A stretch of DNA of 64,000 bases, from positions 98,737-162,736 of the forward strand of contig JAQTUZ010000001.1 of assembly GCA_028707065.1 (NCBI GenBank), given 5' to 3'. Under the pieces are notes generated by a model. That model searched no databases and had not been told where the DNA came from. It was given only the letters and a program-made list of their open reading frames with translations. Within the stretch, counting starts at the first letter, position 1, and every line of letters begins with the position of its first letter. Position numbers and translations under genes: made by a program. Shown here one piece after another: positions 1-64,000 of the stretch. The DNA is from Patescibacteria group bacterium (GTDB taxonomy: Bacteria; Patescibacteriota; Patescibacteriia; Patescibacteriales; WJLG01).

Positions 1-59
1 ATTGAGTTAAAATAGCGGCAACCTAACAATGATCTTTAATTTAGCAAAGGAGCTGAGAT

Positions 60-347
60 ATGAGTGTCGGCAATCTTGACGATTTTGTGGCAGCCCTGTC
101 CTCGGGGGACCCGAATGAGCTTTATGAAGCCTGGTTGTTTTTCGAGAGAGTTGAAGCCAAAAGAAAGGAGGAGCCGGACATCGGAAAAAAATTGGCGGAA
201 AAAAGATTGAAGATTTTGACGGCGGCGCGCGCTGTTTGCCCGCCGGATAAAGAAATAGTTTTTTTTGGAAATTGGGGAAAAATCGATAAAATAATCAATC
301 TTTGCCAAAAGGAGATGTCTGATGTGCCTCCACCAGCCCAGGTTTAA
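60..347 (+). CDS. hypothetical small protein (95 aa)
   Basis: ORF with AAGGAG Shine-Dalgarno a few nt upstream of ATG and a hairpin terminator downstream; no family recognised. Confidence 0.5.
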   Translation: MSVGNLDDFVAALSSGDPNELYEAWLFFERVEAKRKEEPDIGKKLAEKRLKILTAARAVCPPDKEIVFFGNWGKIDKIINLCQKEMSDVPPPAQV

Positions 348-356
348 AAGAAAAAA

Positions 357-391
357 GCCGCCATCGGACGAAAAGTTGATGGCGGTTTTAA
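357..391 (+). terminator. stem-loop terminator
   Basis: GCCGCCATC ... GATGGCGGT stem followed by TTTTA. Confidence 0.55.
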
Positions 392-419
392 ATTCGCCGA
401 ATTTTGGTATAATTGACAT

Positions 420-3293
420 ATGGCAAAAGGAAAAGAAAAATTAATAATTATCGACGGGAACGCCTTGATCCATCGCAGTTTTCACGCCCTGCCGCCGACT
501 TTGCGCACCAAAGACGGGGAGCTGGTCAACGCGGTTTACGGTTTTTCGGCCGTTTTGCTCAAGGCCTGGCGCGAATTGAAACCGGATTATATCGCCCTGA
601 CTTTAGATATGAAGGGGCCGACTTTCCGGCACAAGCAATATAAGGAATATAAAGCCACGCGCATCAAGGCGCCGCAAGATTTGTATGATCAAATTCCTCG
701 CGTCAAAGAAGTGGCTACGGCTTTTAATATTCCGATTTTTGAGTTGCAAGGTTTTGAAGCCGATGATCTGATCGGCACGATCGACAAAAAAGTCGATGCG
801 AGCGTGGAAAAAATAATCGTGACCGGTGATCTGGACACTTTGCAATTGATCGACGATGACACCAAAATTTTTACCATGGGCCACGGGCTTTCGGAAAGCG
901 TGGTTTATGATGCGGCTAGAGTTAAGGAGCGCTATGGGCTTACGGTTGACCAGATGATCGATTACAAAGCTTTACGCGGCGATCCTTCGGATAATATTCC
1001 CGGCGTCAAAGGAATTGGCGAGAAAACCGCGACTAAGCTTTTGCAAGAATTTGGGACTCTAGAAAATTTATATAAAAAGCTCCAAATTTCAAATTTCAAA
1101 TTTCAAATTTCGCCGAGAGTTACAGATTTATTAATTAAACACAAGAAGGACGCTTTCTTGTCGAAAGAACTCGCTACGATCAGATTGGACGTGCCGATAA
1201 AATTTGATTTGGAAAAATGCCGGGCTTATGATTTTGACCGGGAAAAAGTGGCGGGAATTTTCAGCGAGCTGGGTTTTAAGTCGCTTTTGCCGCGAGTGCA
1301 GGATTTGGTTTCCGCCCATTTTAAAGTTTCGGATAAATCCGGCTACGCCAAGGCTACGGCGGATAAATTTGAACGCGATCGCACCGAATTTAAATATATT
1401 TTAGTTGATGACGATAAAAAATTCGCTAAATTTTTGGCCGCGTTAAGCAAACAGAAACAATTTACGATTGATACGGAAACGACCGGATTTGACCCGTTAT
1501 TGGAGAATCTGCTTGGCATCAGTTTTTCTTGGCGTGAAAGCGAGGCTTATTTTATTGTCGCAAATAAGTCCCCTCTTGAGAGGGGTGGACGGCCCCTGGC
1601 CGGACAGGGTGTGTTAAAGGTGGTGAGCCAAAGTAGTCTATTTAAGGATGATAAAAAGGAAAGTACGGAGAAAAATAATCATCCGTGGCTGGAAAAATTG
1701 AAATCAATCTTGGAAGATGAGAAAATAAAAAAATGCGGGCATAATATTAAATTCGATCTGCGGGTGCTGCGCCATGCCGGGATTGAGATGAAAGGGATCG
1801 AGTTTGATACGATGGTCGCCTCATATTTATTAAATCCAGGCACTAGAGCGCATAATTTGGACGCGGTGACTTTTGCCGAGCTGGGCTTGGAAAAGATCAG
1901 CACCGAAGATCTGCTCGGATCGGGCAAAGACAAAAAAACTTTTGCCGCGGTCGAAACGGAAAAATTGGCGATTTATTCCTGCGAGGACGCCGATTGCACC
2001 AACCGGCTGGTGGCAAAATTGGCCAAGCATTTGCGCGATAAGGAATTAAGCAAACTTTTCGAGGAGATTGAAATGCCGCTGGTTTCAGTTTTGGCCACCA
2101 TGGAAGATAATGGTGTTATGATCGATAAAGATTTTTTGGCGGCCATGGATAAAAAAATTGCCAAAAAAATATCAACGCTGGAAAAAAAGATCTGGGATTT
2201 GGGCGGCGGCGAGTTTAACATTAATTCCACCCAGCAGTTGAAAGAAGTCTTATTTGAGAAATTAAATATTTCCACCGCCGGGATCGGCCATACCAAGACC
2301 GGTTATTCCACGGCCGCCGATGAATTGGAAAAATTAAAGCACGAGCACGAAATAATTCCGCTGATCCAGGAATATCGCGAACTGGCCAAATTGCAATCTA
2401 CTTATATTTTAGCTTTGCCGACTTTGATCAATCCCGTAACCGGCCGCGTCCATACCAGCTTCAATCAAACCGTCACCGCCACCGGCAGGCTTTCTTCGTC
2501 TGATCCGAATTTGCAGAATATCCCGATCCGCACCGAGCTGGGCCAGGAAATCCGCCATGCTTTTATCGCCCAGCCGGGCTGGAAAATAGTTTCGCTCGAC
2601 TATTCCCAGATTGAATTGCGCCTGGCCGCTCATTTATCCGGCGACCAAAGAATGATCGATACTTTTGAGCGCAGTTTGGATATTCATACTTCCACGGCCG
2701 CTGCGATCAATAATGTAAAGATTGAAGACGTTACCAAAAAAATGCGCCAGGAAGCCAAGGCAATCAATTTTGGAATTTTATACGGCCAGGGCGCGTATGG
2801 CTTATCGCAAAATACCGATATGCCGCTAAATCGCGCCAAGGAATTTATTGAGCATTATTTTGATCTCTATAAAAATATTAAAACTTATACCGAAGATATG
2901 GTAGAGTTTGCCCGTAAGAACGGCTACGTGGAAACATTATTCGGCCGTCGCCGCTATCTGCCCGAAATCACTTCGCAAGTGGCGCCGGTTCGCGCCGCGG
3001 CCGAGCGCATGGCCGTCAACACGCCCCTGCAAGGCACGAATGCCGATATGATCAAAAAAGCAATGATCTCGGCGCAAAATTTAATTGATGAAAAATATTC
3101 TGATAGTGTGAAGATGATCATTCAAGTCCATGACGAATTGGTTTTTGAGATGCGTGAAGACAAAATGAAAGAAGCCGCCGGCCGGATTCAGGACATCATG
3201 CGCGACATTCTGAAATTAAAAGTCCCGGTAGTGGTGGATATTGAGATCGGGGAGAGTTGGGGAGAGATGAATCGGCTCGAAAACAAAAAGTAA
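420..3293 (+). CDS. polA: DNA polymerase I (5' nuclease, 3'-5' exonuclease-like, polymerase domains)
   Basis: 957 aa; N-terminal LIIIDGNALIHRSFHAL 5' nuclease, FTIDTETTG exo motif, polymerase motifs DYSQIELR, KAINFGILYG, QVHDELVFE. Confidence 0.95.
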   Translation: MAKGKEKLIIIDGNALIHRSFHALPPTLRTKDGELVNAVYGFSAVLLKAWRELKPDYIALTLDMKGPTFRHKQYKEYKATRIKAPQDLYDQIPRVKEVATAFNIPIFELQGFEADDLIGTIDKKVDASVEKIIVTGDLDTLQLIDDDTKIFTMGHGLSESVVYDAARVKERYGLTVDQMIDYKALRGDPSDNIPGVKGIGEKTATKLLQEFGTLENLYKKLQISNFKFQISPRVTDLLIKHKKDAFLSKELATIRLDVPIKFDLEKCRAYDFDREKVAGIFSELGFKSLLPRVQDLVSAHFKVSDKSGYAKATADKFERDRTEFKYILVDDDKKFAKFLAALSKQKQFTIDTETTGFDPLLENLLGISFSWRESEAYFIVANKSPLERGGRPLAGQGVLKVVSQSSLFKDDKKESTEKNNHPWLEKLKSILEDEKIKKCGHNIKFDLRVLRHAGIEMKGIEFDTMVASYLLNPGTRAHNLDAVTFAELGLEKISTEDLLGSGKDKKTFAAVETEKLAIYSCEDADCTNRLVAKLAKHLRDKELSKLFEEIEMPLVSVLATMEDNGVMIDKDFLAAMDKKIAKKISTLEKKIWDLGGGEFNINSTQQLKEVLFEKLNISTAGIGHTKTGYSTAADELEKLKHEHEIIPLIQEYRELAKLQSTYILALPTLINPVTGRVHTSFNQTVTATGRLSSSDPNLQNIPIRTELGQEIRHAFIAQPGWKIVSLDYSQIELRLAAHLSGDQRMIDTFERSLDIHTSTAAAINNVKIEDVTKKMRQEAKAINFGILYGQGAYGLSQNTDMPLNRAKEFIEHYFDLYKNIKTYTEDMVEFARKNGYVETLFGRRRYLPEITSQVAPVRAAAERMAVNTPLQGTNADMIKKAMISAQNLIDEKYSDSVKMIIQVHDELVFEMREDKMKEAAGRIQDIMRDILKLKVPVVVDIEIGESWGEMNRLENKK
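1083..1110 (+). repeat. (CAAATTT)x4 heptamer tract inside polA
   Basis: Four perfect tandem heptamers read in frame as QISNFKFQIS. Confidence 0.85.
1331..1368 (+). repeat. 22-nt GC-rich insert flanked by 8-nt direct repeat GGATAAAT inside polA
   Basis: GGATAAAT-CCGGCTACGCCAAGGCTACGGC-GGATAAAT; 30 nt extra in total, giving DK-SGYAKATA-DK in frame. Confidence 0.6.
1569..1618 (+). repeat. family A GC-rich hairpin element, in frame in polA
   Basis: TCCCCTCTTGAGAGGGGTG + GGCCCCTGGCC hairpin + GGGTGTGTTAAA; peptide SPLERGGRPLAGQGVLK. Confidence 0.8.
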
Positions 3294-3373
3294 TAAGTAA
3301 AAAGTAAAAAAAGTAAGAAGTCAGGAGATAGAAGCTAGAAATTTTTAAAGTTATAAAGTTGAAAGTGGAAAAT

Positions 3374-3440
3374 TCCCCTCTTGGGAGGGGTGCCGAGCCC
3401 GCTTGTCCGCCTCGGGCGCGGGCGAGGCGGGGTGGGTTTA
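3374..3440 (+). repeat. family A GC-rich hairpin element, intergenic
   Basis: TCCCCTCTTGGGAGGGGTG + CCGCCTCG...CGAGGCGG hairpin + GGGTGGGTTTA downstream of polA. Confidence 0.75.
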
Positions 3441-3533
3441 TTCCCGACATTATTATTGTTAAATTGCTAAATTGTTTTTTTAAAATAAAAAAGTCCTTGG
3501 AAAAAATTCCCAAGAGCTTTTATTTCGACGCGG

Positions 3534-3935
3534 TTAAACTTTACAAAATTTATGACAGATGACGGTAAAAATTATCAATGAAAGCAGTGAAAGAACGATG
3601 CCTGGCCAGGGCTTGAAGAATGAAAAAAACATCATTAGCACTATTGAACTGGAAGCCATTAGCAGCTCCATGACAAATAGCAATAACGCGAACATTAAGA
3701 TTGCTCCGCCTATCACTGCTTCTTGCCATGAATTAACGTATATTATTAGTTTAGGTAGAATTGCGCAAGCCGCAAGCAGCATTAACGTTATTATCACCAC
3801 GACAGGGGCGGAATTGACAGGAATTAGGATAATAGAGTTTGAAAAACGATCAAAAACATGAAAATAATCGACTGCTTGAGCAAGACCAAAAAAAATCGCC
3901 ACGGTCGTTAATGCCAGAATGACCACTTGTTTCAT
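3534..3935 (-). CDS. small integral membrane protein (about 4 TM segments)
   Basis: 133 aa, strongly hydrophobic segments; the opposite-strand ORF 3559-3861 looks like a shadow. Confidence 0.55.
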   Translation of the reverse strand: MKQVVILALTTVAIFFGLAQAVDYFHVFDRFSNSIILIPVNSAPVVVIITLMLLAACAILPKLIIYVNSWQEAVIGGAILMFALLLFVMELLMASSSIVLMMFFSFFKPWPGIVLSLLSLIIFTVICHKFCKV

Positions 3936-4024
3936 TATAAACCTCCAGGTTTAAATTTATTTCCGTTATTTTGTTTTAGAGAGCAACGTTAAAGATTAGC
4001 ATTTTTTATATTTTTTGTCAATAA

Positions 4025-5659
4025 TTGTCAATGAAAATCGTTAAAAATATCTTAAAATCGTTGAATAACAGGAAAATCGCCATGCTCGGGCTGGGGGTGG
4101 AAAATTTGGCGTTGGTGAAATATTTGTTACGCCGCAGTCCCGCGGCGGAGACTGCGGCGGGGCAAGGTTTGCACATTACCGTTTGTGATCCAAAGTCGGC
4201 GGCGGAATTGGGCGACAGATATTTGGAAATCAAGCAGCTGGCGAAGAAGAATAAATTGCCGGAAATAATTCTGATGACCGGCAAGAATTATGACGCGCAT
4301 CTGGCGGATTTTGACATTATTTTCCGTTCGCCCGGCTATCCGCTGTTCAATCCGAATTTGCTCAAAGCGAAAAAGGCCGGCGTGATAATTTCCAGCCCGA
4401 TGAAATTATTTTTTGAATTGTGTCCGACGAAAAATATCATCGGCGTCACCGGCTCGAAAGGTAAAGGCACGACTTCGTCGCTGATTTATGAAATTTTAAA
4501 AAAAGCCACAACCACCCCCGGAACCACCCCCAAACCCCTCCTTCGAAAGGAGGGGAGAGTTTGGCTGGGTGGAAATATCGGCAATGCGCCGTTTGAATTT
4601 ATCGAGAAAATAAAGCCGAAGGATTTCGTGGTTTTGGAATTATCCAGTTTTCAATTGGAAGATTTGGATGTGAGTCCGCATATTGCCGTGGTCACGAATT
4701 TATTCAAAGAACATTTGGCTCCGGCCGATCCGAACAATCCGAATTATCATCGGTCAATGAAAGATTATTGGGCGGCGAAAGCGAATATTTTCTCGCACCA
4801 GCAAAAAAATGATTATTTGGTTATAAATGAAAAATTGAAAAACAAAATTCCCCTCTCGAGAGGGGTGGCCGCGCCGCGCGGACGGGGTGTGTTAAATGGC
4901 GGCACAAAAGTAATCTTTTGTTCTAGCTCTGCTTTGCCAAGTAATTTGATTGGGGCGCATAACAAAGAAAACTTGGCGGCGGCCGAGGCGGTGGCGAAAA
5001 TTTTGAAGATCAAGCCGGAAATCGTGGCGCGGGCGGTGAAAAATTTCCAGGGCTTGCCGCATCGGCTCGAATTTGTGGCTGAAATTAACGGCGTCAGATA
5101 TTTTGATGATAGCTTTGCGACCGTGCCCGATGTTTCGGTAATCGCGCTTAAAGCGGTCGGCGGAAAGTCCCCTCTCGAGAGGCCCACCTACGCTAAAGCT
5201 CCGGTAGGGCAAGGGTGGCCAACCTTAAAAGAGATAGCTTGTCCAACGAAGCTCCGCCGCGGAGCGAAGTTGGAGGGTGTGTTAAAGTTGGGTGGTAGTA
5301 AAAGCGAGATTGCTTCGCGAGGCGCTCGCAATGACAAAAATATAATATTGTTGGCCGGCGGCGCGGACAAAGGTTCGGATTTTAAAAAATTCGCCCAAGA
5401 AATAACCAAGCGCGTAAAATATTTAATTTTATTCAAAGGCAAAGGGACGGATAGATTGAAGAAAGAATTACAAATTACAAATTACAAATTTCCGATCATT
5501 GCAGTTGACACTATGAAAAAAGCTGTGGAAATTGCCAGACGAGAGGCGGAGTTGGGCGACGTTATCCTGCTTTCCACCGGTTGCGCCAGCTTCGGCTGTT
5601 TTAAAAATTATAAAGAACGAGGTGACTTTTTCAAGGAGGAGACGCTAAAAAACAAATAA
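4025..5659 (+). CDS. murD: UDP-N-acetylmuramoylalanine--D-glutamate ligase with several repeat-derived insertions
   Basis: 544 aa; Mur ligase P-loop GVTGSKGKGTT, GGNIGNAPFEF, HRLEFV, LLAGGADKGSDF; extra segments match dispersed repeats. Confidence 0.9.
   Translation: MSMKIVKNILKSLNNRKIAMLGLGVENLALVKYLLRRSPAAETAAGQGLHITVCDPKSAAELGDRYLEIKQLAKKNKLPEIILMTGKNYDAHLADFDIIFRSPGYPLFNPNLLKAKKAGVIISSPMKLFFELCPTKNIIGVTGSKGKGTTSSLIYEILKKATTTPGTTPKPLLRKEGRVWLGGNIGNAPFEFIEKIKPKDFVVLELSSFQLEDLDVSPHIAVVTNLFKEHLAPADPNNPNYHRSMKDYWAAKANIFSHQQKNDYLVINEKLKNKIPLSRGVAAPRGRGVLNGGTKVIFCSSSALPSNLIGAHNKENLAAAEAVAKILKIKPEIVARAVKNFQGLPHRLEFVAEINGVRYFDDSFATVPDVSVIALKAVGGKSPLERPTYAKAPVGQGWPTLKEIACPTKLRRGAKLEGVLKLGGSKSEIASRGARNDKNIILLAGGADKGSDFKKFAQEITKRVKYLILFKGKGTDRLKKELQITNYKFPIIAVDTMKKAVEIARREAELGDVILLSTGCASFGCFKNYKERGDFFKEETLKNK
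4511..4555 (+). repeat. family B element (with a 9-nt partial duplication), in frame in murD
   Basis: ACCACCCCCgga-ACCACCCCCAAACCCCTCCTTCGAAAGGAGGGG; peptide TTPGTTPKPLLRKEG right after the P-loop. Confidence 0.85.
4849..4896 (+). repeat. family A element, in frame in murD
   Basis: TCCCCTCTCGAGAGGGGTG-GCCGCGCCGCGCGGAC-GGGGTGTGTTAAA; peptide IPLSRGVAAPRGRGVLN. Confidence 0.85.
5168..5285 (+). repeat. long-A element (about 118 nt), in frame in murD
   Basis: Collinear with the intergenic copy at 60891-61008, about 85 percent identical by eye; shared GCTCCGCCGCGGAGC hairpin. Confidence 0.85.
5307..5339 (-). repeat. family C hairpin (ATTGC/GCAAT variant), in frame in murD
   Basis: Reverse complement reads TTTTGTCATTGCGAGCGCCTCGCGAAGCAATCT, collinear with TTTTGTCATCCTGAGCGCCGCGCGAAGGATCT at 10466. 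Confidence 0.75.
5467..5491 (+). repeat. (ATTACAA)x3 heptamer tract inside murD
   Basis: Tandem heptamers read in frame as LQITNYKF. Confidence 0.8.
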
Positions 5660-5682
5660 GTTGGCGATTAAGTATTAAAAAA

Positions 5683-5711
5683 CGCCCGGCCGTTTGCGCG
5701 GCGGGCGATTT
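5683..5711. terminator. bidirectional GC hairpin between convergent genes
   Basis: CGCCCG...CGGGCG stem; A-run on the + side gives a T-run for the minus-strand gene. Confidence 0.55.
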
Positions 5712-5726
5712 GTTAAAGAGATTTTT

Positions 5727-6140
5727 TTAAATTTCAGATGAATCGCCGTAATACTTTTCCCGTTTAAAATAAAAAATTGCGTAAATGCCCGATAAAAGCA
5801 AGGGAACAATAAAGGCAATAAGCCAGCACCCCAAAATTTTTATAGGCATAGCTAATTTTATTGTTTCGTGAGGGAGAAAAAGTACGAGACCGATGACGAA
5901 GAAGGTTGGATATATTAGCAATGGACCTAAGGGATGGGTAAGGGTGGGGTAAGTATTTGCTAAACCAATCAATGAAATAATTCCTCCAATAACACCGCTT
6001 ATTGTCATTGCTAAAATTGTATGTTCCAGCCAAAGGCCTTTTAAAAAATAACCGGTTAAACAGCCGTAGAATAAGAGGCCAAAGGTTATAAGTACGAAGA
6101 AGAACCATTCTATGCCATAAAAGCTATTAAATTTTTTCAT
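5727..6140 (-). CDS. integral membrane protein
   Basis: 137 aa, 4 hydrophobic helices; GGAGG a few nt upstream of the ATG. Confidence 0.6.
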   Translation of the reverse strand: MKKFNSFYGIEWFFFVLITFGLLFYGCLTGYFLKGLWLEHTILAMTISGVIGGIISLIGLANTYPTLTHPLGPLLIYPTFFVIGLVLFLPHETIKLAMPIKILGCWLIAFIVPLLLSGIYAIFYFKREKYYGDSSEI

Positions 6141-6246
6141 AAATCCTCCTCTGCCGAATATTGATAAAATGGAAAAGAACCAGTTGTTTAGATAATGTTA
6201 GAATAAAAAGTTTTTTTAGTCAACTGCCAAAAATTTTCAGAAATGC

Positions 6247-6252
6247 TATAAT
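6247..6252 (+). promoter_or_regulatory. extended -10 box (TGCTATAAT) 6 nt upstream of the ATG; possible leaderless mRNA
   Basis: AAATGCTATAAT also occurs at 11520-11531; no Shine-Dalgarno fits between the box and ATG 6259. Confidence 0.45.
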
Positions 6253-6258
6253 GAAAAT

Positions 6259-7503
6259 ATGCTGGAAAATGAAAATCAGGAACAAAATAACTTAAATTTC
6301 CCCGAGGGGTTTCTTTGGGGAGTTTCGACTTCGGCTTATCAAATCGAAGGCGGGATCACTAATGATTGGAGCCAATGGGAAATGTCGGAAAAACGGCTGA
6401 AAGCTTTGCGCGATAAAAAATTGAATTACCGCGATTTTGTCGCCGGTCAGGCTTGCGATTCTTATCATCGTTACGAAGAGGATGCGGAGATGGTGAAAGC
6501 TTTGAATTGCGGCGCCTATCGCTTGAGTTTGGAATGGTCGCGGATTGAACCGAGAGAAGGCGAGTTCGATCGCGAGCAGATCGAACATTATCGGCAAGTG
6601 CTGATGGCTTTCAAAGAAAAAAATATCAAAATAGTTCTGACGCTCTGGCATTGGACCAATCCGCTTTGGCTCGTCAACGAGGGCGGTTGGAGCAATAAAA
6701 AAGCCGTGGTTTATTTCGCCCGCTATGCGGAATTCGTGGCGGCCGAATTAGGCGACTTGGTCGATTTCTGGGTGACGGTCAACGAGCCGACTATCCATGT
6801 TCATAAAGGATATTTCATCGGTCAGTTTCCGCCGAACAAAAAGAATTATTTTTTAGGAGCGAAAGCTTTTCTAAATCTGGCGGCGGCGCACAAAAAAGCG
6901 TATGAAATCATCCATCGAACAAACTTGCGCGCTAACGTCGGTTTTACCCATTTAGGCGATAATTTTTATCCGGCGCGCAGCTGGTTTTTGCCGGAAATTA
7001 TTTTGGCCTGGTTTTTGAATCTGGTCTGCAATAATCTGTTCATCAGCTTGGTCAAAAAAGAATGCGATTTTATCGGCCTGGATTATTATTTTTCCAACCG
7101 GATCGTCTGGCATCCGCCCTTCCTTAAAAATTTAAACAAAGAAATGAATGATTTCGGCTGGGAAATTTTTCCCCAGGGTATTTATGAAATATTGAAAAAA
7201 CTGCGCCGCTTTAAAAAGCCGATTTATATTATGGAGAACGGCATCGCCGACGCGGCTGATGCCAAGCGGGAAAAATTCATCGTCGACCATTTGTTTTATG
7301 TCCATAAAGCTATTGCCGAAGGCGAAGATATCCGCGGGTATTTTCATTGGTCGCTTTTGGATAATTTCGAATGGGCGGCCGGCTATACCATGAAATTCGG
7401 CCTTTATTCCGTCGACCGTCAGACTTTCCAGCGCACCCCCCGGCCCAGCGCGGCGGTCTATGCGGAAATCTGCCGGACGAATCAGATAACAGTTAAGAGA
7501 TGA
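6259..7503 (+). CDS. glycoside hydrolase family 1 beta-glucosidase
   Basis: 414 aa; GH1 signatures FLWGVSTSAYQIEG, acid/base TVNEP, nucleophile YIMENG, WSLLDNFEW. Confidence 0.9.
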   Translation: MLENENQEQNNLNFPEGFLWGVSTSAYQIEGGITNDWSQWEMSEKRLKALRDKKLNYRDFVAGQACDSYHRYEEDAEMVKALNCGAYRLSLEWSRIEPREGEFDREQIEHYRQVLMAFKEKNIKIVLTLWHWTNPLWLVNEGGWSNKKAVVYFARYAEFVAAELGDLVDFWVTVNEPTIHVHKGYFIGQFPPNKKNYFLGAKAFLNLAAAHKKAYEIIHRTNLRANVGFTHLGDNFYPARSWFLPEIILAWFLNLVCNNLFISLVKKECDFIGLDYYFSNRIVWHPPFLKNLNKEMNDFGWEIFPQGIYEILKKLRRFKKPIYIMENGIADAADAKREKFIVDHLFYVHKAIAEGEDIRGYFHWSLLDNFEWAAGYTMKFGLYSVDRQTFQRTPRPSAAVYAEICRTNQITVKR

Positions 7504-7519
7504 GAGTGAAGAGATTTTT

Positions 7520-7849
7520 ATGAAAACTTATAATAAATTAGTTAGAGACAGAATCCCCGAAATTATCAAGGCTGATGGCGAGAATCCTAAGACTAGGATT
7601 TTAGACGATACTGAATACAAGAAAGAACTCTTGAAAAAAGCGGTCGAGGAAGCCAACGAACTTTTGGCCGCCGGTGAAGATAAGAAAGAATTAATTAAAG
7701 AAATCGGCGATATTGAGGAAGTTTTAGAATATATAATAAAAAGTTTTAATCTTGATGGGGGTGAAATAGAAAAACTTAAATCAATGAGGAAAGAAAAACG
7801 AGGAGGTTTTGATAAAAGAATTTTTCTTGAATGCACGGAAAAGGTATGA
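7520..7849 (+). CDS. MazG-like nucleoside triphosphate pyrophosphohydrolase (house-cleaning type)
   Basis: 109 aa; N-terminal YNKLVRDRIPEII and acidic helices (EEANE, EIGDIEEVLE) typical of this family. Confidence 0.65.
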   Translation: MKTYNKLVRDRIPEIIKADGENPKTRILDDTEYKKELLKKAVEEANELLAAGEDKKELIKEIGDIEEVLEYIIKSFNLDGGEIEKLKSMRKEKRGGFDKRIFLECTEKV

Positions 7850-7888
7850 GAATTTATAATTTATAATTTTTAATTTGTAATTGAAAAA

Positions 7889-8866
7889 ATGTGGTTAGGT
7901 ATCGCTATTATTTCCTATCTGATGAACGCCGGCGTTTACGTCGGCGATAAATTTTTGCTGTCGAAAAAGATCCACTCTTCGATCGCTTATGCTTTTTATG
8001 TCGGCCTTTGGAGCTTTTTGAATATTTTTCTGCTTTTTCTCGACCCCTGGGTCCCTAACTGGGCGCAACTGGGCGTTGATCTTGCCGCCGGCTTGATTTT
8101 TTTGATGACCTTGATTTTTTGGTATAAAGCTTTGCACCAATCAGAAGCGACCAGGGTCGTGCCGATCGTCGGCGCCTTGATTCCAATTTTTAGTTTTGTT
8201 TTAGGACTTGTTTTTTTGCATGAGCAGCCTTCCGAGCGCGAGCTTCTGGCTTTTTTGATCTTGATCATCGGCGGCGTTATGATCTCGGTCAAGCATACCA
8301 GATTCTATGAATTGCACGCCGTGGCCAAGCGGGTCCGCCAGGTTTTTGGCAATACTTTGGGCGAAATACATGCCGAATATCGTCCGAATCAGCGCTTGAT
8401 CATGAATTCGATCGTCGCGGCTTTTTTCTTCGCGGCATTTTATGTCTTGATAAAATATGTTTATTCCACCCAGCCTTTTGTCGGCGGTTTTGTCTGGTCA
8501 AGAATGGGGACTTTTATCGGCGTCCATCTTTTACTGATCGTTCCTTCCTGGCGCAAGTTAATTCTTGAAAAGCATATCGGCGAAAGCTCCAAGCCGAAAA
8601 ATTTGTTTCTTTTTTTCTTGATCCGCGGCTTGGCCGCCTTCGCCTTCATTCTTTTGAACCGGGCGGTCAGCCTGGGCGATGTGGCGATCACCAATGCTTT
8701 GCAGGGAGTGCAATACATCTTCCTTTTTATTATCGTGATGTTCTTGTCAGCCAAGTATCCCCGGGTGCTCAAGGAAGAATTGGGCGGCGAGGTTCTATTT
8801 CAAAAGGTCATCGGCGCGATCTTGATCGGCATCGGGCTGTATATGCTGGCAGTGAATATCGCATAA
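7889..8866 (+). CDS. multi-pass membrane protein, EamA/DMT-like
   Basis: 325 aa, about 9-10 TM helices in two halves. Confidence 0.5.
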   Translation: MWLGIAIISYLMNAGVYVGDKFLLSKKIHSSIAYAFYVGLWSFLNIFLLFLDPWVPNWAQLGVDLAAGLIFLMTLIFWYKALHQSEATRVVPIVGALIPIFSFVLGLVFLHEQPSERELLAFLILIIGGVMISVKHTRFYELHAVAKRVRQVFGNTLGEIHAEYRPNQRLIMNSIVAAFFFAAFYVLIKYVYSTQPFVGGFVWSRMGTFIGVHLLLIVPSWRKLILEKHIGESSKPKNLFLFFLIRGLAAFAFILLNRAVSLGDVAITNALQGVQYIFLFIIVMFLSAKYPRVLKEELGGEVLFQKVIGAILIGIGLYMLAVNIA

Positions 8867-8912
8867 CACGCAGCACATAGCACGTAACAAAATTTTTTAA
8901 ATCGATTGTTAT

Positions 8913-10463
8913 GTGTTATGTGTTATGTGTTATATTATTTTTTTATCTATATTTTTAATTCTGTTTTCTGTTTTGGCCTGGCGTCGGCTTGATTGGGCGG
9001 TAATGCTGATTATCGCCGGATTGCCTTTATATTTGGTCAGATTTAAGGTATGGTCGATACCAATGACGCTTTTAGAAGCGATGATCTTGATCGCTTTTTT
9101 TTGTTGGATTATTTTTAAAACAAAATTTTGGGATTTTTTACGAGGGAAATATAAAATTAAAGATTTTTTAAAAAATAGTCCGTGGAATAAAAAGGGCAGC
9201 GCGGAGGGGCGAAGAAGATATCCTTTCGGCATCGAAATAATTTTACTTTTGATCATTTCGTTTGCCGCCGTGGGCGTGGCGCATTTTTCCGCAACATCTT
9301 TGGGGCTTTGGAAGGCCTATTTTTTTGAGCCGATCTTGCTGTACATTCTGATCTTGAATATATTTCAGGAGTCCCCCCTCCTTTCTAAGGAGGGGTTTGG
9401 GGGTGGTTATAGTGGCGTTAATAAAATCGGCTTGAGTCTGGCCGTTGGCGCCTTGATCGTTTCTTCTTATGCTATCTTCCAAAAGTTCACCGGTTTCGGC
9501 ATTGATAATCCGCTCTGGGCGGCCGAAACAACGCGCCGGGTGGTTTCATTTTTCGGCTATCCCAACGCGGTAGGTTTGTATCTTGGGCCGGTCATTCCGG
9601 TTTTAACCGCCTTTTTATTTTTGCCGCCCAAGAAAGATTTTTCTCCGCTCGAGAAAAAAATTCATTATCCTCTTCCCGAAGAAAAAATTTCCGCGATTAG
9701 TTTGTCAAAAGGTTTTTTAGGGTTTATTATCGTTTTGTCATTAGCGGCGGTTTATTTTGCCAAATCGGACGGAGCGCTGATTGGCTTGGCCGTTGCCGCT
9801 TTTATTTTTTGTTTGTTTATTAATAAAAAAGCGCGGATCGCGGTTCTGGCCGTTGTCGTGATCGCCGCGATCGGAATTTATTTTTATCCGCCGATTGCCA
9901 AGCCGCTCGAGAGAAAAATAACCATCGAAGATTTTTCCGGACAGGTGCGCCGCTTGCAATGGAAGGAAACCTTAATGATGCTTAACGGGGAGAAGAAGAT
10001 TTGGGGGATCGGCCTGGGGAATTTTCAGCAAGCGGTTGCGCCCTATCATCAGCCGGGATTTTTTTATGATGACGGCACTGATCCTTTATTCCACCAGCAC
10101 ACGGTTGAAAGCGCCGCCGTTCGCGCCCGCACCTGGCAGCCGGTGGAAATATATCTGTATCCGCACAATATCATTTTAAATTTTTGGGTAGAATTAGGCT
10201 TGGCTGGGCTATTTTTATTTGTTTGGATTTTCGGCAAAACAATTTATCTTTTATCATCTATCGTTTATCATTTTAAGGCGAAAAAAGATAAAACAAGTTT
10301 ATTTTTAGCCTTAGGCTTGCTATCCGCAATAATTGTTATTATCGTCCATGGTCTGGTCGATGTCCCTTATTTTAAGAACGATCTATCTTGTATTTTTTGG
10401 ATTTTAGTGGCAATATTGGTTTTGTTGGATTTGAGAAATAAAGATAAACGAATTGAATGTTGA
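8913..10463 (+). CDS. O-antigen ligase / Wzy-like polytopic membrane protein
   Basis: 516 aa, more than 10 TM helices with a large loop (YPHNIILNFWVELG type motif); contains a family B repeat. Confidence 0.55.
   Translation: MLCVMCYIIFLSIFLILFSVLAWRRLDWAVMLIIAGLPLYLVRFKVWSIPMTLLEAMILIAFFCWIIFKTKFWDFLRGKYKIKDFLKNSPWNKKGSAEGRRRYPFGIEIILLLIISFAAVGVAHFSATSLGLWKAYFFEPILLYILILNIFQESPLLSKEGFGGGYSGVNKIGLSLAVGALIVSSYAIFQKFTGFGIDNPLWAAETTRRVVSFFGYPNAVGLYLGPVIPVLTAFLFLPPKKDFSPLEKKIHYPLPEEKISAISLSKGFLGFIIVLSLAAVYFAKSDGALIGLAVAAFIFCLFINKKARIAVLAVVVIAAIGIYFYPPIAKPLERKITIEDFSGQVRRLQWKETLMMLNGEKKIWGIGLGNFQQAVAPYHQPGFFYDDGTDPLFHQHTVESAAVRARTWQPVEIYLYPHNIILNFWVELGLAGLFLFVWIFGKTIYLLSSIVYHFKAKKDKTSLFLALGLLSAIIVIIVHGLVDVPYFKNDLSCIFWILVAILVLLDLRNKDKRIEC
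9375..9407 (-). repeat. family B element (inverted orientation), in frame in the Wzy-like gene
   Basis: Reverse complement ACCACCCCCAAACCCCTCCTTAGAAAGGAGGGG differs at 1 nt from 4523-4555; peptide SPLLSKEGFGGG. Confidence 0.85.
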
Positions 10464-10465
10464 AT

Positions 10466-10623
10466 TTTTGTCATCCTGAGCGCCGCGCGAAGGATCTATT
10501 GTCCGAGAAAAATATCAAAATATCATTAAATATTAGAATCGATATGGCGATAAAAATTTTGGAAACGGAAATTTAACCTTCCTGCAATATAGATCCTTCG
10601 TCTCACGACTCAGGATGACAAAA
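10466..10623. mobile_element. MITE-like element with family C terminal inverted repeats
   Basis: TTTTGTCATCCTGAG..GAAGGATCTAT at the left, its reverse complement at the right, about 85 nt AT-rich core, no ORF. Confidence 0.65.
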
Positions 10624-10629
10624 TAATTT

Positions 10630-10723
10630 GGAGATGTGCCAGAGTGGTCGCCCGCTACGTCGGCCTTTGGCCGCGAGCGGGTCCGCGCACGCCGCCATCG
10701 GGCGGCGATGTCGCGGAAATGGG
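10630..10723 (+). pseudogene. duplicated 5' part of tRNA-Ser interrupted in the D-loop by a family E element
   Basis: GGAGATGTGCCAGAGTGGTCG [67 nt] AATGGG versus intact GGAGAGGTGCCAGAGTGGTCGAATGGG at 10980. Confidence 0.7.
10651..10717 (+). repeat. family E GC-rich double-hairpin element
   Basis: CCCGCTACGTCGGCC..GGCCGCGAGCGGGTCCGCGCA..ATGTCGCGGA; a reverse-complement copy lies at 15234-15297. Confidence 0.85.
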
Positions 10724-10729
10724 ATTATT

Positions 10730-10975
10730 ATGTATTATGTTTATTTTATAAAAAGTTTTAAAAATGGGAGTTTGTATATTGGATCAACGGAAGATTTAAG
10801 AAAAAGACTGGCGGAACATAACGCGGGAAGAACCCAATCAACCAAACCATTTTGTCCCTGGGGAGTTGTATATTATGAGGCTCATTTGAGTAAGGAATTA
10901 GCCAGACGAGCGGAAATATTTTATAAGACTGGGCAAGGGCGAAGACAAGTAAAGAAAAAATTAGGAATTGAATAA
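10730..10975 (+). CDS. GIY-YIG nuclease family protein
   Basis: MYYVYFIKS..GSLYIGSTEDLRKRLAEHN is a GIY-YIG core; start moved from 10628 to the in-frame ATG 10730 because upstream codons are tRNA fragment plus repeat. Confidence 0.8.
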   Translation: MYYVYFIKSFKNGSLYIGSTEDLRKRLAEHNAGRTQSTKPFCPWGVVYYEAHLSKELARRAEIFYKTGQGRRQVKKKLGIE

Positions 10976-10979
10976 TTTT

Positions 10980-11066
10980 GGAGAGGTGCCAGAGTGGTCG
11001 AATGGGCTTGACTCGAAATCAAGTGTGTTCGCAAGAATACCGAGGGTTCGAATCCCTCCCTCTCCG
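10980..11066 (+). tRNA. tRNA-Ser (anticodon CGA)
   Basis: Hand-folded cloverleaf: acceptor GGAGAGG/CCTCTCC, anticodon arm CTTGA-CTCGAAA-TCAAG, long variable arm, T-loop TTCGAAT. Confidence 0.9.
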
Positions 11067-11108
11067 CTAGAAAATTTAAATTACATTGCTAAAATGTAAA
11101 ATAACCTT

Positions 11109-11426
11109 ATGGGTTTATTAGATTTTTTATCAGAAATTTTTGATGGAAATTCCAGTAGAGAAAATAAAACATATATTGATGAAAACGGTTATAGAAGGTT
11201 TTCAGACTCCGATAAATTAGTAAGCCGTTGGATAGTTGAGAAAAAATTAGGCAGGAGACTTAATCAGGACGAAGAGGTTCACCACAGAGACAGAAACAAG
11301 TTAAATAATCGCCCAGGCAATCTCGAAGCCCTAACTCCTGAGGAGCATAACAGAGAACATGGACTTCCAGATGATTATAATTTAGATTATGATAATGATC
11401 TTGATGATTATGACGATGACTTTTAG
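11109..11426 (+). CDS. HNH endonuclease with acidic C-terminal tail
   Basis: EEVHHRDRNKLNNRPGNLEALTPEEHNREH is an HNH motif. Confidence 0.8.
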   Translation: MGLLDFLSEIFDGNSSRENKTYIDENGYRRFSDSDKLVSRWIVEKKLGRRLNQDEEVHHRDRNKLNNRPGNLEALTPEEHNREHGLPDDYNLDYDNDLDDYDDDF

Positions 11427-11484
11427 GGCGTGATATTCCTTACTAGGGTCCCAACTTCGTCCCGCGCACCCCGCTAACTAAAAT

Positions 11485-11509
11485 AACCCGACCGCCGGGT
11501 TGTTTTTTT
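11485..11509 (+). terminator. rho-independent terminator
   Basis: AACCCG-accgc-CGGGTT followed by a T7 run. Confidence 0.7.
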
Positions 11510-11549
11510 AAAGTCGGGGAAATGCTATAATTTGGGCATAATTATAATC

Positions 11550-12587
11550 ATGGACAAATTTATGAAAGACAAATTTTTAAACATTTGTTTGATCGTCGTT
11601 ATCCTGCTTATCGCCGCGGGCGGGACTCTGTATTTTAATCGCCAAAAAATTTCCTGGCTAGAAAACAAAAATAATCCCGCGCCGAGCACGTTGGTTGGGA
11701 ATGACCGCGACGCGCATGGTTGCATCGGTTCAGCCGGATATTCCTGGTGCGAAGTCAAACAAAAATGTTTGCGCTCCTGGGAAGAGCCTTGCGTAGCGGC
11801 TACCAGTTCGAACATCGTCAAATATTTTTGCCAGGAAGGAATCTTGCGGGCGAATTATGGCACCAGTTCGGTGGGCTTGATATTAAAAAATGGCAGCACC
11901 ATGACTTTGCCGCAAACCAGATCCGGCTCGGGGATTCGTTATGAAGAAGGATCGACGGTATTGGCGAGCAAAGGCGATAACGCTTTCTTGACGCAAAAAG
12001 ATATTACAACATATACTAACTGCGTTGCCGGCAATCAAACCGTTTCCGGCGATACCGCTACTTACACCGACGCGGAAAAGACTTTTTCTTTTTCTCGCCC
12101 CAATCAATTTGTTTTGTCTGGCGGAGAAATTGGTTTTTCGCAGAGCTGGAGTTATAATTCAAGCGGCCTGGGATCGCTTTTGGCCGTCGTGGATATTCCC
12201 CGCTCGTTTATGCCGGGGACAAATTTTGGCGAAGCAAAATTTACGGTGGGCGCCAGCGGCGATCCGGCTGAAGTGAAGAATTGTTTAAAATCAAACTACG
12301 GAGAGATGGGGTCGACTACCAAGGCGACTATCGGCGATCGCAATTTCACCAAAATAAATTTTACCGATGCGGGCGCGGGAAATTATTATGACATTACCAG
12401 CTATCGCACGCTTTATAACGGACAATGCTACGCCGTTGAGAGCTTGATCCATTCTACCAATATTGATAATTATCCGCCCGAACAAGGGATCAAGCAGTTT
12501 GACCGTTTGAAAATCGGTTTGGTCCTGCAGAATATGGCGCAAAGCTTTGAATTTTTGCCCCAGACCGCGACATCTTCCGCGCAATAA
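11550..12587 (+). CDS. membrane-anchored secreted protein with an MliC-like (lysozyme inhibitor) domain
   Basis: N-terminal TM; YFCQEG...LPQTRSGSGIRYEEGSTVLASKGDNAFLTQKD...NC fits the MliC pattern; start set at ATG 11550 because TTG 11532 abuts the TGCTATAAT box. Confidence 0.6.
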   Translation: MDKFMKDKFLNICLIVVILLIAAGGTLYFNRQKISWLENKNNPAPSTLVGNDRDAHGCIGSAGYSWCEVKQKCLRSWEEPCVAATSSNIVKYFCQEGILRANYGTSSVGLILKNGSTMTLPQTRSGSGIRYEEGSTVLASKGDNAFLTQKDITTYTNCVAGNQTVSGDTATYTDAEKTFSFSRPNQFVLSGGEIGFSQSWSYNSSGLGSLLAVVDIPRSFMPGTNFGEAKFTVGASGDPAEVKNCLKSNYGEMGSTTKATIGDRNFTKINFTDAGAGNYYDITSYRTLYNGQCYAVESLIHSTNIDNYPPEQGIKQFDRLKIGLVLQNMAQSFEFLPQTATSSAQ

Positions 12588-12618
12588 TAAATATTATTAA
12601 TTTTAAAAATTTAAAAAT

Positions 12619-12780
12619 ATGTCTCACGAGATCGAAGCCAATTTTGTCGCTGATTGGTCCAATCCTGACAACGAATGTTCTCGCTGCACCGCTTTTGATC
12701 CGGAAACCGGATTCTGTTCGGAAGCGAAATGCGAAGTGCCACCCAACGCTCACTGCGATTTTTTCCAGTCAAGAGATTAG
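12619..12780 (+). CDS. possible 53-aa cysteine-rich protein (HiPIP-like Cys spacing)
   Basis: Hand translation MSHEIEANFVADWSNPDNECSRCTAFDPETGFCSEAKCEVPPNAHCDFFQSRD; below the ORF-track size cutoff; no obvious SD. Confidence 0.3.
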   Translation: MSHEIEANFVADWSNPDNECSRCTAFDPETGFCSEAKCEVPPNAHCDFFQSRD

Positions 12781-12791
12781 AATCAGTTTTT

Positions 12792-13388
12792 ATGACGAAG
12801 TATATTCTAAATTCGGGAGGATTAAGGAACAAGCCGGAAAAAGCAGTTATATTTTTCCGCGAGATAGTTAAAGGCTTGAATAAAAATCCGCATATCTTGT
12901 TGTGTTTTTTTGCCAGAGAGCGTGAATGCTGGGAAGAGAAATTCAAAAGTTACCAGCAAAACTTTGTAGAGTTAGTTGGCGGCAATATCGAGCCGATGTT
13001 TGAATTAGCTCTTCCTGATATATTTACTGAGCAGGTAAAAAATAATGACGCCATCGTTATTTACGGCGGAGATGATGACATGTTGTATTATCGGCTGCAG
13101 CAATATGATTTACCGGAAATTTGGCAAAATAAAATTATTGCTGGTAGCTCGGCCGGTTCCGATGTGTTGACTAAACATTATTGGACTTGCGATTTGCGTC
13201 AATGTGCCGATGGTTTTGGAATTTTGCCGATAAAATTTATTCCTCATTATAAGTCTGAATATGGCAGCAATGATACGCGCGGTCCGATTGATTGGAAAAA
13301 AGCTTACGAAGAGCTCGCCGAATATGGAGATAAATCCTTGCCTATTTATGCGCTGGAAGAAGGAGATTTTATTATTTTTGAAAAATAA
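12792..13388 (+). CDS. peptidase S51 (dipeptidase E)-like / class I glutamine amidotransferase-like protein
   Basis: MTKYILNSGG...IYGGDD...IAGSSAGSDVL pattern; start moved to the in-frame ATG 12792. Confidence 0.6.
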   Translation: MTKYILNSGGLRNKPEKAVIFFREIVKGLNKNPHILLCFFARERECWEEKFKSYQQNFVELVGGNIEPMFELALPDIFTEQVKNNDAIVIYGGDDDMLYYRLQQYDLPEIWQNKIIAGSSAGSDVLTKHYWTCDLRQCADGFGILPIKFIPHYKSEYGSNDTRGPIDWKKAYEELAEYGDKSLPIYALEEGDFIIFEK

Positions 13389-13393
13389 TATTT

Positions 13394-13870
13394 ATGAAAA
13401 AAAGAATTTTAATTTTAGGCGGCTGCATCTTGGTCTGTTTGTTCGTCGGATTAATCGGGTCGATTTTTACGACGCCGGCTATCGGATCTTGGTATGTATT
13501 CCTCAATAAGCCGGCGTTTAATCCGCCGGCCTGGATTTTCGCGCCGGTTTGGACATTGCTCTATATATTGATGGGCATCGCCTTGTTTTTGGTTTTTCGA
13601 AAAGTTAGGGAGAATAAATTAGCTAAAACCGGTTCAATAATTTTTGTAATTCATCTGGCGCTTAACGCATCCTGGTCGATCATTTTTTTCGGCGCCAAAA
13701 TGATCCCGCTGGCTTTTGCTAATATTGTAATTCTCTGGCTGCTAATTGTTTATTTGATCATTGTTTTTTGGCGGATTGATAGGCGAGCATCGATCCTGCT
13801 TTGGCCTTATTTGGCTTGGGTTTCCTTCGCCTCGGTATTGAATTTTTCATTAATGCTGTTAAATCGCTAA
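13394..13870 (+). CDS. tspO: TspO/MBR family tryptophan-rich sensory protein
   Basis: 158 aa, 5 TM helices; FNPPAWIFAPVWTLLYILMG and WPYLAWVSFA motifs. Confidence 0.85.
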   Translation: MKKRILILGGCILVCLFVGLIGSIFTTPAIGSWYVFLNKPAFNPPAWIFAPVWTLLYILMGIALFLVFRKVRENKLAKTGSIIFVIHLALNASWSIIFFGAKMIPLAFANIVILWLLIVYLIIVFWRIDRRASILLWPYLAWVSFASVLNFSLMLLNR

Positions 13871-14034
13871 GGGGTCTGTTGCTGAATGCCGTATTTGTCC
13901 TAAATCTTCAAATTTCGGTAAATTTTTTCAAAAATATTTTCGCCGATATTGTTATATCGCCTCAAAAATTTTTGAAAAAATTTCCTCAAAATTTGAAAAT
14001 TTATGCCTAAAAGAGCATTCAGCAATAGACCCCC
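13871..14034. repeat. long imperfect hairpin / MITE-like element
   Basis: GGGGTCTGTTGCTGAATGC at the left versus GCATTCAGCAATAGACCCC at the right (18 of 19 complementary), AT-rich partly palindromic core. Confidence 0.6.
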
Positions 14035-14100
14035 TTTTTCTTGCTTTTTTTGTCAAAGTTTTATAGTATTAAAAACAGCCCAGATCGGGTTGTTTTTATT

Positions 14101-14124
14101 CGGGGTATAGTATAGCGGTAGTAT
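14101..14124 (+). pseudogene. tRNA-Pro-like 5' fragment (acceptor plus D-arm only)
   Basis: CGGGGTA-TA-GTAT-AGCGGTA-GTAT, then hairpin CCCGCCatccGGCGGG; no anticodon arm follows. Confidence 0.6.
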
Positions 14125-14158
14125 CCCGCCATCCGGCGGGACAAGCGCGCCTAAAAAA

Positions 14159-14229
14159 CGGGCTGTAGTATAATGGTAGTACGCGTGCATGGGGTGCATG
14201 TAGCCGCGGTTCGATTCCGCGCAGCCCGA
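14159..14229 (+). tRNA. tRNA-Pro (anticodon GGG)
   Basis: Acceptor CGGGCTG/CAGCCCG, anticodon arm CGTGC-ATGGGGT-GCATG, T-arm CGCGG-TTCGATT-CCGCG. Confidence 0.85.
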
Positions 14230-14241
14230 CAGAATTACGTT

Positions 14242-14297
14242 GAAATTCTCGGAGCGAAGCGGAGACCCCGCTGGATAGCGGGGCCAGTACCCCGACA
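14242..14297 (+). pseudogene. tRNA-Pro-like 3' fragment with the T-loop replaced by a GC hairpin
   Basis: TTCTCGG [31 nt incl. CCCCGCtggataGCGGGG] CCAGTACCCCGACA versus intact TTCTGGGTTCAAATCCCAGTACCCCGACCA. Confidence 0.55.
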
Positions 14298-14346
14298 GGA
14301 TCAATTAACAATTAAAAATTAAAAATGAGGAATTATTGTTTATTGA

Positions 14347-14411
14347 GGGTAATTAGCTCAGTTGGTTATCCGCCCCAGGCGGACCCGCCTTGGGCGGGGA
14401 GCGCTACACCC
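14347..14411 (+). pseudogene. tRNA-Val-like 5' fragment with a 31-nt double hairpin in the D-loop
   Basis: GGGTAATTAGCTCAGTTGGTTA [TCCGCCccaGGCGGA CCCGCCttgGGCGGGg] AGCGCTACA, then no 3' half. Confidence 0.6.
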
Positions 14412-14447
14412 TTAAGCAAATAAAAAGTTTTTAAAACTAGAACACAG

Positions 14448-14521
14448 GGACAATTAGCTCAGTTGGTTAGAGCGCTGCATTCACATTGCAGAGGTCACTG
14501 GTTCGAGCCCAGTATTGTCCA
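14448..14521 (+). tRNA. tRNA-Val (anticodon CAC)
   Basis: Acceptor GGACAAT/ATTGTCC, anticodon arm CTGCA-TTCACAT-TGCAG, T-arm ACTGG-TTCGAGC-CCAGT. Confidence 0.9.
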
Positions 14522-14525
14522 CCGA

Positions 14526-14596
14526 GGGCCTATAGTCTAGCGGTACGACGCTACATTCGCATTGTAGAGGCGGCAGTTCGACTCTGCCTAGGTCCA
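14526..14596 (+). tRNA. tRNA-Ala (anticodon CGC)
   Basis: Acceptor GGGCCTA/TAGGTCC with a G3:U70 pair, anticodon arm CTACA-TTCGCAT-TGTAG. Confidence 0.9.
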
Positions 14597-14630
14597 CAAG
14601 AAGATTTTTTAGTCGTGAATTAATGATGAA

Positions 14631-14688
14631 GTCCTCCTTCGCGGCATTGGCGGGCTTAGCCCGCCGAAGTCCGCTTCGGCGGACGAAG
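14631..14688 (+). repeat. GC-rich three-stem element abutting the 5' end of tRNA-Gly
   Basis: Outer CCTTCG/CGAAGG, inner GGCGGGCttaGCCCGCC and GTCCGCttcgGCGGAC. Confidence 0.6.
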
Positions 14689-14761
14689 GCGGGAGTAGCT
14701 CATCTGGTAGAGCGCGACCTTCCCAAGGTTGAGGCAGCGGGTTCAAGCCCCGTCTCCCGCT
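14689..14761 (+). tRNA. tRNA-Gly (anticodon CCC)
   Basis: Acceptor GCGGGAG/CTCCCGC, anticodon arm CGACC-TTCCCAA-GGTTG. Confidence 0.9.
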
Positions 14762-14926
14762 CATAAAATTAAAAATCAGTTTTTCTGATTTTTAATTTTA
14801 TCGGACGAAAGGGGGTTGAACTAGGCAGGAGCGAGGCAAATTTTCTGCTATTTCAGTAAGTAAATTGTAAATTTTGAAGCGCAAATTAATTTATAATTTG
14901 TAATTCATAATTTATAATTCCAGTAA

Positions 14927-15008
14927 GGGCATGTGGCGAAATTGGTAGACGCACACGCTTCAGGTGCGTGCGGAGCAATCCTTGAGAGTTCGAGTCTCTC
15001 CATGCCCA
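14927..15008 (+). tRNA. tRNA-Leu (anticodon CAG)
   Basis: Acceptor GGGCATG/CATGCCC, anticodon arm CACGC-TTCAGGT-GCGTG, long variable arm. Confidence 0.9.
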
Positions 15009-15134
15009 CTACATCAATTAAAAATTAAAAATGCAAAATTAAAAATATTTTAATTGACACGCAAATATTTATATTGTAAGGTAAATTCATTAATTGAATT
15101 TTTAACTTTTCACTTTTAATTTTTAATTGATTTT

Positions 15135-15211
15135 CGGGGTATGGCCTAACTGGCTATGGCGCACGCTTCGGGTGCGTGAGGTTCTGGGTTCAAATCCCAG
15201 TACCCCGACCA
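15135..15211 (+). tRNA. tRNA-Pro (anticodon CGG), CCA encoded
   Basis: Acceptor CGGGGTA/TACCCCG, anticodon arm CACGC-TTCGGGT-GCGTG, T-arm CTGGG-TTCAAAT-CCCAG, ACCA tail. Confidence 0.9.
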
Positions 15212-15218
15212 TTTTCAC

Positions 15219-15317
15219 GAGAGTTCTGGGGTTTCCGCGACATTCCGCCATGGGCGGATGCGCGGACCCGCTCGCGGCCCCTGGCCGACGTAGCGGGCAA
15301 GTCCCAGTACCCCGACA
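15219..15317 (+). pseudogene. duplicated 3' part of tRNA-Pro(CGG) with a family E element in the T-loop
   Basis: GAGAGTTCTGGGGTT [64 nt] AAGTCCCAGTACCCCGACA, starting 7 nt after the intact tRNA. Confidence 0.7.
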
Positions 15318-15321
15318 AATA

Positions 15322-15348
15322 AAAAAACGGCGAAAGCCGTTTTTTTTG
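15322..15348 (+). terminator. rho-independent terminator ending the tRNA cluster
   Basis: ACGGC-gaaa-GCCGT followed by a T8 run. Confidence 0.75.
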
Positions 15349-15484
15349 TTGGCATACAGCTTTTAAAAAAGTTGGAAAACAAATTCGCAGCCGTCTTATT
15401 TTTATGTTATAATAATCATATTCGTCGTGGCGCAAATTATACAGGGACTGCGGCTAAAAGCGGCTAGCGGTCATCCATTAATTT

Positions 15485-17230
15485 ATGCGAAGGAAAACGG
15501 CCAAGGAACCTGAAAAAAATATTTTCAGCAAATTAGGTTTGAAATTGATCATTCCTTTTTTTGCCATTTCTTTTATCGCCTTGCTTTTGATCGGCGGGCT
15601 TTTTTATTTTCAATATCAGGCGCAAATCAGCTTCGTGCAAAAGATCGAGCAGAATATTTCTTCCCCGGCCGCCGCTCGCGGGCTATTGGCGGAATTGCCG
15701 GCGCAGGAATTGGCGCGGGACAGGCAAATTTTTTATCTGGCCGGCGGCAGCGCGATTTTCATCCTTTTGCTTTTTATCGGTTTGATCATTTTTTTGATTT
15801 ATCGACAGTTGCTTAGGCCGTTGAGATCTTTCGAGCAAAAGATCGCCGAAATGAAAAAGGGCGGCCTTGATAATAAGATCAAGCTGGCGGCTACGGATGA
15901 ATTGGGCTATTTGGCGGATATTTTTAAGCAAATAAACGGTCATTTGCAAGAAACTTATGTCCGCGCGGAAGAGACGATCAAAAAAAGAACCAAAGACGCG
16001 GACAGGATGGTCGCGGTCTTGCAGAAGAAAAATTTAAAAATGAAGGATAAAGAAGCCACTCTGGCAAATCGGCTCGAAGACGCCTTTTTGCTGGAGAAAG
16101 AGCTGAAAGAAGGAAGGGATCGGGTGAGCGCGATCATCGCCTGCATGGGCGAAGGATTGATCGTCACCGACAAGGCGGGAAAAATTATTTCCCTTAATCC
16201 GGCCGCGGAATGGATGCTGAAAATAACCGCCAATAAGGTCGCCGGCCAGAATCTTGACGCCGTGGCGCCTCTTTTTATCGGCAAGGAGTGCGAGAAAAGG
16301 GTTCCGTTCGTGGATTATCCGACCATCAAGGCCATTCGCTTCAGAAAAATTTTGATTTTCAATCTGACCGATGACTATTATTTCTTATCGAAGTCGGGCG
16401 CGAAAATGGCGGTTATTTTATCATCTTCGCCGCTCTTGAAAGAAGGGAGGGTCTTCGGCGCCGTAACTATTTTCAGGAACATGAGCGCGGAGAAGCGGCT
16501 GGATGATGCCAAAAATAATTTTATTTCGATCGCTTCCCACCAATTGCGCACCCCGCTCACTTCAATGCGCTGGTTTTCCGAGATGCTTATTTCCGGAGAT
16601 GCCGGCGTCATCAATAAAAAGCAGACAAAATTCGTGGAGCGCATTTATCAGGGCACGGAGCGCATGATCAGGTTGGTGAATCTTCTCTTGCAGATCGCTC
16701 GCGTCGAGGCGGGCCGCGTCAAGATCGAGCCGATCCCCATTGATTTCAAAAATACCATCCAGGGAGTGGAGATCACGCTCAAGACTTTGCTGGAAGAGAA
16801 ATCGCAAAGATTGAAGATGATTTTCAAGCCCGATCCTTTTCCTTCCGTTTACATGGATCAGGAAGTGATTTGGCAGGTTTTTCAGAATTTGCTTTCCAAT
16901 GCCAGCCGTTACGCGTCCAGGAGAAGCACGATCACCGTAACCGCTGAAAAAAAAGGCGAGCTGGCGGAATTTTCCATCGCCGATAAAGGGATCGATATTC
17001 CCCACGACGCGCAAGACCGGATTTTCCATAAATTTTTCCGCGCGGAAAACGCCATCAAGATCGTCCCCGAGGGTTCGGGGCTGGGCTTGTCTTTGGTAAA
17101 ATCGCTGGTCGAGGGCTGGGGAGGGAAAATCTGGTTCAAATCCCAAAAAGGCAAGGGGACCACTTTTTATTTCACCGTTCCTCTCTCCGGCATGAAGCCG
17201 AAGCGCGGGGATGTGGGCTTGGCAATATAG
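15485..17230 (+). CDS. sensor histidine kinase (TM-HAMP-coiled coil-PAS-HisKA-HATPase)
   Basis: 581 aa; H-box SHQLRTPLTSM, N-box NLLSNASRY, G-boxes DKGIDI and GSGLGLSL. Confidence 0.9.
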   Translation: MRRKTAKEPEKNIFSKLGLKLIIPFFAISFIALLLIGGLFYFQYQAQISFVQKIEQNISSPAAARGLLAELPAQELARDRQIFYLAGGSAIFILLLFIGLIIFLIYRQLLRPLRSFEQKIAEMKKGGLDNKIKLAATDELGYLADIFKQINGHLQETYVRAEETIKKRTKDADRMVAVLQKKNLKMKDKEATLANRLEDAFLLEKELKEGRDRVSAIIACMGEGLIVTDKAGKIISLNPAAEWMLKITANKVAGQNLDAVAPLFIGKECEKRVPFVDYPTIKAIRFRKILIFNLTDDYYFLSKSGAKMAVILSSSPLLKEGRVFGAVTIFRNMSAEKRLDDAKNNFISIASHQLRTPLTSMRWFSEMLISGDAGVINKKQTKFVERIYQGTERMIRLVNLLLQIARVEAGRVKIEPIPIDFKNTIQGVEITLKTLLEEKSQRLKMIFKPDPFPSVYMDQEVIWQVFQNLLSNASRYASRRSTITVTAEKKGELAEFSIADKGIDIPHDAQDRIFHKFFRAENAIKIVPEGSGLGLSLVKSLVEGWGGKIWFKSQKGKGTTFYFTVPLSGMKPKRGDVGLAI

Positions 17231-17392
17231 CGAATAAAGCAAAAAACAAAAAGTAAAATTTTTTTCAAGGCAGGCTAACCATTAACCGGAAGAATCAATT
17301 GCTCGGGATTAAGCCGTAAAAAATTAGGGATTAATCCCGAACAGTTGAACGGTTCAGCTGTTTAAACACGCACCTTTTACAAGGGAGCTATC

Positions 17393-18559
17393 ATGGACAG
17401 AAGAGAAGCGCTGGAAAAATTTGTTCCTGGCGAAAGGCGGCCTTGGGCATTGGACGTTCTTCAATTGCCGGATAGAGAAATTATTCCCCTGAAAAATAAT
17501 TTTCATGACGCGGTCATCAGGGGGATTTACTCGAATTATTTTGAAGGGCAACAAATTCTTGCCGCCAGTGGAGATTATACGTTTAAGGGGGGAAATCTGG
17601 AAATTTCTCGCGGGTTTTTGATGAATAATTGCGCACCGTTCAGCTTGAGTGATTGGCATGCCCAGCAGCTGCAATGGCAGTTAGCGCGGATAAATAAAAA
17701 AATAGAGCGTTACGCGGTTGTCGGCACTGATGCCAGTCTGGCGCAAGCTTTAAATGTTTATTTTTTGCTGGAAGATGTTGTCATCCATGTTTTCGAGCAA
17801 AATCCGGAAAGCATAAAATGCGCCAAGCAGTTAGCGGAGAGTTTAGGGTTAGGCAGTGTTTTTAATTTTCATCAAGGCGATGCCGCCGCAATATTGCCGG
17901 AGGTGGCGGAAGAAATCGGCGGGTTTGACGTGATTGATCTGCAGTTGGTTCTGCAGCATCTGCGAGGCGATTCTTTCAATAAATTTTGGGAAGGAGCGGT
18001 GGGCGCTTTAAAAACCGGCGGTTTGATAAAGATCAATGAATTAATGATCGGCACGCTCGGTTTGGTAAAGACATATGACAGTAAAGATTCTGTTTTAGCC
18101 GCGAAAAAAATTATTGAAAGTTATTTTTTCGGCGATAATGGTCCAAAAGTTCCAAGTTTTCTCAATGTCGGCTGGCATTGGCCCAAAGGCCACGCCTGGG
18201 GAAACAAAGAAAGGCTGGTTGGCGATATTCTAGCGTGCACAGGAGAAAAATTAATTCTTCGCGAAGATTTCGGGCTCTCTTTGCCGGAGAAGGAAAGTTT
18301 TTCTGGCGATGTTCTTCGCTTGACCGGCTTAAGATACGTAGTGGCAAGTTTGGCGGCGGCCATGGCTGCCAAAGCCAATTCTTTAAAGGGTGTTCAAGGC
18401 CAAGAAGAGATGGCTGGAAAGTTTGCCGGTTTAGCCGCTTGGGCTTTTAAAGAAGGCCGACGAGTGGATGAAATTCTCACCGGCCAGGAATTCGAGAAAA
18501 GATTATTCAGCGTCAATTTTTCAGAAGTTGCCGGGATAGTCTTGGAAAAAGCAGTTTGA
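17393..18559 (+). CDS. hypothetical protein, possibly a degenerate class I methyltransferase fold
   Basis: 388 aa; YAVVGTDAS...VHVFEQNP...FDVIDLQLVLQHL resembles Rossmann MTase motifs I-IV but lacks a canonical GxGxG. Confidence 0.4.
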   Translation: MDRREALEKFVPGERRPWALDVLQLPDREIIPLKNNFHDAVIRGIYSNYFEGQQILAASGDYTFKGGNLEISRGFLMNNCAPFSLSDWHAQQLQWQLARINKKIERYAVVGTDASLAQALNVYFLLEDVVIHVFEQNPESIKCAKQLAESLGLGSVFNFHQGDAAAILPEVAEEIGGFDVIDLQLVLQHLRGDSFNKFWEGAVGALKTGGLIKINELMIGTLGLVKTYDSKDSVLAAKKIIESYFFGDNGPKVPSFLNVGWHWPKGHAWGNKERLVGDILACTGEKLILREDFGLSLPEKESFSGDVLRLTGLRYVVASLAAAMAAKANSLKGVQGQEEMAGKFAGLAAWAFKEGRRVDEILTGQEFEKRLFSVNFSEVAGIVLEKAV

Positions 18560-18672
18560 ACAAAAGTGTGGCGTGAAATTCTGTTTAACATAATTTCACG
18601 CCACACCGCTTAATTCCACTTTTGTTAAATTTTTAAAGCAGCGAGTTTTTCTTAATTAATAAATCACCAACG

Positions 18673-20763
18673 ATGTTGCATTATATTCAACTAGGGCTAA
18701 TTATTATTATTTCTTTGGTTAATTTTTTATTAGCGCTTATTGTTTTGCGAAATAATCCCCGAAATATTATTAATAAAGTTTTTTTTCTGATCAGTGTTTT
18801 TTTGGGCCTTTGGGGATTTTCCCTCCTCTTTTATCAATTTCCCCTTATTTTTTCCAGCCTGGCTTGGATTAAAATGACTTATCTGTCAGCTTCTTTTTAT
18901 TTAATCTTTGTTTTAGCTTTTTCTTTTATTTTCCCCACCGCTATTTATCGCCAATTTTGGCGCCCGGCGGCGTTTTTTAGCTTGATCTTTTTGGCCGTAA
19001 CGATTTGGCTGTTATTTTTTACAAAAATTTGGATAATTGACGTGGTGGTTGATCCGCAAAAGGGCTTGCAAACTATTTGGGGAAACGGTTATTATTTATG
19101 GCTGCTTATTATTTGGATCAGTATTATCTGGACCTTTATCAATCTTATTATTAAAAGCCGCCATTCTTCAGGATTGCGAAAACTGCAATTAAAATTTTTT
19201 TCTTATTCGTTTGTTTTGTTTTCTTTTTTAGTCACTGTTTCCGACGGAATAGTTCCGATTTTTTTTAATGATACCCGCCTTTTTTATACTAGCGCTATTT
19301 TTAGCATTATTTTCAGCGGCGTCACCGCTTACGCGATTTTGAAACACCGCTTTATGGATATTCATCTGGTGGTCGCCCGCTCGATCTCTTATTTTCTTTT
19401 GCTTTTTTCTTTCGGCGTTTTTTATTCGCTGACCTTATTCCTTTGCGCCACTTTTATTATCGCCGAGCCGATCGCCATCGGCACTTATGCCTTGTTTTCT
19501 TTGATCGCTTTGGCCGTTGCTTTTTCTTTTCAGCCGCTGCTGGCTTTTTTTCAAAGAATCACCGACAATATTTTTTACAAGCAAAATTATAACGAATCCC
19601 GCCTGCTCTATGACTTGGCGCTCTTGATGGCTTCGACTTTCAGCTTGGTGGAATTGACGGACAAATTGCTGGAAAAGATCATGGCCGCGATCCGCGTCAG
19701 CTTCGGCGCTTTCGTTTTGATCGACAATAAGAAAATTTTTCATCTGGTCCAGCGGGGCTATGCCGGGAAGATGAAAATTTCCGACGGCGATATTTCCCGG
19801 TTCGTCAAACAGACGCAGATAGTTTTATTCGATGAATTGCCGGAAAACGCGCTGAAAGAAACGATGCGGCGGTTGAATATCAATGTTATCATTCCTTTGC
19901 GCGTCAAAGGAGAAACCGAAGATGTTTTGATCTTCGGCGAAAAGCTTTCCGGCAACCCTTATACCGATAAAGATATCAGTTTTTTCCAGGTTTTTGCTTC
20001 AGCCGCGTCCGCGGCGATCAAAAATGTTTCCAACGTCGAGCAGATTATGCGGCTTGATGAGCTGAAGTCCGAGTTCGTCAATGTTGTTTCGCACCAATTG
20101 CGCACGCCGCTTTCCGTCGCCCGCTGGAATTTCGAGATGATCTTGGATAATGTTTTCGGCAAATTGCCGCCCAAAGTGGAACAGATCACCCGGGACACGT
20201 ATTTGCAATTCGTTACGCTCAATCGGGGCTTGAATAATCTGATGGCGGTTTTGGAGATTGAAAAAAATGAAGTGCTGATGAAGTATGATAAAATCGATAT
20301 TGATCAGGCGATTATCAAGGAAGTGATCAGCGATCTCGCTGAAGTGATCAAAGAAAAAAAGATCACGATCAAGCAAGAAAATCCGATTGCCAGAAAATTC
20401 AGCCTTGACCAAAAGAAAATAAAAGCGGTTTTTGAGATTATTCTGGATAATGCCATCCGCTATTCTCCGGACGGCTCAACCATTACTATTTCCCAGACCT
20501 TGCGGAAGGGCAAGAGAAAAAATGAAATTTTGATTTCCGTGGCTGATCGCGGGATCGGCATTTTGTCCGTTAACAAGGAAGCGATTTTTACCAAATTTTT
20601 TCGCGGCGAGGAGGCGAAAAAAATGTCGCCGGACGGTTTTGGCCTGGGGCTTTTTATGGCGAAAAAATATGTCAAATATCACGGCGGAGATCTTTGGTTT
20701 GAAAAAAACAAAGCCGGCGGCTCGACCTTTAGCTTTTTTATTCCCGAGAGAACGGGAAAATAA
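18673..20763 (+). CDS. sensor histidine kinase with a large polytopic N-terminal membrane domain
   Basis: 696 aa; about 8-9 TM helices, central GAF-like region, H-box SHQLRTPLSVA, ATPase motifs DRGIGI and GFGLGL. Confidence 0.85.
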   Translation: MLHYIQLGLIIIISLVNFLLALIVLRNNPRNIINKVFFLISVFLGLWGFSLLFYQFPLIFSSLAWIKMTYLSASFYLIFVLAFSFIFPTAIYRQFWRPAAFFSLIFLAVTIWLLFFTKIWIIDVVVDPQKGLQTIWGNGYYLWLLIIWISIIWTFINLIIKSRHSSGLRKLQLKFFSYSFVLFSFLVTVSDGIVPIFFNDTRLFYTSAIFSIIFSGVTAYAILKHRFMDIHLVVARSISYFLLLFSFGVFYSLTLFLCATFIIAEPIAIGTYALFSLIALAVAFSFQPLLAFFQRITDNIFYKQNYNESRLLYDLALLMASTFSLVELTDKLLEKIMAAIRVSFGAFVLIDNKKIFHLVQRGYAGKMKISDGDISRFVKQTQIVLFDELPENALKETMRRLNINVIIPLRVKGETEDVLIFGEKLSGNPYTDKDISFFQVFASAASAAIKNVSNVEQIMRLDELKSEFVNVVSHQLRTPLSVARWNFEMILDNVFGKLPPKVEQITRDTYLQFVTLNRGLNNLMAVLEIEKNEVLMKYDKIDIDQAIIKEVISDLAEVIKEKKITIKQENPIARKFSLDQKKIKAVFEIILDNAIRYSPDGSTITISQTLRKGKRKNEILISVADRGIGILSVNKEAIFTKFFRGEEAKKMSPDGFGLGLFMAKKYVKYHGGDLWFEKNKAGGSTFSFFIPERTGK

Positions 20764-20794
20764 TTTGCGAGCGTTGAATGATTATGAAACGCTC

Positions 20795-20830
20795 TCATCC
20801 CGATCCCGCCCTAGCGGGAGAGGGATCCCT
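20795..20830 (+). repeat. family C hairpin (ATCCC/GGGAT variant)
   Basis: TCATCCCGATCCCGCCCTAGCGGGAGAGGGATCC, collinear with the reverse complement of 38241-38280. Confidence 0.7.
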
Positions 20831-20945
20831 TTATCTTAAGTCACGAGCATGTCCCGACAAACAATGATGATGTTTTAAACTATTCAACAGCTTAATTTAA
20901 TCAGATAACTGCAAAATATTTTTTTGCGATTATCCCCATAATTAT

Positions 20946-21326
20946 ATGGCCATTAGCCAGACAAAAAAAATTCTGCTCATTGAAGACGACAAGCCCACCG
21001 TCAAGATCGTTAAGCTGATGCTGGAACAGGAGGGCTATGAAGTTTCCGTCGCCGGAGACGGCGAAAAAGCGATCGAGGCCTTGAAGAATCCGGCCGACTT
21101 GATCCTCTTGGATCTGCTGATCCCGAAAATAGACGGCTTCCAGGTTTTGAAGATCATCCGGCAAGAAAAAAAGCTCAAGCTGCCGGTGGTCGTCTTTTCG
21201 AATTTGAGCCGGCAAAGAGACATCGAACAGGCCGCCGAATTGGGTGCCAATGATTATTTGGTCAAAAGCGAATTTTCCGCCGGCAAGCTCAAACAGAAGA
21301 TCAATAATTTTTTTAACGCGAAATAA
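20946..21326 (+). CDS. stand-alone response regulator receiver protein (CheY-like) 1
   Basis: 126 aa; LLIEDD, phospho-acceptor LILLDLLIP, VVVFSN, YLVKS. Confidence 0.9.
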   Translation: MAISQTKKILLIEDDKPTVKIVKLMLEQEGYEVSVAGDGEKAIEALKNPADLILLDLLIPKIDGFQVLKIIRQEKKLKLPVVVFSNLSRQRDIEQAAELGANDYLVKSEFSAGKLKQKINNFFNAK

Positions 21327-21414
21327 TTCGGATCAGAAGGCGCCAGCTTCTTCGGGCTCGCCTTGATTGTTTTTTATAATTAAGAAAAGAATTTTTTAAT
21401 CACCCTAATCTATT

Positions 21415-21813
21415 ATGAGGAAGCAAAAAAAAGAAAATACCGGTTTAAAAACAATTTTAGTGATTGAAGATGAGCTGCCTTTGCGCGAGGCGATCAGCAT
21501 TAAATTGGCCAAAGAAGGATTTCTCTGCCTGCTGGCCGAGACTGCCGAGGCCGGGCTTAAAATTCTGGAGCAAGAAAAGCCGGATCTGATCTGGCTGGAT
21601 TTGCTCATGCCCGGGATGGGCGGATTCGCTTTCTTGGAAAAAATCCGCCAACAGCCGAAACTGCGCGATCTTCCCGTGGTAATCGTTTCCGTTTCCGCCA
21701 GCCCGGAAAAGATCCGCCTGGCTTTTGGGCTTAACGTCGTTGATTATCTGGTAAAAAGCCAGTTTCGGCTGGCCGATATTGTCGGGCGCATCGGGGGCTA
21801 TATTAAAAAATGA
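21415..21813 (+). CDS. stand-alone response regulator receiver protein 2
   Basis: 132 aa; LVIEDE, LIWLDLLMP, VVIVSVS, YLVKS. Confidence 0.9.
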   Translation: MRKQKKENTGLKTILVIEDELPLREAISIKLAKEGFLCLLAETAEAGLKILEQEKPDLIWLDLLMPGMGGFAFLEKIRQQPKLRDLPVVIVSVSASPEKIRLAFGLNVVDYLVKSQFRLADIVGRIGGYIKK

Positions 21814-22015
21814 GCCGTGGATTCCGAATTATTGATGTTCTATTGTTTTTTATGGTATGATATATCTATGATATGCCACAGATAGCGGCCGAGGGAAAAA
21901 GGATAAAATAAAGGAAAATCGGCCAAGGGCGTATTTATCAGCCGAAAAGAGCGGCGGCGATGACCCGCAAATTTTATGATAATCGTTAATAATTAATAGC
22001 CGGGGCTGATTTGCT

Positions 22016-22432
22016 ATGAGCATTAATCAAAAAAAGAAAATTATCCTGATTGTCGAAGATGAGCAGGCGTTGCAGGACGCTTTAAAGATGAAATTTGAAA
22101 AAGAGGGGGTCGAAGTGCTGACGGCCGGCACCGGCGAAGAGGCGCTTGAGGTTTTGAAAAAAAAGCGGCCCGTCCTGATATCGTTGGATATCCTTTTGCC
22201 GAAAATGAACGGCCTGGAAGTGCTCAAAAAGATCAGAGCAGACTCCAGGTTGCGCGATCTGCCGGTAGTGGTAGTGAGCGTTTCCGGCGGACAAGAAAAG
22301 ATCCGCCAGGCTTTTTCCCTGGGAATCGTTGATTATTTGGTTAAAAGCGAATATAAGATCGAAAATATCGTCAAAAAAATAATGGCGATCATGGAAAAAT
22401 TTTATGCCGAAAAAAATTACAGCCAAAAGTAA
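22016..22432 (+). CDS. stand-alone response regulator receiver protein 3
   Basis: 138 aa; LIVEDE, LISLDILLP, VVVVSVS, YLVKS. Confidence 0.9.
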   Translation: MSINQKKKIILIVEDEQALQDALKMKFEKEGVEVLTAGTGEEALEVLKKKRPVLISLDILLPKMNGLEVLKKIRADSRLRDLPVVVVSVSGGQEKIRQAFSLGIVDYLVKSEYKIENIVKKIMAIMEKFYAEKNYSQK

Positions 22433-22802
22433 AAAATGGGTTTTTATCATCGAAGACGATGTTTTTATCAACCGGGCCTATAAGGCGAAATTCGCCCACG
22501 AGGGCATTGAGGTAAAAATAGCGGAAGACGGAGAAAAAGCTTTGCAAATGCTGAAGAAGGGTGAAATGCCGGCGCTGATATTGCTTGATCTGATGCTGCC
22601 CAACAAAAGCGGATTTGAAGTGCTCGCGGAAATAAAACAAGATGACAGATTGAAAAATATTCCGGTGCTGATTTTGACGAATTTGGCCCAGGAATTGGAT
22701 ACTGATCGCGGTATCACCTTGGGCGCCGAGGAATATCTGGTGAAAGCCGATATGAAGATCGAAGATCTGGTCAAGAAAGTTCAGCGATATTTGGAAAAAT
22801 AA
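22404..22802 (+). CDS. stand-alone response regulator receiver protein 4
   Basis: 132 aa; FIIEDD, LILLDLMLP, VLILTN, YLVKA; overlaps the previous gene by 29 nt. Confidence 0.85.
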   Translation: MPKKITAKSKKWVFIIEDDVFINRAYKAKFAHEGIEVKIAEDGEKALQMLKKGEMPALILLDLMLPNKSGFEVLAEIKQDDRLKNIPVLILTNLAQELDTDRGITLGAEEYLVKADMKIEDLVKKVQRYLEK

Positions 22803-22837
22803 ACAGGTTCATATAATTAAAATTAATAAATAAACCC

Positions 22838-23545
22838 ATGTATTATCAACAAAACATGAGAAAAGCGCAGGAGGGATTCACTCTCTTGGAATTGCTGATC
22901 GTGATCACGATCATCGCGATTCTGTCCGTGGCTCTGGTCTTCATCCTGAACCCGGCGGAAACTTTGCAAAAGTCCCGCGACACCCAGCGCATGGCCGACT
23001 TGTCAACTTTGAAGACGGCGATCGGAATTTATCTGACCTCGACCTCCACTCCTCTGCTTGACAATGTCGCGAACAACCTTTGCCTGGGCGGAACCGGTAA
23101 CGCTACTGTTTGGTATAGCGCGGATCAGACTACGGCTGGCTCTATCACTGATACAGCTTATCCTACCGGCTTCGCGGCTTTTACGCAGCGCGCTACGGCT
23201 GCCGCGTCCGCTCCGGTTGACGGTACGGGCTGGGTGCCGGTTAAACTAACTTCAATTATCGGTGGTTCGCCGATCTCGTCAATGCCGGCCGATCCGGTAA
23301 ATAAATTGGTAGTTGCCGCCGCCACAAATCCCAGCACGCTTAATGCGTTAACCTATAACGCTTTAACTTATCGCTATGCTTGCCGGCTGTCTCCCTTGAC
23401 CTTTGAAATTAATGCCAAATTGGAAAGCGCGGCCTATGGCGTGGGCGGCTCCGATGATAAATCAACCAAAGACGGCGGAAATAATGCCAATCTTTATGAG
23501 GTCGGTACAGATTTGACGATCCTTCCGGGAACACCTGATTTTTAA
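22838..23545 (+). CDS. type IV pilin (prepilin-type N-terminal cleavage/methylation domain)
   Basis: Leader MYYQQNMRKAQEG then FTLLELLIVITIIAIL with Glu at +5. Confidence 0.85.
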   Translation: MYYQQNMRKAQEGFTLLELLIVITIIAILSVALVFILNPAETLQKSRDTQRMADLSTLKTAIGIYLTSTSTPLLDNVANNLCLGGTGNATVWYSADQTTAGSITDTAYPTGFAAFTQRATAAASAPVDGTGWVPVKLTSIIGGSPISSMPADPVNKLVVAAATNPSTLNALTYNALTYRYACRLSPLTFEINAKLESAAYGVGGSDDKSTKDGGNNANLYEVGTDLTILPGTPDF

Positions 23546-23740
23546 GCTAATAAGCCAGAATTGAAGGTAATAGATAATTATCCGGGGAGTCTGCAAAGAC
23601 TCCCCGGGTTGATATTATGGCAGTATTAGGCAAATATATTATATTAACGTTGTTGGGGAAATTATGATATAATTAGTGCAGATAAGAACGCGAATTTGTT
23701 TTTACGCCTTTGTTTTTGCGTAATCAATTTCTTTAAAGCG

Positions 23741-24376
23741 ATGATAAAAGTATTCAGCCAAATTTTAAATTATTTTCCGATTTTTGCCGTGGCGGCGGTT
23801 TTCCTTTGGGTGATAGCGGCGCATTGGAAAAAATGGAATCTTTGGATTCTGGTCTGGGTGATGATCGGTTTTCATCTTGGCCTGGCCCTGATCAAAAGCA
23901 TTTTGCAATATTGGGCGTGGGATCAAAGCCAGCTGACGCGGCTATTGCTCAATTTGCCGGTTGATAAAACGGTTCCGGGCTGGTTGGCGCGTTTGCCGAT
24001 CTTTGCCGATTTTTCCCATGGCTATTTCTGGTATTATATTTGGAATAATTTTTGGAAAGAGGCGCTGTTTTCCCTGATAGCGGCTTTTATTATTTATGGG
24101 ATTTTTCGGCTTTTACAGCGCTATAAACCGCGTTTTTTCCAGAGCCAGGACAGCGAATTGGGTTTGTTAATGGCTTTGCTCGTCGGCTGGCCGCAAATTA
24201 TTTTATTTTTACCCATAACTTTTTTGGTGGCGATGGTTTTTTCTCTGGCCAAATCCATTTTTCGTCAAGAAACTTATTGCCCGCTGGCCTGGCCGTTTTT
24301 GATTAGTACCGCCCTAATGCTGGTTTTTAACGCTCAACTGTCGGTCTGGCTTTATTTGCTATTGAAAATTATTTAG
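23741..24376 (+). CDS. polytopic membrane protein, possibly a divergent prepilin peptidase-like protein
   Basis: About 6 TM helices between pilin and pilB; DSELGLLMALLVGW loosely resembles the GDVKL motif region; start moved to ATG 23741. Confidence 0.35.
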   Translation: MIKVFSQILNYFPIFAVAAVFLWVIAAHWKKWNLWILVWVMIGFHLGLALIKSILQYWAWDQSQLTRLLLNLPVDKTVPGWLARLPIFADFSHGYFWYYIWNNFWKEALFSLIAAFIIYGIFRLLQRYKPRFFQSQDSELGLLMALLVGWPQIILFLPITFLVAMVFSLAKSIFRQETYCPLAWPFLISTALMLVFNAQLSVWLYLLLKII

Positions 24377-24445
24377 AATATCCGCAGTAACGTAAAACTT
24401 TGCGTTACTATTCAGCTTATCGCAGAACAATTTAGTGGTGTTGGA

Positions 24446-24480
24446 TATCCGACATCCGATATCTGATATCTGAAATCCGA
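24446..24480 (+). repeat. five tandem heptamers (NATCYGA) directly upstream of pilB
   Basis: TATCCGA CATCCGA TATCTGA TATCTGA AATCCGA, then TTT-ATG. Confidence 0.8.
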
Positions 24481-24483
24481 TTT

Positions 24484-26196
24484 ATGCATATCACTAAAGA
24501 AAAATTAAAAGAATTATTGCTTGATTCCGGCGTGGTGGAAGAAAAGGTCTTTCAGTCCGCTCTCGACGAGTCGATGCGCTTGGGCCAATCGCTCGCGGAC
24601 GTCTTGATCGGCCGGGGCGATCTGTCCGAGGAATATCTGCTGGAAGTGCTCGAGCCGTATTTTGGCGCGCCCGTGGCGGATTTGCGCAAAAAAACTTTGC
24701 CGAAAGAAGTTTTTGAGCTTATTCCGGAAACCTATGCCAAGTCCAAGAACGTCATGGCTTTTGAAATTGACGCGAAAAAAAATGTCTTGAAACTGGCCAT
24801 GGCCGATCCTTTTGATTATGATGCCATTGAATTTTTGCGGGCCAAGCTCGGCATGGAGATCGAGCCGTATTTTAGCAGTCGCGGCAGTTTGAAATTCGGC
24901 TTCAAGCAGTATAAGCAGCAGATCGGCCAGGAGTTTGATAAAGTGATCACGGAAAACGTCGACAAGATCTTAAGGGAGTCGAGCGGCGAGGTTGATATGG
25001 CCAAGCTGGCCGACGCTCTGCCGGTGGTGGCGATTTTGGATAGCATCGTCGAACATGCCATCGCCCTGAATGCTTCCGATATCCATTTTGAGCCTCTGCC
25101 GAAAACATTGCTGATCCGTTATCGCATTGACGGCGTTTTAGAAGAAATATTGACTTTGCAAAAAGTCATCGAGCCGATTTTGGTGGCCAGAGTGAAAATC
25201 TTGGCGAACCTGCAGATCGACGAGCATCGGGCGCCGCAGGATGGCCGGTTCCGCTTTGAAATGGAAGAAGGCGGCTATATCGATTCGCGCGTCAATATCA
25301 TGCCGGTGATGCACGGCGAAAAAGTGGAAATGCGCCTCTTAAAAAGTTCGGCCCGGGCCCTGACTTTGGAAGAATTGGGCTTGTCCGCCGCGGCGATCAA
25401 GATCGTCGGCGAAGAAGTGCATAAGGCGCATGGCATGGTGCTGGTGACCGGTCCGACCGGCCACGGCAAGACCACGACGCTGTACGCGATCTTGCATATT
25501 TTAAATACGTCGGAAGTAAATATCACGACGATCGAAGACCCGATCGAATATGAAGTCTCCCGGGTCAACCAAACTCAGGTGAACGTCAAGGCCGGGATCA
25601 CTTTCGCCAACGGCTTGCGCGCCCTGGTGCGGCAGAATCCGGACATCATCATGGTCGGCGAAATCAGAGACTCTGAGACCGCGGAAATTTCGGTCCATGC
25701 CGCGCTGACCGGGCACTTATTGTTATCTTCTTTGCATACCAATGACGCGGCTTCGGCCGTGCCGCGCTTGATCGATATGAAAGTTCAGCCGTTTCTTTTG
25801 GCTTCCACGCTGAATTTAGTGGTGGCCCAGCGCCTGGTCAGGAAGATCTGCGGCGGCTGCGTCACTTCTTATCCGATTCCTTCGGATGTGCGGGAGTTGA
25901 TCAAAAAACATTTGTCGCTGTCCAACGAGAAGGTCGAGAGTATTCCGAAAATGTTATTCCGCGGCAAGGGCTGCAATATGTGCAACCATACCGGATTTCT
26001 GGGGCAGATCGGAATTTTTGAATTATTGCAAGTATCGGAAAATATCAAAGGGCTGATCTTAAAAACGGCTCCGGCGGCCGAGATCAAAAAACAAGCCGTG
26101 AAAGAAGGAATGATCAGCTTGTTCCGGGACGGCTTGCAGAAAGTGGAGCGGGGCGTGACCACGATCGAAGAAATTTTGCGGGTCATTAGCGAATAG
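24484..26196 (+). CDS. pilB: type IV pilus assembly ATPase PilB / GspE family
   Basis: 570 aa; Walker A GPTGHGKTT, Asp box, Walker B IIMVGEIRD, tetracysteine CGGC...CNMC. Confidence 0.95.
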   Translation: MHITKEKLKELLLDSGVVEEKVFQSALDESMRLGQSLADVLIGRGDLSEEYLLEVLEPYFGAPVADLRKKTLPKEVFELIPETYAKSKNVMAFEIDAKKNVLKLAMADPFDYDAIEFLRAKLGMEIEPYFSSRGSLKFGFKQYKQQIGQEFDKVITENVDKILRESSGEVDMAKLADALPVVAILDSIVEHAIALNASDIHFEPLPKTLLIRYRIDGVLEEILTLQKVIEPILVARVKILANLQIDEHRAPQDGRFRFEMEEGGYIDSRVNIMPVMHGEKVEMRLLKSSARALTLEELGLSAAAIKIVGEEVHKAHGMVLVTGPTGHGKTTTLYAILHILNTSEVNITTIEDPIEYEVSRVNQTQVNVKAGITFANGLRALVRQNPDIIMVGEIRDSETAEISVHAALTGHLLLSSLHTNDAASAVPRLIDMKVQPFLLASTLNLVVAQRLVRKICGGCVTSYPIPSDVRELIKKHLSLSNEKVESIPKMLFRGKGCNMCNHTGFLGQIGIFELLQVSENIKGLILKTAPAAEIKKQAVKEGMISLFRDGLQKVERGVTTIEEILRVISE

Positions 26197-26227
26197 AGGT
26201 TCGAGATAAAATATTTTAGCTGGATGT

Positions 26228-26300
26228 AATACTAATTTAATACAAATACATACTAATCACACGAATTCGTTATATTAGTATGTATTCGTAAATTAGTATT
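26228..26300. repeat. three-tier perfect palindrome between pilB and pilC
   Basis: AATACTAATTTA/TAAATTAGTATT, AATACATACTAAT/ATTAGTATGTATT and central ACGAATTCGT. Confidence 0.8.
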
Positions 26301-26313
26301 GCATTTATAGGAT

Positions 26314-27522
26314 ATGCGTTATTATTTTGAAGCCATTGATCAGCAGGGGGTGCCGGTGATCGGCAAATACGAAGCCGAAACCGAAGCCGAAGTGTCGGAG
26401 CATCTCCAAAAACGCCAGCTGATACCCCTGATCATCAGGCCGGAAGGCGGCGTTTTTAATATTAAAAATATTTCATTTTTCGAAGGAATCACTGCCATGG
26501 ATCGGATCGCTTTGGTGAGAAATTTGGCCGCTACTACCAAGGCCGGCTTGAGCATCATCGAAGCGCTGGATATCTTGGCGCAGGACGCGGAAAAGCCGTT
26601 ATTGAAAAAGATCCTCCTGGAGATGAAAAGCAATATGCAGAACGGCCAGCCGCTCTGGCAGTCGTTCCAATATTATCGGCGTTATTTTCCGCCTTTTTTT
26701 GTGGGTATGATCAGGGCGGCGGAATCTTCCGGCAAGCTGGATACGACTCTGGATGAACTGACGCAATATTTGACGCGCGAATACAGCCTGGTAAAAAAAG
26801 TAAAAAACTCCCTGGCTTATCCGATCCTGCTGCTCTTCGCGTCCGGCGGGGTGATAATTTTGCTGCTGGGCTTTGTTTTGCCGAGCCTGGAAAAAACTTT
26901 TCAGCGCAGCCAGATGGTTTTGCCGGCCTACACTCGGGCGCTGATGTCGTTTAGCCATGGCATTCGTTATAATATTTGGGGCGACGCGATATTTGTTTTG
27001 GTCATCATTGCCATTATCGTTTTTTTCCGGCGCAATGCCTGGCTGAAGAAGCTTGTTTCCCGCTGGTCGTTCAGTGTTCCGCTTTTGCGCGATGTTTTGA
27101 AAAAGATCGTTTTGGTAAGATTTACGCGCACCTTGGGCAGCTTGCTCGGGAGCGGCGCGCTGATCACGGAGTCTTTGCAATTGGCGGCTGATTCCGTCGG
27201 CAACGAATATTACCGGCAAGCTATTTTGAAAGTAAATGCCGAGGTGATCCGCGGCTTGCCTTTGTCCAAGGCTTTATCCGGCAGCGATAAATTATTTCCC
27301 CGTTTTTTGATCAGCCTGGTGATGGTCGGAGAAAAGACCGGCACTCTGGAACATATCCTTAAGACCTTTGCCAATTTTTACGATGAAGAAGTTGAGAATA
27401 GCTTAAGGACTATGACCACTTTTCTGGAACCGGCAATGCTCCTGGTCATGGGTTTGGTCATCGGTTTTATCGCCCTCTCTGTTTTATTGCCGATCTACCA
27501 ATTCGTGGGAAAATTCATTTAA
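26314..27522 (+). CDS. pilC: type IV pilus platform protein PilC / GspF family
   Basis: 402 aa; two GspF-like repeats, 3 TM helices, conserved LEPAMLLVMG. Confidence 0.9.
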   Translation: MRYYFEAIDQQGVPVIGKYEAETEAEVSEHLQKRQLIPLIIRPEGGVFNIKNISFFEGITAMDRIALVRNLAATTKAGLSIIEALDILAQDAEKPLLKKILLEMKSNMQNGQPLWQSFQYYRRYFPPFFVGMIRAAESSGKLDTTLDELTQYLTREYSLVKKVKNSLAYPILLLFASGGVIILLLGFVLPSLEKTFQRSQMVLPAYTRALMSFSHGIRYNIWGDAIFVLVIIAIIVFFRRNAWLKKLVSRWSFSVPLLRDVLKKIVLVRFTRTLGSLLGSGALITESLQLAADSVGNEYYRQAILKVNAEVIRGLPLSKALSGSDKLFPRFLISLVMVGEKTGTLEHILKTFANFYDEEVENSLRTMTTFLEPAMLLVMGLVIGFIALSVLLPIYQFVGKFI

Positions 27523-27564
27523 TCAATCCGTAGGAACGCAATATTTTGCGTTCTGTTTGCAAAT

Positions 27565-28020
27565 ATGTTTTCTCGCCAGGGCTTTACGCTTATCGAAGTT
27601 TTGCTGGTCGCCACGATACTCGCGATGATCGCCGGTTTCAGTATCGGGATTTATGATAATTACAGCCGGAACATGGAATTGGAGTCAACGGGCAAAAATA
27701 TCATTTATGATCTGCGGCAGATGCGCGCCTACGCGGCAGCCGGCGTTGATCAACGCAAGTGGGGAATTCATCTGTCAAATGGCACGCAGGATTATTATGA
27801 ATTATTTTCCACGCCGACTGACTACGCGGATGCCGGCAAGACGAGAGTCAGCGCTAATTATTTGCCGGCTACCTTGCACTTCGTTAAGCCGGCCGAAGGC
27901 GTTAATTTGGATATTATTTTTTCCAGTATCTCCGGCAATACCACGGCCGATTTTTTTACCGTCGGCGCGCCGGGCGGCAGCATGACGATCAATGTCACCG
28001 CTTCCGGCGCGGTATATTAA
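27565..28020 (+). CDS. pilin-like / pseudopilin protein
   Basis: Leader MFSRQG then FTLIEVLLVATILAMI. Confidence 0.8.
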   Translation: MFSRQGFTLIEVLLVATILAMIAGFSIGIYDNYSRNMELESTGKNIIYDLRQMRAYAAAGVDQRKWGIHLSNGTQDYYELFSTPTDYADAGKTRVSANYLPATLHFVKPAEGVNLDIIFSSISGNTTADFFTVGAPGGSMTINVTASGAVY

Positions 28021-28021
28021 T

Positions 28022-28687
28022 ATGAAGCTTGATAACTCCGGGCAAATTCTTTTGGAAGTGCTGGTCGCCATGGCCATTGCCGCCGTGGTGGTGGTTTTGG
28101 GTTCGCAATTGATCTACGTCAGCCTTGCCGGCAATAAAATTTCCGAAGATATTGATGTCGCTTTTGGCTTGGGCGAAGAAACCTTTGTCGCCGCGCAAGC
28201 GGCGGCCACGGAAAATTGGAACAATCTTTATTCTCTGGCTCATGATGGCACTAAATATTATCCGCAACAATCGGCCGAGAAATGGTCGCTCGCTTTGGGA
28301 ACGGAAAATATTCCGCTTAATTTTGCCGTTTACAGCCGTTATTTTACCGTCCAGAATGTCTGCCGGGATATTTACAGCCGAGCTATTGTCGGGATCAGCG
28401 ATAGCGGCGGCAGCGCCGTTACCTGCGATAATTTTCCCGGCAGCAGAATGGACCCTTCGACGCAGAGAATCAATGTTTCCGTAAACTGGGCGAACGCTCC
28501 GGTAGTGAGCGTCAGCGATTACCTGACCCGCTGGCGGAATAAAGTCTGCGCCAGCACCAACTGGTCAGGCGGAAAAACAGCGCCGGCCGATAACGCTGTT
28601 CTCTGTTCCGATTCGCTCAACACTTATTATGACGACGATGAAAATATTGACGCGAGCACGCTGGGCAAGATAAAAATAAAATCCTAA
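28022..28687 (+). CDS. minor pilin-like protein
   Basis: MKLDNSG then QILLEVLVAMAIAAVVV (Glu +5); start moved from 27992 to ATG 28022, just after the upstream stop. Confidence 0.65.
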   Translation: MKLDNSGQILLEVLVAMAIAAVVVVLGSQLIYVSLAGNKISEDIDVAFGLGEETFVAAQAAATENWNNLYSLAHDGTKYYPQQSAEKWSLALGTENIPLNFAVYSRYFTVQNVCRDIYSRAIVGISDSGGSAVTCDNFPGSRMDPSTQRINVSVNWANAPVVSVSDYLTRWRNKVCASTNWSGGKTAPADNAVLCSDSLNTYYDDDENIDASTLGKIKIKS

Positions 28688-28694
28688 CAGTTTT

Positions 28695-29636
28695 ATGAGT
28701 AAAAAAAAGTTTTGGCTGATCATTATCGGAGTTATCGCTTTTTTATCATTAGGTTTTAATCTTTGGGCGATATTTTTTTACGCGCCTAAATTCTGTTTCA
28801 CTGATAATGAAATAAAGAAATCGCAATTCAGCCTTTTAAATCCGGCGCGGTCGATTTACGAGCAGAAAGACTTGATCGTCAATGTCCAGCCGCTGCGCGA
28901 TGAGCTGGATAAGATCGGCGCTGATCCCGATATTTCCATTTATTTTGAATATTTGCCGACCGGCGCCAACATCGCCGTTAATAAGGAGGCGGAATTTTTT
29001 CCAGCCAGTTTGGTTAAATTGCCGGTAGTGATGGCGGCGGCCAAAAAAGTGGCCAGCGGCCAATGGCGCTGGCAGAACGAGCTGGTTCTGATGAGCAATG
29101 ATAAAGACGATAAATTCGGCGAGTTGTATCAATCGCCGATCGGCACCACCTTTACTATCGACGATCTGTCAGTTAAAGCTTTGGCCGAATCCGATAATAC
29201 GGCCTATCACATGCTCTTAAGAAATCTTGAGCCGGCCGAACTGGAAGAAATGCATCAGCATTTGGGGCTGGAAGATTTTTTTACTGCTGACGGCAAGATC
29301 AGCGCCAAAAAATATTCAGTCATCTTGCGCGCCCTTTATGGCAGTTCCTATCTCCCCGAAGAGTATTCGCAAAAACTATTAAAGATAATGACGCAAAGCA
29401 GTTTTAATCAATATTTGGCCAGCGGCCTGCCAAAAGATATTTTATTCGCCCATAAGATCGGGGTGAGCGACGAGCAGGATGTGGTTTTGGACGCGGGGAT
29501 AGTTTATTTGCCCGGGCGGCCGTACTTGCTGGCAGTGATGATCAAGACGAAAGATATGGCGGCGGCGGAAATACAGATGAAAAATATTTCCGAAAAAGTT
29601 TATAGTTATATCGCCAATTATTCCGAAGAAAAATAA
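28695..29636 (+). CDS. membrane-anchored class A beta-lactamase-like serine hydrolase
   Basis: SxxK (ASLVK), SDN (ESDNTA) and a KTG-like HKIG motif in the right order. Confidence 0.65.
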   Translation: MSKKKFWLIIIGVIAFLSLGFNLWAIFFYAPKFCFTDNEIKKSQFSLLNPARSIYEQKDLIVNVQPLRDELDKIGADPDISIYFEYLPTGANIAVNKEAEFFPASLVKLPVVMAAAKKVASGQWRWQNELVLMSNDKDDKFGELYQSPIGTTFTIDDLSVKALAESDNTAYHMLLRNLEPAELEEMHQHLGLEDFFTADGKISAKKYSVILRALYGSSYLPEEYSQKLLKIMTQSSFNQYLASGLPKDILFAHKIGVSDEQDVVLDAGIVYLPGRPYLLAVMIKTKDMAAAEIQMKNISEKVYSYIANYSEEK

Positions 29637-29642
29637 AACAGA

Positions 29643-32600
29643 ATGATTAAAAAAGCTTTAAAAAATATTTGTATTTTCACGATGGTTTTGGGTTTGGTTT
29701 TTTCCAGCCTGCCTTATGATTTTTTGACCAACGCTATCTCTGCCTATGAAAAATCCGCCAATATCGTGGATAAATTCTGGCATTTGCAGCGCGATCCGAA
29801 TGTGGTCGATAATTTCCGGGAAAATAATATTTTTTCCGGCCTGATGATCCATTATGCCAATGCCGCGGTGGGAGATGCGAGAATCCAATATGGCTTTTCC
29901 AACAACTCTACTCCCAGAACTCAATTTTATAACGATACGACAAATTCTTACGGGGGAGAAACCACCACTGTTGCTGGTACGGCCACTATCGGCTGGGTCG
30001 TTTCCAAAGAATCCACGACTGAAGATCTGACCGTTATGGTAACCCAGTCTACAACCGGAGTAATGGATATTTTTTGCCGCAATAGCGCCGGCACCTGGTC
30101 AAAAGATATTTCCGGAGTTTCCGTAAGCGCTAACGCCGCTACTCGGCGTTTTGACGTGGAATTTGAAAAGACTTCCGGCATCCCCATGGTTTTATTTTCC
30201 CGCAATGTCGCGACGACCAACGAGCTGGGGTATTATCGCAAAACCGGCGCGGGCTGCGGAGCCGGTTCCTGGACCGGGCCGACCATGCTTAATCCGACCA
30301 GAGTGACCGCGGCCGTGCTTTGGGTGGAATTGGCAGCCAGACAAACCAGCGGGACAAATGTATTGGCGGCGGCCTTTTCCGATGCCACGGCTACGCAGGG
30401 CGGAAAATTGGAAGCGATGATCTGGACGGGCAGCGCCTGGGGCAGCGAATCCCCGGCTGGCGCGGCCAACGGCTGGTCCGATCTCTCGATCGAATTGCAG
30501 GGAACTGCCGGCGCTAACGCGGCTAAAGTTTTTGACTTAGCCTTTGAAACTAATACTGGTGATTTACTGGTAGCTTGGGGAACTTCTTTGGGCGCCAATG
30601 GCACGAACGGCTGGCGCTACGCGACTTGCGCGGCAGCTTTGCCTTGTACTTGGTCGGCCGTGCAAACTCCGGCCGGGCCGACCGATGATGCGACTAATGT
30701 GGCCTGCGCTCCTGACCCCGGTTCTGACGCGATTGCTTGCGCGGCACAAGGAAATGCCGGCAACGATCTTACTGCCTGGCGCTGGTCAGGCACGGCAGTC
30801 AGCGGAACTGTGGCCAATGCCGATACGACTTTATTGGCGACTGCGGCCGGCGATATGCATGTGGATATCGATTGGGTGGTGAGCGGCAGCCAGAGAATGG
30901 CCGTGGCAGCCTATGCTAATGGTAATACTGGTTATCGATATATTTATTATGATACGGTTGGCGCGGCTTGGCGGACAAATACAAACACCGGTTTTGCTAT
31001 TACCGGCGCTCCGGCAACGGCCGGGCAAAGCATCCAGGTCAAAAGAAACCCCGCCAACGCGGCGCAGTTGATGGTTAGTTTTACTGACGCGAATTCTGAT
31101 CTCTGGGCGAAAAGATTGGCTTACAACGGCGCGGCCGGCGGCGCAACCACTCCCTTGTCCACCTGGTCCAATTCTGATGGCGGAGTGACTTTACAAGGGA
31201 CGGTGAGCAGTATCACTTCGATGCCGTTTATGCTGGATTGGATTAATGTCTCAATCCAAAACTTGACGATCAACGCCACGGCCGGCTCCCAAGTTGCTAA
31301 TTTAAATTCGGGGGCGACTTCGCAATACGCTCAAGACGTTTCTTGCAATAGCGCGGCTTCTTGTGCCGCCTTTACCTTGGCGATTGACAGCGGCTCGGAA
31401 ACATTGACCTCGATAAAAATTACTGAAACCGGGACGGCAAACGCGACCAATGACTTGGCCAACGCGGCTTTATTCTATGATACTGACGGAAATTTTGCCA
31501 ACGGCGTAACCGGGCAATTCGGCTCGACCGTTTCTGCTTTCACTTCCGAAGCCGCGACTTTTTCCGGATCTTTGGCCATGGTCGCCGGCACCACTTATTA
31601 TTTTTATGTCCGTTATGATCTGGCCAAGTCAGGCGCTTATCCTGATGGCGGACAGACGGTTAATTTCCAAATCGCGGCCAATGGCGATGTCACAACCAGT
31701 GGCAGTTCCATAAAAACCGGCGCGCCGGCATCTTTGGCTGGAGCCACAACCGTGCGGCCGGATATCACGAATATAACTTATCCGATAACTTCGCCCTTGT
31801 CAGGCGGCCGGATCGGGCAAGGCGTCACGATCAACGGCTATGGCTTTGGAACTGTTTGCGATGGCGCTAATAATAAAGTTGAGATCGGCACGGCTGTTGT
31901 TTCCTGCACCGGCACGACTTTCACTGATACTTCCATTACTGTTTCCAATTTTCAATATTCTTCCGGCGATAGTTATGGCGGAACCGGCGCCAACGGCCTG
32001 TTAGCGACAGTCGGCGGGACAGCCAATGACGCGCGCCAGGATTTTTATGTTTACCCGGATATTATCAGCACCACCAATCCGGTTTCCCCTTATACTAACG
32101 CCGCCCGCGAATATGACGCGGGCGATACTGATGGCGTCGTGACTTTGAACGGCAATCATTTCGGTTCGGCCCAAGGCACTGGAGTAGTTACTGTTTTGGG
32201 CCAGACGGCTGCGACCAATTCTTGGAATGACACAGCCGTGCAAATCCAAATTCCAGACTCGATCCCTGACGATTCTTACACGGGAAATATTATCATCAAT
32301 CAGGGTGCTGGCGGTAATGATGCCACCACTGATTCTTATGGCGGTGGCACCTATAGAATTTTACCTCGCATCACCAGTTTTGATCCTGTTTCCAATCCGG
32401 TTGGTGATTCCGTAGTTGTTACTGGCAATCATTTTTGCCAAAGCGGCACTTGCCCTACAGGTACGACCGGTGTTGATTCGGATCTGGTTAATTCTCCGGC
32501 GTTTACCGCCAACGATCGGGTTATTTTCACTTCCGGCATCGTGGCGAATTACTGGGGGGCAGGCGGATGGACTGACACTACCATGGACACCCAAGTTCCT

Positions 32601-33833
32601 ACGGGAGCGGCCGTTGGCAACAACAGTGTTTATCTGAAATCGAATAATTACGATTCCAATGCGAAGAATTTTACCGTGCAAACTCTTGAGCCTGATATGC
32701 CGAGCAATCTGCTGCAATCCCGCAATTCCGGCTTTACTAATTTAATTCCTACCGGCGGCTATGCTTCTTCCACGCCGGTTTATTTCAGGTTTGACACCAG
32801 CGCGGCTGCCGGCGGAGGCAAGATGTATCCGCAAATTGAAATTCGGCCGGTACTAAATAATTTTGGTTCCACTTGCCCCGGGGCTTATTGTGAAGAAGGA
32901 ACCGGTGTTGACTATGATAGCGGTATAATAGCGCTGACCATTTCAACTTCATCGCCGGATGACTCGTATCATTGGCAGGTCCGTGCGCATTATGTTAAAA
33001 ATGGTGATTATTATAGTGCTTGGAAATCTTATCCTGATGTGGAAAATTATGAAACAGATGCCGATTTGATTATTGATACAACCGCGCCGGTCATCTCTTT
33101 TTCGTCGTCCTTTTCCCCGCCGGATACTGTTTGCGCTGACGGGCAGAAAGAGCTTAGTGCTAATAATATTAAGATTTTTTGGTATCTGAATGAATCAGGT
33201 GACGGACAAATTGAATATTCTAAAAATTCTGATTTATCTTCCAGTATTAAATTTCCGATTATCTGGCAAGTTGGCGATTTTTATCACGAAGTTGGTCTTA
33301 CCAATCTTGATTCCGGGACCACTTATTATTATAAGGTTAAGTCGCGCGATGCCGCCCATAATTTAGGCCAAAGGCCGCAGTCAACGCCTTATTGTTCTTT
33401 TAGGACGAGTAGCGTCACGCAACCGGCCAAGACAACATTTTTTTATATTATGGGCGCGACCAGCGGAATAACGGCCCTGGCAACTTCCTCTTTTTCCGTT
33501 ATCGCTCCGGAAGATTCGCCATCGGTCAAAAGCGCCTTTATTGAAGTTACCGGCTTGGTCAGCGGCGGGAGCAACTCAATAACTATTCAAGCGAATGGCG
33601 TTAGTCCTCGCGAGTATATGGTTAATTCTGCTGATCGCACCTTCTTCAGATTTGTTTATCAGATTACCGGGCCAGACGAGGAAACAAATTTAAATTTAAA
33701 CGATTCAGGCGCCTGCACTTATGGACATTTAAATAATCCGCCCTGCAATATGATCTCGATTGCGCCGGGCGCCGGGATGAGCGTTGATATTTACTCGGCT
33801 AAAATTATTGTTACTTACAGCTATGCGCCCTAA
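29643..33833 (+). CDS. giant secreted surface protein (1396 aa) with IPT/TIG-like and FN3-like repeats
   Basis: Signal peptide; three IPT/TIG-like units (ITNITYP.., PDIISTTNP.., PRITSFDP..), an FN3-like unit (TTYYYKVKSRD), C-terminal module shared with 34558-35823. Confidence 0.8.
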   Translation: MIKKALKNICIFTMVLGLVFSSLPYDFLTNAISAYEKSANIVDKFWHLQRDPNVVDNFRENNIFSGLMIHYANAAVGDARIQYGFSNNSTPRTQFYNDTTNSYGGETTTVAGTATIGWVVSKESTTEDLTVMVTQSTTGVMDIFCRNSAGTWSKDISGVSVSANAATRRFDVEFEKTSGIPMVLFSRNVATTNELGYYRKTGAGCGAGSWTGPTMLNPTRVTAAVLWVELAARQTSGTNVLAAAFSDATATQGGKLEAMIWTGSAWGSESPAGAANGWSDLSIELQGTAGANAAKVFDLAFETNTGDLLVAWGTSLGANGTNGWRYATCAAALPCTWSAVQTPAGPTDDATNVACAPDPGSDAIACAAQGNAGNDLTAWRWSGTAVSGTVANADTTLLATAAGDMHVDIDWVVSGSQRMAVAAYANGNTGYRYIYYDTVGAAWRTNTNTGFAITGAPATAGQSIQVKRNPANAAQLMVSFTDANSDLWAKRLAYNGAAGGATTPLSTWSNSDGGVTLQGTVSSITSMPFMLDWINVSIQNLTINATAGSQVANLNSGATSQYAQDVSCNSAASCAAFTLAIDSGSETLTSIKITETGTANATNDLANAALFYDTDGNFANGVTGQFGSTVSAFTSEAATFSGSLAMVAGTTYYFYVRYDLAKSGAYPDGGQTVNFQIAANGDVTTSGSSIKTGAPASLAGATTVRPDITNITYPITSPLSGGRIGQGVTINGYGFGTVCDGANNKVEIGTAVVSCTGTTFTDTSITVSNFQYSSGDSYGGTGANGLLATVGGTANDARQDFYVYPDIISTTNPVSPYTNAAREYDAGDTDGVVTLNGNHFGSAQGTGVVTVLGQTAATNSWNDTAVQIQIPDSIPDDSYTGNIIINQGAGGNDATTDSYGGGTYRILPRITSFDPVSNPVGDSVVVTGNHFCQSGTCPTGTTGVDSDLVNSPAFTANDRVIFTSGIVANYWGAGGWTDTTMDTQVPTGAAVGNNSVYLKSNNYDSNAKNFTVQTLEPDMPSNLLQSRNSGFTNLIPTGGYASSTPVYFRFDTSAAAGGGKMYPQIEIRPVLNNFGSTCPGAYCEEGTGVDYDSGIIALTISTSSPDDSYHWQVRAHYVKNGDYYSAWKSYPDVENYETDADLIIDTTAPVISFSSSFSPPDTVCADGQKELSANNIKIFWYLNESGDGQIEYSKNSDLSSSIKFPIIWQVGDFYHEVGLTNLDSGTTYYYKVKSRDAAHNLGQRPQSTPYCSFRTSSVTQPAKTTFFYIMGATSGITALATSSFSVIAPEDSPSVKSAFIEVTGLVSGGSNSITIQANGVSPREYMVNSADRTFFRFVYQITGPDEETNLNLNDSGACTYGHLNNPPCNMISIAPGAGMSVDIYSAKIIVTYSYAP

Positions 33834-33840
33834 GATTTTT

Positions 33841-34527
33841 ATGAAAAAAAATAAATTATTAATTATCGGCGGAGCAGTAATTTTGCTGATAGTTTTGGCG
33901 ATTATTATTATTTTGGTCAGCAAGACGCCGAAAACTAATTTGCCGCCGCCGGTGGTTGTGCCGCAAGAGCGGTTATTCGAAGAAGCCTACACTATTCCAA
34001 GTACGCAGGAAATTTTTAAGACCGATGCCAACTCAGTCGCCAGCGGACCGGTTAACGTGCCGCTTAGCGCCGCTATCGGCGGGGAGAAGACAGCAGTCCC
34101 CGGCGCGATTTTAACAATCAAGGGCGCGTATGATCTGGCCGCCGGCGAAGCGAAAAAATGGGACAGCGCCGCGAAATTGTCTTTTATCAAATCTTTCGGG
34201 GCGATAACGCTGGAGGGCAGATCAAGCCAGTGGCAGGCGGTTTTTTCCGCTGAAGAAAAAGCCGGGAAAGCTTACGAGATAATTATTCAGAAAGATAAAA
34301 TCGTTTCGCAAAAAGAAATTGTTTCGTCATCAGACGCGGCCGGAATTGATTTGCCTGCCGGATGGCCGGATTCGGGGGAATTTATCAGGCAGCTGCAAAA
34401 TAATCCGAATTTTTCCCAGGCGACGATCAACAGTTTCCTTTTAGCCAGCACGCCCGAATCTGATGACGCCAAGTGGTGGTTTTCTTTGGGCACATCTCAG
34501 GGCGTGGTGACTTTTGAAGTGAAATAA
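33841..34527 (+). CDS. membrane-anchored hypothetical protein
   Basis: MKKNKLLIIGGAVILLIVLAIIIILV anchor; start moved to ATG 33841, after the giant gene's stop. Confidence 0.6.
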   Translation: MKKNKLLIIGGAVILLIVLAIIIILVSKTPKTNLPPPVVVPQERLFEEAYTIPSTQEIFKTDANSVASGPVNVPLSAAIGGEKTAVPGAILTIKGAYDLAAGEAKKWDSAAKLSFIKSFGAITLEGRSSQWQAVFSAEEKAGKAYEIIIQKDKIVSQKEIVSSSDAAGIDLPAGWPDSGEFIRQLQNNPNFSQATINSFLLASTPESDDAKWWFSLGTSQGVVTFEVK

Positions 34528-34557
34528 AAAGTTAAATAAAGACGGGCAAATTTTTAT

Positions 34558-35823
34558 ATGGCTCTGGTAAATAAAACTATTTTTGTCTTAGCATTTTTAG
34601 CGTTGTTTTTTTCGGCACGGCAAGTTTTGGCGGCCGATAATATCAAGACAACGGAATTTTATATTTATGATTCGGCTCTGCCGGTCAGTTCGGCGGTCAG
34701 CCAGGATTTTTCCGTCTATATCGGCGATAATATCGGCGCGGTAACCGATCCGATCAAATCCGCTTACTTCAAGATTTCCGGAACTTATACCGGCGGCGGC
34801 ACGCTTGATTTGAAGATTAATTCCGGGAATTCCAAAATTTATAACTTGCCAACGGTCGGCAGCCCGACTTATTTCGAATTGCTTTATGCCGATACTTCCT
34901 CGGTCATTGATCCTTCCAGCGCGGGAAATTATAGTTATAATTTCAGCCTGACTCCTGATAGCGTCACTATTTACGGCCTGGGAGTGAAACTGGATCTGAC
35001 TTACCAATATCAGCCGGCCTTTTGTCCGGACGGCTCGAGCCAAAAAGTTAAGACCACGGAATTTTACGTTTACGACTCTGATTCAGTTATCAATCCCGAC
35101 TCTAACATAAGCCAGGATTTCCCCGTTTATATCGGCGATAATATCGGCGCGGTAACCGATCCGATCAAGTCCGCTTACTTCAAAGTTTCCGGAACTTATA
35201 CCGGCGGCGGAAGCATAAATTTCACTCTTAATTCGGGCAATTCCCAGATTTACAATTTGCCGTCAGCGGTCAGCCCGACGTATTTTGAATTGCTTTACGC
35301 TGACACTTCGGCGATGATCGCTCCTGGCTCGGCGGGAACTTATTATTTTAATCTGGGCATCAACCCGACCGGCGTGACGATCTATGGCGCGGGAGCGGCG
35401 CTGGACCTGACTTATCAATATGCTCCGCCTTCTTGCGCTGGCTTGCCGCCGACCGGAGAATTGACTTCAGCTATTTTCGATACGATTCAAACCGCGGCGT
35501 ATAATTCGATTATGTGGCAAGGGACGTTCAACGGCGGCAATGGCCGGGTGCGCTTCAAGTTGGCGACTTCCAACAGTTCGAGCGGGCCGTGGAATCCGGA
35601 GAATTTTTTCGGCAGTTCAGACAATGGCGTAACCTGCGACAATGTCTCTTGGTATGATCCGGGCGCGCCAGAAACGCCGATCGAAATAACTTGCGCTCCG
35701 GCCAATCATAATAATCAGCGTTATTTCCGCTATAAAGTCCAGCTTTGTTCCTATAGTAATTGCACGGATTCGGGGAGTGCCAGCCCGGAAGTAAATAAAG
35801 TTATCGTTAATTGGAGCCCATGA
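34558..35823 (+). CDS. secreted protein with a tandem 135-aa repeat
   Basis: Signal peptide; two repeats starting TTEFY(I/V)YDS and ending LDLTYQY.P. Confidence 0.7.
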   Translation: MALVNKTIFVLAFLALFFSARQVLAADNIKTTEFYIYDSALPVSSAVSQDFSVYIGDNIGAVTDPIKSAYFKISGTYTGGGTLDLKINSGNSKIYNLPTVGSPTYFELLYADTSSVIDPSSAGNYSYNFSLTPDSVTIYGLGVKLDLTYQYQPAFCPDGSSQKVKTTEFYVYDSDSVINPDSNISQDFPVYIGDNIGAVTDPIKSAYFKVSGTYTGGGSINFTLNSGNSQIYNLPSAVSPTYFELLYADTSAMIAPGSAGTYYFNLGINPTGVTIYGAGAALDLTYQYAPPSCAGLPPTGELTSAIFDTIQTAAYNSIMWQGTFNGGNGRVRFKLATSNSSSGPWNPENFFGSSDNGVTCDNVSWYDPGAPETPIEITCAPANHNNQRYFRYKVQLCSYSNCTDSGSASPEVNKVIVNWSP

Positions 35824-35888
35824 CCTATGATCAAAATGAATGGTATCAACCGCAGGGCAAGCCCTGCACCCATCTTTTCCAAAAGGTG

Positions 35889-35917
35889 TCCCCGCCGCAA
35901 GCGGACGGGGTATTTTT
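35889..35917 (+). terminator. rho-independent terminator (first of two tandem hairpin units)
   Basis: CCCCGCCGCaaGCGGaCGGGG followed by TATTTTTT; second unit ATCTCCCCCGCaaaatGCGGGGGGAT at 35938-35963. Confidence 0.6.
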
Positions 35918-35979
35918 TCTGCGCTCGCTCGGAAATAATCTCCCCCGCAAAATGCGGGGGGATTATTTCTCTCGCTCGC

Positions 35980-36480
35980 TTGAAAATAAATAGCAAAGGC
36001 TTTTCGCTAATGGAAATTTTAATTTATATCACCGTGATCGCGATCGTGACCGCGGCGATCGGCGGAGTTTTTTTGTCAGTCGCCGGCGGGCAGGCCCGGG
36101 CTGACGCGGCCGCCGAGGTAAACTCCAACGTCAGTTTTGCGCTGGACATGATTAATCAGGATATTTTAGCGGCTAGCGCGGTTACGACGCCGGCGGCGGC
36201 TACTTTGGCGGTAACCGTTGGCGCCACTTCAATTACCTATTGCGTGGTTAGCGGTCAAATATTCCGCTCGGCCGGCGGAATCTGCAATGGCAGCGCTGAG
36301 CCGATTACCGCTGCCGCGGTGGCGGTAAAAAATCTGACTTTCACGAGGCTGGAAAATACCAATACTGTTCTGCCCAAAACGATCGTCAGCATCCAAACCG
36401 TTCTGACCATCGGCTATAACGGCGCTAATCCGGATTACCAATATTCTTTAACTAAGCAAACGAGTTCTTCATTGCGATGA
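35980..36480 (+). CDS. pilin-like protein, proposed TTG start
   Basis: The TTG start gives leader MKINSKG then FSLMEILIYITVIAIV (Glu +5); the ATG at 35827 would read through two terminator hairpins. Confidence 0.6.
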   Translation: MKINSKGFSLMEILIYITVIAIVTAAIGGVFLSVAGGQARADAAAEVNSNVSFALDMINQDILAASAVTTPAAATLAVTVGATSITYCVVSGQIFRSAGGICNGSAEPITAAAVAVKNLTFTRLENTNTVLPKTIVSIQTVLTIGYNGANPDYQYSLTKQTSSSLR

Positions 36481-36926
36481 AATTTTTTCAAACAACCGGC
36501 GGTTTCGCGACCATCCCGACGATTCTGGCGCTAAGCGCGCTGATCCTTGTCGCGGCAGTCGGGATCGCCGCCGCCACTTATACGCAAACCACGACTAACG
36601 CGGCAGTAGAGCAATCTGCCGCGGCGTTAAGTTATGCCGAAGCGGGCGCCAAGGATGCTTTAATGCGGATTGCCCGCGATAAAAATTATGCTTGCGCGTC
36701 TGTTGATTGCTACACGCTGGATATGGCGCCTAACGGCTGTCTGACAGGCGCAGGTTGCGCGAAGATTTCCGTGAGCGCTGATGCGGGAACAACGGAATAT
36801 CCTAAGATCATTGCGGCCAAGGGAATCGTGCAAAATAAAACCCGAACGCTTGAGGTTCAGGTAACTTATGACTTGGCAGGCTATGGCGAAATAAATAGCG
36901 CCACCTGGTCGGAATTGACTAACTAA
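36477..36926 (+). CDS. PilX-like minor pilin / hypothetical secreted protein
   Basis: N-terminal GGFATIPTILALSALILVAAV hydrophobic helix; 4-nt overlap with the upstream pilin gene. Confidence 0.5.
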   Translation: MKFFQTTGGFATIPTILALSALILVAAVGIAAATYTQTTTNAAVEQSAAALSYAEAGAKDALMRIARDKNYACASVDCYTLDMAPNGCLTGAGCAKISVSADAGTTEYPKIIAAKGIVQNKTRTLEVQVTYDLAGYGEINSATWSELTN

Positions 36927-37045
36927 ATTTGAACCAAATAAAAAAGCCCCGCACCATTTTTTACGAAATGATCAAGAATTTTTTTTAAAACAAATTCCAG
37001 TTGTTTTAAATTAACTCTTAAAAATTCATGAAAAATGGTGCGGGG

Positions 37046-37687
37046 TTATTTTTTTCCGATCAGGATCGAAACGTCATAGTCGGTATTATCCGGTAAATCG
37101 CTTCCCATTTGCACAGTGTATTTTTCCGAAATAATTTTTTTGATCAGAGCGATATAATTTTGAAGTTGGGCGCCGGTTGTTTTAAATTGAACGATTGTTT
37201 CTTTTAAGACAAGCTGGTGGCTGTCGATTTTCGTGCTGGTAAAACCCGCTTGGTTCAAACTATCTTGCAAGGTTTCTCCGGATTGGTTTTTCCCCGGGCC
37301 ATTGAATATTTTAATAGTAATGGCGGCTTTGGCAGCGGCTATTTGCGGGGTATCATTGTTTTTGGCCGGAGAACTTGTCGCGGCAGTTGAGCTGGAAATA
37401 TTCACGGCGCTTGGCACGGCGGGCGTTTCCAGGGAGTTCGGCGCGGGAAGCTCGGGCCAGCCGAATCTTTTTCTGATCAATTCGTAATTGGCCGCGTCAA
37501 AGCGGGGAACTTCATTTTTCAAGGAGGCGGTATTTTCGGAAAAAACTTTATTGATGCTGGTGGATAAAAAGACTAAAGTTTTAACGAATAAGATCAGAAC
37601 GATGGCGGCAAAAATCAAGGTGATCGCGGGATAGATCATCTTGGTCAGCGGTAATCTCTTTAAAGAATTATTGGGTTTGGCGGGCAT
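37046..37687 (-). CDS. membrane-anchored LytR_C domain protein
   Basis: C-terminal ITIKIFNGPGKNQSGETL...DVSILIGKK fits the LytR C-terminal domain; start uncertain (37687 or 37639). Confidence 0.55.
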   Translation of the reverse strand: MPAKPNNSLKRLPLTKMIYPAITLIFAAIVLILFVKTLVFLSTSINKVFSENTASLKNEVPRFDAANYELIRKRFGWPELPAPNSLETPAVPSAVNISSSTAATSSPAKNNDTPQIAAAKAAITIKIFNGPGKNQSGETLQDSLNQAGFTSTKIDSHQLVLKETIVQFKTTGAQLQNYIALIKKIISEKYTVQMGSDLPDNTDYDVSILIGKK

Positions 37688-38234
37688 AAAGCGTGCCGTT
37701 AATAGTAATGGAAGAATTGCCATTCCAGCCGTTGGGAGGAGGGGCGAGCAGATTGATCGAACCGATCGCGGTCGCGAAAGGAAGTTTTTCTATTTGTTTA
37801 AGATAGGCCGACAGCGTATTTATCGTTCCATTTAAATTTATCGTGTAATCGGTTTTGACCACCGAGATCCCGCCGGCGTCCGTCGTCGGCGTAAAATTGC
37901 CGAATCTTAAATTCTGTTGCAGGGAATTCTGCTTGGCGATGCTTTCCAGAGCGCTGACAAAAGCGAGGATATTATCAGCGGGGGGATAAACATCGCGTAT
38001 TTTCTGATCATTGTCCCCGAGCAAAGTGAGAGAATTTTTCAATTGCTGGATATTTTCGATCCTCAGGGTCAATGTCCGGGATAATTTCTCTTTTTGGGAT
38101 AAGGAATCGCTTATTTTATTGATCGCTTTGCCGGTGAAAAAGTTGATGGTAACAGCTAAAATTATCGCCAATAAAGCGATGGTTGAATAGCGGGCAAGGA
38201 TCATTAAGACTTGTTTTCTGTTATTGAACCACAT
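37668..38234 (-). CDS. PilO-like pilus assembly protein
   Basis: 188 aa; N-terminal TM, then coiled coil, then beta-rich domain, immediately downstream of pilM/N. Confidence 0.45.
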   Translation of the reverse strand: MWFNNRKQVLMILARYSTIALLAIILAVTINFFTGKAINKISDSLSQKEKLSRTLTLRIENIQQLKNSLTLLGDNDQKIRDVYPPADNILAFVSALESIAKQNSLQQNLRFGNFTPTTDAGGISVVKTDYTINLNGTINTLSAYLKQIEKLPFATAIGSINLLAPPPNGWNGNSSITINGTLYARQTQ

Positions 38235-38240
38235 AACTTG

Positions 38241-38280
38241 GATAGATCCCTCACCCGCCGGGGCGGGCTCGGGATGAAAA
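38241..38280 (-). repeat. family C hairpin (ATCCC/GGGAT variant)
   Basis: Reverse complement TTTTCATCCCGAGCCCGCCCCGGCGGGTGAGGGATCTATC. Confidence 0.7.
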
Positions 38281-38305
38281 TATCGGGTAATTACCCGATA
38301 TTTTC
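38276..38305. repeat. perfect 30-nt palindrome overlapping the pilM/N stop codon
   Basis: GAAAATATCGGGTAA|TTACCCGATATTTTC. Confidence 0.85.
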
Positions 38306-39722
38306 ATTTAAAATAGACCGTTTGAGGATCTTTCAGCTTGAAAGAAATGCTGAAAGGAATATCTTCTCGCTGCTCTAAGTTGGTCAGCGGTAAATTTATT
38401 TCGGCTAGCAAGGAGGAAGATTTTGATTTGTCCCGAAGTTGGTTAAGGGTGGTGCGGTTTTCGGCTATGCCGCTTAAGGTGATCGTTCCTTCGGCGGAAG
38501 GCAAGCTTAAGCCGCTGACAATGATGCCGCCCGTGACTAATCTTTGCAATTCCGCGATGACGATCGACCATTGCGGCGAGTTGGACATGATTTTCGCCGT
38601 GTCGGCGATGAGCGTGTTGGCGGTTTGCACTTTCTGTTCAACTTTGGCCAAATCGGGGACGGAAGGCAGACTGCTTAGATCATCGGTTTTTTCGGCGGTC
38701 TGCTGCTGCAGAGTGACCATTAACAGCCATACCCCCAGAAAAGAGGCGATAAAAAAAATAGCTAAGCCGACGATCAGCTTGGTGATGATCGAAGAGAAAT
38801 TCACCGCCTTGTGGTATTTATAAGCCTTTTGCGCGCTGATCGGGGATAAGCTGACAAAATCATCCTCGGCGCGCGGAATGATCCCGCGGACCGCCGCTCC
38901 CAAAGCGACCAGCCAAGCGCCGGTATTTAATTCGGGGAAATCTATTTTTCTATCGATTGCCGGCATGTCTTCGCTAAGGTTGATGATCCGGGAAATTTTT
39001 TCATTAGCGGCGGATTCATAAAAATTGCTGATCTTTTCCGCTTCTTTCTTCAGCTTTTTTTCCGGGAAATCCGGCCCCAGGGTGCGGGAGAAGCGGATGA
39101 CATTATTTTTGATGATGAAAAAATTATGGCTGCTTTGATTGGCGATCTTTAATAAGATCGCTTGGTCTTTTTCCTCGGCCGCGGCTCGCGTGAAGCTCTC
39201 GGCCGGAAATTCCAGGGCGATCAGATGGAAGGTCTGGCGGAGGCATTCCAGATAAGGATCGATGATTTTTTTGGGAGCCTCGGCGATGAATACTTCCCGC
39301 GACCCGTTTCCGGGAAATATTTCCCAAGAGCAATAAGCGTCGTCCGGTTTGAGCGGCAGCTGGAAATTAACGGCCAGCTTGATGGCCTCTTCTAATTTTG
39401 GCCCTTCGATATTTTTAGGGAAAGACAGGACCTTCACGTAGATCTTGTCGGCCGGAATGCTGGCGACCGCGTAATCGACCGGTATCCTAAGTTCTTTTTT
39501 GAATTCCAAAAGCGCTTGGCAAAGATCAGCCGGGTTTTTTATTTCCCCATTGATGATGATGCCGGCGGCCAAAGGGTGTTCGGAATATTCCCGGGCGGCG
39601 ATCAAGCCGGTTTTTTTGTTCAAGCTTAATAAAACCAGCCGGAGGCAAGAATCAGAGATCTCCAGGCCGGCAATCGGCTCTTCAGGAACCAGGATTTTTT
39701 TAAAAAATGATAGAATCCTCAT
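38304..39722 (-). CDS. fused PilM-like (actin-like ATPase fold) and PilN-like pilus assembly protein
   Basis: 472 aa; N-terminal PilM-like region, TM helix near residue 320, then PilN-like periplasmic part. Confidence 0.6.
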   Translation of the reverse strand: MRILSFFKKILVPEEPIAGLEISDSCLRLVLLSLNKKTGLIAAREYSEHPLAAGIIINGEIKNPADLCQALLEFKKELRIPVDYAVASIPADKIYVKVLSFPKNIEGPKLEEAIKLAVNFQLPLKPDDAYCSWEIFPGNGSREVFIAEAPKKIIDPYLECLRQTFHLIALEFPAESFTRAAAEEKDQAILLKIANQSSHNFFIIKNNVIRFSRTLGPDFPEKKLKKEAEKISNFYESAANEKISRIINLSEDMPAIDRKIDFPELNTGAWLVALGAAVRGIIPRAEDDFVSLSPISAQKAYKYHKAVNFSSIITKLIVGLAIFFIASFLGVWLLMVTLQQQTAEKTDDLSSLPSVPDLAKVEQKVQTANTLIADTAKIMSNSPQWSIVIAELQRLVTGGIIVSGLSLPSAEGTITLSGIAENRTTLNQLRDKSKSSSLLAEINLPLTNLEQREDIPFSISFKLKDPQTVYFK

Positions 39723-39852
39723 TTGTTTCGGTAAAATTTTCTCCGCCGTAAAATAGCATCCGTAACCGCGGATTATTATCCATTATAACATAATAAGTGC
39801 AAAAGTTCTAACTCGTTTTTTTATTGCCGCAACTGGTGTATAATTTAAAAAT

Positions 39853-40668
39853 ATGAATAATAAAGTTAAAATAGCGTGGTTTGGTTTGCATCTTGGCGAA
39901 GAGCCGCCGCTGGTTGGGGCCAAGGGTGCCGGTACCGTATTTTTTTCCGGCTGTAATTTGCATTGCGTTTTTTGCCAGAATTGGCAGATTAGTCAGGAGA
40001 ATTTAGGCAAGGAATATTCGGTGGCAGAGTTGGCGCGAATAATGCTGGATTTGCAAAAGCAAGGCGCGGCGAATATTGACCTGGTAACGCCAACGCCCTG
40101 GCGGAGAGAAATAAAGCAGGCGATCATTTTGGCTAAAAAGGATGGTTTGCGAATTCCGATCGCCTGGAATTCCAACGCCTATGAATCAGCCGCGGCAATT
40201 AAAGATTTGGCCGGCTTGATCGATATCTATCTGCCGGATTTTAAATATGGCGACGACTTCGCGGCCGCGAAATATTCGCGTGCCTTAAGCTATGCGGAAG
40301 TGGCGGAAAAAGCGATCCGCGAAATGTATCGCCAAGTCGGTTTATTAAAAGTTGATAAAAACGGCTTGGCTGAAAAAGGTTTGATCATCCGCCATCTGAT
40401 CCTGCCGGATAATCTGCCCAACACTTTTTCCGTTTTGGAAAAGATTGCTCTGATCGACAAGAATATCCATTTAAGCCTGATGAGCCAGTTTTATCCGGTT
40501 TATCGCGCGAAAGATTTTCCCGAATTGAATCGGCAAGTCTCGCGAGAAGAAATTGAGGCGGCGGAAAAGAAAAAATTCGAGCTTGGTTTGGAGAACGGCT
40601 GGACGCAAGAACCGGATTCGAGTGAAATATTTTTACCGGATTTTACCAAGCTAAATCCTTTTGTTTAA
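39853..40668 (+). CDS. radical SAM protein, PflX / pyruvate formate-lyase activating enzyme-like
   Basis: CNLHCVFCQNWQIS is a CxxxCxxC cluster motif of this family. Confidence 0.8.
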   Translation: MNNKVKIAWFGLHLGEEPPLVGAKGAGTVFFSGCNLHCVFCQNWQISQENLGKEYSVAELARIMLDLQKQGAANIDLVTPTPWRREIKQAIILAKKDGLRIPIAWNSNAYESAAAIKDLAGLIDIYLPDFKYGDDFAAAKYSRALSYAEVAEKAIREMYRQVGLLKVDKNGLAEKGLIIRHLILPDNLPNTFSVLEKIALIDKNIHLSLMSQFYPVYRAKDFPELNRQVSREEIEAAEKKKFELGLENGWTQEPDSSEIFLPDFTKLNPFV

Positions 40669-40802
40669 TTTCTTTCTGGCCATGGCAGAGTCTCCCTCCG
40701 CCAGTCGGTGTATCGGGGACTCTGCCTGAATTGGCCGGATTCAGCCTCGCCGCAGTCTTCCCTCGGCAAACTCGGGACAAGCCGCCGCGGGACTGCGGCG
40801 TA
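40669..40802 (+). other. GC-rich structured intergenic block (two homologous long hairpins plus a small one)
   Basis: GGCAGAGTC...GACTCTGCC, TGAATtggccggATTCA, GCCGCAGTC...GACTGCGGC. Confidence 0.5.
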
Positions 40803-40813
40803 ATTGTGTCAAT

Positions 40814-41281
40814 ATGAAAAATATAAACAGAATTTTGATTATTCTTTTAAACCTGATGATTATTTCCGGCGGCCTGGCTTATTTGTTTTTATATTTTCAT
40901 CAAATCGGCACGGCGGATGTTTTTTTCGCCGATCACCCGAATTTTATCATTCACGCCGAATTGGCCCAGGCTCCGGCCGAATTGGAGCGCGGCTTAATGT
41001 TCAGAAAATCATTGCCGGCCGATTCGGGCATGCTGTTTATTTTTCCCCAAGAAGCGCCTCAATCTTTTTGGATGAAAAATACTCTGATTCCGCTTGATAT
41101 GATTTTCATCTCCGCCGACGACAAGATCGTCGATATTAAAAATGATTTTTCACCCTGCACCGCCGACCCTTGCCCGGTTTATCAATCGGTTGCTCCAGCC
41201 AAATATGTTTTGGAAGTTAATGCCGGGATTGTTCAAAAAGGAAGAATCATTATTGGCGAAAAGATTGTGATTGAAAAATGA
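40814..41281 (+). CDS. DUF192 family protein
   Basis: GLMFRKSLPADSGMLFIF...FWMKNTLIPLDMIFI is typical of DUF192. Confidence 0.8.
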   Translation: MKNINRILIILLNLMIISGGLAYLFLYFHQIGTADVFFADHPNFIIHAELAQAPAELERGLMFRKSLPADSGMLFIFPQEAPQSFWMKNTLIPLDMIFISADDKIVDIKNDFSPCTADPCPVYQSVAPAKYVLEVNAGIVQKGRIIIGEKIVIEK

Positions 41282-41395
41282 GCCAAATTTTTGTCCGGTT
41301 GACTTTGATGGGGCAATAAGCTAAATTAGTATGATTGGATTTGTACATTTTTTAACGTCAGATAAGGCTACAATCACTTTAACGAAAGGGGCGAT

Positions 41396-42718
41396 ATGTT
41401 CAGAGTAAATGGTTCTCATTGGCTGGTGCCGAATGAACAGACAGAGGCGATTATTGCCATGGTGGAAAACGGCATTATCAAGTGGGACAACAAGCGGAGC
41501 TTGCCGCTCAAAAAAGGCGGTACGACTGATGTTTACATCAATTTGCGCGATATGCGCAGTCATCCGGAGTTGGTCGATTACCTGGCCAAATTGTACGCTA
41601 ATCCCGTACAACGGCTGCGGGTTGATCGTCTGGTTGAAGTTCCGGACGCGGTAAGTCCTCTGGCCGGCCATCTTTCCGTCATCACCGGCAAGCCGCTGGT
41701 GACGATCAGGGAAGAAGCCAAACCCGGACGAGTGACCAAAGGAAAATTGATCGGCGAGATAAAACGCGGCGATCGGGTGGTGATCATTGACGACGTCGTA
41801 ACCGACGGGGCTTCGAAGATCGCTCCGCTCGTTGAACTTCGTTCGGTCGGAGCAGTCGTTGTCGCAATTATAGTCATGGTCGACCGCCAGCAGGGTTGGC
41901 AGAAGAAATTGGCTGAAGCCGGTTTCGGCGATGTCGAAGTCTGGTCCGGAATGACCCTGCATCATGTGCGGCGCCATCTGGTCGAGACCAAACTGATGGA
42001 GCGCTGCGATCCGGAAATCGAAAAAAACAATCCGCTGATCGTCGCTTATGACGGCAAGCCGCCGGAAGAAGTTTTTTCTTATCTGGATCTGTTGCGTCCA
42101 GCCGGCTGCATTGCCAAAGTCAACGACATGTCTCTTACCGGGAATATAAATGAAGTCATCGCGGATCTTTCTGTTTATGCGCGGGTGATGTATGACCCGA
42201 AGTGGCACGATATTCCCAAGACCGTGACCAACGATTGCAAGCGGCTGCGGAAGACTCCGCCTTGGGCAGTTACCGTGCATGCTTCCGGTGGAAGTGAAAT
42301 GGTCAAAGCCGCGGTCGAAGGAATGGCTGGAACACCGACTATCGTCTTGGCGGTAACGCTTCTGACTTCTATCGGTAGCGAGTGCGATAAAATATTCTGT
42401 CGCCAGCCGATCGATCAGGTGATGAAACTCGCCGAACTTGCTTATGACGCCGGGGCGCGCGGGTTTGTCTGCTCGGCCGAGGAAGCGGCAATACTGCGGA
42501 AGAAATATTCCGATGCGGTAATTGTCATTCCCGGGCTTCGTTCGCCAGGCAAAGATGCGCACGAACAAAAGCGGATTGGCACATTTATCGGCGCGAAAGA
42601 AGTGGGAGGAAATTTCTTCGTCGGCGGCCGGCAGTTTCTTGAGTCGGCTGATCCGGTGGCGGAGATTTTCCGGGTGCTGAAGGAAGAGTTGGGCGTTGAG
42701 CTGCCGACTGGTAAGTAA
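41396..42718 (+). CDS. pyrE-pyrF: fused orotate phosphoribosyltransferase / orotidine-5'-phosphate decarboxylase
   Basis: PRTase motif VVIIDDVVTDGASK in the N-half; ODCase motifs IAKVNDM and DPKWHDIPKTV in the C-half. Confidence 0.85.
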   Translation: MFRVNGSHWLVPNEQTEAIIAMVENGIIKWDNKRSLPLKKGGTTDVYINLRDMRSHPELVDYLAKLYANPVQRLRVDRLVEVPDAVSPLAGHLSVITGKPLVTIREEAKPGRVTKGKLIGEIKRGDRVVIIDDVVTDGASKIAPLVELRSVGAVVVAIIVMVDRQQGWQKKLAEAGFGDVEVWSGMTLHHVRRHLVETKLMERCDPEIEKNNPLIVAYDGKPPEEVFSYLDLLRPAGCIAKVNDMSLTGNINEVIADLSVYARVMYDPKWHDIPKTVTNDCKRLRKTPPWAVTVHASGGSEMVKAAVEGMAGTPTIVLAVTLLTSIGSECDKIFCRQPIDQVMKLAELAYDAGARGFVCSAEEAAILRKKYSDAVIVIPGLRSPGKDAHEQKRIGTFIGAKEVGGNFFVGGRQFLESADPVAEIFRVLKEELGVELPTGK

Positions 42719-42861
42719 TCAAAGCAAGGCAGTCAAAGTGAAGATAGATAGCGGTCACGACACGAGTCGGGACCGCTTTTTAAGTGTAACGATTGTCGTT
42801 ATTTTACGTATATATTAATATAACCGGCCGGGCAAGAAATTTCTTGAGGCCGTGATTTTTT

Positions 42862-44622
42862 ATGAAAAGCAAGGCTTTGGCGACAATTAAGATCTATTGG
42901 GCCAATATCCGCAAGCGGAAAATGGTATTTTTTGGCTTGGCAGGCTTGGCAATCGCGGCGGCTTCGATCGAAACCATCATTCCTATCTATTTTAAAAGAA
43001 TTATCGACGTCATTGCCGCGCCCGGGGTGAAAGGAATAATGTATCAGGCCGCTTTCGGGTTGTTGCTGACCGCCGCGGCCTTGTCGTTTATCCGCTGGGC
43101 GCTATGGCGCGTCGCCGTCATTTTGGATATCAGGCTGGTTTCCCGGTCGATCGCCGAAATGAACAATGACAGCTTCCGGCATCTGCATCGCCAATCTTTT
43201 TCTTTTTTCAGCAACAATTTTTCCGGCACCTTGGTCAAGAGAGTCAATTATTTCACCCGAGCCTTTGAAAACATCACGGATAATTTTTTCTGGAATCTTT
43301 TGCCGATGATCGTCAACATGGTGATCATCATCACTGTTTTATGTTTTCGCAACGTGGCCATGGGGCTGGCCACCTTGGTTTGGCTGATCATCTTTTTCAC
43401 CCTCAATTTCTTCTTCGCCAATTGGAAATATAAATATGACATCATGGAAACCGAGGCCATTTCCAAAACGACCGGATTTTTGTCCGACACCATCACCAAT
43501 TTTTCCAGCATCAAATTATTCAACGGCAATAAAAGGGAAAACAAATCTTATTCCGATCTTACCGAAGATACGCGGAAAAAAATGCAGTACGCCTGGAGCA
43601 CGGAAGAGATCTTCAACGGCACCTCTTCATTTCTGATGATCGTTTTGGAATTCGGCTTATTGATCTTTGCCATCCGGCTTTGGCGGCAAGGCTTGTTCAC
43701 GCCGGGCGATTTTGTTTTGGTGCAAGCTTATGTGATTCTGATCATCGATCAATCCTGGCAATTCGGCAGGATGGTGCGTAATTTTTATCGTTCTTTTTCC
43801 GATGCCGAAGAAATGACCACGCTCTTGCAAACCACGCCGGAGATCGTTGATCGCCCCGGAGCCAAGGAATTGAAGGTAAGCGAAGGGAAAATCGAATTCA
43901 GCAAAGTTGTTTTTTGCTATCATGAAACCAGAAAGATTTTAGCTAACTTCAATTTGACGATCAAGGCCGGCGAAAAGATCGCTTTGATCGGCCCGTCCGG
44001 CGCCGGTAAAACCACGGTGATCAAATTGCTTTTGCGGAATTTTGATCTTACCGGCGGGCATATTTTGATCGACGGCCAGGATATCGCCGGAGTTACGCAG
44101 GAAAGTCTTTGGAAAAACATCAGTTTGGTGCCGCAAGACCCGGTTTTGTTCCACCGCAATTTGAAAGAAAATATCCGCTATGGCCGTCCTGGCGCTTCTG
44201 ATGCCGAAGTCATCAAAGCTTCCAAGCTGGCTCATTGCCATGAATTTATCGCGGATCTGCCCAAGGGCTATGATACTTTTGTCGGCGAGCGCGGCATCAA
44301 GTTGTCCGGCGGCGAACGCCAGCGCGTCGCGATCGCCCGGGCGATCTTGCGCAACGCGCCGATCTTGGTTTTGGACGAAGCGACCTCTTCGCTTGATTCC
44401 GAATCGGAAGGTTTGATCCAGGATGCGTTGGAAAAATTGATGAAAGATAAGACCGTGATCGTCATCGCTCATCGCCTTTCGACCATCCGCAAGATGGACC
44501 GGATAATTTTCATTGATGAAGGAAAAATAAAAGAAGAAGGCACGCATCAAGAATTGGAAAACAAGCCGAACGGTTTATATCGCCATCTTTGGGAATTGCA
44601 GGCCGGCGGATTTATGGAATAA
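42862..44622 (+). CDS. ABC transporter, fused permease/ATPase (MsbA-like exporter)
   Basis: 6 TM helices then Walker A GPSGAGKTT, signature LSGGERQR, Walker B ILVLDEATS. Confidence 0.9.
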   Translation: MKSKALATIKIYWANIRKRKMVFFGLAGLAIAAASIETIIPIYFKRIIDVIAAPGVKGIMYQAAFGLLLTAAALSFIRWALWRVAVILDIRLVSRSIAEMNNDSFRHLHRQSFSFFSNNFSGTLVKRVNYFTRAFENITDNFFWNLLPMIVNMVIIITVLCFRNVAMGLATLVWLIIFFTLNFFFANWKYKYDIMETEAISKTTGFLSDTITNFSSIKLFNGNKRENKSYSDLTEDTRKKMQYAWSTEEIFNGTSSFLMIVLEFGLLIFAIRLWRQGLFTPGDFVLVQAYVILIIDQSWQFGRMVRNFYRSFSDAEEMTTLLQTTPEIVDRPGAKELKVSEGKIEFSKVVFCYHETRKILANFNLTIKAGEKIALIGPSGAGKTTVIKLLLRNFDLTGGHILIDGQDIAGVTQESLWKNISLVPQDPVLFHRNLKENIRYGRPGASDAEVIKASKLAHCHEFIADLPKGYDTFVGERGIKLSGGERQRVAIARAILRNAPILVLDEATSSLDSESEGLIQDALEKLMKDKTVIVIAHRLSTIRKMDRIIFIDEGKIKEEGTHQELENKPNGLYRHLWELQAGGFME

Positions 44623-44669
44623 ATTATTAAAATCTTTGCCACTTTTTTTAGAAAAAGTGGCGCATACAA

Positions 44670-44702
44670 ACCACCCCCAGACCCCTCCTTGGAAAGGAGG
44701 GG
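44670..44702 (+). repeat. family B element, intergenic
   Basis: ACCACCCCCAGACCCCTCCTTGGAAAGGAGGGG. Confidence 0.8.
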
Positions 44703-44783
44703 AGGCGCGCAGGCCTTATTTCCTATCACTCCGCTAGTCCCGCTGCGGATTTGAATTACGCAAACAGCAGTAAAAATAAATAG

Positions 44784-44816
44784 CCCGGAAATCCGCGCAG
44801 ATTTCCGGGCTTTTTT
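44784..44816 (+). terminator. rho-independent terminator
   Basis: CCCGGAAATC-cgcgca-GATTTCCGGG followed by a T6 run. Confidence 0.7.
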
Positions 44817-44834
44817 GATAGAAATAATTATCGG

Positions 44835-45107
44835 TCAACGAGGGCGCGGAGTTTCTCCGTGGCCCATGTTCAGGCATTCGCCGCCTATTTGTACGACAGG
44901 GGGAGCTTTCTGATAGTAGGCGGGTGGAATCGTATTGTGCGTTTCGACTTTTGGCGCCGCAAATTTTTTCAGAACGTGCGGCAAGACTGCATCACGTATG
45001 GAGTCGCGGACGGCCTTATTGACCCCCACTGGTCCGGTTATCAATGAATCGGTAGCTTTGAAGCCTCCAGGGAATTCTACCGGCTGTCTGAGCAACTTCT
45101 TTTTCAT
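44835..45107 (-). CDS. hypothetical small protein
   Basis: Start moved to the in-frame ATG (MKKKLLRQ), which has AAGGAG upstream; no family recognised. Confidence 0.4.
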   Translation of the reverse strand: MKKKLLRQPVEFPGGFKATDSLITGPVGVNKAVRDSIRDAVLPHVLKKFAAPKVETHNTIPPAYYQKAPPVVQIGGECLNMGHGETPRPR

Positions 45108-45183
45108 TTTGATCTCCTTGGGCAAAGGTAAAAGCGTTTTTTATTTGATATAACAATAACAAAGATTACCTTTTTTGTCAAGG

Positions 45184-45221
45184 TAAAAAAAGAGCCCGGG
45201 GACTTGAAGAAGTTCCCGGGC
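45184..45221 (-). terminator. rho-independent terminator for the 45227-46012 gene
   Basis: GCCCGGGAACT...AGTCCCCGGGC on the minus strand, followed by a T-run. Confidence 0.65.
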
Positions 45222-45226
45222 CTTGG

Positions 45227-46012
45227 TTAACGCTGATAAGATTTTCGCAGCATCAGCCGGCTTTTTAATGCTATTACATAGATCGGCAGGATTTGCTGGG
45301 CCAGATCGCGGCCAATCATTTTGACTCCGATTTTGGCGTCGATGCCGGACAGATCGCCGGCGCTGATCTTGGCCAGGGAATTTTCTCCTGGCTGGTTGGC
45401 CAAAAATCCATCAAGATAATTGAAAAAATTTCCCTTGCTAGCCGCATTGAGTATGTTGGCGGCGGTCATCGCGCTCTCGCGGTCTTCACCGAAGTTTTTT
45501 TCCGGCGCATCGGCCGCGGCCGATTGCAAGCCGTAAAAAAGCAGCGCGGCAAAAAGCGATTTGGGGCAATCAATACCCCAGATCAGCAGTCTTTTTTCCT
45601 TAGCCTGGTAAGTGATAAAAGGCCGGTAGTCTTTTAGGCTAAGGGGAATAAAACAGATCGACAGGCTGATCTTTTGTTTCGGATTATTTTTCAGCTTTGG
45701 ATAATAGGCCGAATCGCCGAAAAAATATCCGAAGCGAAAAACCGGTTTGGCCGCCAAATAATCGGCGAGCAAAGTGGTGGGCGGGATCCTGTCCTGGTAA
45801 GCATTGACGAGATCGTTTACTTCCACCATCTTTTTTTCCAGCATGCTTTCTGATCCGCTTCCAATAAGCCACCAAGCGGCAGAATCAAGAGGATGCAGAT
45901 CCAAATAACCATTAACGGCTTGCGCGTTCAGCTCATCAGACGTCTGTGCCGAAACAGAAACCGCCAAGATGGCGATGAAAAAAGAAAGGAACAACAACGT
46001 CATTTGTTTCAT
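45227..46012 (-). CDS. secreted hypothetical protein
   Basis: Start moved to MKQMTLLFLSFFIAILAVSVSA (signal peptide) with GGAGG upstream. Confidence 0.5.
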   Translation of the reverse strand: MKQMTLLFLSFFIAILAVSVSAQTSDELNAQAVNGYLDLHPLDSAAWWLIGSGSESMLEKKMVEVNDLVNAYQDRIPPTTLLADYLAAKPVFRFGYFFGDSAYYPKLKNNPKQKISLSICFIPLSLKDYRPFITYQAKEKRLLIWGIDCPKSLFAALLFYGLQSAAADAPEKNFGEDRESAMTAANILNAASKGNFFNYLDGFLANQPGENSLAKISAGDLSGIDAKIGVKMIGRDLAQQILPIYVIALKSRLMLRKSYQR

Positions 46013-46154
46013 GATTGCCTCCGGTTTGAATGAAAAAGAGCTTTTCATCATCTTAATCTTTACCGGTTTTTTTGTCAAAATTATTTGTTTTCGCGGTAAA
46101 ATTGGAATATAATTAGTTTAGCAATCGAGAACTAATAATTAATCAACTAATTTT

Positions 46155-46712
46155 ATGACCAACACGCAAGCCAATCTTTTAAAAGCCATTGCCGGCGAAT
46201 CAATGGCGCGGAACAAATATACTTATTATGCCGAGATCGCGATGAAGGAAAATTTGGTTTGGGCGGCCAAAGTTTTTGAGGAAACGGCCGATAATGAAAA
46301 AGCCCACGCTAAGGAAGAATTGGAGCAGATTGCCGGCCACACCGAGATGACCAATACTTATGATATTCACCCCTTAGGCAATACGCTGGATAATTTGCGC
46401 CACGCCGCCGAAGGGGAAAAATTCGAATTCGGCGTGATGTATCCGAATTTCGAGCGGGAAGCCCGCGAAGAAGGCGACGAGAAAGCCGCCAAACTTTTTC
46501 ACGAGATCGCTGAAGTGGAAGCCAAGCACGCCGAGCGCTACACAATTATGGCTGACCGGCTGGAATCAGGAATGATGTTTACCAGTGAAAAAGAAGTCGA
46601 ATGGAAATGCTTGAATTGCGGCTATGTCCACAAGGGCAAGACCGCCCCGGGAAAATGCCCGCTTTGCCAGAAGCCGCAAGGCTGGTATATGCAAATCGGA
46701 GTCGTCAGATAA
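46155..46712 (+). CDS. rubrerythrin
   Basis: Diiron ExxH motifs (EKAHAKEE, EAKHAERY) plus a C-terminal rubredoxin-like CLNCG...CPLC. Confidence 0.9.
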   Translation: MTNTQANLLKAIAGESMARNKYTYYAEIAMKENLVWAAKVFEETADNEKAHAKEELEQIAGHTEMTNTYDIHPLGNTLDNLRHAAEGEKFEFGVMYPNFEREAREEGDEKAAKLFHEIAEVEAKHAERYTIMADRLESGMMFTSEKEVEWKCLNCGYVHKGKTAPGKCPLCQKPQGWYMQIGVVR

Positions 46713-46777
46713 TTTTTAATCGAATTTTTTAAATAAATAATCCCGCGAGCATGACTTCGCGGGATTTTAGATCTAGT

Positions 46778-47215
46778 TCATTTTTTTCTGGTGGTGAAGC
46801 ACCAGCCGATTTTGCCTGGAAATATTGTTTTATTCTTGTCGGCGAGATTGGCGGCGATGACGTGATAAGTGGTTGCCAGATAAAGCGGATGCTCAGGGAT
46901 CAAGTAAAAAATTCCCCGGCGGCTTTTGATCGCACATTTCACTTCTTCGCCGTATTCGGTATAAAGGCAGCAAAAGGTGCCGGACATCTTTTGAATCACG
47001 AGACTGGTATCATAGAAGATGATCTTGATGAGGGATAGCGGGGGCACCTCGGTAGCGCTATCTGGCGGGCTAACGCTGTCGATAACGTCCATGAGGCTGA
47101 GAGGGGGCGGAGTATCGACAACAAAATTAGGGGGTTTGACGGCGTGAAAAACCGGCGCGCAACCAAAAAATAACAAGCAGTAAAGAAAGGGCAAGTAAAC
47201 GATTCCTTTGATCAT
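46778..47215 (-). CDS. lipoprotein with an SbsA-type Ig-like domain
   Basis: Lipobox-like LFFGC; PPDSATEVP...YHVIAANLADKNKTIFPGKIGWCFTT resembles Big_5/SbsA_Ig. Confidence 0.5.
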   Translation of the reverse strand: MIKGIVYLPFLYCLLFFGCAPVFHAVKPPNFVVDTPPPLSLMDVIDSVSPPDSATEVPPLSLIKIIFYDTSLVIQKMSGTFCCLYTEYGEEVKCAIKSRRGIFYLIPEHPLYLATTYHVIAANLADKNKTIFPGKIGWCFTTRKK

Positions 47216-47352
47216 ATTAGCTCCTTTAGCTAAGGTTCACTTTTCAATATGAGCAATATAAATCTTTTTTTCTCATTTGTCAAAGATAATGCCCATATCC
47301 TAGATACGTGATATAATTTAGTTATAATTAGGGATTTTACAGCAATATTTTT

Positions 47353-48261
47353 ATGAATTGGTTTTGGCTAGCCTTATTAAGCACTACCTTGTGGAGCTTG
47401 ACCACTTTTTTGGATAAATATTTGGTCAACCGATTTTTCCAGAAGCGTGGGATGACCGTTTTAATTTTTTTCGGCGCGGTGATCGGGCTATTGCTTTTGC
47501 CCGTAATTTTGTTGATCCGCCGGAATGTTTTAGAAATTCCGCTCCACGATATTTTTATTCTGATCGCTTCCGGAATCGTCTATGTTTTCGCGATTCTGCC
47601 GTATTTCATCGTTTTGCGCAAAGAGGATCCATCGACAGCTGCGCCTTTTTTTCAGGCTATTCCGGTCTTTTCGTTTTTTCTCGGTTTGATCTTCCTTCAC
47701 GAAGTTTTGACTTTTAACCAAATTGCCGGCGGGCTGCTGATAATTTTTGGGACAGTTGGCATAGCGGTGGAATTTAAACGCGCGCGCCAGCGGATCCGCT
47801 GGCGGTCATTTTTGCTCTTGATGCTGTCAGTTTTTCTTTATGCCCTGAATATTTTTTTATTTAAATTCATCGAGACAGCAAGCGATTTTTGGACGACCAG
47901 TTTTTGGGAATATTCTGGGTTTGGCTTGGTGGCCTTAGCAATGCTGGCGATCAAAAAATATCGCTCCGATATCTGGGCGTTTTTAAAAGCTAATGGCCGC
48001 CGGATCGTAGGCGTCAGCGCTTTGAATGAGGCGATGAATATCGCGGCCAAGATCATTTTTAATTATGCCTCCTTATTCGCTCCGCTAGCTTTGGTTTGGG
48101 TGGTAGGTAGCGCCCAGCCTTTTGTCGTCTTGGTCTTGGGTGCGGTCTTAACTTTGTTTTTGCCGAAAATATTCAAGGAGGATATTTCTCAGAAAACTCT
48201 GGCGCAAAAATTCGTTTTCATCGCGGTTATTTTGATCGGCGCCTTTATCATTAATCGTTAA
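47353..48261 (+). CDS. EamA/DMT family transporter
   Basis: 302 aa, 10 TM helices in two EamA-like halves. Confidence 0.7.
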   Translation: MNWFWLALLSTTLWSLTTFLDKYLVNRFFQKRGMTVLIFFGAVIGLLLLPVILLIRRNVLEIPLHDIFILIASGIVYVFAILPYFIVLRKEDPSTAAPFFQAIPVFSFFLGLIFLHEVLTFNQIAGGLLIIFGTVGIAVEFKRARQRIRWRSFLLLMLSVFLYALNIFLFKFIETASDFWTTSFWEYSGFGLVALAMLAIKKYRSDIWAFLKANGRRIVGVSALNEAMNIAAKIIFNYASLFAPLALVWVVGSAQPFVVLVLGAVLTLFLPKIFKEDISQKTLAQKFVFIAVILIGAFIINR

Positions 48262-48265
48262 TCAA

Positions 48266-48946
48266 GTGGCAGAATTAAAAAAAGAGGGTTTTATTTTGAT
48301 CGACAAGCCGGCCGGCCCGACTTCTTTCGGGGTGATCGCCCGCTTGCGGCGGATTACCGGGATAAAAAAAATCGGCCATGCCGGCACGCTTGATCCGGCC
48401 GCGTCTGGGCTGCTGCTTTGCGCTATCGGCCGCTCGGCCACCAGAGAGATCGGGCGTTTTGTTAAAAAAGACAAAAAATATGAGGCATTGATCCGTTTGG
48501 GCATCACGACTGATACTTATGACCGCGAAGGAAAAATTTTAACCGAATATCATGGCGAGCCGGTTGATAAAAAAGAAATTAAAAAAATCGTGGCGACGCT
48601 ATCAGGCAAACAAGAGCAGATTCCGCCGATGTTTTCAGCTAAGAAAGTCGGCGGCCGGAAATTATATGAGCTGGCCAGAAAGGGGATTGAAATTATCCGC
48701 CAACCCAATCAAATTGAAATTTATCAGGCGAAAATTTTAAAATATCATTGGCCGGACTTGCGTCTGCTGATTCATTGCTCATCCGGAACTTTTATCCGCT
48801 CGATTGCCGATGACCTTGGCCGTAAGCTTGGTTGCGGCGCGTATTTGTCCGGGCTTGTCAGAATTGCTTCGGGGAGCTATAAATTAAAGCAAGCGGTTCC
48901 TTTAGAAAAAATAAATAGCCAAAATTGGCGAAAACAATTGTTTTAG
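48266..48946 (+). CDS. truB: tRNA pseudouridine(55) synthase
   Basis: GTG start; FILIDKPAGPTSF and catalytic HAGTLDPAASGLL motif. Confidence 0.9.
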   Translation: MAELKKEGFILIDKPAGPTSFGVIARLRRITGIKKIGHAGTLDPAASGLLLCAIGRSATREIGRFVKKDKKYEALIRLGITTDTYDREGKILTEYHGEPVDKKEIKKIVATLSGKQEQIPPMFSAKKVGGRKLYELARKGIEIIRQPNQIEIYQAKILKYHWPDLRLLIHCSSGTFIRSIADDLGRKLGCGAYLSGLVRIASGSYKLKQAVPLEKINSQNWRKQLF

Positions 48947-48988
48947 ATCTTTTAAACAAGGACATTATGGTCTTTAAGGAGGTGCTCT

Positions 48989-49228
48989 ATGGGTATTTTT
49001 TCCGCTTTGTTTGGAATGCCGACAAAGGTCAATAAGGAAGGCGGCCTTGGCTGTCAGGCGGAATTAGATGAATATTGGCGGGCAATCGCTCCGGACAGCA
49101 GCCAAGATCAAAATCCGCCTTCGTATCAGCATATCGAAAAAGCAATTTGCGCTCATTGCCACCATCCGAGTTCTTTTTGCGTCGGGGGAAACTGTAATAG
49201 ATGTGGCCAACCGTGGCGAGCCGCCTGA
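48989..49228 (+). CDS. small cysteine/histidine-rich protein
   Basis: AAGGAGG Shine-Dalgarno; CAHCHH...CVGGNCNRCG; terminator hairpin downstream. Confidence 0.5.
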   Translation: MGIFSALFGMPTKVNKEGGLGCQAELDEYWRAIAPDSSQDQNPPSYQHIEKAICAHCHHPSSFCVGGNCNRCGQPWRAA

Positions 49229-49336
49229 AAAATTTCTTCATTAAGCGCCAACTGAATTTGGCGCTTTTCATTTAATCCTCACCTTGTATAATAATGAAGA
49301 TGTGTTAAGATTAGGCATTAATTGAGACTGATAATT

Positions 49337-50824
49337 ATGAAAAAATATTCTTTGGAAATAACTGTTTTTCTTTGCGGCGCGGCGCTGATGATTTTGGAGC
49401 TGGTCGGCTCGCGGGTTTTGGCGCCTTATATTGGCACTTCCACGATTGTTTGGACTTCGCTGATCGGCATCATCCTTGGCGCCTTGAGCTTAGGCTACTA
49501 TGTCGGCGGGAAAATGGCTGATAAGGAAGCTGACCGGCGCAAGCTTGCCATTATCATTTTAGGCGCGGCTTTTTTTGTTTTGGCGATAGTTTTGGTCAAT
49601 GAGGAAGTCCTGATTTTTGTCAGGGAAGTGACGCGCAATATTTATGTCACGGCGGTGGCCGCGACCATATTTTTATTTGCCGTGCCCAGTTTTCTCTTGG
49701 GGATCGTCTCGCCTTACGCGGTAAAGCTGAAAGTCAAAGATCTGCAGTATACCGGCAGGATGGTCGGCGATCTTTATGCCATTTCCACCATCGGCAGCAT
49801 CGTCGGCACTTTTGCCGCCGGATTTTTGCTGATCCCTTTTCTCGGCACGATCAATATCCTGTATTTTCTCGTCGCCCTGCTGATTTTTGCTTCGTTAATG
49901 ATTGTCCCGGGAAAGCTGCTTGGCGCAAGATGGGCCTTGATTATTATTTTGTTCGGGCTGATAATTTTTTTTCTGGCTAAAAGCGCTCATGCCGACGCGA
50001 GCCGGTTGATCGACGTCGACAGCCAATATAATCGGATCTGGATTGTTCCGGCTTCGGACGCGGAAACCAAACGGCCGGTTTTGCGCCTTTCTACTGATCC
50101 CTACGGCATCCAGTCGGGAATGTTCTTGGACGGCGATAATGACCTGGTTTACCGCTATTCCAAATATTATCGCCTCGCCGATGCGATCAATCCGGCGATC
50201 AGGACAGGGCTGATGATCGGCGGCGCGGCTTATTCCTATCCTAAGGATTTTTTGAAAAATCATCCGGGAGCGAGCATGGACGTGGTGGAGATCGATCCGG
50301 CGATGACCGAGCTTGCCAAAAAGTATTTTAATCTCAAAGACGACCCGCGTTTGCGTATTTACCATGAGGATGCGCGGGTTTTTTTGAATAATAATCAAAA
50401 AAAATACGACGCGGTCTATGTCGATGCTTTTACTTCCCATTTATCAATCCCTTATCAGCTCACTACCCGCGAGGCGGCGCAGGAAATTTATAACGGGATG
50501 AATGATAATGGCGTGGTGATCGTAAATATCATTTCGGCCTTGCAGGGTGGTAAGAGCAAATTCTTGCGGGCCGAGCTGGCGACCTACCAGGCGGTTTTTC
50601 CGCAAGTTTATCTGTTCCGCGTTTATAATACTGACGCTTACAAAGTGCAGAACGTGATGCTGATGGCGGTGAAAAGCCCGGTGCCGGCGAAATTGCAGAG
50701 CGACAATGCCGAGCTTTACAGCTATTTCGAGATGCTCTATCAGCAGCCGAACAAGAATGATTTGCCGGTTTTGACCGATGATTACGCGCCGGTTGACTAT
50801 TACACGATGAACATGATTAAATAG
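49337..50824 (+). CDS. fused membrane domain / spermidine synthase-like protein
   Basis: About 7 TM helices, then an aminopropyltransferase-like fold (GLMIGGAAYS...VEIDP...VDAF). Confidence 0.75.
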   Translation: MKKYSLEITVFLCGAALMILELVGSRVLAPYIGTSTIVWTSLIGIILGALSLGYYVGGKMADKEADRRKLAIIILGAAFFVLAIVLVNEEVLIFVREVTRNIYVTAVAATIFLFAVPSFLLGIVSPYAVKLKVKDLQYTGRMVGDLYAISTIGSIVGTFAAGFLLIPFLGTINILYFLVALLIFASLMIVPGKLLGARWALIIILFGLIIFFLAKSAHADASRLIDVDSQYNRIWIVPASDAETKRPVLRLSTDPYGIQSGMFLDGDNDLVYRYSKYYRLADAINPAIRTGLMIGGAAYSYPKDFLKNHPGASMDVVEIDPAMTELAKKYFNLKDDPRLRIYHEDARVFLNNNQKKYDAVYVDAFTSHLSIPYQLTTREAAQEIYNGMNDNGVVIVNIISALQGGKSKFLRAELATYQAVFPQVYLFRVYNTDAYKVQNVMLMAVKSPVPAKLQSDNAELYSYFEMLYQQPNKNDLPVLTDDYAPVDYYTMNMIK

Positions 50825-50857
50825 GAGATTATTGAACTTTTAGCAAGGGAGGTAAAA

Positions 50858-51172
50858 ATGGATCAAAACGCTTATTCGGAAGTGAGCGCGAATTATTTTT
50901 GCTGCGGCACAGCTGTTTGCTGCTTGGTTGCCGGGGCGCTAGTCGGAAGCATCATTGGCGTTATTTACGCTGTCAATAGTTTGTCTTTTTGGATGAGCGG
51001 CGCCTATGTCTTGCTGGCTTCCGGCGCCACTGCCGTAGTTTTGTCAATCTATATCGGCAGGAGTGAGTGCCATAAAATAGGGGAGATTATCACCAGTTCT
51101 TTCTTGGGATATACTGTCGGTTACTGCGTATTTTACGCCATTCTATTCCATTTGTTTCAGTTAGTATTTTAA
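50858..51172 (+). CDS. small membrane protein
   Basis: GGGAGG upstream; 3 hydrophobic helices. Confidence 0.5.
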   Translation: MDQNAYSEVSANYFCCGTAVCCLVAGALVGSIIGVIYAVNSLSFWMSGAYVLLASGATAVVLSIYIGRSECHKIGEIITSSFLGYTVGYCVFYAILFHLFQLVF

Positions 51173-51188
51173 GGATTCCCTTGATAGC

Positions 51189-51213
51189 GGCCATTGAATA
51201 AATGGCCTTTTTT
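51189..51213 (+). terminator. rho-independent terminator
   Basis: GGCCATT-gaata-AATGGCC followed by a T6 run. Confidence 0.7.
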
Positions 51214-51220
51214 ATTGGTA

Positions 51221-51272
51221 TTGACAATTTTAGCCGGTATGATATTATTTAGATAGTTGTCTAAACATCTAA
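51221..51272 (+). promoter_or_regulatory. sigma70-like promoter plus an imperfect palindrome (candidate ArsR operator)
   Basis: TTGACA, 16 nt, TATTAT, then TTAGATAGTTGTCTAAACATCTAA. Confidence 0.45.
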
Positions 51273-51293
51273 TAATCAGCTTTATTTGAATAT

Positions 51294-51557
51294 ATGGTAT
51301 TAAGCAAGACATTTAATGCTTTGTCCGATCCGAGCCGGCAAAAAATATTGGAATTATTGAAGAAGGGCGATCTGGCGGCCGGAGCGATCGGCGAATATTT
51401 TAAATTCACGGCCCCGACCTTGTCGCATCACCTGGGCGTGCTTAAGGATGCCGACTTGATTTCGGTGCGCCGCGACGGGCAGATGCAGATCTATTCGCTG
51501 AACTTGTCGGTCTTTGAAGAGGTAGCCGAGAAGGTTATAAAATTTTTTAAGAAATAA
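51294..51557 (+). CDS. ArsR/SmtB family transcriptional regulator (SdpR-like)
   Basis: 87 aa; LSDPSRQKILELL...TLSHHLGVLKDADLI winged helix. Confidence 0.85.
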   Translation: MVLSKTFNALSDPSRQKILELLKKGDLAAGAIGEYFKFTAPTLSHHLGVLKDADLISVRRDGQMQIYSLNLSVFEEVAEKVIKFFKK

Positions 51558-51565
51558 ATTAGCGT

Positions 51566-51661
51566 ATTAGTTGATTAGTTAATTGGTTAATTAGTTTACG
51601 ATTTAATAGGCAAAAATCATTAACCCATTCAACCAATTAACTAATTAACCAATTAACTAAT
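51566..51661. repeat. family F AT-rich hairpin ending at a start codon
   Basis: 31-nt arms of TTAGTTAATTGGTTAA-type sequence, 27 of 31 complementary, 34-nt loop; the right arm ends 1 nt before ATG 51662. Confidence 0.75.
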
Positions 51662-52321
51662 ATGAATCCCATCAAACTAACAATCAAATCCGAACTATTT
51701 TCCATCCTGCTGATCGCGATCTCTATCGCCGCCTCGTTTTATTTTTACGCGCATTTTCCCGACCGGGTGATAACTCATTGGGATTTCGCCGGCGAGCCGA
51801 ACGGCTGGAGCGGCCGCGCTTTTGCCGCTTTTTTCTTTCCCGCGCTGTTTATCGCCATGTATCTGTTATTTATTTTTTTACCGATGCTTGATCCCAAAAA
51901 GGACCGTTATGCCGAATTCGCCAAAATTTATAATGTTTTTCGAAATCTGATTCTGGCGGTTTTGGTGGTTGTTTATTTTGTCGCCTCATTCAATAATTTA
52001 GGCGTAAATTCCAACGTCGGGCTTTGGGTTCCCGGAGTGATCGGCCTGTTGTTCATTGTTTTAGGCAACTATCTGGGAAAGATCAAGCGGAATTGGTTCG
52101 TCGGCATCCGCACTCCCTGGACCATGTCCTCCGAGACAGTCTGGAATAAAACTCACCGTTTCGGCGGCAAGGTTTTTATTTTCGGCGGCGTTTTAATGAT
52201 CATCACCGGTTTCGCGCCGCTCTCCTGGCGCTTGCCAATATTCATCGCCGATATTATCATATTATTATTCGGAACCATCATATATTCGTACTTGGTTTAT
52301 CGCAAGGAAAAGAAAAAATAA
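51662..52321 (+). CDS. SdpI/YhfL family membrane protein (DUF1648 plus SdpI domains)
   Basis: FPDRVITHWDFAGEPNGW and WFVGIRTPWTMSSETVWNKTHRFGG motifs. Confidence 0.7.
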   Translation: MNPIKLTIKSELFSILLIAISIAASFYFYAHFPDRVITHWDFAGEPNGWSGRAFAAFFFPALFIAMYLLFIFLPMLDPKKDRYAEFAKIYNVFRNLILAVLVVVYFVASFNNLGVNSNVGLWVPGVIGLLFIVLGNYLGKIKRNWFVGIRTPWTMSSETVWNKTHRFGGKVFIFGGVLMIITGFAPLSWRLPIFIADIIILLFGTIIYSYLVYRKEKKK

Positions 52322-52381
52322 CGGATAACAAAGAGCAAAGATCAAAGAGCATTAAGGAAATTGTTCCATGCTCTATGATCC

Positions 52382-53197
52382 ATGCTCGATGATTTTATGT
52401 CTTTCTTCATCGATAGCGCCGACAATCCGAAAATAAAAAATATCCTCAAATTGCAAAGGCCCCACGAGCGCAAAAAGCAGGGGGTAGTTTTGGTTGAGGG
52501 CTATAAAGAAATTCTGGCCGCACTCAAGGCCGGTTTGAATTTGGTGGAAATTTTTTATTGCGCGACTTATGGCGGAGAAAATCCTTCTTTTTTCGGCGTG
52601 GACAAAGACAAAAAATTAATCGCCAATGTTTCGCGGGAAGTTTTTGAAAAAATCACTTATCGCGAAAAGCCCGATGGCTACATCGCGATTTTTTTGGCTC
52701 GAAATTTAAAACTCTCTGATGTAAAATTAAGCGCGGCGCCGCTGGTTCTGGTGATCGAGGGCGCGGAAAAGCCCGGCAATTTCGGAGCGATCCTGCGCAC
52801 CGCTGATGCGGCCGGAGTCGATGTGGTCATAGCCAATGATCCGCAATTGGATATCTATCATCCCAACGCCATCCGCGCGAGCATTGGCGCGGCTTTTGAC
52901 AAGCAGATCGCCATCGCCACCCGCGAAGAAACGATCGCCTGGTTAGCTGAAAATAATATTACGACTTACGCCACTTCTAAGCGCGCCACCAAAGTCTATG
53001 TTGATTTTGATTATACTCAAGGCACGGCTTTTATTTTGGGCGCCGAACATGCCGGCTTAAGCGAAGAATGGAAAGATTCGGCTGACGAATTCATCACCAT
53101 CCCGATGACCGGTATCGTCGATTCGCTCAATCTTTCCGTCAGCGCCGGCATCTTGCTTTTCGAAGCTGTCCGGCAACGGAAAAAAATCCCCTCTTGA
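52382..53197 (+). CDS. SpoU/TrmH family RNA 2'-O-methyltransferase
   Basis: PGNFGAILRTADAAG, ILGAEHAGLS, IPMTGIVDSLNLSVSAGILLFE. Confidence 0.85.
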   Translation: MLDDFMSFFIDSADNPKIKNILKLQRPHERKKQGVVLVEGYKEILAALKAGLNLVEIFYCATYGGENPSFFGVDKDKKLIANVSREVFEKITYREKPDGYIAIFLARNLKLSDVKLSAAPLVLVIEGAEKPGNFGAILRTADAAGVDVVIANDPQLDIYHPNAIRASIGAAFDKQIAIATREETIAWLAENNITTYATSKRATKVYVDFDYTQGTAFILGAEHAGLSEEWKDSADEFITIPMTGIVDSLNLSVSAGILLFEAVRQRKKIPS

Positions 53198-53235
53198 GAG
53201 GGGTGGCTCGCGCCTCGCGGGACGGGGTGTGTAAA
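53187..53235 (+). repeat. family A element supplying the last codons and the stop of the TrmH-like gene
   Basis: TCCCCTCTTGAGAGGGGTG-GCTCGCGCCTCGCGGGAC-GGGGTGTGTAAA; the TGA within CTCTTGAGAGG is the stop. Confidence 0.8.
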
Positions 53236-53356
53236 TTTGACTTTTCCAGCAGTTTTTGTTAGATTAATCATAGATTATAATGGTTGCCGCGAGGCAATTT
53301 TTATTTAGATTTATCATTCAGTTTAATTTGTAATTATAAATTTGTAATTTGAACGG

Positions 53357-53431
53357 GCGCCCATAGTTCATCGGATAGAACACGACCCTTCTAAGGTTGT
53401 GAGGTAGGTTCGACTCCTACTGGGCGCACCA
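53357..53431 (+). tRNA. tRNA-Arg (anticodon TCT), CCA encoded
   Basis: Acceptor GCGCCCA/TGGGCGC, anticodon arm CGACC-CTTCTAA-GGTTG, T-arm GTAGG-TTCGACT-CCTAC. Confidence 0.9.
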
Positions 53432-53512
53432 AGAACATTATCAGAGTGTATTAAGTGACAATTAAAGGTGGTTGAGCTTGCTATTTAGTCCACAAAAAGA
53501 TATAATGATCTT

Positions 53513-53980
53513 ATGACATGGAATTATATAGCAGGATTTTTTGACGGTGAAGGATCTTTGGTCCATCACGGGAAAGGATTTAGGGTTACTATTTCCCAGA
53601 CGAATTTTGAAGTTTTGGAATCAATTAGGACATTTTCCGGAGTTGGTTATGTTATTAAGCCAAGAAAAAGAAAAGCTCACTGGAAAGATAACTGGGTGTA
53701 TTATGTGGCCCGGCAAAAGGATGTTTATTTTTTTATGATGAAGATGAAGCCATTTTTAGTTGTTAAAAGAGATCTTTTTCTTTCGGTTGAAAATAAAATT
53801 TTAAATTTTGTAAAAAGACAGAAAGAAAAAAATATTTTTCGAGAAAGAAAGGCGAACTTGGCCGTTAGATTAAGAAATGAAGGATATAGTTATCGAGAAA
53901 TAGGAAAAAGAACGAATACTGATTTTGGACAAATAAGAAGAGTTATTTTAAAGCATGGTGGTCGTAGCTCAATTGGTTAG
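53513..53980 (+). CDS. LAGLIDADG homing endonuclease (single-motif type)
   Basis: IAGFFDGEGS motif; TATAAT box 6 nt upstream of the ATG; the last 24 nt overlap tRNA-His. Confidence 0.85.
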   Translation: MTWNYIAGFFDGEGSLVHHGKGFRVTISQTNFEVLESIRTFSGVGYVIKPRKRKAHWKDNWVYYVARQKDVYFFMMKMKPFLVVKRDLFLSVENKILNFVKRQKEKNIFRERKANLAVRLRNEGYSYREIGKRTNTDFGQIRRVILKHGGRSSIG

Positions 53981-54031
53981 AGCACTCGGTTGTGGTCCGA
54001 GTGGTTGAGAGTTCAAGTCTCTTCGACCACC
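53957..54031 (+). tRNA. tRNA-His (anticodon GTG) with encoded G-1
   Basis: G-1 plus acceptor GTGGTCG/CGACCAC, discriminator C, anticodon arm CTCGG-TTGTGGT-CCGAG. Confidence 0.9.
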
Positions 54032-54052
54032 CTTTTTACCTAATATTAAACA

Positions 54053-54092
54053 AAAATACAGGATTTTAAAAGTCCTGTATTTTTGTTTTTTT
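54053..54092 (+). terminator. rho-independent terminator
   Basis: AAAAATACAGGA...GTCCTGTATTTTT followed by a T-run. Confidence 0.6.
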
Positions 54093-54186
54093 ATGTCTCC
54101 ACAACCGGGTGCTCCACCCTTTTTATAGCTTTGGAAAAATAAAAAAACCTCGTTAAGCCAAATGACTTAACGAGGTGACGAATATT

Positions 54187-54642
54187 TCAGTACGCCGGTT
54201 TTTCAGCGCGAACTTCAATATGTTGGTAGTATCCATCGTGACTCGGATTATCCTTTGTCGGTTTTCCTTTCCAGGGATACGCCGATGTAACATCCAGGAG
54301 AAAAGGAGGGCGGCCTTTAATCGGTTGATTGAACATTACATATACTCCGCCGTCCTTTTCAATGTGTCTACTATAATAGACCGGATCTTTTGTCAGCGCT
54401 CTAATATGAACATCAGGCACGCTGTGGGCATGTGCTCCCGGCAGAAATATGCCGGTTATAACCGTATCTCCGATAGCAAGCATGTATTTACTGAAATCTA
54501 TCGGTATATAGCCGCCATCTTCTTTTACCAGCATAACTCCGCCGCTCCAAGGGATAATCCGTGCTTTAAGGATATTGTAGGCGATACAGAATATGACAGC
54601 ACCGATACAGAGAACAGAAAATGCTAACCACCCTTCATGCAT
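54187..54642 (-). CDS. membrane-anchored hypothetical protein
   Basis: Start moved to MHEGWLAF, with AAGGAG upstream; N-terminal TM helix; no family recognised. Confidence 0.5.
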   Translation of the reverse strand: MHEGWLAFSVLCIGAVIFCIAYNILKARIIPWSGGVMLVKEDGGYIPIDFSKYMLAIGDTVITGIFLPGAHAHSVPDVHIRALTKDPVYYSRHIEKDGGVYVMFNQPIKGRPPFLLDVTSAYPWKGKPTKDNPSHDGYYQHIEVRAEKPAY

Positions 54643-54668
54643 ACAACACTCCTTTTTTAAAGTGGATT

Positions 54669-55058
54669 TCAGTTTAGGTGTTTTTTGATGTTTTCTACGG
54701 CTATCGGCATCAGTCTGATCACGATCCAGATACAGATAATCAAAATTACCAAAAGAATAGGGTGATACAATATTCCTCTGACTAAAATGGTTAAAACGGT
54801 TATTAACGCCGATAAAGAAGCGATGATTGCAAAAAAGTCCATCATCAAGCTGTCGCCGTATCCGTGAATTCTGTAGTCCGCATAGGAGCCGTTTATCCAA
54901 TCAAAGAATTCTTTCCATGATTTGGCCTCGGTTCGCAAGTTTATAATTTCAACCATTCGAATATATAACACTAACGGAATTGGTAAGAACAGCGCGGCAT
55001 AGGTGATAACACCGCATACCGGCGAAACATTTTGGAAGAACCAATTTAATGTTGTCAT
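54669..55058 (-). CDS. small polytopic membrane protein
   Basis: 129 aa, 3-4 TM helices; GGAGAG upstream. Confidence 0.5.
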   Translation of the reverse strand: MTTLNWFFQNVSPVCGVITYAALFLPIPLVLYIRMVEIINLRTEAKSWKEFFDWINGSYADYRIHGYGDSLMMDFFAIIASLSALITVLTILVRGILYHPILLVILIICIWIVIRLMPIAVENIKKHLN

Positions 55059-55246
55059 GTCTGTCTCTCCTTCTTTTGAGTTTGTGCCTTTTCGGCTGTT
55101 TATGGGGGTTTCAGATATGTCATTAATTTACGACATTTTATTTAGTTGTCAACGAACTTTTAGTGCATGACTTGATTATAATAGAAAAGTGTGATATAGT
55201 AAATACTGTCGGCGAGTTCCGACAAATAACTATTTATTATCAATCT

Positions 55247-56074
55247 ATGCTTGATACTGTTTTTGAGAAATTAGGCTTAAAATCGGAACATTCCGATGTT
55301 TATTTGGCTTTGTTGGAAGGCGGTTCAATGCCGGCCGGTAATCTGGCCAAGCGCTTGAATGTTCCCCGATCAACGCTTTACGGCTTGCTGGACGAATTGG
55401 CTCGCGGTGGTTTGGTTTTGCAGAACGAGAAAGGAAATGTTAAATTATGGCAGGCGGTCGATCCGGACAAAATAAAAAATATCATCAATGACAAAATCAA
55501 CGCCCTGGAAAATACGCGCGGCAGTTTTGAAGCGATTCTGGAAAAATTAAAGAGTTCGCAGAAAACGGATTTTGTCAGCCCAAAGTTCAATTATTTCGAA
55601 GGCGCGGAAGAAATGAAAATAATGCTGAAAGATGTTTTGCTCTACGATGATCTGGATACGGAACTATGCTGGCCGGTAAGGGACGTGATAAAAGTCGTGG
55701 GCGAGGATTTTCTTTTTGAATTGAATAAAAAAAGAGTGCGCAATAATATTTATATCAAAGTTATCTGGCCGCGGGATAAGACCAGCGACGTGGAAAAAAA
55801 TATTTTTCTCGCGCCAGGCAAGGAAGTTTTGCGCGAAGTGCGGCTCGCGCCGGCCGGCATGGAATTTTCCATGGGTTATTGGGCTTACGGCAACAAAGTG
55901 ATGTTCATGTCGTCGAAAGCGGAAAATTTCGGTTTTATCGTGGAGAGCAAAGAATTGCGCCAGCTTTTGAAAACGCAATTTGAAATATTGTGGAAAATTT
56001 CTGAACCGTTAAAGGCGGCGCCGGAACTTTCAAGAAAGTTTATGGATGAAATCGTTAAGCCGCCTAAAATTTGA
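55247..56074 (+). CDS. TrmB family transcriptional regulator
   Basis: LGLKSEHSDVYLALLEGGSMPAGNLAKRLNVPRSTLYGLLDELARGGLV winged helix; start moved to ATG 55247. Confidence 0.7.
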   Translation: MLDTVFEKLGLKSEHSDVYLALLEGGSMPAGNLAKRLNVPRSTLYGLLDELARGGLVLQNEKGNVKLWQAVDPDKIKNIINDKINALENTRGSFEAILEKLKSSQKTDFVSPKFNYFEGAEEMKIMLKDVLLYDDLDTELCWPVRDVIKVVGEDFLFELNKKRVRNNIYIKVIWPRDKTSDVEKNIFLAPGKEVLREVRLAPAGMEFSMGYWAYGNKVMFMSSKAENFGFIVESKELRQLLKTQFEILWKISEPLKAAPELSRKFMDEIVKPPKI

Positions 56075-56138
56075 GTATTTGTCGCCGGATGGCCTTAATC
56101 AATTTTTTATAGTATAATCAATAATTAATCATTAAAGT

Positions 56139-57146
56139 ATGAAAAAAATTTTAATCATGGTTTTGGCGCTTGCTCTGATTTCGCTGGGCGTTTTTGGGGT
56201 GATGGGAAAAATGCTGGCGGCCACGGCCGAAACGCGGGTGATCACTTTTCCGACCGACCCGACTGTAACTTTTACCGACGATTTCGGCGATGCCCGCTCC
56301 GGGCATTTGCATGAAGCCAACGATTTGATGGGCAAAAAAATGACGCCGCTTTATGCCGCAGTTGACGGAAGAGTTCATGATGTGGAAATTCCGGAAGCTT
56401 CTTGGGGCTACGCGATCACTTTGGAAGATGCGGATGGCTATACCTATCATTATTTGCATGTTAATAATGACACGCCGGGCACCGACGATGGTTTGGGCGG
56501 AGTTAAAAATGCTTACGCGCCAGGCATTGTTCGCGGTGCCACAGTAACCAAAGGCCAGTTAATCGGTTGGATGGGCGATTCGGGCAACGCCGAAAATGTC
56601 GGCTCTCATTTGCATTTTGAAATTCGCCGGCCGGATGGCACGGCGATCGATCCCTATTTAAGCCTGGTTGCCGCGCGCGATCTGGGCAGTTATAATGTTG
56701 CGGCCGCGCTGGCCGGAAGTCCGAATATTAACACTGACAAAGGGTTGGCAGCCGGCGGCGGCATCGCGCCTTGCGTTTCCGGCTCATTGATAAAGATTCC
56801 GATCGTCTCCGCCGTTTATTATTGCGGCGCCGACGGCAAGCGCCACGTGTTCACCCATGCCAATGCTTTTTTCACTTGGTACAAAGATTTTAACGGAATC
56901 TTGACGATAACGCCGGAACAGCTGGCCGCCATTCCCTTGGGCAGCAATGTGACTTATCGCCCGGGAGTGAAATTGATAAAGTCGCCGAGCGGCTCGCAGA
57001 TTTATGCCGTGGGAAAAGGCGGCGTCTTGCGCTGGATCAGATCGGAAGCAACGGCCGCGTCCCTTTATGGGGCGGATTGGAAGAAAAAGATTGATATCGT
57101 CCCCGACGCTTTTATCACGAATTATACTGAAGGTGATCCGATTTAA
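56139..57146 (+). CDS. M23 family metallopeptidase
   Basis: Signal peptide; HLHEANDL and GDSGNAENVGSHLHFEIR motifs. Confidence 0.85.
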   Translation: MKKILIMVLALALISLGVFGVMGKMLAATAETRVITFPTDPTVTFTDDFGDARSGHLHEANDLMGKKMTPLYAAVDGRVHDVEIPEASWGYAITLEDADGYTYHYLHVNNDTPGTDDGLGGVKNAYAPGIVRGATVTKGQLIGWMGDSGNAENVGSHLHFEIRRPDGTAIDPYLSLVAARDLGSYNVAAALAGSPNINTDKGLAAGGGIAPCVSGSLIKIPIVSAVYYCGADGKRHVFTHANAFFTWYKDFNGILTITPEQLAAIPLGSNVTYRPGVKLIKSPSGSQIYAVGKGGVLRWIRSEATAASLYGADWKKKIDIVPDAFITNYTEGDPI

Positions 57147-57338
57147 CGGTTGTAACGCCATTGTGGTGGCTAAGAAATTTATTTGTCTGGCGTGACATTG
57201 GGCTTTTTGAACAAAAAAGCCTTTTTTGATCGTGCCCGGGAAATTGAGCGATCGATAGCGCTTGAATGTTTTATTAAATTATAGTAGTCTGAATTGAAAG
57301 ATAAATCATTAACCGTACTTTAAAAAAGGAAAATAACC

Positions 57339-58457
57339 ATGGATAAATTATCCTTTATGCTGCCCAAGCGCATTATCGACGGCCACGTCCATGGCCGGGA
57401 TATGGACCAGGCAAAAAAGTCGACCGTGCTTCAGATTGTTTATGAAGCTGTGCTTTCCGGTTTGGGCATTATTTGTCTGATGCCGAACACGGATCCGCCG
57501 ATCAATAATCTGCTGGTTTTGAAGCGCTATTTGAATCTGATTGATCACGCCCAGGAATGTTTTGGCTATTCTGTTCTCTGCTACGTTTTGTTCGGCGTGA
57601 CCGATAATAATCTCACGGAATGCGAAAAAGCCCTGGAAGATCCCAAAGTGGTCGGTTTGAAGATTTATCCTTGGGGTAACGGCAAACCCGTAACTACCGG
57701 AACGTGCGGCGTGGCAAATCCGGCGACGATCATCGCGGCCATGCGCTTGGCCAAAGCCAAGGACAAAGTGGTCGAGGTTCACTGCGATGATCCGGAAATA
57801 ATCGCCGCCGAAGGCTACACGATCAGGGCGGAAGTAGAATATGATCGAATGGTCATTGAATGCATGCGGCAAGTGCCGGGAGCCAGAGTAAAGATCTGCC
57901 ATGTTTCTTGCTGGGCCGGCGCCGAACTTATTTTGGCGGCCCAGGCCGAGGGCTTGCGGATCGCCTTGGAAATATGCGCTCAATATCTCTGGTTCGATGA
58001 CCAGGGCGCCAATTGGCGGCCAGGGCTGTCGCCCAATTATTATCAGTGTTTGAATCGTTTGCGCGGTCCGGATCAGCGGGAAAAACTGGTCGGGTTGCTT
58101 TCTCAAGACAGCAATTTGATCATTGTTTCTTCCGATCACGCGCCGCATACGAAGCTGGAAAAGCTGGCCAAAGATTTTCCCAGCGGCATTGTTTCATTGC
58201 ACGAAAGAGTTCCGGTCGCGGTGACTTTTGCCAAGCGCCTTAATATTTCGGAGGCGCAAGTGGCCCGGCTGATCTCTTTCAATGAAGCTGATTTTTTGGG
58301 ACTCACCATTGATCGCGAGCTGGTTCCGGTGGAAATCGTCGAAAGAGAAGACGATTTTGTTTACAATAACGGAGCCGTGGAAAATCCTTGGTTAGGAAGC
58401 AAAATGTTTTTTCCGGACTGGAAGGATTTGCCATTCAGGCCCGAAGTTATTTTCTAG
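57339..58457 (+). CDS. pyrC: dihydroorotase-like amidohydrolase
   Basis: IDGHVHGRD, CLMPNTDPP, SSDHAPH motifs. Confidence 0.75.
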   Translation: MDKLSFMLPKRIIDGHVHGRDMDQAKKSTVLQIVYEAVLSGLGIICLMPNTDPPINNLLVLKRYLNLIDHAQECFGYSVLCYVLFGVTDNNLTECEKALEDPKVVGLKIYPWGNGKPVTTGTCGVANPATIIAAMRLAKAKDKVVEVHCDDPEIIAAEGYTIRAEVEYDRMVIECMRQVPGARVKICHVSCWAGAELILAAQAEGLRIALEICAQYLWFDDQGANWRPGLSPNYYQCLNRLRGPDQREKLVGLLSQDSNLIIVSSDHAPHTKLEKLAKDFPSGIVSLHERVPVAVTFAKRLNISEAQVARLISFNEADFLGLTIDRELVPVEIVEREDDFVYNNGAVENPWLGSKMFFPDWKDLPFRPEVIF

Positions 58458-58462
58458 TATTT

Positions 58463-58505
58463 AAAAGCCTCGGTTTGGATCGATCCAAACCGAGGCGTTT
58501 TTTTG
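58463..58505. terminator. bidirectional terminator between convergent pyrC and pyrK-pyrD
   Basis: GCCTCGGTTTGGATC|GATCCAAACCGAGGC perfect stem followed by a T-run. Confidence 0.75.
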
Positions 58506-58511
58506 TAGAAA

Positions 58512-60302
58512 TTACTGGAACATTTTTACCTTTCCCGTCAGTTGGCTGACGTGAGACAGGCCATGGCGCTCGAGAAATTTCGGCAAGCCGTTTCTGATGT
58601 CTTGAAAAACGTGCTTATTGGGAAAAGTCTCGGTGCCGACGAAAACTGCCGCCGCCCCCACCAGCAAGAATTGCGCCGCATCGTCGACACAGGTGATTCC
58701 GCCGCCGCCGATGATCGGAATTTTCAGTTTCGACTGAAAGAGCTTGCTCACCTCGGCGACCGCCACCGGCATTATCGGATGGCCGGAATAGCCGCCATAA
58801 TTCGTGCCGATCTTGGGCCGGAAAGTTTGAGTATCAATCACCATTCCTTTCAAGGTGTTGATGGCTGAAACAGCATCAGCTCCGGCGTCATCTACCGCGT
58901 GACCGATCTCCGCGATATTGGTAACGTTCGGCGTCAGCTTGATGATAAGATATTTGTCCGTAGCTTTACGGATTTCCGTGACCAGGCGATAGACAACACC
59001 CGATTCGACGCCGAAAGTCATTCCGCCTACTTTAACATTAGGGCAAGAGACATTTACCTCGTAGGCGGCGAAATCCAGCGGATTAAGCAGTTCTACCAAC
59101 TCGACAAATTTCGGGGTCGAATCTTCGGCAATATTGACTATTATCTGCTTGCCCAATGCCTGCCAGAGCGGCCATTTTTCTTTGATAAACCGCTTGACGC
59201 CGACGTTGGCCAAGCCGATCGAGTTGATCATCCCGCCGCAATCAGTTTCACAGATTCGCGGACCGCGATTTCCCGGACGTTCTTCAAGCGTTACCGTTTT
59301 AGTAACGACAATATCCAAATCGCCGCCGAATTCCCGGGCGGTTTTTTCATCAAAACAGCCCGAGCCGTTGGTAATCGGCAAACCGAACTTAAGGGTCCGG
59401 CCGCTTTTCCCGCGGAGGATAGTCAGCAAGGGATCGTCCGCCGGATCTTTTTTCGATTTGACGGTTACTTCCGATTCCTCGCTTTTTTCCTTTTCCAGGA
59501 CGAATTCTGACCAATCGATTTTGTCCGCCGGAAAGATCGGTCCGTGCTTGCAAGCCTGCCGAAAAGTTTTGTCAGTCATTTTGATGGCGCAACCTTGGCA
59601 AGCGCCGGTACTGCAAGCCATCAATACTTCGACTGAAACAAAACAGGGCGCGCCGTACTCGACGCATAGCTCGTTGACCTTGCGCAGCATCGGCCGCGGG
59701 CCGCAGGCGATCACCGCCGTATCCGGTTTTTTTTCGGCCAGGGCTTCGCGCAAAAGATCCGTAACTTTCCCGCCGTTAACCGGATCGTCTTCGCAGATGC
59801 TTTGGATGTCGGTCGGAAAAATTCCGAAATCGATCAAGATCTTATTGCCGAGCAGCTTCTTCTCCGTCCGGGCGCCTTTAAGGAATTGCACATTTTTTCC
59901 GGCTCGAATCGAATCCTTTACCAGAGAATACAATCCCACTTCGCCGGTTCCGCCGCTGACGAAAAGCAGATTCTTTTCGGGCGGCAGTTCAAAGCCCTGG
60001 CCGCACGGGCCGCAAATTTCTAATTCAGCTCCGGGCTGAAGCTTGGCATATAATCTCGTGTTGGACGATTCGCCGCCGACCGCTTCGATGATCAGATAAA
60101 GCACGTCGCCGTTGATCATGGCGATGGAAAATGGCCGCCTCATCCGCTTGCTGTTCAACGGCCGCAAAGTAACGAATTGCCCGGGTTTGATTTTTGATTT
60201 TTCAATTCCCGGAACCCGCAGTCGGAAGAGAAAGATTTCCGATCCGTCCTTGGTTTCTTTGATACTGAGAACTTCCGCATTGGCCGACATTTGTTCCTCC
60301 AT
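58512..60302 (-). CDS. pyrK-pyrD: fused dihydroorotate dehydrogenase electron-transfer subunit and catalytic subunit (class 1B type)
   Basis: N-half has RPFSI and GGTGEVG motifs plus a CSTGACQGC 2Fe-2S motif; C-half is a PyrD TIM barrel (VNVSCPN, GGYSGHPI, IIGGGGI). Confidence 0.85.
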   Translation of the reverse strand: MEEQMSANAEVLSIKETKDGSEIFLFRLRVPGIEKSKIKPGQFVTLRPLNSKRMRRPFSIAMINGDVLYLIIEAVGGESSNTRLYAKLQPGAELEICGPCGQGFELPPEKNLLFVSGGTGEVGLYSLVKDSIRAGKNVQFLKGARTEKKLLGNKILIDFGIFPTDIQSICEDDPVNGGKVTDLLREALAEKKPDTAVIACGPRPMLRKVNELCVEYGAPCFVSVEVLMACSTGACQGCAIKMTDKTFRQACKHGPIFPADKIDWSEFVLEKEKSEESEVTVKSKKDPADDPLLTILRGKSGRTLKFGLPITNGSGCFDEKTAREFGGDLDIVVTKTVTLEERPGNRGPRICETDCGGMINSIGLANVGVKRFIKEKWPLWQALGKQIIVNIAEDSTPKFVELVELLNPLDFAAYEVNVSCPNVKVGGMTFGVESGVVYRLVTEIRKATDKYLIIKLTPNVTNIAEIGHAVDDAGADAVSAINTLKGMVIDTQTFRPKIGTNYGGYSGHPIMPVAVAEVSKLFQSKLKIPIIGGGGITCVDDAAQFLLVGAAAVFVGTETFPNKHVFQDIRNGLPKFLERHGLSHVSQLTGKVKMFQ

Positions 60303-60480
60303 GATTTCCGCCTTTCTGACTTAATTTATAGTTTATTGTGAATGTGCAAAAATTTGGAATATCGCCGGTACGAGTAGCGATATCTTCGGCTAATCTTATA
60401 ATAAATTAGTGGCGCGGTCAAATCGGGAATACATCGCATTTCCCGCGGTTGACAGACGCGATGAAAGCGGTAAAATCTAT

Positions 60481-60590
60481 ATTAGTTACTTAGTTAATTA
60501 GTCAATTAGTTGAATGGTTGATAAACGGATGACTTAATTTGCTAATAAACTAAAAATTTATCAACCAATTGACTAATTAACCAATCAACT
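60481..60590. repeat. family F AT-rich hairpin ending at a start codon
   Basis: TTAATTAGTCAATT..GGTTGATAAA pairs with TTTATCAACC-AATTGACTAATTAA; the right arm ends at ATG 60591. Confidence 0.7.
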
Positions 60591-60887
60591 ATGTCTTATC
60601 AAGAACATATCGAAGTAGTGGAGGGGAAGCAGCCGAAGAGCAAAATCATGCTTTACGGCTTAAGCACTTGCATGTGGTGCGAAAAAGCCAAAGAACTTTT
60701 GGACGAACTGGGAATTGCTTACAGCCATCTGACGGTTGATCAACTGGAGGGCGCCGATCAGGATGAAGCTTATGAATTGGTTTCCAAATATAATCCTGAC
60801 CAATCTTTCCCGACAATTGTTTTGGACGACGGCAAAAGAGTGATCATCGGTTTTAGCGAAGACGAATTGCGAGCTTTGGCCGCATAA
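60591..60887 (+). CDS. glutaredoxin-like (thioredoxin-fold) protein
   Basis: 98 aa; CMWC active site, then FPTIVLDDGKRVIIGF. Confidence 0.75.
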   Translation: MSYQEHIEVVEGKQPKSKIMLYGLSTCMWCEKAKELLDELGIAYSHLTVDQLEGADQDEAYELVSKYNPDQSFPTIVLDDGKRVIIGFSEDELRALAA

Positions 60888-60890
60888 TAT

Positions 60891-61008
60891 TCCCCTCCCC
60901 AGGAGGCCCGCCTCCGCTAAAGCTGCGGCAGGGCAAGGGTGGCTCATCTTGAAAAAGATAGCTTGCCCAGCGAAGCTCCGCCGCGGAGCGAAGTTGGGGG
61001 GTGGGTTT
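60891..61008 (+). repeat. long-A element, intergenic copy
   Basis: Collinear with 5168-5285 in murD. Confidence 0.85.
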
Positions 61009-61023
61009 CATTAAATAATTATC

Positions 61024-61548
61024 ATGGAAAAAATAGTCATTCCGCCAAATGAAACCGAAGACCTGTTTAACAAACTGACTCTGCAAGGAGCCGGCCGTGG
61101 TTATTTTTTGAATCACAACGAAAAAATGGCGAAGAGCCTGTGCGAAGCCTTGTTGAAAAATGAAAAGCGCTACGGCCATCAGGTTTGTCCTTGCCGCCTT
61201 TCGGCCGGCAGCCGCGAAGCTGACCTGGACGTAATTTGTCCGTGCGATTATCGCGATCCTGATCTCCTTCAATATGGCGTCTGTTACTGCGGCCTCTACG
61301 TCACTAAAAAAATCTTTAACGATAAAACGCCGACCAAACCGATTCCCGAGCGGCGCCCTAATAAAGAAATAAGATTACAAAATAAACAAAAATACATGGA
61401 AGAACAAAACCAACCCAAAAATATCAACAAATTGCCTTATCCCGTGATGCGTTGCTCAGTCTGCGGTTACATCTGCGCCCGCGACGAAGCCCCCGAAGTC
61501 TGCCCGATCTGCGGCGCTTCTCACGACCGGTTCCAAAGATTCATTTAA
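61024..61548 (+). CDS. ferredoxin-thioredoxin reductase catalytic subunit-like protein fused to a rubredoxin-like domain
   Basis: CPCR...CPCDY...CYCGLY matches the FTR catalytic Cys pattern; C-terminal CSVCGY...CPICG. Confidence 0.75.
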   Translation: MEKIVIPPNETEDLFNKLTLQGAGRGYFLNHNEKMAKSLCEALLKNEKRYGHQVCPCRLSAGSREADLDVICPCDYRDPDLLQYGVCYCGLYVTKKIFNDKTPTKPIPERRPNKEIRLQNKQKYMEEQNQPKNINKLPYPVMRCSVCGYICARDEAPEVCPICGASHDRFQRFI

Positions 61549-61551
61549 CAA

Positions 61552-61574
61552 AACAGGCCGCGAGGCCTGTTTTC
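61552..61574 (+). terminator. stem-loop terminator
   Basis: AACAGGCC-gcga-GGCCTGTT followed by TTCGTTT. Confidence 0.6.
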
Positions 61575-61687
61575 GTTTGCTTTTATAGAAAATCAGTGCT
61601 ATAGATAATTGATGTTCTTTCCCAAGCGTCTAGCCGTGGCATAGCAATCCGCAAACCCCGGTCAAAGCGCAAAACAAAGGAGAGGTT

Positions 61688-62398
61688 ATGGCTACTAAAG
61701 CTCTTTCAGCAGGCCAGCAGCGGGAAATCATTTCCCGTATTGTCGGTCAGGTCGATTGGGATTCTCTTGATGGTGAATACTTACAAAAAAAGGTAATTAG
61801 TCTGCCACCAAAAGAATTCGGCAGGCAATTCACTGATTTTTTGCGTTACGGCTGCCAGTTTATCTTCAACAATCCCCGCCCCAAAGAACTTGCCCTCGTT
61901 GATTCTTATATTTTTCAGGATAAAAACTGGAAGGTTTGGAAGGGCCCGGTTGATGGCGATGGCTTATCCGGCGAAGAAGATATCGATTGGCGCTCGTTGG
62001 CGATCGATAAGATTGAGGCGCATAAACTAATTATCGCCGATTGTCTTTTGGAAGGCGAGAAAGTTATCGCCGCGGAAGAAATACGGCTGCGCCTAAGGAA
62101 GAGTAAAATTTTGATTCCGCTCGGCTTCAAAGCCTTTCAATATCTCTGGCTTGATTACCAGGCCGACCGTGGCGGTTCGATTCTTGAGTGGCTTTACCGG
62201 ACAAAAGGGATTAGGCACCTTAATTTTATGGGAACGATTTTCTACACTAATCACTCCGGTGGAATCGGTTCCGGTTCGCGGATAATGCCTTATTTTCTGC
62301 GGCAGCCCGATTATTACTCGGGTCTTTGGGAAGTTAGCGATGAGTGGATGGGTTGTGATTTCGGCAGCGATCGCCCGACCGCTTGTTACCAAGCTTAA
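61688..62398 (+). CDS. hypothetical protein
   Basis: 236 aa; AAGGAGAG Shine-Dalgarno; no family recognised. Confidence 0.5.
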   Translation: MATKALSAGQQREIISRIVGQVDWDSLDGEYLQKKVISLPPKEFGRQFTDFLRYGCQFIFNNPRPKELALVDSYIFQDKNWKVWKGPVDGDGLSGEEDIDWRSLAIDKIEAHKLIIADCLLEGEKVIAAEEIRLRLRKSKILIPLGFKAFQYLWLDYQADRGGSILEWLYRTKGIRHLNFMGTIFYTNHSGGIGSGSRIMPYFLRQPDYYSGLWEVSDEWMGCDFGSDRPTACYQA

Positions 62399-62407
62399 GT
62401 ATGATAG

Positions 62408-62442
62408 CCGCGGTTTCCATTTCGGAAACCGCGGATTTTTTT
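62408..62442 (+). terminator. rho-independent terminator
   Basis: CCGCGGTTTCC...GGAAACCGCGG followed by a T7 run. Confidence 0.75.
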
Positions 62443-62525
62443 GACTTTTGCCGGAATTATGATATTCTATTTTGAAACATTAAATTGGTTAGTACATTAT
62501 ATAACTTTAATGGAAAGGACCTTTT

Positions 62526-64000
62526 ATGAGCGACAGTCCGGAAATTCTGGTAGTTGATTTGGGATCGCAATACACGCAAGTTCTAGGAAGAACTTTGCGC
62601 GAAATACGCTATCGTTCGGTCATTTCTTCCCCGGTCAAGGCTGCCAAACAGCTGGAAAAATGGAAACCCAAGGGAATAATCCTCTCTGGCGGCCCGGCCA
62701 GTGTTGATGATAAAGATGCGCCGCAACCCCCCGAAGGAATTTTAAACCTGGGGATACCCGTACTGGGAATCTGCTACGGCATGCAATGGACAACGCGCGA
62801 ACTGGGCGGAATTATTACGAGAGAGGTTGAAAAAAAAGAATATAGCCAGGCGAACGTTCTTCTTTCCCGACACGACCCGCTCTTCGCCAATCTGCCTCGG
62901 TTGAACGGAAACGACGAAGTAATCGTCTGGGCAAGCCATGGCGACAGCGTCAAGGAATTGCCCAAGGGATTCAACCAGATCGGTGTTTCTTCGGATGGAA
63001 AAACTATCGCCGCCATGAGTTGCCCAGAAAAAAGGATCTGGGGGCTGCAATTCCATCCTGAAGTGACGCAATCAGCGCCCGGCAAAGAAATTTTAAGAAC
63101 ATTTCTTGCCGACATTTGCGGCTGCCAGCCGAACTGGGAACCTGAAGACGCAATCAAAGTAAAAAGGGAGGAAGCGCTCCGGATCATCGGTGATAAAAAA
63201 GCCATCATCGGTTTTAGCGGCGGCGTCGATTCTTCCACAGCAGCAGCGCTGCTGTCTCCGGTCTTGGGCGAAAGGCTGCTGGGAATTTGCATTGATACCG
63301 GATTCTTGCGGGAAGGCGAGCTGGAAGAAATAAGGAAAAATGCCAGCTTAGCCGGAGTAAAGTTGAAAATCGTACATGCGGCTCGCCGTTTCCGCCGAGC
63401 CATTGGCAATACCAATGACGCGGAAACAAAACGCCGGCGCTTCAAGAAGCTTTACGCCTTAATCTTGAAAGAGGAAGCCAAAAAATTCGGAGCCTCTTTC
63501 ATTATTCAAGGTACGCTGGCAACCGACATCATTGAATCGGGCAAGGCCGGGGAATCAGCCCTGATCAAGTCTCATCACAATGTCGGCCTGAATTTCGGGC
63601 TCGAAGAAATCCGGCCGTTCAGCGATTTATTCAAGTACGAGGTGCGCGATCTGGCCAGAAAAATGGGATTGCCGGAAAGTATTTCCGAGCGTCAGCCTTT
63701 TCCCGGCCCGGCTCTGCTTGTGAGAATTATCGGTAAATCAGCAACGCCCAAACGGATTAAGATCGTCCGTTGGGCCGATGCCAGAGTTACCGAGATTTTG
63801 AGGAAACACAATCTCTATGACGAAATTTCCCAGCTGATCGTGGCACTGGACTGCACGAAGACCGTCGGAATCAAGGGCGATGGCCGAGTCTATAGTTATG
63901 CAGTTATAGTCCGCGGCGTAAGCACGGTGGACTTCATGACTTTGCATGGCTATCAAATTCCGGCCGAGGTCAGGCGGGAAATCACCGCCACGGTTACCAA
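62526..64000 (+). CDS. guaA: GMP synthase (glutamine-hydrolysing), 3' end beyond the window
   Basis: Hand translation is open from ATG 62526 to the window edge; GATase GICYGMQ, PP-loop SGGVDSS, KSHHNVG, QPFPGP; absent from the ORF track because no stop lies in the window. Confidence 0.9.
   Translation, partial: MSDSPEILVVDLGSQYTQVLGRTLREIRYRSVISSPVKAAKQLEKWKPKGIILSGGPASVDDKDAPQPPEGILNLGIPVLGICYGMQWTTRELGGIITREVEKKEYSQANVLLSRHDPLFANLPRLNGNDEVIVWASHGDSVKELPKGFNQIGVSSDGKTIAAMSCPEKRIWGLQFHPEVTQSAPGKEILRTFLADICGCQPNWEPEDAIKVKREEALRIIGDKKAIIGFSGGVDSSTAAALLSPVLGERLLGICIDTGFLREGELEEIRKNASLAGVKLKIVHAARRFRRAIGNTNDAETKRRRFKKLYALILKEEAKKFGASFIIQGTLATDIIESGKAGESALIKSHHNVGLNFGLEEIRPFSDLFKYEVRDLARKMGLPESISERQPFPGPALLVRIIGKSATPKRIKIVRWADARVTEILRKHNLYDEISQLIVALDCTKTVGIKGDGRVYSYAVIVRGVSTVDFMTLHGYQIPAEVRREITATVT

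Follow-up and report, generated by a model that had tools for sequence, protein, structure and literature searches.

The polA gene of this Patescibacteria (CPR) genome carries three in-frame repeat segments, each belonging to a different class of dispersed repeat: a heptamer array (site 1), a 30-nt GC-rich hairpin module (site 2) and a double-hairpin element of a family denoted A (site 3). Our preferred reading, to which we assign a probability of about 0.7, is that the genome has been colonised by several very short repeat families, and that polA has one member of each of three of them. An earlier note on this DNA had listed three insertions in the gene and stated that they kept the frame; all three are present as described, in a single uninterrupted ORF that reads through them (420–3293, forward strand of the window, by which we mean the whole 64,000-nt stretch analyzed). 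The core of that reading, dispersed repeats placed in frame in length-variable loops and linkers, is supported.

The 957-residue product of this ORF matches, at 100% identity, a protein annotated as DNA polymerase I in a Patescibacteria MAG. Pfam assigned 5_3_exonuc_N, 5_3_exonuc, DNA_pol_A_exo1 and DNA_pol_A to it, and the 5′-nuclease, 3′–5′ exonuclease and family A polymerase domains that define DNA polymerase I are all present. The exonuclease residues D351, E353, N442, D446, Y519 and D523 showed no variation in 30 PolA orthologs, and the ortholog alignment contained invariant residues in the polymerase domain as well; the catalytic motifs are intact. In the AlphaFold (AF2) model of PolA, all three segments are predicted to fall in loops or low-confidence linker: the array (residues 222–231) forms a loop between helices 214–221 and 232–240, the GC-rich module is within a linker (residues 301–314) whose pLDDT is below 50, and family A is within a loop between Exo I and Exo II (residues 384–417), where pLDDT is again below 50. 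Judging by the frame and by the pattern of synonymous changes, the segments are probably translated as extra loop residues.

The heptamer array occupies 1083–1111 on the forward strand ((CAAATTT)x4.1, 100% matches by TRF) and encodes QISNFKFQIS. Six period-7 arrays of at least 4 copies were found in the window, compared to none in dinucleotide-preserving shuffles and none for periods 6 and 8–12. In 823 kb of CPR DNA, arrays with 3.5 copies or more numbered 51 for period 7 vs 1–7 for periods 5, 6, 8 and 9, an excess of ≈7- to 50-fold, and the array density was 62–99 per Mb at CPR loci and 14 per Mb at non-CPR polA loci. The number of copies has a mode at 4.5–5 with a sharp cut-off above, corresponding to ≈31–35 nt, in coding and non-coding DNA alike. 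The array in polA is 29/30 identical to that of L083. It is a dispersed-class repeat in frame, as the earlier note had proposed, but it is not an insertion private to this genome, since all eight close orthologs for which DNA was available have a 4–5-copy array at the same site, with units that include CAAATTT, CAAATTC, ATTAAAA, TTAAGAA and GAGCAAA; in many orthologs further away, the loop is short and has no array. Units are diverse even inside a single genome and also differ greatly among orthologous sites, and orthologous arrays keep their position while the unit is replaced in all copies simultaneously. The ATTAAAA and ATTAAGA arrays both carry an identical T>G substitution. An array that needs such a stop-avoiding mismatch could not have changed its unit via a perfect intermediate. 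In L086, polA site 1 and murD site 5 share a composite of an array with a nested 25-nt hairpin, identical at ≈40/42 bases.

These properties do not describe a phase-variable contingency locus: the arrays found in polA, murD, aminoacyl-tRNA synthetases and ligA are all in frame, with 4–5 copies in each ortholog. Slippage alone predicts decaying copy numbers and no preference for period 7, and is contradicted by the mode at 4.5–5. No standard slippage model predicts the combination of period 7, a mode near 5 and a whole-array change of unit, and the behaviour of the arrays fits no known mechanism.

Family A elements combine two hairpins, one constant and one variable, with a GGGGTGTGTT tail. The placement of one such element in the exonuclease-like domain of PolA was confirmed, at 1569–1615 on the forward strand, where the constant CCCCTC/GAGGGG pair (1570–1585) is followed by a variable CGGCC/GGCCG pair (1590–1602) and the tail AGGGTGTGTT, encoding SPLERGGRPLAGQGVL; the 47-nt element runs from TCCCC to GTGTT, followed by AAAG, and encodes SPLERGGRPLAGQGVLK. 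The site itself does not record one insertion event, however. The nearest relatives have a heptamer array in its place, while more distant orthologs have family A with an identical second hairpin at the same site, and the alignment thus points to a hot spot with turnover.

The 18-nt core of family A had five matches in the window vs 0.02 expected, and at least 128 copies, 44–54 nt long, were found in metagenome contigs by exact pattern. Of 127 copies, 47 were within ORFs that extend 50 or more open codons to either side (an in-ORF share of 37–43%, about 40%). Five frames and orientations are used and the resulting peptides are unrelated; none of the in-ORF copies uses frame +2, which would read TGA. 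Their lengths are not confined to a single class modulo 3 (chi-square p = 0.38); a length rule for in-ORF copies was dropped on this account, and insertion cannot consist of the simple addition of the element as delimited. Among 144 copies, the 5′ flank had A at −2 in 93% and T at −1 in 65%, while the 3′ flank was heterogeneous. A target duplication was rejected, as the composition of these flanks gives no sign of one, and there are no terminal inverted repeats, the ends TCCCCTC... and ...GGGGTGTGTT being complementary only at CCCC/GGGG. Family A is therefore not a classical MITE. We also considered, from polA site 3 and murD site 3, the possibility that arrays serve as landing pads for family A, but 0/144 copies had a period-7 array in their 45-nt flanks. 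The constant hairpin is invariant, whereas in the second hairpin four pairs have changed on both sides with pairing preserved. These covariation counts understate the pairing of individual copies, because the MAFFT alignment is out of register there; the second hairpin is near-perfect yet of different sequence in most of the metagenome copies listed.

In-frame members of these families are also present in murD, murG, IleRS, LeuRS, LigA, RecJ and KsgA, and family A peptides are recognisable in the IleRS and LeuRS ORFs. In murD, which varies in length from 449 to 574 aa among relatives, there are five shared sites with differing elements. A short relative of family A, identified from inverted-repeat pairs, lies on the reverse strand at 4522–4558 (hairpin CCCCTCC/GGAGGGG plus GGGGGTGGTT) and is in frame, encoding PKPLLRKEG; in the murD alignment, relatives are empty there or have other elements. 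The in-frame family A copy at 4849–4893 (forward strand) encodes PLSRGVAAPRGRGVL, and its place is taken by a heptamer array in L086 and L087. At 5163–5283 (forward strand), an in-frame composite long family A element, one of a direct-repeat family and 88% identical to 60903–61007, encloses a copy of the 30-nt module (5184–5212); in L081 and L087 nothing is inserted here. Finally, an in-frame (AATTACA)x3.6 array found by TRF at 5466–5490 (forward strand) encodes LQITNYKF, and the orthologous arrays have the units GTTACGA, AAATACG, CAAATTT and CAAATCT.

The polA family A element matches that of L083 at 46/48 and that of L086 at 47/48 positions, with 15–16 of 16 third codon positions identical, compared to 18–25 of 37–40 third positions in its flanks. 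Overall, repeats are 96–98% identical between orthologs whose identity at flanking third codon positions is ≈50%. Such DNA conservation, far above that of the flanking synonymous sites, indicates that the repeats follow their own dynamics rather than PolA function. The array unit and family A shared with L083 and L086 had raised the possibility of a recent recombination tract from an L083-like lineage, which was rejected, since only the elements are similar and the flanking third positions are at ≈50%.

Conservation of this kind would also be expected if the repeats acted as nucleic acids, with the arrays bound by a DNA- or RNA-binding protein, the hairpins serving as RNA stability or processing signals, and the in-gene copies being by-products or mRNA regulators. 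Arrays of 7-bp heptads are known as binding sites of ribbon-helix-helix proteins, such as plasmid omega. The characteristic array size of 4.5–5 units in coding and non-coding DNA, the location of intergenic arrays only 2–7 nt from start codons and tRNA ends, and the maintenance of the second hairpin of family A as a structure are all consistent with such a role. However, a single sequence-specific binder is hard to reconcile with units that differ within a genome and at orthologous sites, and copies are found in both orientations in loops of unrelated essential genes. Rfam detected only tRNAs in the window, so that the repeats could not be assigned to a known RNA family. An intergenic family A copy of 65 nt with a long second hairpin lies downstream of polA (3374–3438, forward strand), but no site resembling an intrinsic terminator was scored at these positions, and a terminator role for it was discarded. 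We consider a nucleic-acid-level role unlikely as the explanation for the segments in polA.

Less likely still is selection of the encoded peptides for protein function, by which PolA and other enzymes would have gained new flexible loops or interaction surfaces, comparable to the disordered regions that repeats have created in Borg elements. Five orthologs retain the peptide of the GC-rich module, their differences being mainly synonymous, KSEKLKVKS and other array-type peptides have been kept at polA site 3 in orthologs of 60–88% identity, and the AF2 model predicts the segments to be disordered. On the other hand, close relatives have unrelated peptides, or none, at the same site, family A yields a different peptide in each of its frames and orientations, and what is conserved is the DNA, third codon positions included.

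The GC-rich segment at site 2 had been described as a 22-nt insertion flanked by a perfect 8-nt direct repeat. The 22-nt core CCGGCTACGCCAAGGCTACGGC is present at 1339–1360, with GGATAAAT on both sides (1331–1338 and 1361–1368), but the repeat is really 9 nt long, CGGATAAAT, at 1330–1338 (forward strand, codons S-D-K) and 1360–1368. By itself, a short direct repeat of this kind is at the level of chance, as exact 8-mer repeats spaced 9–60 apart averaged 5.1 per shuffled polA sequence, and 98.5% of the shuffles had at least one. Together, the core and its GGATAAAT tail make up the 30-nt hairpin module (1339–1368, forward strand), which encodes (S)GYAKATADK and was recognised by its similarity to a dispersed family with the consensus CCGCCTNCGCTAAAGCTNCGGC plus GGACAAG, which forms a hairpin and encodes the peptide xAKAxxDK. 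In alignments with close polA orthologs, the comparison that the earlier note had suggested, sites 1 and 3 are variable, but site 2 has no gap: the module is common to the five closest orthologs (83–87% identity; L081, L082, L084 and L085 among them), with mostly synonymous differences. The insertion must therefore be old, and its presence in all five explains why a plain protein alignment shows no gap.

It might be argued instead that this segment is an ordinary linker, with a coincidental repeat and coincidental similarity, so that polA contains just two true insertions. Besides the ungapped alignment and the chance expectation for direct repeats, the similar linker lengths across orthologs (21 and 18 residues) favor this, as does the 22-mer of the window itself, which outside the orthologs has only 5-mismatch matches, near chance level. 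However, the orthologous copy in L084 matches dispersed modules in L015 and at position 60908 of the window at 20/22 bases, or 26/29 with the tail, a match for which we estimate an expectation of about 5e-6 over the 1.45 Mb searched. All coding copies of the module share one frame and the xAKAxxDK peptide. Furthermore, the polA of L015, a distant relative, has the module as a clean 30-nt, 10-residue insertion at another site, where more than 30 orthologs are empty. We therefore regard the linker explanation as improbable; the view of site 2 as a non-insertion, taken from protein and codon alignments, was overturned by the dispersed modules and by L015, and the claim of a 30-nt insertion stands. 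It is only via its dispersed relatives that site 2 can be recognised as an insertion. The target-site duplication that had been suggested for the module is plausible but unproven: GGAYAAR-like sequence recurs on both sides of the hairpin core at three loci (those of this polA clade, L015 and L198), but GGACAAG is the module's own tail, which the upstream repeat copy resembles, and in L198 the flank belongs to an adjoining tandem module.

An assembly or annotation artefact of the MAG is hardly credible: short repeats can mislead assemblers of MAG contigs such as this one, but contigs that were assembled independently, from various samples and sources, have the same elements in the same places, the repeats (28–47 nt) are shorter than sequencing reads, and the polA ORF is intact.

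Returning to colonisation by short repeat families, Pfam searches of the 60 window ORFs detected no transposase, integrase, reverse transcriptase or RAYT in the 64 kb. The nearest to a candidate among these ORFs were two small proteins, one GIY-YIG and one HNH, neither of which could be linked to the repeats. Our literature search found no published account of such repeats in CPR.

By analogy, the nearest counterparts appear to be the Rickettsia palindromic elements (RPE) and the mitochondrial GC clusters. The original work on RPE is reportedly that of Ogata et al. in 2000. RPE are dispersed palindromes found in frame in many unrelated housekeeping ORFs, where they are translated and compatible with the protein fold (PMC10969869). 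Similarly, the elements described here are in frame in polA, murD, IleRS and LeuRS, at sites predicted to be fold-compatible loops or with pLDDT < 50 in the AF2 model. They are set apart by size and host, RPE being ≈100–150 bp long, in families 1–10, and limited to Rickettsia, compared to 30 and 44–54 nt in Patescibacteria; unlike RPE, several unrelated families and heptamer arrays use common hot spots here. The GC clusters of fungal mitochondria, such as GC42, are GC-rich mobile hairpins of 30–50 nt that are constrained and form composites, and whose transposition mechanism is uncertain (PMC4478555). The elements in polA and murD likewise appear as GC-rich 30–50-nt hairpins in an AT-richer genome, with a constrained hairpin and composites. 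Double-hairpin elements with two adjacent hairpins, an arrangement shared by family A, are described in fungal mitochondria (Paquin et al. 2000, as cited in PMC4478555). However, these fungal elements belong to an organelle and lie mostly between genes, unlike the family A copies inside ORFs, and GC42 has an AG target duplication that family A lacks.

REP/REPIN elements, which are mobilised by RAYT (Y1) transposases, are also short, GC-rich, imperfect palindromes with many copies per genome, non-autonomous, and more conserved in structure than in sequence, but REPs are extragenic with a conserved 5′ GTAG, whereas family A has in-gene copies and other conserved ends. For the arrays, the closest parallel is the STRR of heterocystous cyanobacteria, which Mazel et al. 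in 1990 are said to have described as dispersed tandem 7-nt arrays of no known function. The two have in common a 7-nt unit, repeated in tandem at dispersed loci. However, STRR units are CCCCAGT and similar, compared to A/T-rich AATTNNN-like units and others (CAAATTT, AATTACA, ATTAAAA) in a different phylum here, and the present arrays, unlike STRR, are capped near 5 copies, are often in essential genes and change their unit as a whole at orthologous sites. The STRR heptamer appears as a probe in work cited in PMC3542288. In Borg elements, fast-evolving perfect tandem repeats within ORFs add disordered residues (PMC9879509), as the arrays inside ORFs are predicted to do here. The in-gene units of Borgs are reportedly divisible by 3. 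The 7-nt unit, by contrast, shifts the frame with each copy, leaving only certain total lengths and stop-free units viable.

We propose that the polA copies persist because they occupy permissive surface loops and linkers, use a stop-free frame and leave the reading frame undisturbed, and would thus be translated as extra loop residues. Family A and the 30-nt module may be non-autonomous hairpin elements that are copied into A-rich sites, like REP or the mitochondrial GC clusters. The second hairpin of family A keeps its structure while its sequence varies, which suggests that a single-stranded DNA or RNA hairpin matters in propagation. The heptamer arrays could be long-lived loci that are repeatedly homogenised, probably by strand slippage together with ectopic conversion of one array by another. 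This would change the unit in every copy at once, and out-of-frame and stop-containing states would be purged from genes by selection. A bolder version, which we offer tentatively and consider doubtful, is that the arrays are a new type of genetic element in Patescibacteria, length-regulated at ≈4.5–5 units and sitting at fixed loci in genes and spacers, regenerated or overwritten whole by a dedicated templated or conversion mechanism in place of ordinary slippage, and that together with 25–50-nt mini-hairpins they keep rewriting the loops exposed on essential proteins throughout the radiation.

CPR genomes are small and streamlined, yet their PolA, MurD, MurG, IleRS, LeuRS, LigA and RecJ appear to tolerate and exchange translated micro-repeats at recurrent hot spots. 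Such repeats make proteins vary in length and give rise to spurious "hypothetical" peptides when MAGs are annotated. They can also distort alignments, phylogenies and predicted structures; site 2 is an example of an old insertion that is invisible to ortholog alignment. If a dedicated enzyme exists, the repeats would represent a new mobile-DNA mechanism; if not, they would be an independent second case of the RPE phenomenon, again in a reduced genome.

A fourth repeat is present at polA, an (AAAAAGT)-type heptamer array at 3285–3316 on the forward strand (TRF rows 3285–3310 and 3299–3316) that covers the last codons and the stop codon (3291–3293). L084 has an (ATAAAAA) array at the equivalent end of the gene.

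The polA gene (420–3293, + strand) encodes a DNA polymerase I of 957 aa with 5'-nuclease, 3'-5' exonuclease and family A polymerase domains. The protein is 100% identical to that of a Patescibacteria MAG (168-kb contig), followed by its nearest relatives (P0002–P0005) at 83–87% identity and by a further group (P0006–P0012) at 72–74%. The exonuclease residues D351, E353, N442, D446, Y519 and D523 were unchanged across 30 orthologs, as were many residues of the polymerase domain, suggesting that the enzyme is probably active. Upon rechecking the sequence, the three repeat features that an earlier note had described as in-frame insertions were all present: a (CAAATTT)x4.1 array with 100% matches (site 1, 1083–1111), a GC-rich 22-nt core, CCGGCTACGCCAAGGCTACGGC, between two copies of GGATAAAT (site 2, 1339–1360), and an element of the dispersed double-hairpin family A (site 3, 1569–1615). 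A fourth repeat, an (AAAAAGT) array, runs across the stop codon at the 3' end of the gene, and is followed by an intergenic family A copy (3374–3438) that is not terminator-like.

At site 2, the perfect flanking repeat had been given as 8 nt; its true length is 9 nt (CGGATAAAT, 1330–1338 and 1360–1368). By itself, a direct repeat of 8–9 nt is no more than chance would give (5.1 of them per shuffled polA). All five closest orthologs encode SDK[SA][AG]YA[KQ]A[TA]AD[KR]F at this position, most of the differences being synonymous. The linker of the sister clade is unrelated but about as long, and the protein alignment shows no gap. The gapless alignment and the chance-level repeat suggested that there was no insertion at all, but this was overturned by a mismatch-tolerant search of fetched DNA. 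The site in L084, one of the related loci, reads CCGCCTACGCTAAAGCTACGGC followed by GGATAAA, and 20 of the 22 core bases match copies in the relative L015 and at window position 60908. Further copies of the 30-nt module were found at window position 5184, within a long murD element, and in L019, L026 and L198. Every coding copy is read as xAKAxxDK, in one common frame. The polA of L015 has the module as a clean insertion of 10 residues, DLIGK[PASAKAAADK]GKGQ, at another site than in the window; more than 30 orthologs have nothing at that L015 site. From the dispersed copies and the clean L015 insertion, segment 2 is a genuine though old in-frame insertion of a 30-nt hairpin module, which predates the divergence of the P0001–P0005 clade.

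The flanking repeat, previously read as a likely target-site duplication, does recur (GGCAAAC/GGACAAAG in L015 and GGACAAG/GGACAAG in L198), but GGACAAG is also the module's own conserved tail, and the upstream L198 copy is part of the preceding tandem module. Possible origins of the segment are a target-site duplication, an insertion guided by microhomology at the conserved A-D-K-F codons, and the duplication of a 30-nt unit in tandem. Three successive modules at 4150–4265 of L198 form a tandem 10-residue repeat in one ORF, so the module can also multiply in tandem.

Codon alignment of polA DNA showed an array at the site 1 position in all seven relatives, with a differing unit. Perfect CAAATTT is found in the window and in L083, while L081 has five copies of CAAATTC, with the identical T>C change in each. 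L082 and L084 have ATTAAAA with a single T>G change that abolishes an in-frame TAA, L087 has TTAAGAA with the same T>G change, and L085 has GAGCAAA; in L086, a CAAATTT array is interrupted by a nested 25-nt hairpin. At greater evolutionary distance, the loop of many orthologs is short and free of arrays (YKNIKSxKIKDR), but arrays recur sporadically, including CAAATTT again in L019 (46% identity). Arrays at site 5 of murD and in the EamA/Wzy intergenic spacers behaved likewise, with the position kept and the unit changed. At site 3, the nearest relatives have a heptamer array (AAGAGAG, ATTAAGA, ATAAAAA or AAGAAGA) in place of family A. In L083, L086 and P0009, family A is present with the second hairpin and the boundaries seen in the window. 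The P0008 copy differs in its second hairpin, and unrelated repeat peptides (FPRRRESS..., GIACLPDRQASRGARNDK) occupy the site in other orthologs. In the AlphaFold model, site 1 (residues 222–231) is a loop between two helices, and pLDDT is below 50 both at site 2 (residues 301–314), in the linker joining the 5'-nuclease and exonuclease domains, and at site 3 (residues 384–417), between the Exo I and Exo II motifs.

The adjoining downstream gene, murD (4025–5659), encodes 544 aa in the window and 449–574 aa among close relatives. Its hot spots, at least five in number, vary in content by lineage: some are empty, and others contain heptamer arrays, family A (in both orientations), the short form of family A, a long composite or further hairpin families. 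The window copy carries at least five in-frame insertions, including family A, the short form, a 121-nt composite, a hairpin encoding SEIASRGARNDK and an AATTACA array. One array plus nested-hairpin composite occurs in both polA and murD of L086, which argues for copying of repeats between loci.

The window polA DNA is ≈81% identical to L081, L082, L084 and L085 and ≈73% to L083 and L086, a pattern that breaks only at the site 1 array and family A. The array is 29/30 identical to that of L083, and family A matches L083 at 46/48 and L086 at 47/48 positions, including 15–16 of 16 third positions, while only ≈50% of the flanking third positions are identical. This indicates that the repeats are maintained or renewed as DNA, irrespective of the host gene, which could occur through hairpin constraint, conversion from other copies, or re-insertion.

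The family A core had five matches in the window (0.02 expected), including copies at 3375, 4850 and 53188, and an exact-pattern scan of metagenome contigs returned at least 128 copies from many environments. The element consists of a constant hairpin (TCCCCTC-loop-GAGGGG), TG, a second hairpin and CGGGGTGTGTT. Most copies listed have a second hairpin of differing sequence, yet in each it forms a near-perfect 5–9 bp stem, with compensatory changes. Among the matches listed, the 5' flank is rich in A (93% have A at position −2), and neither target duplications nor terminal inverted repeats were found. Long ORFs span 37–43% of these matches, using five of the six frames and never the one that reads the loop TGA. 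The copy at 53187–53233 overlaps the 3' end of a SpoU-type rRNA methylase ORF (52382–53197), with the TGA of its first-hairpin loop as the stop codon. Rfam had no family matching the repeats.

The window contains six period-7 arrays of at least four copies, compared to 0 in shuffles, and none of periods 6 or 8–12. At a threshold of 3.5 copies, 823 kb of related CPR (Patescibacteria) DNA contained 51 period-7 arrays, against 1–7 for periods 5, 6, 8 and 9. Such arrays were denser in CPR loci (62–99 per Mb) than in non-CPR polA loci (14 per Mb). Copy number has a mode of 4.5–5, with no steady decay and nearly none above 5. About half of the arrays lie within long ORFs, including murG, IleRS, LeuRS, ligA, recJ, ksgA and a PFOR-like gene. 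Mini-hairpins of 14–25 nt (e.g., CCTCGGCCYGAGCTCGGGACGAAGG and CCGCCGGCCGGCGG) are nested in arrays in L086 (6001–8967 and 9308–10849) and L083 (9778–11502).

The evidence best supports a scenario in which non-autonomous micro-repeats spread across the genome and selection filters the insertions, such that only in-frame, stop-free copies in permissive loops would persist. The GC-rich elements (family A and the module) resemble REP elements, mitochondrial GC clusters and double-hairpin elements, with the Rickettsia palindromic elements (RPEs) as functional parallel (PMC10969869, PMC4478555). For the heptamer arrays, slippage combined with ectopic conversion is the default explanation, but it predicts neither the exclusive period of 7, nor the copy-number mode, nor array-wide unit changes that must retain the stop-avoiding mismatch. 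No enzyme candidate was found among the 60 ORFs of the window, which offer only a GIY-YIG protein (115 aa) and an HNH protein (105 aa); nothing connects either to the repeats. A literature search brought up RPEs, GC clusters of mitochondria, heptamer repeats of cyanobacteria and the tandem repeats of Borg elements; it gave no account of the present repeats in CPR. We regard the polA repeats as translated selfish micro-repeats, of which the heptamer arrays are potentially a new component.

Other repeats were also observed in the window. Six tRNA genes at 14100–15320 are interspersed with arrays at 14303, 14887, 15016 and 15097, each 5–7 nt from a tRNA end. This cluster also holds tRNA fragments with GC-rich inserts; one (14347–14420), not called by ARAGORN or Rfam, resembles the 5' half of the neighbouring tRNA-Val with ≈30 nt inserted in the D-loop, and tRNA-Pro 3' ends are duplicated near 14285 and 15300. 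Directly upstream lies an A/T-rich inverted repeat (13871–14033; 70-nt arms, 76% complementary, 23-nt spacer). GC-rich inverted repeats of 49 nt (10650–10698 and 15250–15298, 86% complementary) flank a 4.6-kb segment, which may be invertible or mobile, containing the GIY-YIG ORF, tRNA-Ser, the HNH ORF, MliC-like, peptidase S51 and TspO genes and the tRNA cluster. Paired arrays of an 8-nt unit (ATTAGTTA/TAACTAAT type) in opposite orientation, at 51557–51667 and 60472–60594, are 8.9 kb apart; one pair follows a small ArsR-like ORF and is located upstream of an SdpI-like gene, the other is upstream of a glutaredoxin gene, and they look like putative operator or iteron sites. Finally, an ORF (34558–35823) adjoining the type IV pilus genes at 22.8–39.7 kb (T2SSE, T2SSF, pilins, PilM) contains an internal direct repeat (34699–35409; 300 nt, 76% identical).

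Follow-up and report, generated by a model that had tools for sequence, protein, structure and literature searches.

The murD gene and its in-frame elements

The 64-kb stretch of DNA analysed here (the window) comes from an uncultured, ultra-small member of the Patescibacteria (CPR) and contains a murD open reading frame with the following features:

4025 to 5659, + strand: murD coding sequence in the ORF list, 544 aa from TTG 4025 or 542 aa from ATG 4031
4127 to 4165, + strand: element F (hairpin scan), GC-rich hairpin with a 10-bp stem (CGCCGCAGTC/GACTGCGGCG); codes for RRSPAAETAAGQG, residues ~35-47
4508 to 4558, + strand: element B, hairpin CCCCTCCTTCGAAAGGAGGGG with a 12-nt internal duplication at 4510-4536 (TRF); codes for TTTPGTTPKPLLRKEG, residues 162-177
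4847 to 4897, + strand: element A, short form, with 5' hairpin CCCCTCTCGAGAGGGG, a variable second hairpin and 3' GGGGTGTGTTAAAT; codes for IPLSRGVAAPRGRGVLN, residues ~275-291
5168 to 5286, + strand: long-A element, 119 nt with A-type ends and a large structured interior; codes for SPLERPTYAKAPVGQGWPTLKEIACPTKLRRGAKLEGVLK
5305 to 5340, + strand: C-type 3' half (GAGATTGCTTCGCGAGGCGCTCGCAATGACAAAAAT), the right terminal inverted repeat of a small MITE-like element; codes for EIASRGARNDKN
5466 to 5490, + strand: heptamer tract (AATTACA)x3.6 (TRF, period 7, 100% matches); codes for QITNYKF

The murD ORF encodes a complete MurD (UDP-N-acetylmuramoyl-L-alanine:D-glutamate ligase), an essential cell-wall enzyme with the three-domain Mur ligase architecture, a P-loop and the conserved catalytic residues. 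Its product matches MurD-like_N, Mur_ligase_M and Mur_ligase_C in Pfam, its closest PDB matches are MurD structures (E = 4.6e-43), and the 542-aa product from ATG 4031 is the same as P0001, a database protein from a Patescibacteria MAG. The P-loop and the other residues that are invariant across 85 homologues are all present (G143/K145/G146/K147/T149, E205, H230, K252, R347, D362 and K449), and comparison with six orthologues gave a dN/dS of 0.10-0.17, which indicates purifying selection on the core. Since the invariant residues are retained and dN/dS is low, murD with its inserts appears to be a functional gene rather than a pseudogene.

The AF2 model of the murD product had a mean pLDDT of 84.8 and a pTM of 0.83. 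In Foldseek its target-normalised TM score against solved MurD structures was at most 0.77, and its core superposes on the crystal structures. Low pLDDT was restricted to the inserts, except for a clade-conserved loop at residues 231-240, and every insert sits between secondary-structure elements, of which the model has about 35 (helices and strands). The placement of the inserts in surface loops, which the original prediction had proposed to check, therefore agrees with a confident MurD model.

Codon alignment to the insert-free orthologue L003 shows that the five GC-rich palindromic elements F, B, A, long-A and C are clean in-frame indels, with about 8 extra codons for F, 14 for B, 12 for A and 57 for long-A and C together. 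The original prediction had counted five repeats absorbed by murD, namely B, A, long-A, C and the heptamer tract. The first four are borne out by self-BLAST and by these indels, and the estimate of about 60 aa for long-A plus C is close to the 57 codons found; element F had been overlooked, and the heptamer tract has to be removed from the list of inserts (see below). The surplus of about 95 MurD residues thus probably derives from short GC-rich, hairpin-forming dispersed repeats of REP/MITE type that belong to several related families.

Element F folds at -25.1 kcal/mol, shares its stem with intergenic DNA at 40750-40803, has a block-mean pLDDT of 65 (residues 41-50) and is common to murD of L001 and L209 with 88-93% identity. 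Element B lies after the helix that follows the P-loop and before the next strand (block-mean pLDDT 71-72), and self-BLAST matched it to 9375-9408 (minus strand, 97%) and 44669-44704 (94%). Element A is extra relative to both L001 and L003 (block-mean pLDDT 63); the same variant, 93-95% identical over the 60 nt compared, occupies this site in L006 and L207, and self-BLAST with inspection placed further copies at 1566-1619, 3371-3440 and 53187-53236. Long-A is missing from murD of L001 and L003, shows pLDDT below 50 at residues 382-435, and is 88% identical over 101 nt to intergenic DNA at 60903-61003 (self-BLAST). The C half matched the terminal inverted repeat of the 168-nt element at 10456-10623 (at 10464-10492, minus strand) with 86% identity over 29 nt, which is weak alone (E 0.04). 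Its assignment to family C is confirmed because L005 and L207 hold the whole C element (TGTCATTGCGAG ... CTCGCAATGACA) at the murD C site, where the shared half is 87-96% identical.

Element copies elsewhere in the window

Outside murD, the window holds the following copies and one further heptamer tract:

1083 to 1111, + strand: heptamer tract (CAAATTT)x4.1 in polA (TRF); codes for QISNFKFQIS
1566 to 1619, + strand: element A in polA (ORF 420 to 3293); codes for SPLERGGRPLAGQGVLK
3371 to 3440, + strand: intergenic A-type element 3' of polA; fold -40.7 kcal/mol
9372 to 9408, - strand: element B, in frame in reverse orientation in the Wzy_C (O-antigen ligase family) gene 8913 to 10463; codes for SPLLSKEGFGGG
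10456 to 10623, no strand assigned: complete intergenic C-type MITE-like element with terminal inverted repeats (TIRs) of ~34 nt (TTTTGTCATCCTGAG...); fold -56.5 kcal/mol
20795 to 20830, - strand: intergenic C-type 3' half, by inspection against the C ends of L005 and L210
38241 to 38280, + strand: intergenic C-type 3' half (ATAGATCCCTC...CTCGGGATGAAAA), by inspection against the L005 and L210 copies
40747 to 40806, + strand: intergenic F-type element with the same 10-bp stem as murD F
44669 to 44704, + strand: intergenic B element; an ABC transporter gene lies 47 nt upstream of it
53187 to 53236, + strand: element A at the 3' end of the SpoU methylase gene 52382 to 53197, giving its final codons and TGA stop
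60891 to 61008, + strand: intergenic long-A element directly after a glutaredoxin gene

In total, 15 GC-rich element copies were found: 7 within coding sequences, 1 at the end of a coding sequence and 7 intergenic, the last usually at gene 3' ends. Every family (A, B, C, F and long-A) is represented in murD and in intergenic DNA alike. The six intergenic places that the original prediction had named for these families were recovered by self-BLAST and inspection, and the copies in polA, in the Wzy_C gene (reverse) and at the 3' end of the SpoU gene are additional to it. Coding and intergenic copies both occur in both orientations, with at least two forward reading frames in use, and 7 of 7 coding copies preserve the frame and are stop-free. 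The polA element A adds 12 codons relative to L001 and L003 and is read in a second frame relative to the murD copy; L005 has this variant at the equivalent polA site, with 2 differences in 51 nt. The B copy in the Wzy_C gene (Pfam Wzy_C) likewise adds 12 codons relative to L001 and L003. The elements have a G+C content of 48-74% (56-74% without the short C half) compared to about 45% for the window, minimum free energies of -10.6 to -57.5 kcal/mol and perfect stems of 8-10 bp. While murD makes up 2.6% of the window, it holds 5 of the 15 copies (binomial P = 2.6e-5).

Pfam detected no Y1_Tnp, RAYT or other transposase domain in any of the 60 window ORFs. Because of this absence, the case for mobility comes entirely from the distribution of the copies. 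The window also holds GIY-YIG, HNH and LAGLIDADG endonuclease ORFs. At the Rfam gathering threshold only tRNAs were found in the window, and a permissive scan of 1500-5700 (E up to 5) gave only chance-level matches. AAAK flanking three coding copies of family A looked like a 4-nt target-site duplication, a candidate that we rejected: its last base agreed in 6 of 12 copies with a TTAAA tail, and the flank profile shows that aAdT belongs to the element itself. Around the C element at 10456-10623 no clear target-site duplication was seen, and a parent insertion sequence was not found in the window.

Heptamer tracts

The heptamer tract in murD, which had been predicted to be an absorbed extra loop, aligns to a native segment found in all MurD proteins, with a block-mean pLDDT of 94-97; it is a genuine repeat nonetheless. 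A tract of period 7 or 14 stands at this site in all nine orthologues, with differing units, and the orthologous polA tracts also differ (CAAATTC x4 in L001, TTAAGAA x4.5 in L003). Perfect tracts in the window comprise seven of period 7 and none of periods 4-6 or 8-12, compared to 0.14 in shuffles. At three hot spots, including murD site 3 and the polA A site, the empty alleles are heptamer tracts, and in L005 and L208 GC hairpins lie inside the heptamer tracts of murD site 6. The heptamer tract was also considered as a general landing pad for family A. This was rejected, since among the 146 metagenome copies listed the lag-7 value was 0.272 versus 0.262 and a tract occurred in 2 of 297 flanks. 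The association between elements and heptamers is thus supported only within the murD clade of the window.

Insertion hot spots and element conservation among orthologues

Across 28 orthologues, MurD varies in length from 425 to 574 aa, with inserts of at least 18 types confined to five sites; sites 1, 2 and 5 are insert-free in the shortest orthologues, and each hot spot is used by 3-5 or more element types. Sister genomes differ in their inserts at 3-4 sites, so the presence/absence polymorphism anticipated for murD proved to be extensive. No internal stop was found in any copy of the nine orthologues read at the DNA level. Independent NCBI, ENA, JGI and Logan assemblies show these elements at matching sites. 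The pairs L003/L004 (99.995% identical without gaps) and L001/L002 (100% identical) are uninformative on recent events. Among the matches listed for GTDB species representatives, the nearest genomes were about 55% identical and had no murD inserts.

The elements are much better conserved than their host gene. Over 300 nt, seven pairs of orthologous elements differ at 11 positions (~96% identity), where about 25% divergence would be expected from the core and 40-49% from third codon positions (P = 8e-24); host gene dS is 1.0-1.5, with synonymous sites saturated. Identity begins and ends sharply, 1-4 codons from the element ends, and the second hairpin of orthologous copies is identical or one base apart.

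Elements are distributed in a mosaic fashion among sister genomes. The window and L005 have the polA element, which their respective sisters L001 and L003 lack, while PolA amino acid identity is 88-89% within the sister pairs and about 74-75% between them. In addition, E, A, A-reverse and C alleles of murD are common to non-sisters. The MurD tree is nearly star-like, and part of the apparent homoplasy could be lineage sorting. Classical homologous recombination tracts were considered as the source of the mosaic sharing and were not evident, since the 15-codon flanks of sharers are only about 1-2.5 SD more similar than those of other pairs; part of this excess is due to element-derived codons. 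Exchange in very short patches might still account for the sharing.

Family A beyond the lineage

At least 120 metagenome contigs contain a match to the A-type pattern, and the 149 family A copies listed have 115 distinct hairpin-forming middle segments. In these contigs family A occurs as head-to-head inverted pairs, tandem arrays and nested copies; the inverted doublets, which are absent in the window, are found in many contigs (for example L095, L113, L114 and L131). Another element hexamer lies within 40 nt in 40% of the family A copies listed, compared to 5% of controls. In-frame copies were found in AlaRS, MetRS, a GT9 glycosyltransferase and T9SS C-terminal domains on unrelated metagenome contigs. 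Among 80 named loci, only two Patescibacteria (L008 and L010) had A- or C-type motifs, and the family A consensus had no match in a plasmid collection.

Comparison with known repeat systems

In-frame RPEs and intragenic REPs are already documented (PMC10969869, PMC3733652), and the murD case is a further form of this known kind of insertion. RPEs comprise several palindromic families found between genes and in frame in unrelated housekeeping genes (Ogata et al. 2000, 2002, summarised in PMC10969869), with insertion compatible with fold and function and without encoding their own mobility (PMC10969869). The window elements resemble them in having both intergenic copies and copies in frame within ORFs of known proteins, in their stable hairpins, in their predicted surface-loop sites with low pLDDT in a host gene with low dN/dS, and in the 119-nt size of long-A, which is within the RPE range. 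They differ in that the host is one of the Patescibacteria and not of the Rickettsiales, most elements in the window are 36-50 nt, as many as five GC elements share one gene, a given site can host different families in different sister genomes, and family A is not limited to one genus. RPE copies are described as old and decaying, whereas the elements here are far better conserved than the host gene. By analogy, the elements appear to work like RPEs; the claim is one of likeness and not of membership of Rickettsia RPE-1 to RPE-10.

GTAG/CGTC REPs are GC-rich stem-loops of 20-40 nt, mostly downstream of genes (Di Nocera et al. 2013, PMC3733652); some supply stop codons, others sit entirely inside genes whose products are known, replication and repair genes among them, their dimers are mainly head-to-head, and one gene can hold two insertions (PMC3733652). 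The window elements are similar in size, palindromy, intergenic location at gene 3' ends and, in the SpoU gene, supply of a stop codon, yet half of the copies in the 64 kb are intragenic. By inspection, neither A (ends aAdT-CCCCTC... and ...GGGGTGTGT) nor B (ends ACCACCCCC... and ...GGAGGGG) has a GTAG or CGTC tag at either end. Family A also differs in having two hairpins, its hypervariable stem being flanked by a conserved module on the 5' and on the 3' side, and no RAYT gene was found among the 60 window ORFs. The inverted pairs of family A in many metagenome contigs, with a spacer of about 20-25 nt, resemble REPINs (Bertels and Rainey 2011, PMC3116915), but REPINs are described as extragenic, the window copies are singletons, and the associated tyrosine transposase was not seen in the window.

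MITEs such as ERIC can also insert in frame (Delihas 2007, cited in PMC10969869). Only the C family is MITE-like, with its ~34-nt TIRs at 10456-10623 and its whole copies in L005 and L207, and it is in frame in murD orthologues as FCH[SP]E...ARDDK peptides; TIRs are absent from families A, B and F, murD of the window has just the 3' half of C, and neither a target-site duplication nor a parent insertion sequence was identified. Unlike introns, inteins or bypass elements, the copies match no Rfam ribozyme and all are frame-preserving and stop-free. Cyanobacterial small dispersed repeats (SDRs), reportedly described by Elhai et al. in 2008, are very small hairpin repeats of tens of nucleotides with no mobilising protein identified; they are said to sit within one another and within tandem heptamer repeats. 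In cyanobacteria, heptamer microsatellites (heptanucleotide STRR) are over-represented (PMC4692102). Very small hairpin repeats nested in each other and over-represented heptamer tracts are seen here as well, in another phylum and with other sequences, and here the heptamers and elements lie within essential coding sequences. Our literature search found no link of RPE, REP or MITE elements with Patescibacteria and did not find these DNA or peptide strings.

Proposed mechanism and alternative explanations

Taken together, these results favour an RPE-like explanation of the MurD inserts, in which dispersed DNA-level repeats are tolerated as extra loops; we give this explanation as a whole a probability of about 0.8. 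With the heptamer tract excepted, it is the original reading, which was nevertheless incomplete, as it did not foresee the re-use of hot spots, the extreme conservation of the elements or the spread of family A. In the mechanism we propose, the elements populate intergenic spacers of the Patescibacteria genome, mainly at gene 3' ends, and also insert in coding DNA, as the window copies show. Copies in essential genes would persist only when they are in frame, stop-free and in loops that are harmless when unstructured, and judging by the preserved frame, the persisting copies would be transcribed and translated into disordered surface loops. The palindromic G/C-rich design is mostly stop-free both ways, and because of it the same element reads PLSRGV or SPLERG forward and THP...HPSQEG in reverse. 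New copies would favour places next to or within elements already present, as well as heptamer tracts in the case of this clade, and such targeting together with structural tolerance would lead to a few hot spots re-used across lineages. The mobilising activity would work in trans.

Two readings in which the inserts are not translated repeats fit the data poorly. Removal before or during translation, whether intron-like or by programmed bypass like that of mitochondrial 'byp' elements, would suit GC-rich hairpins in an AT-richer gene, but the frame is kept and stops are absent in all seven window coding copies and in all copies of the nine orthologues, which would be needless if the elements were skipped. 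Moreover, one element is used in various frames and orientations, no ribozyme or intron matched in Rfam, and 36-119 nt is too short for group I/II introns, so we regard removal as very improbable. The inserts are rich in Pro, Gly, Arg and Ser, as are many disordered linkers, and could be taken for native lineage-specific low-complexity loops, or for assembly artefacts, with a coincidental resemblance to intergenic DNA. This reading appears already refuted, as far as sequence data can refute it, by coding-intergenic matches of 34-101 nt with 88-97% identity in both orientations and by the agreement of the independent assemblies.

The remaining alternatives concern how the repeats behave. Hot-spot re-use might reflect a tolerance filter only, with random insertion, few permissive MurD loops and no target preference: each of the five sites is peripheral in the model and falls between secondary-structure elements, and sites 3 and 6 are length-variable in distant MurD proteins too. 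This seems rather unlikely, given that inserts use five sites only despite many more loops among the ~35 helices and strands, with 3-5 or more types per site, and that, among the copies listed from unrelated contigs, a position next to or within another element is eight times as frequent for family A as for controls. It is also at odds with the GC hairpins within the site 6 heptamer tracts of L005 and L208 and with the heptamer tracts that empty alleles show both at the A site of polA and at site 3 of murD.

A simple selfish-decay picture fails to predict ~96% element identity beside ~25% core divergence and saturated synonymous sites. The elements may be not merely tolerated and instead be under nucleotide-level selection (acting as a structured mRNA module, for example, or as a site for binding or processing), or they may be young alleles spread between related lineages by homing-like or short-patch conversion; this less probable reading is compatible with a selfish origin yet would alter how the system works. 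It is favoured by the 11 differences in 300 nt of the seven pairs against core and third-position divergence (P = 8e-24; dS 1.0-1.5), by identity edges within 1-4 codons of the element ends, and by the mosaic distribution of the polA element and of the E, A, A-reverse and C alleles. The second hairpin varies family-wide (115 middle segments in 149 copies listed) and is near-identical in orthologues, which points to recency rather than structural constraint alone. The endonuclease ORFs of the window (GIY-YIG, HNH and LAGLIDADG) might be, at most, candidates for such a process. On the other side, Rfam gave no match and the elements have no known function or binding partner, the flanks of sharers are only mildly above background similarity, lineage sorting on a star-like MurD tree could explain some homoplasy, and graph simplification by metagenome assemblers could remove a few differences between repeat copies. 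It is also possible, though we consider it doubtful, that the hairpin elements are site-specific cassettes swapped among Patescibacteria lineages at heptamer-marked loop hot spots in essential genes, with precise in-frame borders and ~96% identity kept.

Implications

If the RPE-like explanation is confirmed, the RPE phenomenon, in which selfish palindromic DNA is translated in housekeeping proteins, would also exist in the Candidate Phyla Radiation, a very large and uncultured bacterial group, at a higher element density than in Rickettsia, with five GC-rich elements in one essential gene. For annotation, the length range of the MurD orthologues would reflect repeat DNA and not new domains, and the repeat peptides SPLERG..., THP...HPSQEG and FCHxE...ARNDK, which recur in many proteins, may mislead homology searches and domain calls. 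The many independent, datable loop insertions would make the origin of new protein segments directly testable. Element identity far above that of the host core, together with the mosaic distribution, is unexplained by simple tolerance and suggests a mobilising or homogenising mechanism for very small elements. Were the elements in fact exchanged as site-specific cassettes, this would imply dedicated targeting or homing of mobile DNA of less than 120 nt in coding sequence, or element-level nucleotide selection stronger than that on an essential enzyme, with family A likewise at work as in-frame copies in aminoacyl-tRNA synthetases, and in further proteins, of uncultured bacteria outside this lineage. 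As related genomes have differing elements at shared murD sites, small repeat DNA appears to be repeatedly rewriting parts of essential proteins.

Results

Dispersed repeats lie in frame within an intact murD gene

In the window, which has a G+C content of about 45% and most of its genes on the plus strand, ORF 4025..5659 encodes a complete MurD with three Pfam domains. The protein is identical to the database protein P0001 ('MAG: Patescibacteria group bacterium'), and the gene order polA - murD - GH1 - EamA - Wzy_C is kept in related assemblies. The closest solved structures found with HMMER are MurD enzymes (3LK7, E = 4.6e-43), and Foldseek against MurD structures gave target-normalised TM scores of up to 0.77. 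The P-loop (G143-K145-G146-K147-T149) and residues E205, H230, K252, R347, D362 and K449, all invariant across 85 homologues, are retained, and dN/dS against six orthologues was 0.10-0.17 (dS 1.0-1.5). murD is thus free of pseudogene signs.

Self-BLAST and repeat finding recovered each of the DNA repeat families that the original prediction had placed in murD.

GC-rich element copies in the window
Family F: murD 4127-4165; other copy 40750-40803
Family B: murD 4511-4558; other copies 9375-9408 (minus strand) and 44669-44704
Family A: murD 4849-4897; other copies 1566-1619, 3371-3440 and 53187-53236
Long-A: murD 5168-5286; other copy 60891-61008 (88% over 101 nt)
Family C (3' half): murD 5305-5340; full element 10456-10623; halves 20795-20830 and 38241-38280

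The family C half carried by murD corresponds to the terminal inverted repeat of the full 168-nt element, and element F is a hairpin with a 10-bp stem that is also present in its intergenic copy. Of the 15 GC-rich copies, seven are within coding sequence and another makes up a gene 3' end; murD makes up 2.6% of the window yet holds five of the 15 (P = 2.6e-5). The elements are 48-74% G+C (56-74% excluding the short C half), fold strongly and are without stops in most of the six frames. The 5' (aAdT-CCCCTCTYGAGAGGGG-TG) and 3' (GGGGTGTGT) modules of family A are conserved, and the second hairpin, which separates them, is hypervariable. By its architecture (ACCACCCCC plus CCCCTCC-loop-GGAGGGG) family B looks like a reverse A-type element without the second hairpin. 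No Rfam family matches the elements, and no transposase or RAYT domain was found in any of the 60 window ORFs.

Inserts form predicted loops at polymorphic positions

Insert sizes were obtained from a codon alignment of the window murD with those of the closest relative (L001, 468 aa) and of the insert-free orthologue (related assembly L003, 449 aa), and an AlphaFold2 model was built from 85 homologues (mean pLDDT 84.8, pTM 0.83). The low-confidence stretches of the model coincide with the inserts.

Size and predicted structure of the inserts in MurD
F: about 8 extra codons; residues about 41-50, block-mean pLDDT 65
B: 14 extra codons; residues 161-180, block-mean pLDDT 71-72
A: 12 extra codons; residues 281-290, block-mean pLDDT 63
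Long-A plus C: 57 extra codons; residues 382-435, pLDDT below 50

In the model, every insert is flanked by a helix and a strand (H25-37/E50-55, H147-163/E179-183, H269-274/E287-290 and H368-378/E440-445), as expected from the proposal that the inserts are extra loops. The HMMER alignment with 3LK7 breaks exactly where the inserts had been placed, leaving a 10-residue gap at TTPGTTPKPL and, between 367 and 433, a stretch of about 60 unaligned residues. One further low block, residues 231-240 (mean pLDDT 63), is not an insert and corresponds to a clade-conserved loop (LAPADPNNPNYH).

Other genes are affected as well. In polA, an A element adds 12 codons in another reading frame than the murD copy (peptide SPLERGGRPLAGQGVLK), and in the Wzy_C gene a B element in reverse orientation also adds 12 (peptide SPLLSKEGFGGG). 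If the inserts are translated, peptides across the insert junctions of murD and polA would include ...KIPLSRGVAAPR... and ...GKSPLERPTYAK.... A SpoU rRNA methylase gene (52382..53197) ends within the A copy at 53187-53236, from which it takes its final codons and its TGA stop; this stop sits in the loop of the element's 5' hairpin (CTCT-TGA-GAG).

Presence/absence polymorphism in sister genomes is extensive. Among 28 MurD orthologues (425-574 aa; 66-80% identity in shared columns), all length differences are confined to five positions, each of which holds several unrelated insert types, at least 18 overall. In the shortest orthologues, hot-spot sites 1, 2 and 5 are empty; the site-6 tract is present in all of these. 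Many of the other inserts belong to the same families in another orientation or reading: the THPVSRGASHPSQEG insert of the related assembly L005 is family A in reverse, and the FCHSEPLARN...ARDDK and CHCEE...RRGN...EIASRGARNDK inserts are whole C-type elements. Stacking was also seen in orthologues, with a short C-like hairpin (GGGATTGCTTCGCCCAAGGCTCGCAAC) directly after an A element at site 3 in L006 and an A-reverse element directly after an F element at site 1 in L209.

Heptamer tracts change their unit at fixed positions

The heptamer tract of murD (5466-5490, (AATTACA)x3.6) had been counted among the inserted loops. It is a real repeat, and it is not an added loop, since it aligns to a native segment of Streptococcus agalactiae MurD and lies where the block-mean pLDDT of the model is 94-97. 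The window contains seven perfect period-7 tracts (1083-1111, 5466-5490, 7851-7869, 8907-8933, 14310-14326, 15016-15032 and 60186-60202) where shuffles give 0.14, and none of periods 4-6 or 8-12; period 7 alone is enriched among the microsatellites. Three of the seven are in coding sequence, in polA, murD and a dihydroorotate dehydrogenase-like gene.

At site 6 a tract is present at the same position in all nine orthologues with readable DNA, with differing units (AATTACA, GTTAYGR, AAATCTC, CAAATTT, CGTTAYG, AAAAAWT, AAATACG and one of period 14); the L005 and L208 tracts each enclose a GC hairpin. The polA tract behaves likewise (CAAATTT x4 in the window and L005, CAAATTC x4 in L001 and TTAAGAA x4.5 in L003). 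Across the murD and polA tracts of the related assemblies L001, L003, L005 and L207-L210, position and perfect periodicity are kept and the unit changes, which looks like concerted turnover within essential genes. Heptamer tracts also form the 'empty' alleles of two element hot spots, ATTAAGA x5 at the polA A site (L003) and AAAAAKA x4 at murD site 3 (L003, L208 and L209). Heptamer microsatellites are over-represented in bacteria, where they are mostly intergenic (PMC4692102).

Elements are better conserved than their host genes

Seven element pairs at orthologous sites in different lineages showed 11 differences in 300 nt (96% identity), compared with 73-80% for the murD and polA cores overall and 51-62% at their third codon positions (P = 8e-24 against the core rate). 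The identity starts and stops within a few codons of the element ends. The distribution of the elements is mosaic. PolA amino-acid identity pairs the window with L001 (88%) and L003 with L005 (89%), with about 74-75% between pairs; yet the window and L005 carry the polA element, and both of their sisters lack it. In murD, 3-4 hot spots distinguish the two members of a sister pair, and every allele recurs in a non-sister lineage. Since the hypervariable second hairpin is site-specific across lineages, these copies are orthologous alleles and not independent transpositions of random family members.

Family A in metagenome contigs

An exact-pattern scan found family A in at least 120 metagenome contigs (G+C 0.32 to 0.70), with 149 distinct copies. 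Their middle segments come in 115 versions, which still form hairpins (mean longest stem 4.7 bp vs 3.1 bp in shuffled segments). Another element-type hexamer lies within 40 nt of 40% of the copies vs 5% of control pieces. Copies are arranged as tandem arrays and as inverted pairs, head to head, with about 20-25 nt between the two copies; A adjoins B in contigs L119 and L148, and in L202 a copy seems to sit within a B-type hairpin loop. Outside this clade, no general link between family A and heptamer tracts was seen.

In-frame elements in metagenome contigs
L118 (about 4392-4594): alanyl-tRNA synthetase, at least four stacked elements splitting the Pfam catalytic domain
L119: methionyl-tRNA synthetase, A-reverse plus B
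L138: GT9 glycosyltransferase, family A
L099 and L161: two T9SS C-terminal sorting domains, family A

T9SS domains point to Bacteroidota-like hosts. Together with the range of contig G+C, these hosts suggest a cross-phylum distribution of family A. Among 80 named genome loci (1.25 Mb), A- or C-type motifs were found in only two Patescibacteria, and family A was absent from the plasmid collection searched, so the families are widespread but patchy.

Repeats at tRNA genes and other repeats in the window

A duplicate of roughly the first 21 nt of tRNA-Ser (GGAGAGGTGCCAGAGTGGTCG; 10980-11067) lies 350 nt upstream (10628-10650). After it come the GC-rich repeat 10650-10698 and, at about 10721-10975, a small ORF for a GIY-YIG nuclease. 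The stretch 10628-10975 looks like a small cassette inserted at the tRNA-Ser gene, duplicating its 5' end. At 15212-15320, downstream of tRNA-Pro(CGG), the repeat 10650-10698 recurs in inverted form (86% complementary), and behind it the tRNA 3' end (CCCAGTACCCCGACA) appears a second time; this fragment is also found at 14266-14297, after a GC hairpin behind tRNA-Pro(GGG) (region 14240-14300). These arrangements suggest that tRNA genes, too, are insertion sites of repeat elements and have their ends duplicated in the process. The start of 14349-14420 resembles the neighbouring tRNA-Val (GGGTAATTAGCTCAGTTGGTTA), is interrupted by a GC hairpin (TCCGCCCCAGGCGGACCCGCCTTGGGCGGGG) and is without a T arm; neither ARAGORN nor Rfam called a tRNA there, and this stretch may be what is left of a tRNA after disruption by a hairpin element. 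Free-standing HNH (11109-11426) and LAGLIDADG (53513-53980) endonuclease-like ORFs adjoin tRNA genes, the latter overlapping the start of tRNA-His (53958); with the GIY-YIG ORF, three homing-endonuclease-type genes occur in 64 kb.

Two 8-nt periodic arrays (TTAGTTAA/TTGGTTAA-like, as inverted halves) at 51557-51667 and 60472-60594 lie directly upstream of the starts of an SdpI-like gene (51662) and a glutaredoxin gene (60591). They are mutually 88-90% complementary or identical and may be shared operator or promoter structures. A 300-nt direct repeat (34699-34998 / 35110-35409, 76% identity) is an internal duplication of ORF 34558..35823, which has no Pfam match and lies in a type IV pilus gene neighbourhood.

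Discussion

Several related families of short palindromic repeats are present here in intergenic as well as coding DNA, and the coding copies are in frame, without stops and in loops of an intact, constrained enzyme. These results confirm the original observation and support the RPE-like interpretation, with three corrections to the original prediction: the heptamer tract is no loop, element F had been missed, and murD is not the only gene affected. The elements would be translated as disordered loops, and their survival in essential genes would reflect selection for frame and position. Removal from mRNA or bypass in translation is unlikely, since frame and freedom from stops are conserved in every copy read. 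With moderate support, new copies would land preferentially at elements already in place and, within this clade, at heptamer tracts; such a preference, going beyond structural tolerance, would together with it account for the re-use of hot spots.

The high identity of elements in diverged hosts has two possible explanations. The elements may be under strong nucleotide-level selection and be lost precisely and repeatedly, or they may be young alleles that passed from lineage to lineage, always into one and the same site. Sharing an element goes with only a mild rise in flank similarity, so there is no evident sign of ordinary recombination tracts.

In-frame palindromic repeats are the hallmark of the Rickettsia palindromic elements (RPEs; PMC10969869), and catalogues of intragenic REPs exist for several species, with copies in replication/repair genes and double insertions among them (PMC3733652). 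The window elements work alike, and their likeness to RPEs is one of behaviour. They do not belong to the GTAG/CGTC REP superfamilies, since the tag is absent. The head-to-head pairs of family A in metagenome contigs resemble REPINs, and family C has the terminal inverted repeats of MITEs. The cyanobacterial small dispersed repeats of Elhai et al. 2008 reportedly insert into each other and into heptamer repeats, and we take these to be the closest behavioural analogue. No paper in the literature searched ties such elements to Patescibacteria or contains these sequences. What stands out is the Patescibacteria host and the stacking in one essential gene of five GC-rich elements, one each of the families A, long-A, B, C and F, together with the re-use of hot spots and elements that are better conserved than the gene that carries them.

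Follow-up and report, generated by a model that had tools for sequence, protein, structure and literature searches.

Pneumococcal BOX elements are assembled as boxA-boxB(n)-boxC, with conserved terminal modules and variable internal ones that produce distinct size classes, and REP/BIME elements are mobilised by RAYT (Y1/HUH) transposases. Yeast mitochondria harbour mobile GC clusters and 'byp' elements, the latter being skipped by the ribosome. Coding palindromes are found in the mitochondria of Nematomorpha (PMC6649704). The Rickettsia RPEs are about 150 bp in length and comprise ten families; almost half of the 44 insertions in R. conorii are in-frame fusions within ORFs, and BOX and intragenic ERIC are mentioned in the same account (PMC10969869).

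The window analysed here, a 64,000-nt stretch of DNA from a Patescibacteria genome, carries two copies of long-A, a GC-rich repeat of several hairpin modules nested in one another. Like an RPE, long-A is a multi-copy palindromic element in the range of about 50–150 nt with several helices (two copies in the window and three elsewhere). Intergenic copies and in-frame, stop-free genic copies were both found for long-A, short-A and module B, and the long-A peptide lies in a fold-compatible loop in an AF2 prediction. Because the host is a Patescibacteria MAG, long-A was not filed among the Rickettsia RPE families. We propose that long-A is probably a compound member of a lineage-specific GC-rich palindromic family, family A, which is non-autonomous selfish DNA behaving like RPE, BOX and REP elements. 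The family A copies and modules of the window are listed in Table 1.

Table 1. Family A copies and hairpin modules in the window
Feature	Position	Strand	Context
Short family A copy	1569..1615	+	In frame in polA
65-nt family A copy, enlarged central hairpin	3374..3438	+	Downstream of polA
Short family A copy	4849..4893	+	In frame in murD, IPLSRGVAAPRGRGV
Long-A copy 1	5168..5287	+	In frame in murD, 40 codons, SPLERPTYAKAPVGQGWPTLKEIACPTKLRRGAKLEGVLK
Copy 1 shell 5' hairpin, TCCCCTC TCGA GAGG	5168..5182	+	Common to short family A
Copy 1 module B, CCCACCTACGCTAAAGCTCCGGTAGGGCAAG, 31-nt hairpin	5183..5213	+	Between shell GAGG and GGTGGC; frame YAKAPVGQ
Copy 1 shell remnant GGTGGC and A-rich linker	5214..5242	+	
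Copy 1 module C, CCAA-CGAAG-GCTCCG CCG CGGAGC..., two-tier hairpin	5243..5273	+	Symmetric GAA/GAA internal loop
Copy 1 shell 3' tail, AGGGTGTGTTAAAG	5274..5287	+	
Stand-alone module-C-type hairpin, CCCGC-CGAAG-TCCGC TTCG GCGGA-CGAAG-GCGGG	14660..14693	+	Abuts tRNA gene
Short family A copy	53187..53232	+	Gives last codons and TGA stop (53195-53197) of SpoU-type methyltransferase ORF 52382-53197
Long-A copy 2	60891..61008	+	Intergenic; module B 60907-60937, module C 60967-60997

Structure of long-A and of the family A shell

The sequence-only reading had described the two copies as collinear, about 85% identical and separated by a single 1-nt indel. MAFFT and a repeat finder align copy 1, in murD, collinearly with copy 2, which lies in the gap separating the glutaredoxin and FTR genes. 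Their identity is 84–88%: it is 84% in a global comparison of the whole element and 88% over an ungapped 105-nt match (5179-5283 versus 60903-61007), and local blastn between the copies gives E=1.5e-24. The indel is real, since the start-to-start offset shifts by 1 nt inside the 5' hairpin. The string AGGGCAAGGGTGGC has two exact occurrences in the window where 0.2 would be expected, and GAAGCTCCGCCGCGGAGCGAAG has two where none would be expected. The translation given for the murD copy proved exact and the position of that copy stood, with its end moved from 5285 to 5287, so bounded best as 120 nt or 40 codons. The 5' hairpin, said to differ in sequence yet to stay a hairpin, does stay one (TCCCCTC-TCGA-GAGG in copy 1, TCCCCTCC-CCA-GGAGG in copy 2), and the differences are mostly limited to the loop and the apical pair. 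The neighbours of copy 2 are, as had been read, a glutaredoxin and an FTR-like gene, the latter encoding an FTR-B/rubredoxin protein; the copy runs from 3 nt past the stop of the glutaredoxin gene (60887) to 15 nt ahead of the FTR-like ATG (61024).

The ends of long-A had been matched to those of short family A, and the same ends are found in the copies at 1569-1615, 3374-3438, 4849-4893 and 53187-53232. The A shell consists of a 5' CCCCTC/GAGGGG hairpin and a 3' GGGGTG(T/G)GTT tail. Module B is nested in the 3' arm of the shell's first hairpin and divides the shell precisely after GAGG and before GGTGGC; its entry point is ambiguous by no more than 1 nt and shows no target duplication. A linker followed by the two-tier CGAAG...CGAAG hairpin of module C takes the place of the small central hairpin of short-A. 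The sequence CTTGTCC in the copy 1 linker is able to pair with the GGGCAAG tail of module B. Members of family A measure 45, 47, 65, 75 and 116–118 nt and differ chiefly in the size of the internal hairpin; in the 75-nt copy, from L001, the point after GAGG is likewise interrupted, by a B-like insert of another kind. These statements on helices in long-A are drawn from the comparison of copies and direct reading, and single-sequence folds of long-A are unexceptional (z -1 to -1.9). Orthologous murD sites, where the window copy is 69 nt longer than short-A, support the earlier description of long-A as a family A shell carrying about 70 nt of cargo. The cargo is not anonymous: it is module B, a linker and module C, and both modules recur elsewhere.

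The murD site and copies in other genomes

Copy 1 leaves its host ORF (4031-5659) intact; the product is a Mur ligase of the MurD type, and the insert is flanked on either side by Mur ligase domains. At the orthologous murD codon, the sister genomes L100 and L102 carry a 51-nt short-A (TCCCCTCTYGAGAGG-GGTGGC-16 nt hairpin-GGGGTGTGTTAAAG), to which the window long-A adds 23 codons, and L103 is empty. L100, L102 and the window share the 3' extension TTGGnTGGnnGnAAAA at this site. Judged from these orthologues, the murD long-A occupies the place of an ancestral short-A. The murD gene of the window contains five GC-rich hairpin inserts amounting to about 100 extra residues, and across MurD orthologues five hot spots are filled by repeat-derived inserts that vary in mosaic fashion. 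Patescibacteria have streamlined genomes of about 1 Mb, and despite this size the relatives carry different inserts at the same MurD loops.

In the AF2 model, MurD residues 379-433 (pLDDT ~30) form a coil without secondary structure between H366-377 and E438-443, and MurD orthologues lack this segment; the inserted peptide is thus predicted to be a disordered loop at a fold-compatible position. An identical MurD protein containing the 40-aa peptide is on NCBI record (P0001) from a Patescibacteria MAG. An exhaustive search of 50%-identity protein representatives with this peptide returned two weak matches only, so a coding long-A in this frame is either rare or hidden behind the representatives.

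The sequence-only reading had made its interpretation depend on further copies and on structure-preserving substitutions, and both were found. Our first search pattern for the genome collection, AGGGCAAGGGTGG...GATAGCTTG, gave zero matches: it was over-strict, as the variant GACAGCTTG in L001 and L098 shows. Three further long-A copies are present in other Patescibacteria assemblies (L001, which equals L023; L076; and L098), while L002, one of two metagenome matches, was rejected as a chance match inside a high-GC gene. Structure-preserving changes include A-T versus G-C in the B stem, G-U wobbles, and the replacement of the 3' hairpin by another in L001. The extra copies are 75–88% identical overall, the non-palindromic linker included. 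The composite spreads as one unit: the copies seen, of which there are only five in total, stand at non-homologous sites in four genomes.

Three of the four intergenic long-A copies start 1–6 nt past the stop codon of a same-strand upstream gene, and the copy in L076 is antisense to both adjoining genes. At the glutaredoxin/FTR junction, the window has long-A, one relative (L120/L121) has nothing inserted and another (L117-L119) has a repeat of a different family. Repeat copies at non-orthologous sites are 94–97% identical between genomes whose syntenic coding DNA is 71–82% identical. The polA short-A is present in L100, where it is identical to that of the window at 52 of 53 positions, and absent from the closer L103; its immediate flanks in the window and L100 are only about 60–75% identical, with no co-conversion tract. 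Such identity over diverged flanks fits better with nucleotide-level constraint (function) or site-specific re-insertion than with neutral junk.

Modules B and C on their own

Module B was found at 97 loci from many classes of Patescibacteria, and at about 90 of the 97 it occurs alone, with sharp 31-nt boundaries; the copies were collected with an exact 21-nt pattern, which inflates their apparent conservation. Pairing of the B stem is intact in 88 of 97 copies, the covarying pair being T-A in 72, G-C in 11, C-G in 2 and A-T in 1. Covariation in the stem is 0.139 versus 0.054 in shuffles, a value reached by none of 500. About 24 of the 97 copies lie in long ORFs, 23 of these in the sense orientation and nearly all in one frame (PSxAKAxEGQ); module B of long-A copy 1 is read in this frame too (YAKAPVGQ). 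Because of this frame bias, we consider coding inserts to be translated and not removed. The genes that host B are housekeeping genes (YchF, NusA, PNPase, IF2, AtpA, GyrA, aaRS, UvrC and DnaK); four genomes with YchF proteins of just 47–55% identity share B at one and the same codon of that gene. Module C has 21 occurrences versus 1–3 in shuffles. By a strict test, 11 of 99 B copies have C downstream of them and none has it upstream, and the B-then-C order recurs in other, unrelated composite repeats, which hints that the two are a functional unit.

Beside the element, about 8 of 98 B loci carry a second, diverged copy of the neighbouring gene end. Differences between these duplicates are almost all synonymous, with switches of serine codon family (AGT/TCT, TCT/AGC), and the stop codon is preserved. 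No flanking duplication was seen at about 90% of B copies or at either long-A of the window. DGR template and variable repeats were rejected as the source of the duplicates, the differences not being adenine-specific, and Cas1-type integration was rejected because the inserted sequence is constant. Module B was not found in viral contigs, where 12 matches to a shorter pattern were chance matches, and phage carriage was therefore rejected.

Rfam returned only tRNAs at the gathering score and nothing credible at E<10, and neither a terminator nor a promoter was found in intergenic copy 2. No transposase was detected by tblastn with IS200 TnpA and E. coli RAYT sequences against about 1 Mb of locus fragments, which is a weak test, and no recombinase gene is linked to B within the collected loci. 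Clear terminal inverted repeats of the MITE kind are absent, the ends TCCCCTC... and ...GGGGTGTGTT sharing only CCCC/GGGG, and no parent IS was seen in the window or related loci. Many A copies have on both flanks a weak 3–4 nt AAAK (AAAG/AAAT), in an A-rich background, which could be a target duplication; it matches at 4 of 4 positions at 4849 and 5168 and at 3 of 4 at others. The GTAG or CGTC head of REP/BIME is absent from the A shell, module B and module C, and many copies are coding where REP/BIME are extragenic. An intron or intein was rejected in view of the 120-nt insert, the absence of an intron family match and the strong preference of genic copies for one frame and orientation. No description of these elements turned up in the literature, which was searched by topic and with sequence and peptide strings.

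Origin of long-A and comparison with known systems

If long-A is selfish DNA of the kind proposed, its hairpins would be recognised as units on single-stranded DNA by an enzyme acting in trans. Candidate mobilisers would be a transposase of the HUH/Y1 type, of the sort that serves REP/RAYT and IS200/IS605, or some other nuclease or recombinase. Existing hairpins may attract further insertions, which would give rise to nested mosaics, and copies would persist only where they do little harm, that is in frame, stop-free and in surface loops, or just past stop codons. Genic copies would simply be translated, such as the 40-residue disordered loop in the MurD C-terminal domain, and any benefit, for instance stabilisation of mRNA 3' ends, would be secondary.

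It is unlikely that long-A or its B-C core instead has a function as a structured nucleic acid, be it a small RNA, an RNA or ssDNA motif that binds a protein, or a site at which mRNA 3' ends are stabilised or processed, with the coding copies being tolerated by-products. Such a role would account for the position of most intergenic copies just after a same-strand stop, the covarying B stem and its fixed order relative to C, the recurring GAA/GAA internal loop of module C, the conservation of orthologous copies far beyond their flanks, and a similarity of copies between genomes equal to that within genomes. However, the same sequence is read as protein in murD, B lies in many housekeeping genes, the L076 copy is antisense to its neighbours, and the searches for an Rfam match, terminator or promoter were negative with ordinary fold energies; palindrome pairing, moreover, could be maintained by templated (quasi-palindrome) mutation without RNA selection. 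No site needs long-A, since orthologous sites are empty or hold an unrelated repeat. We also think it unlikely that a phylum-wide system has module B as the core that moves or is recognised, inserting site-specifically into conserved genes and existing hairpins and being tied to gene-end replacement or duplication from other lineages. The almost purely synonymous differences of the flanking duplicates, the shared codon in YchF genes whose proteins are about 50% identical and the constant downstream partner C would speak for this. If so, long-A would record one such hit of the B system on a short-A, and Patescibacteria would possess, in the B-C unit, either a structured signal or a tiny homing or recombination element of a new kind.

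An improbable reading takes module B, and with it the composite, as a footprint left by, or a site recognised in, site-specific recombination or homing that exchanges gene ends between lineages, long-A being a short-A hit in this way. The gene-end duplicates at some B loci, diverged and differing synonymously, the shared codon in divergent YchF genes and the clean entry of B into the A shell would agree with this, but the great majority of B copies and both long-A copies of the window have no flanking duplication, no recombinase gene is linked in the collected loci, and collection by an exact pattern inflates B conservation. It is similarly improbable that long-A grew stepwise in place from a short-A palindrome by slippage, template switching or hairpin-templated synthesis and is immobile, its likeness elsewhere arising by convergence or gene conversion. 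The murD long-A is orthologous to a short-A, A members differ mainly in internal hairpin size, and the shell ends, of 15 and 13 nt, could steer conversion, although these ends are very short for recombination. Against growth in place, B is near-identical at 97 loci of many classes and C recurs elsewhere, the whole composite, linker included, stands at non-homologous sites in four genomes with 75–88% identity, and the glutaredoxin/FTR junction suggests a long-A where no short-A ever sat. Finally, all sequences are metagenome assemblies, in which repeats can mislead assemblers, yet the probability of chance similarity or an assembly artefact is negligible given the blastn value between the window copies, the same composite in different projects and from different assemblers, k-mers longer than 31, the reading frame of an essential gene kept across the element, and the identical MurD in NCBI.

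The compound selfish element that we favour would provide a second, independent bacterial case of selfish palindromes within essential proteins, beside Rickettsia, and an entry point to the machinery by which elements made only of hairpins move. The A shell, module B and module C offer a searchable vocabulary for cleaning up gene calls, protein alignments and the annotation of 'hypothetical peptides'.

Among known systems, the organellar palindromes of yeast and Nematomorpha are similarly GC-rich hairpins that invade the coding sequence of AT-richer, compact genomes and recur at hot spots; byps are skipped by the ribosome, whereas the frame bias argues that the inserts described here are translated. 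BOX shares with long-A a non-autonomous, hairpin-forming nature and conserved ends around variable internal modules. BOX is, however, essentially intergenic with recognisable terminal inverted similarity, whereas the internal modules of long-A are free-standing elsewhere and many are coding. REP/BIME and the present elements are alike 20–40 nt GC-rich imperfect hairpins with a bulge, highly conserved within and between relatives, often located past stops and joined in composite arrays, and by analogy REP/RAYT would be the most plausible model for a hairpin that alone is the unit of mobility. The family described here differs in its lack of a GTAG/CGTC head, in not being extragenic and in nesting rather than forming alternating arrays. 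With Rickettsia RPEs it shares short palindromes that occur between genes and in frame in unrelated housekeeping genes, encode fold-compatible peptides and have no known transposase. The host phylum is unrelated, however, and the elements are shorter (31–120 nt). Whereas RPE families are confined to the level of the genus, the 31-nt module B is common to many classes of Patescibacteria, several of the elements strike the same protein loop in different lineages, and long-A is modular and nested, built from hairpins that recur independently.

Copies of long-A

The murD copy of long-A and the copy at 60891-61008 had been described from the sequence alone as collinear, with about 85 percent identity and a single 1-nt indel. 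Alignment bears this out, giving a whole-element identity of 84% and a start-to-start offset that shifts by one base inside the 5' hairpin, which reads TCCCCTC-TCGA-GAGG in one copy versus TCCCCTCC-CCA-GGAGG in the other. A repeat finder (family D4) returned an ungapped 105-nt match of 88% identity (5179-5283 and 60903-61007), local blastn of one copy against the other gave E=1.5e-24, and the window has exactly two occurrences each of AGGGCAAGGGTGGC and GAAGCTCCGCCGCGGAGCGAAG, versus 0.2 and 0 expected. The translation quoted for the murD copy was exact, and the ends are indeed those of short family A, a 5' CCCCTC/GAGGGG hairpin with a 3' tail, matched at four window copies. The host ORF (4031-5659, 542 aa) combines a MurD-like N-terminal domain with the middle and C-terminal domains of a Mur ligase, and its Pfam matches are interrupted near the inserts. 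In the intergenic copy, the frame from the first shell base (the murD reading frame) meets a TAA owing to the 1-nt indel; the frame in which the nested 31-nt hairpin, module B, reads AKA has no stop anywhere, which is not significant at 57-64% GC.

The sequence-only reading had proposed a search for more copies, and these were sought with sequence patterns in metagenome contigs and a genome collection. Pattern GCTNCGGNAGGGCAAGGGTGGC recovered a third copy on metagenome contig L001; another metagenome match, L002, was rejected as chance. Among GTDB representatives, which do not include the window's own genome, CGCTAAAGCTNCGGNAGGGCAAG gave 97 loci, of which three hold full long-A (L023, identical to L001; L076; L098). 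Identity among the five distinct copies is 75-88%, and they align over their full length (alignment A2); ~1 Mb of collected loci contained no additional one. The copies in L001 and L098, likewise the intergenic window copy, start 1-6 nt past the stop of a same-strand upstream gene, and that in L076 lies between two opposite-strand genes. A word-indexed protein search missed the 40-aa peptide, which is present exactly in a record of the same database (P0001, an identical MurD), so that negatives of this search for short queries are unreliable.

Coordinates and sequences of the repeat elements and of the sites compared (window positions unless a locus is named)
Feature	Position	Context	Remarks
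Long-A copy 1	5168-5287	murD insert	best delimitation; 120 nt = 40 codons
Long-A copy 2	60891-61008	intergenic	flanks: glutaredoxin 60591-60887; FTR-B/rubredoxin gene 61024-61548
murD insert	4130-4166	murD	
murD insert	4522-4558 (-)	murD	
murD insert, short family A	4849-4893	murD	
murD insert	~5305-5349	murD	
Short family A	1569-1615	polA	
Family A	3374-3438		65 nt, central hairpin enlarged
Short family A	53187-53232	SpoU-type rRNA methyltransferase ORF	gives last three codons + TGA stop (53195-53197)
Stand-alone module C	14660-14693	adjoins tRNA gene	
murD site, empty	L103		...GGAAAG / AAAAATATC...
murD site, 51 nt	L100, L102		...AAG/AAT TCCCCTCTYGAGAGG GGTGGC G(T/C)GTCCCTGACGCGAC GGGGTGTGTTAAAG T(C/T)GG...; peptide SPLERGG(V/A)SLTRRGVLK
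murD site, long-A	window		...AAAG TCCCCTCTCGAGAGG (CCCACCTACGCTAAAGCTCCGGTAGGGCAAG) GGTGGC (CAACCTTAAAAGAGATAGCTTGT CCAACGAAGCTCCGCCGCGGAGCGAAGTTGG A) GGGTGTGTTAAAG TTGG...
Gene-end duplicate	L030, element ~5346-5376 (-)	GatB	first codons
Gene-end duplicate	L092, element 7674-7704; L088	LeuRS	
Gene-end duplicate	L094	MiaB	
Gene-end duplicate	L042	DnaG	
Gene-end duplicate	L090	RadA	
Gene-end duplicate	L060	UvrC	internal stretch duplicated
Gene-end duplicate	L028	YchF	3' end: last codons + stop

Shell and cargo at the murD site

MurD relatives range from 425 to 574 aa, and their alignment (A3) has five hot spots where GC-rich repeat-derived peptides differ by lineage or are lacking; the inserts form a non-tree-like mosaic across orthologues at the same five loops. 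The window's murD carries five GC-rich hairpin inserts, all in frame, amounting to ~100 extra residues. The first of these ends GGGCAAG, as module B does. In an AlphaFold2 model based on A3 (mean pLDDT 73.6), residues 379-433, comprising the long-A peptide and the next insert, are predicted at pLDDT ~30 without secondary structure. In the C-terminal domain, this stretch separates helix 366-377 from strand 438-443. The pLDDT of the short-A insert (residues 276-289) is also below 50.

The DNA of the long-A site was compared in three relatives syntenic with the window (polA-murD-glycosidase-EamA-Wzy). The 3' extension TTGGnTGGnnGnAAAA is common to the three filled sites and missing from the empty one, and a single ancestral insertion therefore follows. 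The murD long-A is short-A plus 69 nt (23 codons), so the earlier description of a family A shell with about 70 nt of cargo holds at orthologous sites. A 31-nt insert sits exactly between GAGG and GGTGGC, with an ambiguity of at most 1 nt and without target duplication, and the rest of the gain is a 55-nt segment replacing the 16-nt central hairpin of short-A. The same composite, non-palindromic linker included, is found at unrelated sites of other genomes, a distribution that requires the composite also to propagate as one piece, by spreading or by converting other A elements. At the same point after GAGG, a 75-nt A copy in L001 has a B-like insert of another sequence, and this copy and the 65-nt copy at 3374 make nesting a general habit of family A. 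By pattern, A shells were detected only in the window and its close relatives L100, L102, L103 and L001.

The glutaredoxin-FTR junction occupied by long-A in the window is a 1-nt spacer in L120 and L121 (FTR 80% identical) and is filled by an unrelated palindrome, GTCATTCCGA...TCGGGATGAC, in L117-L119 (FTR 91%). A further palindromic family, of TGTCATTCCGA...TCGGGATGACA and CTTCGCGAGGCGCTC...ATGAC types, fills this junction at L117 9889-10000 (equally in L118 and L119), and related pieces lie at window 5312-5335 (murD) and 10456-10492 (after the Wzy gene). Non-orthologous repeat copies of the window and L100/L103 are 94-97% identical, and syntenic coding DNA is 71-82% identical. AAAG/AAAT flanks many A copies on both sides, in an A-rich background, and may reflect a target duplication of 3-4 nt.

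Modules B and C

Module B (CCCNCCTNCGCTAAAGCTNCGGNAGGGCAAG) stands alone in ~90 of the 97 loci. Its eight 5' positions outside the search pattern are near-invariant and its flanks variable, so its boundaries are sharp at 31 nt. These loci were collected by exact match to a 21-nt pattern, and the extreme uniformity is therefore partly an artefact of the search; an unbiased look found about a dozen more diverged B-like hairpins in the same loci. The stem is 95.8% paired (36 distinct sequences), with covariation of 0.139 versus 0.054 in shuffles, a value that 0/500 shuffles reached and that collapses with slid partners. Positions 4/23 are T-A in 72 copies, G-C in 11, C-G in 2, A-T in 1, T.G in 2 and unpaired in 9 of 97 (permutation p<1e-4), and A-T and G-C in the two window copies. 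The MAG labels are Levy-, Woese-, Ames-, Roizman-, Gottesman-, Shapiro-, Falkow-, Moran-, Nomura-, Staskawicz-, Vogel-, Harrison-, Berkelbacteria, Pacei- and Saccharibacteria, with a few recorded as Gammaproteobacteria, Elusimicrobia, Dehalococcoidales, Desulfobacteraceae and Nanoarchaeia. In a 'Candidatus Nanoarchaeia archaeon' MAG, MurD is bacterial and FTR shares 91% identity with that of the window, and the label is therefore probably wrong. The same relative has a DGR-like pair of bAvd and reverse transcriptase (L117 389-1803).

About 24 of 97 module B copies lie inside long ORFs, 23 of them sense-oriented, in hosts including YchF, NusA, PNPase, IF2, AtpA, GyrA, aminoacyl-tRNA synthetases, UvrC and DnaK. 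Almost all use the frame PS(F/S)AKA(S/T)EGQ, shared by murD (YAKAPVGQ), and this bias argues for translation rather than removal. An identical 31-nt module B occupies the same YchF codon (FLTA-PSSAKASEGQ-G..EVRAWT) in L014, L056, L059 and L074, whose YchF proteins are 47-55% identical.

Module C (N4-5, CGAAG, GC hairpin, CGAAG, N4-5') is a two-tier hairpin with a symmetric GAA/GAA internal loop, occurring 21 times in the collected loci versus 1-3 times in shuffles. Across 99 B copies it lies 21-33 nt downstream in 11 by a strict test, which slight variants in two further likely cases (L001, L076) fail, and never upstream. Four composites have this order: long-A, L003, L015 and a multi-copy Microgenomates element (L039, L043, L053, L061, L062, L096). 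The last, also seen in L024, is ~130 nt long (...CCAGATTCTGTCACTCGTA...module B...module C...CCTTTACTCGTGCCAC...), has several copies per genome and lacks an Rfam match. Within long-A, a helix can form between CTTG(C/T)CC of the linker and GGGCAAG at the end of B, the five copies keep their helices despite A-T/G-C exchange and G-U wobbles, and in L001 the GCTCCG/CGGAGC hairpin is wholly swapped for CCAGCCCC/GGGGCTGG; with n=5 this preservation is suggestive, not statistical.

At ~8 of 98 loci, module B is flanked by a second, diverged version of the gene end next to it; in gatB, leuS, miaB, dnaG and radA this duplicate comprises the first 10-13 codons. The differences are almost all synonymous (5/5, 3/3, 4/4 and 5/5 third-position changes), with Ser codon-family switches (AGT/TCT, TCT/AGC) and the stop preserved, and the upstream mini-ORFs terminate at or near the true start codon. 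Such a pattern would be expected of homologous gene ends diverged under selection, not of recent target duplication, and suggests that gene ends of different lineage may have been joined at module B.

Other repeats were seen in the window. AT-rich arrays of 8-nt units (TTAACYAATTAACTAA...; 51558-51667 and 60483-60594; D2, I7, I8, I15) form inverted repeats directly 5' of two + strand genes, the 51662 ORF and the glutaredoxin gene, and may be operator-like sites. A 49-nt GC-rich inverted pair (10650-10698 / 15250-15298, 86% complementary; I2) brackets a 4.5-kb tRNA cluster, within which lies a 70-nt AT-rich inverted repeat (13871-14033; I1). The 300-nt direct repeat in ORF 34558-35823 (34699-34998 / 35110-35409, 76% identity, spaced 411 nt; D1) looks like an internal gene duplication.

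Nature of long-A

The anatomy and distribution of long-A are matters of observation, and how it spreads is inferred. We consider it quite probable that long-A belongs with the compound palindromic repeats of the RPE (Rickettsia palindromic element), BOX or REP kind and is non-autonomous. Hairpins would be the units recognised and existing hairpins the preferred targets, hence the nesting, and selection would retain only in-frame loop insertions and insertions after stop codons. A search of the collected locus fragments, a weak test, yielded no Y1 transposase, and none of 2.9 million viral contigs contains module B.

The main alternative, a functional role of long-A as a structured RNA or ssDNA signal, appears rather unlikely. 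It draws on the copies placed directly past stop codons, on the fixed B-C order and on the polA short-A, where 52/53 positions are identical between window 1569-1615 and L100 7936-7982 while adjacent coding DNA is ~60-75% identical, without a co-conversion tract. This short-A is missing from L103, the closer relative by flanks, and the pattern points to constraint at the nucleotide level, to precise loss or to re-insertion at a specific site. Folded singly, long-A sequences do only slightly better than their shuffles (z -1.0 to -1.9), and Rfam found only tRNAs in the window and twelve loci, with nothing credible even at E<10. A promoter-like site precedes the glutaredoxin gene and no promoter- or terminator-like site was found inside the intergenic long-A, which thus probably lies within a bicistronic transcript.

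A literature search returned no description of these elements, nor of the module B sequence or peptide. For the compound repeat that we favour, REP/RAYT is the most plausible mechanistic model. Of the three features that define REP/RAYT, long-A has no GTAG/CGTC head and is not confined to extragenic DNA, and a RAYT gene was not found in the ~1 Mb of locus fragments searched. BOX elements are the closest analogue in architecture, and RPEs are the closest in behaviour (PMC10969869).
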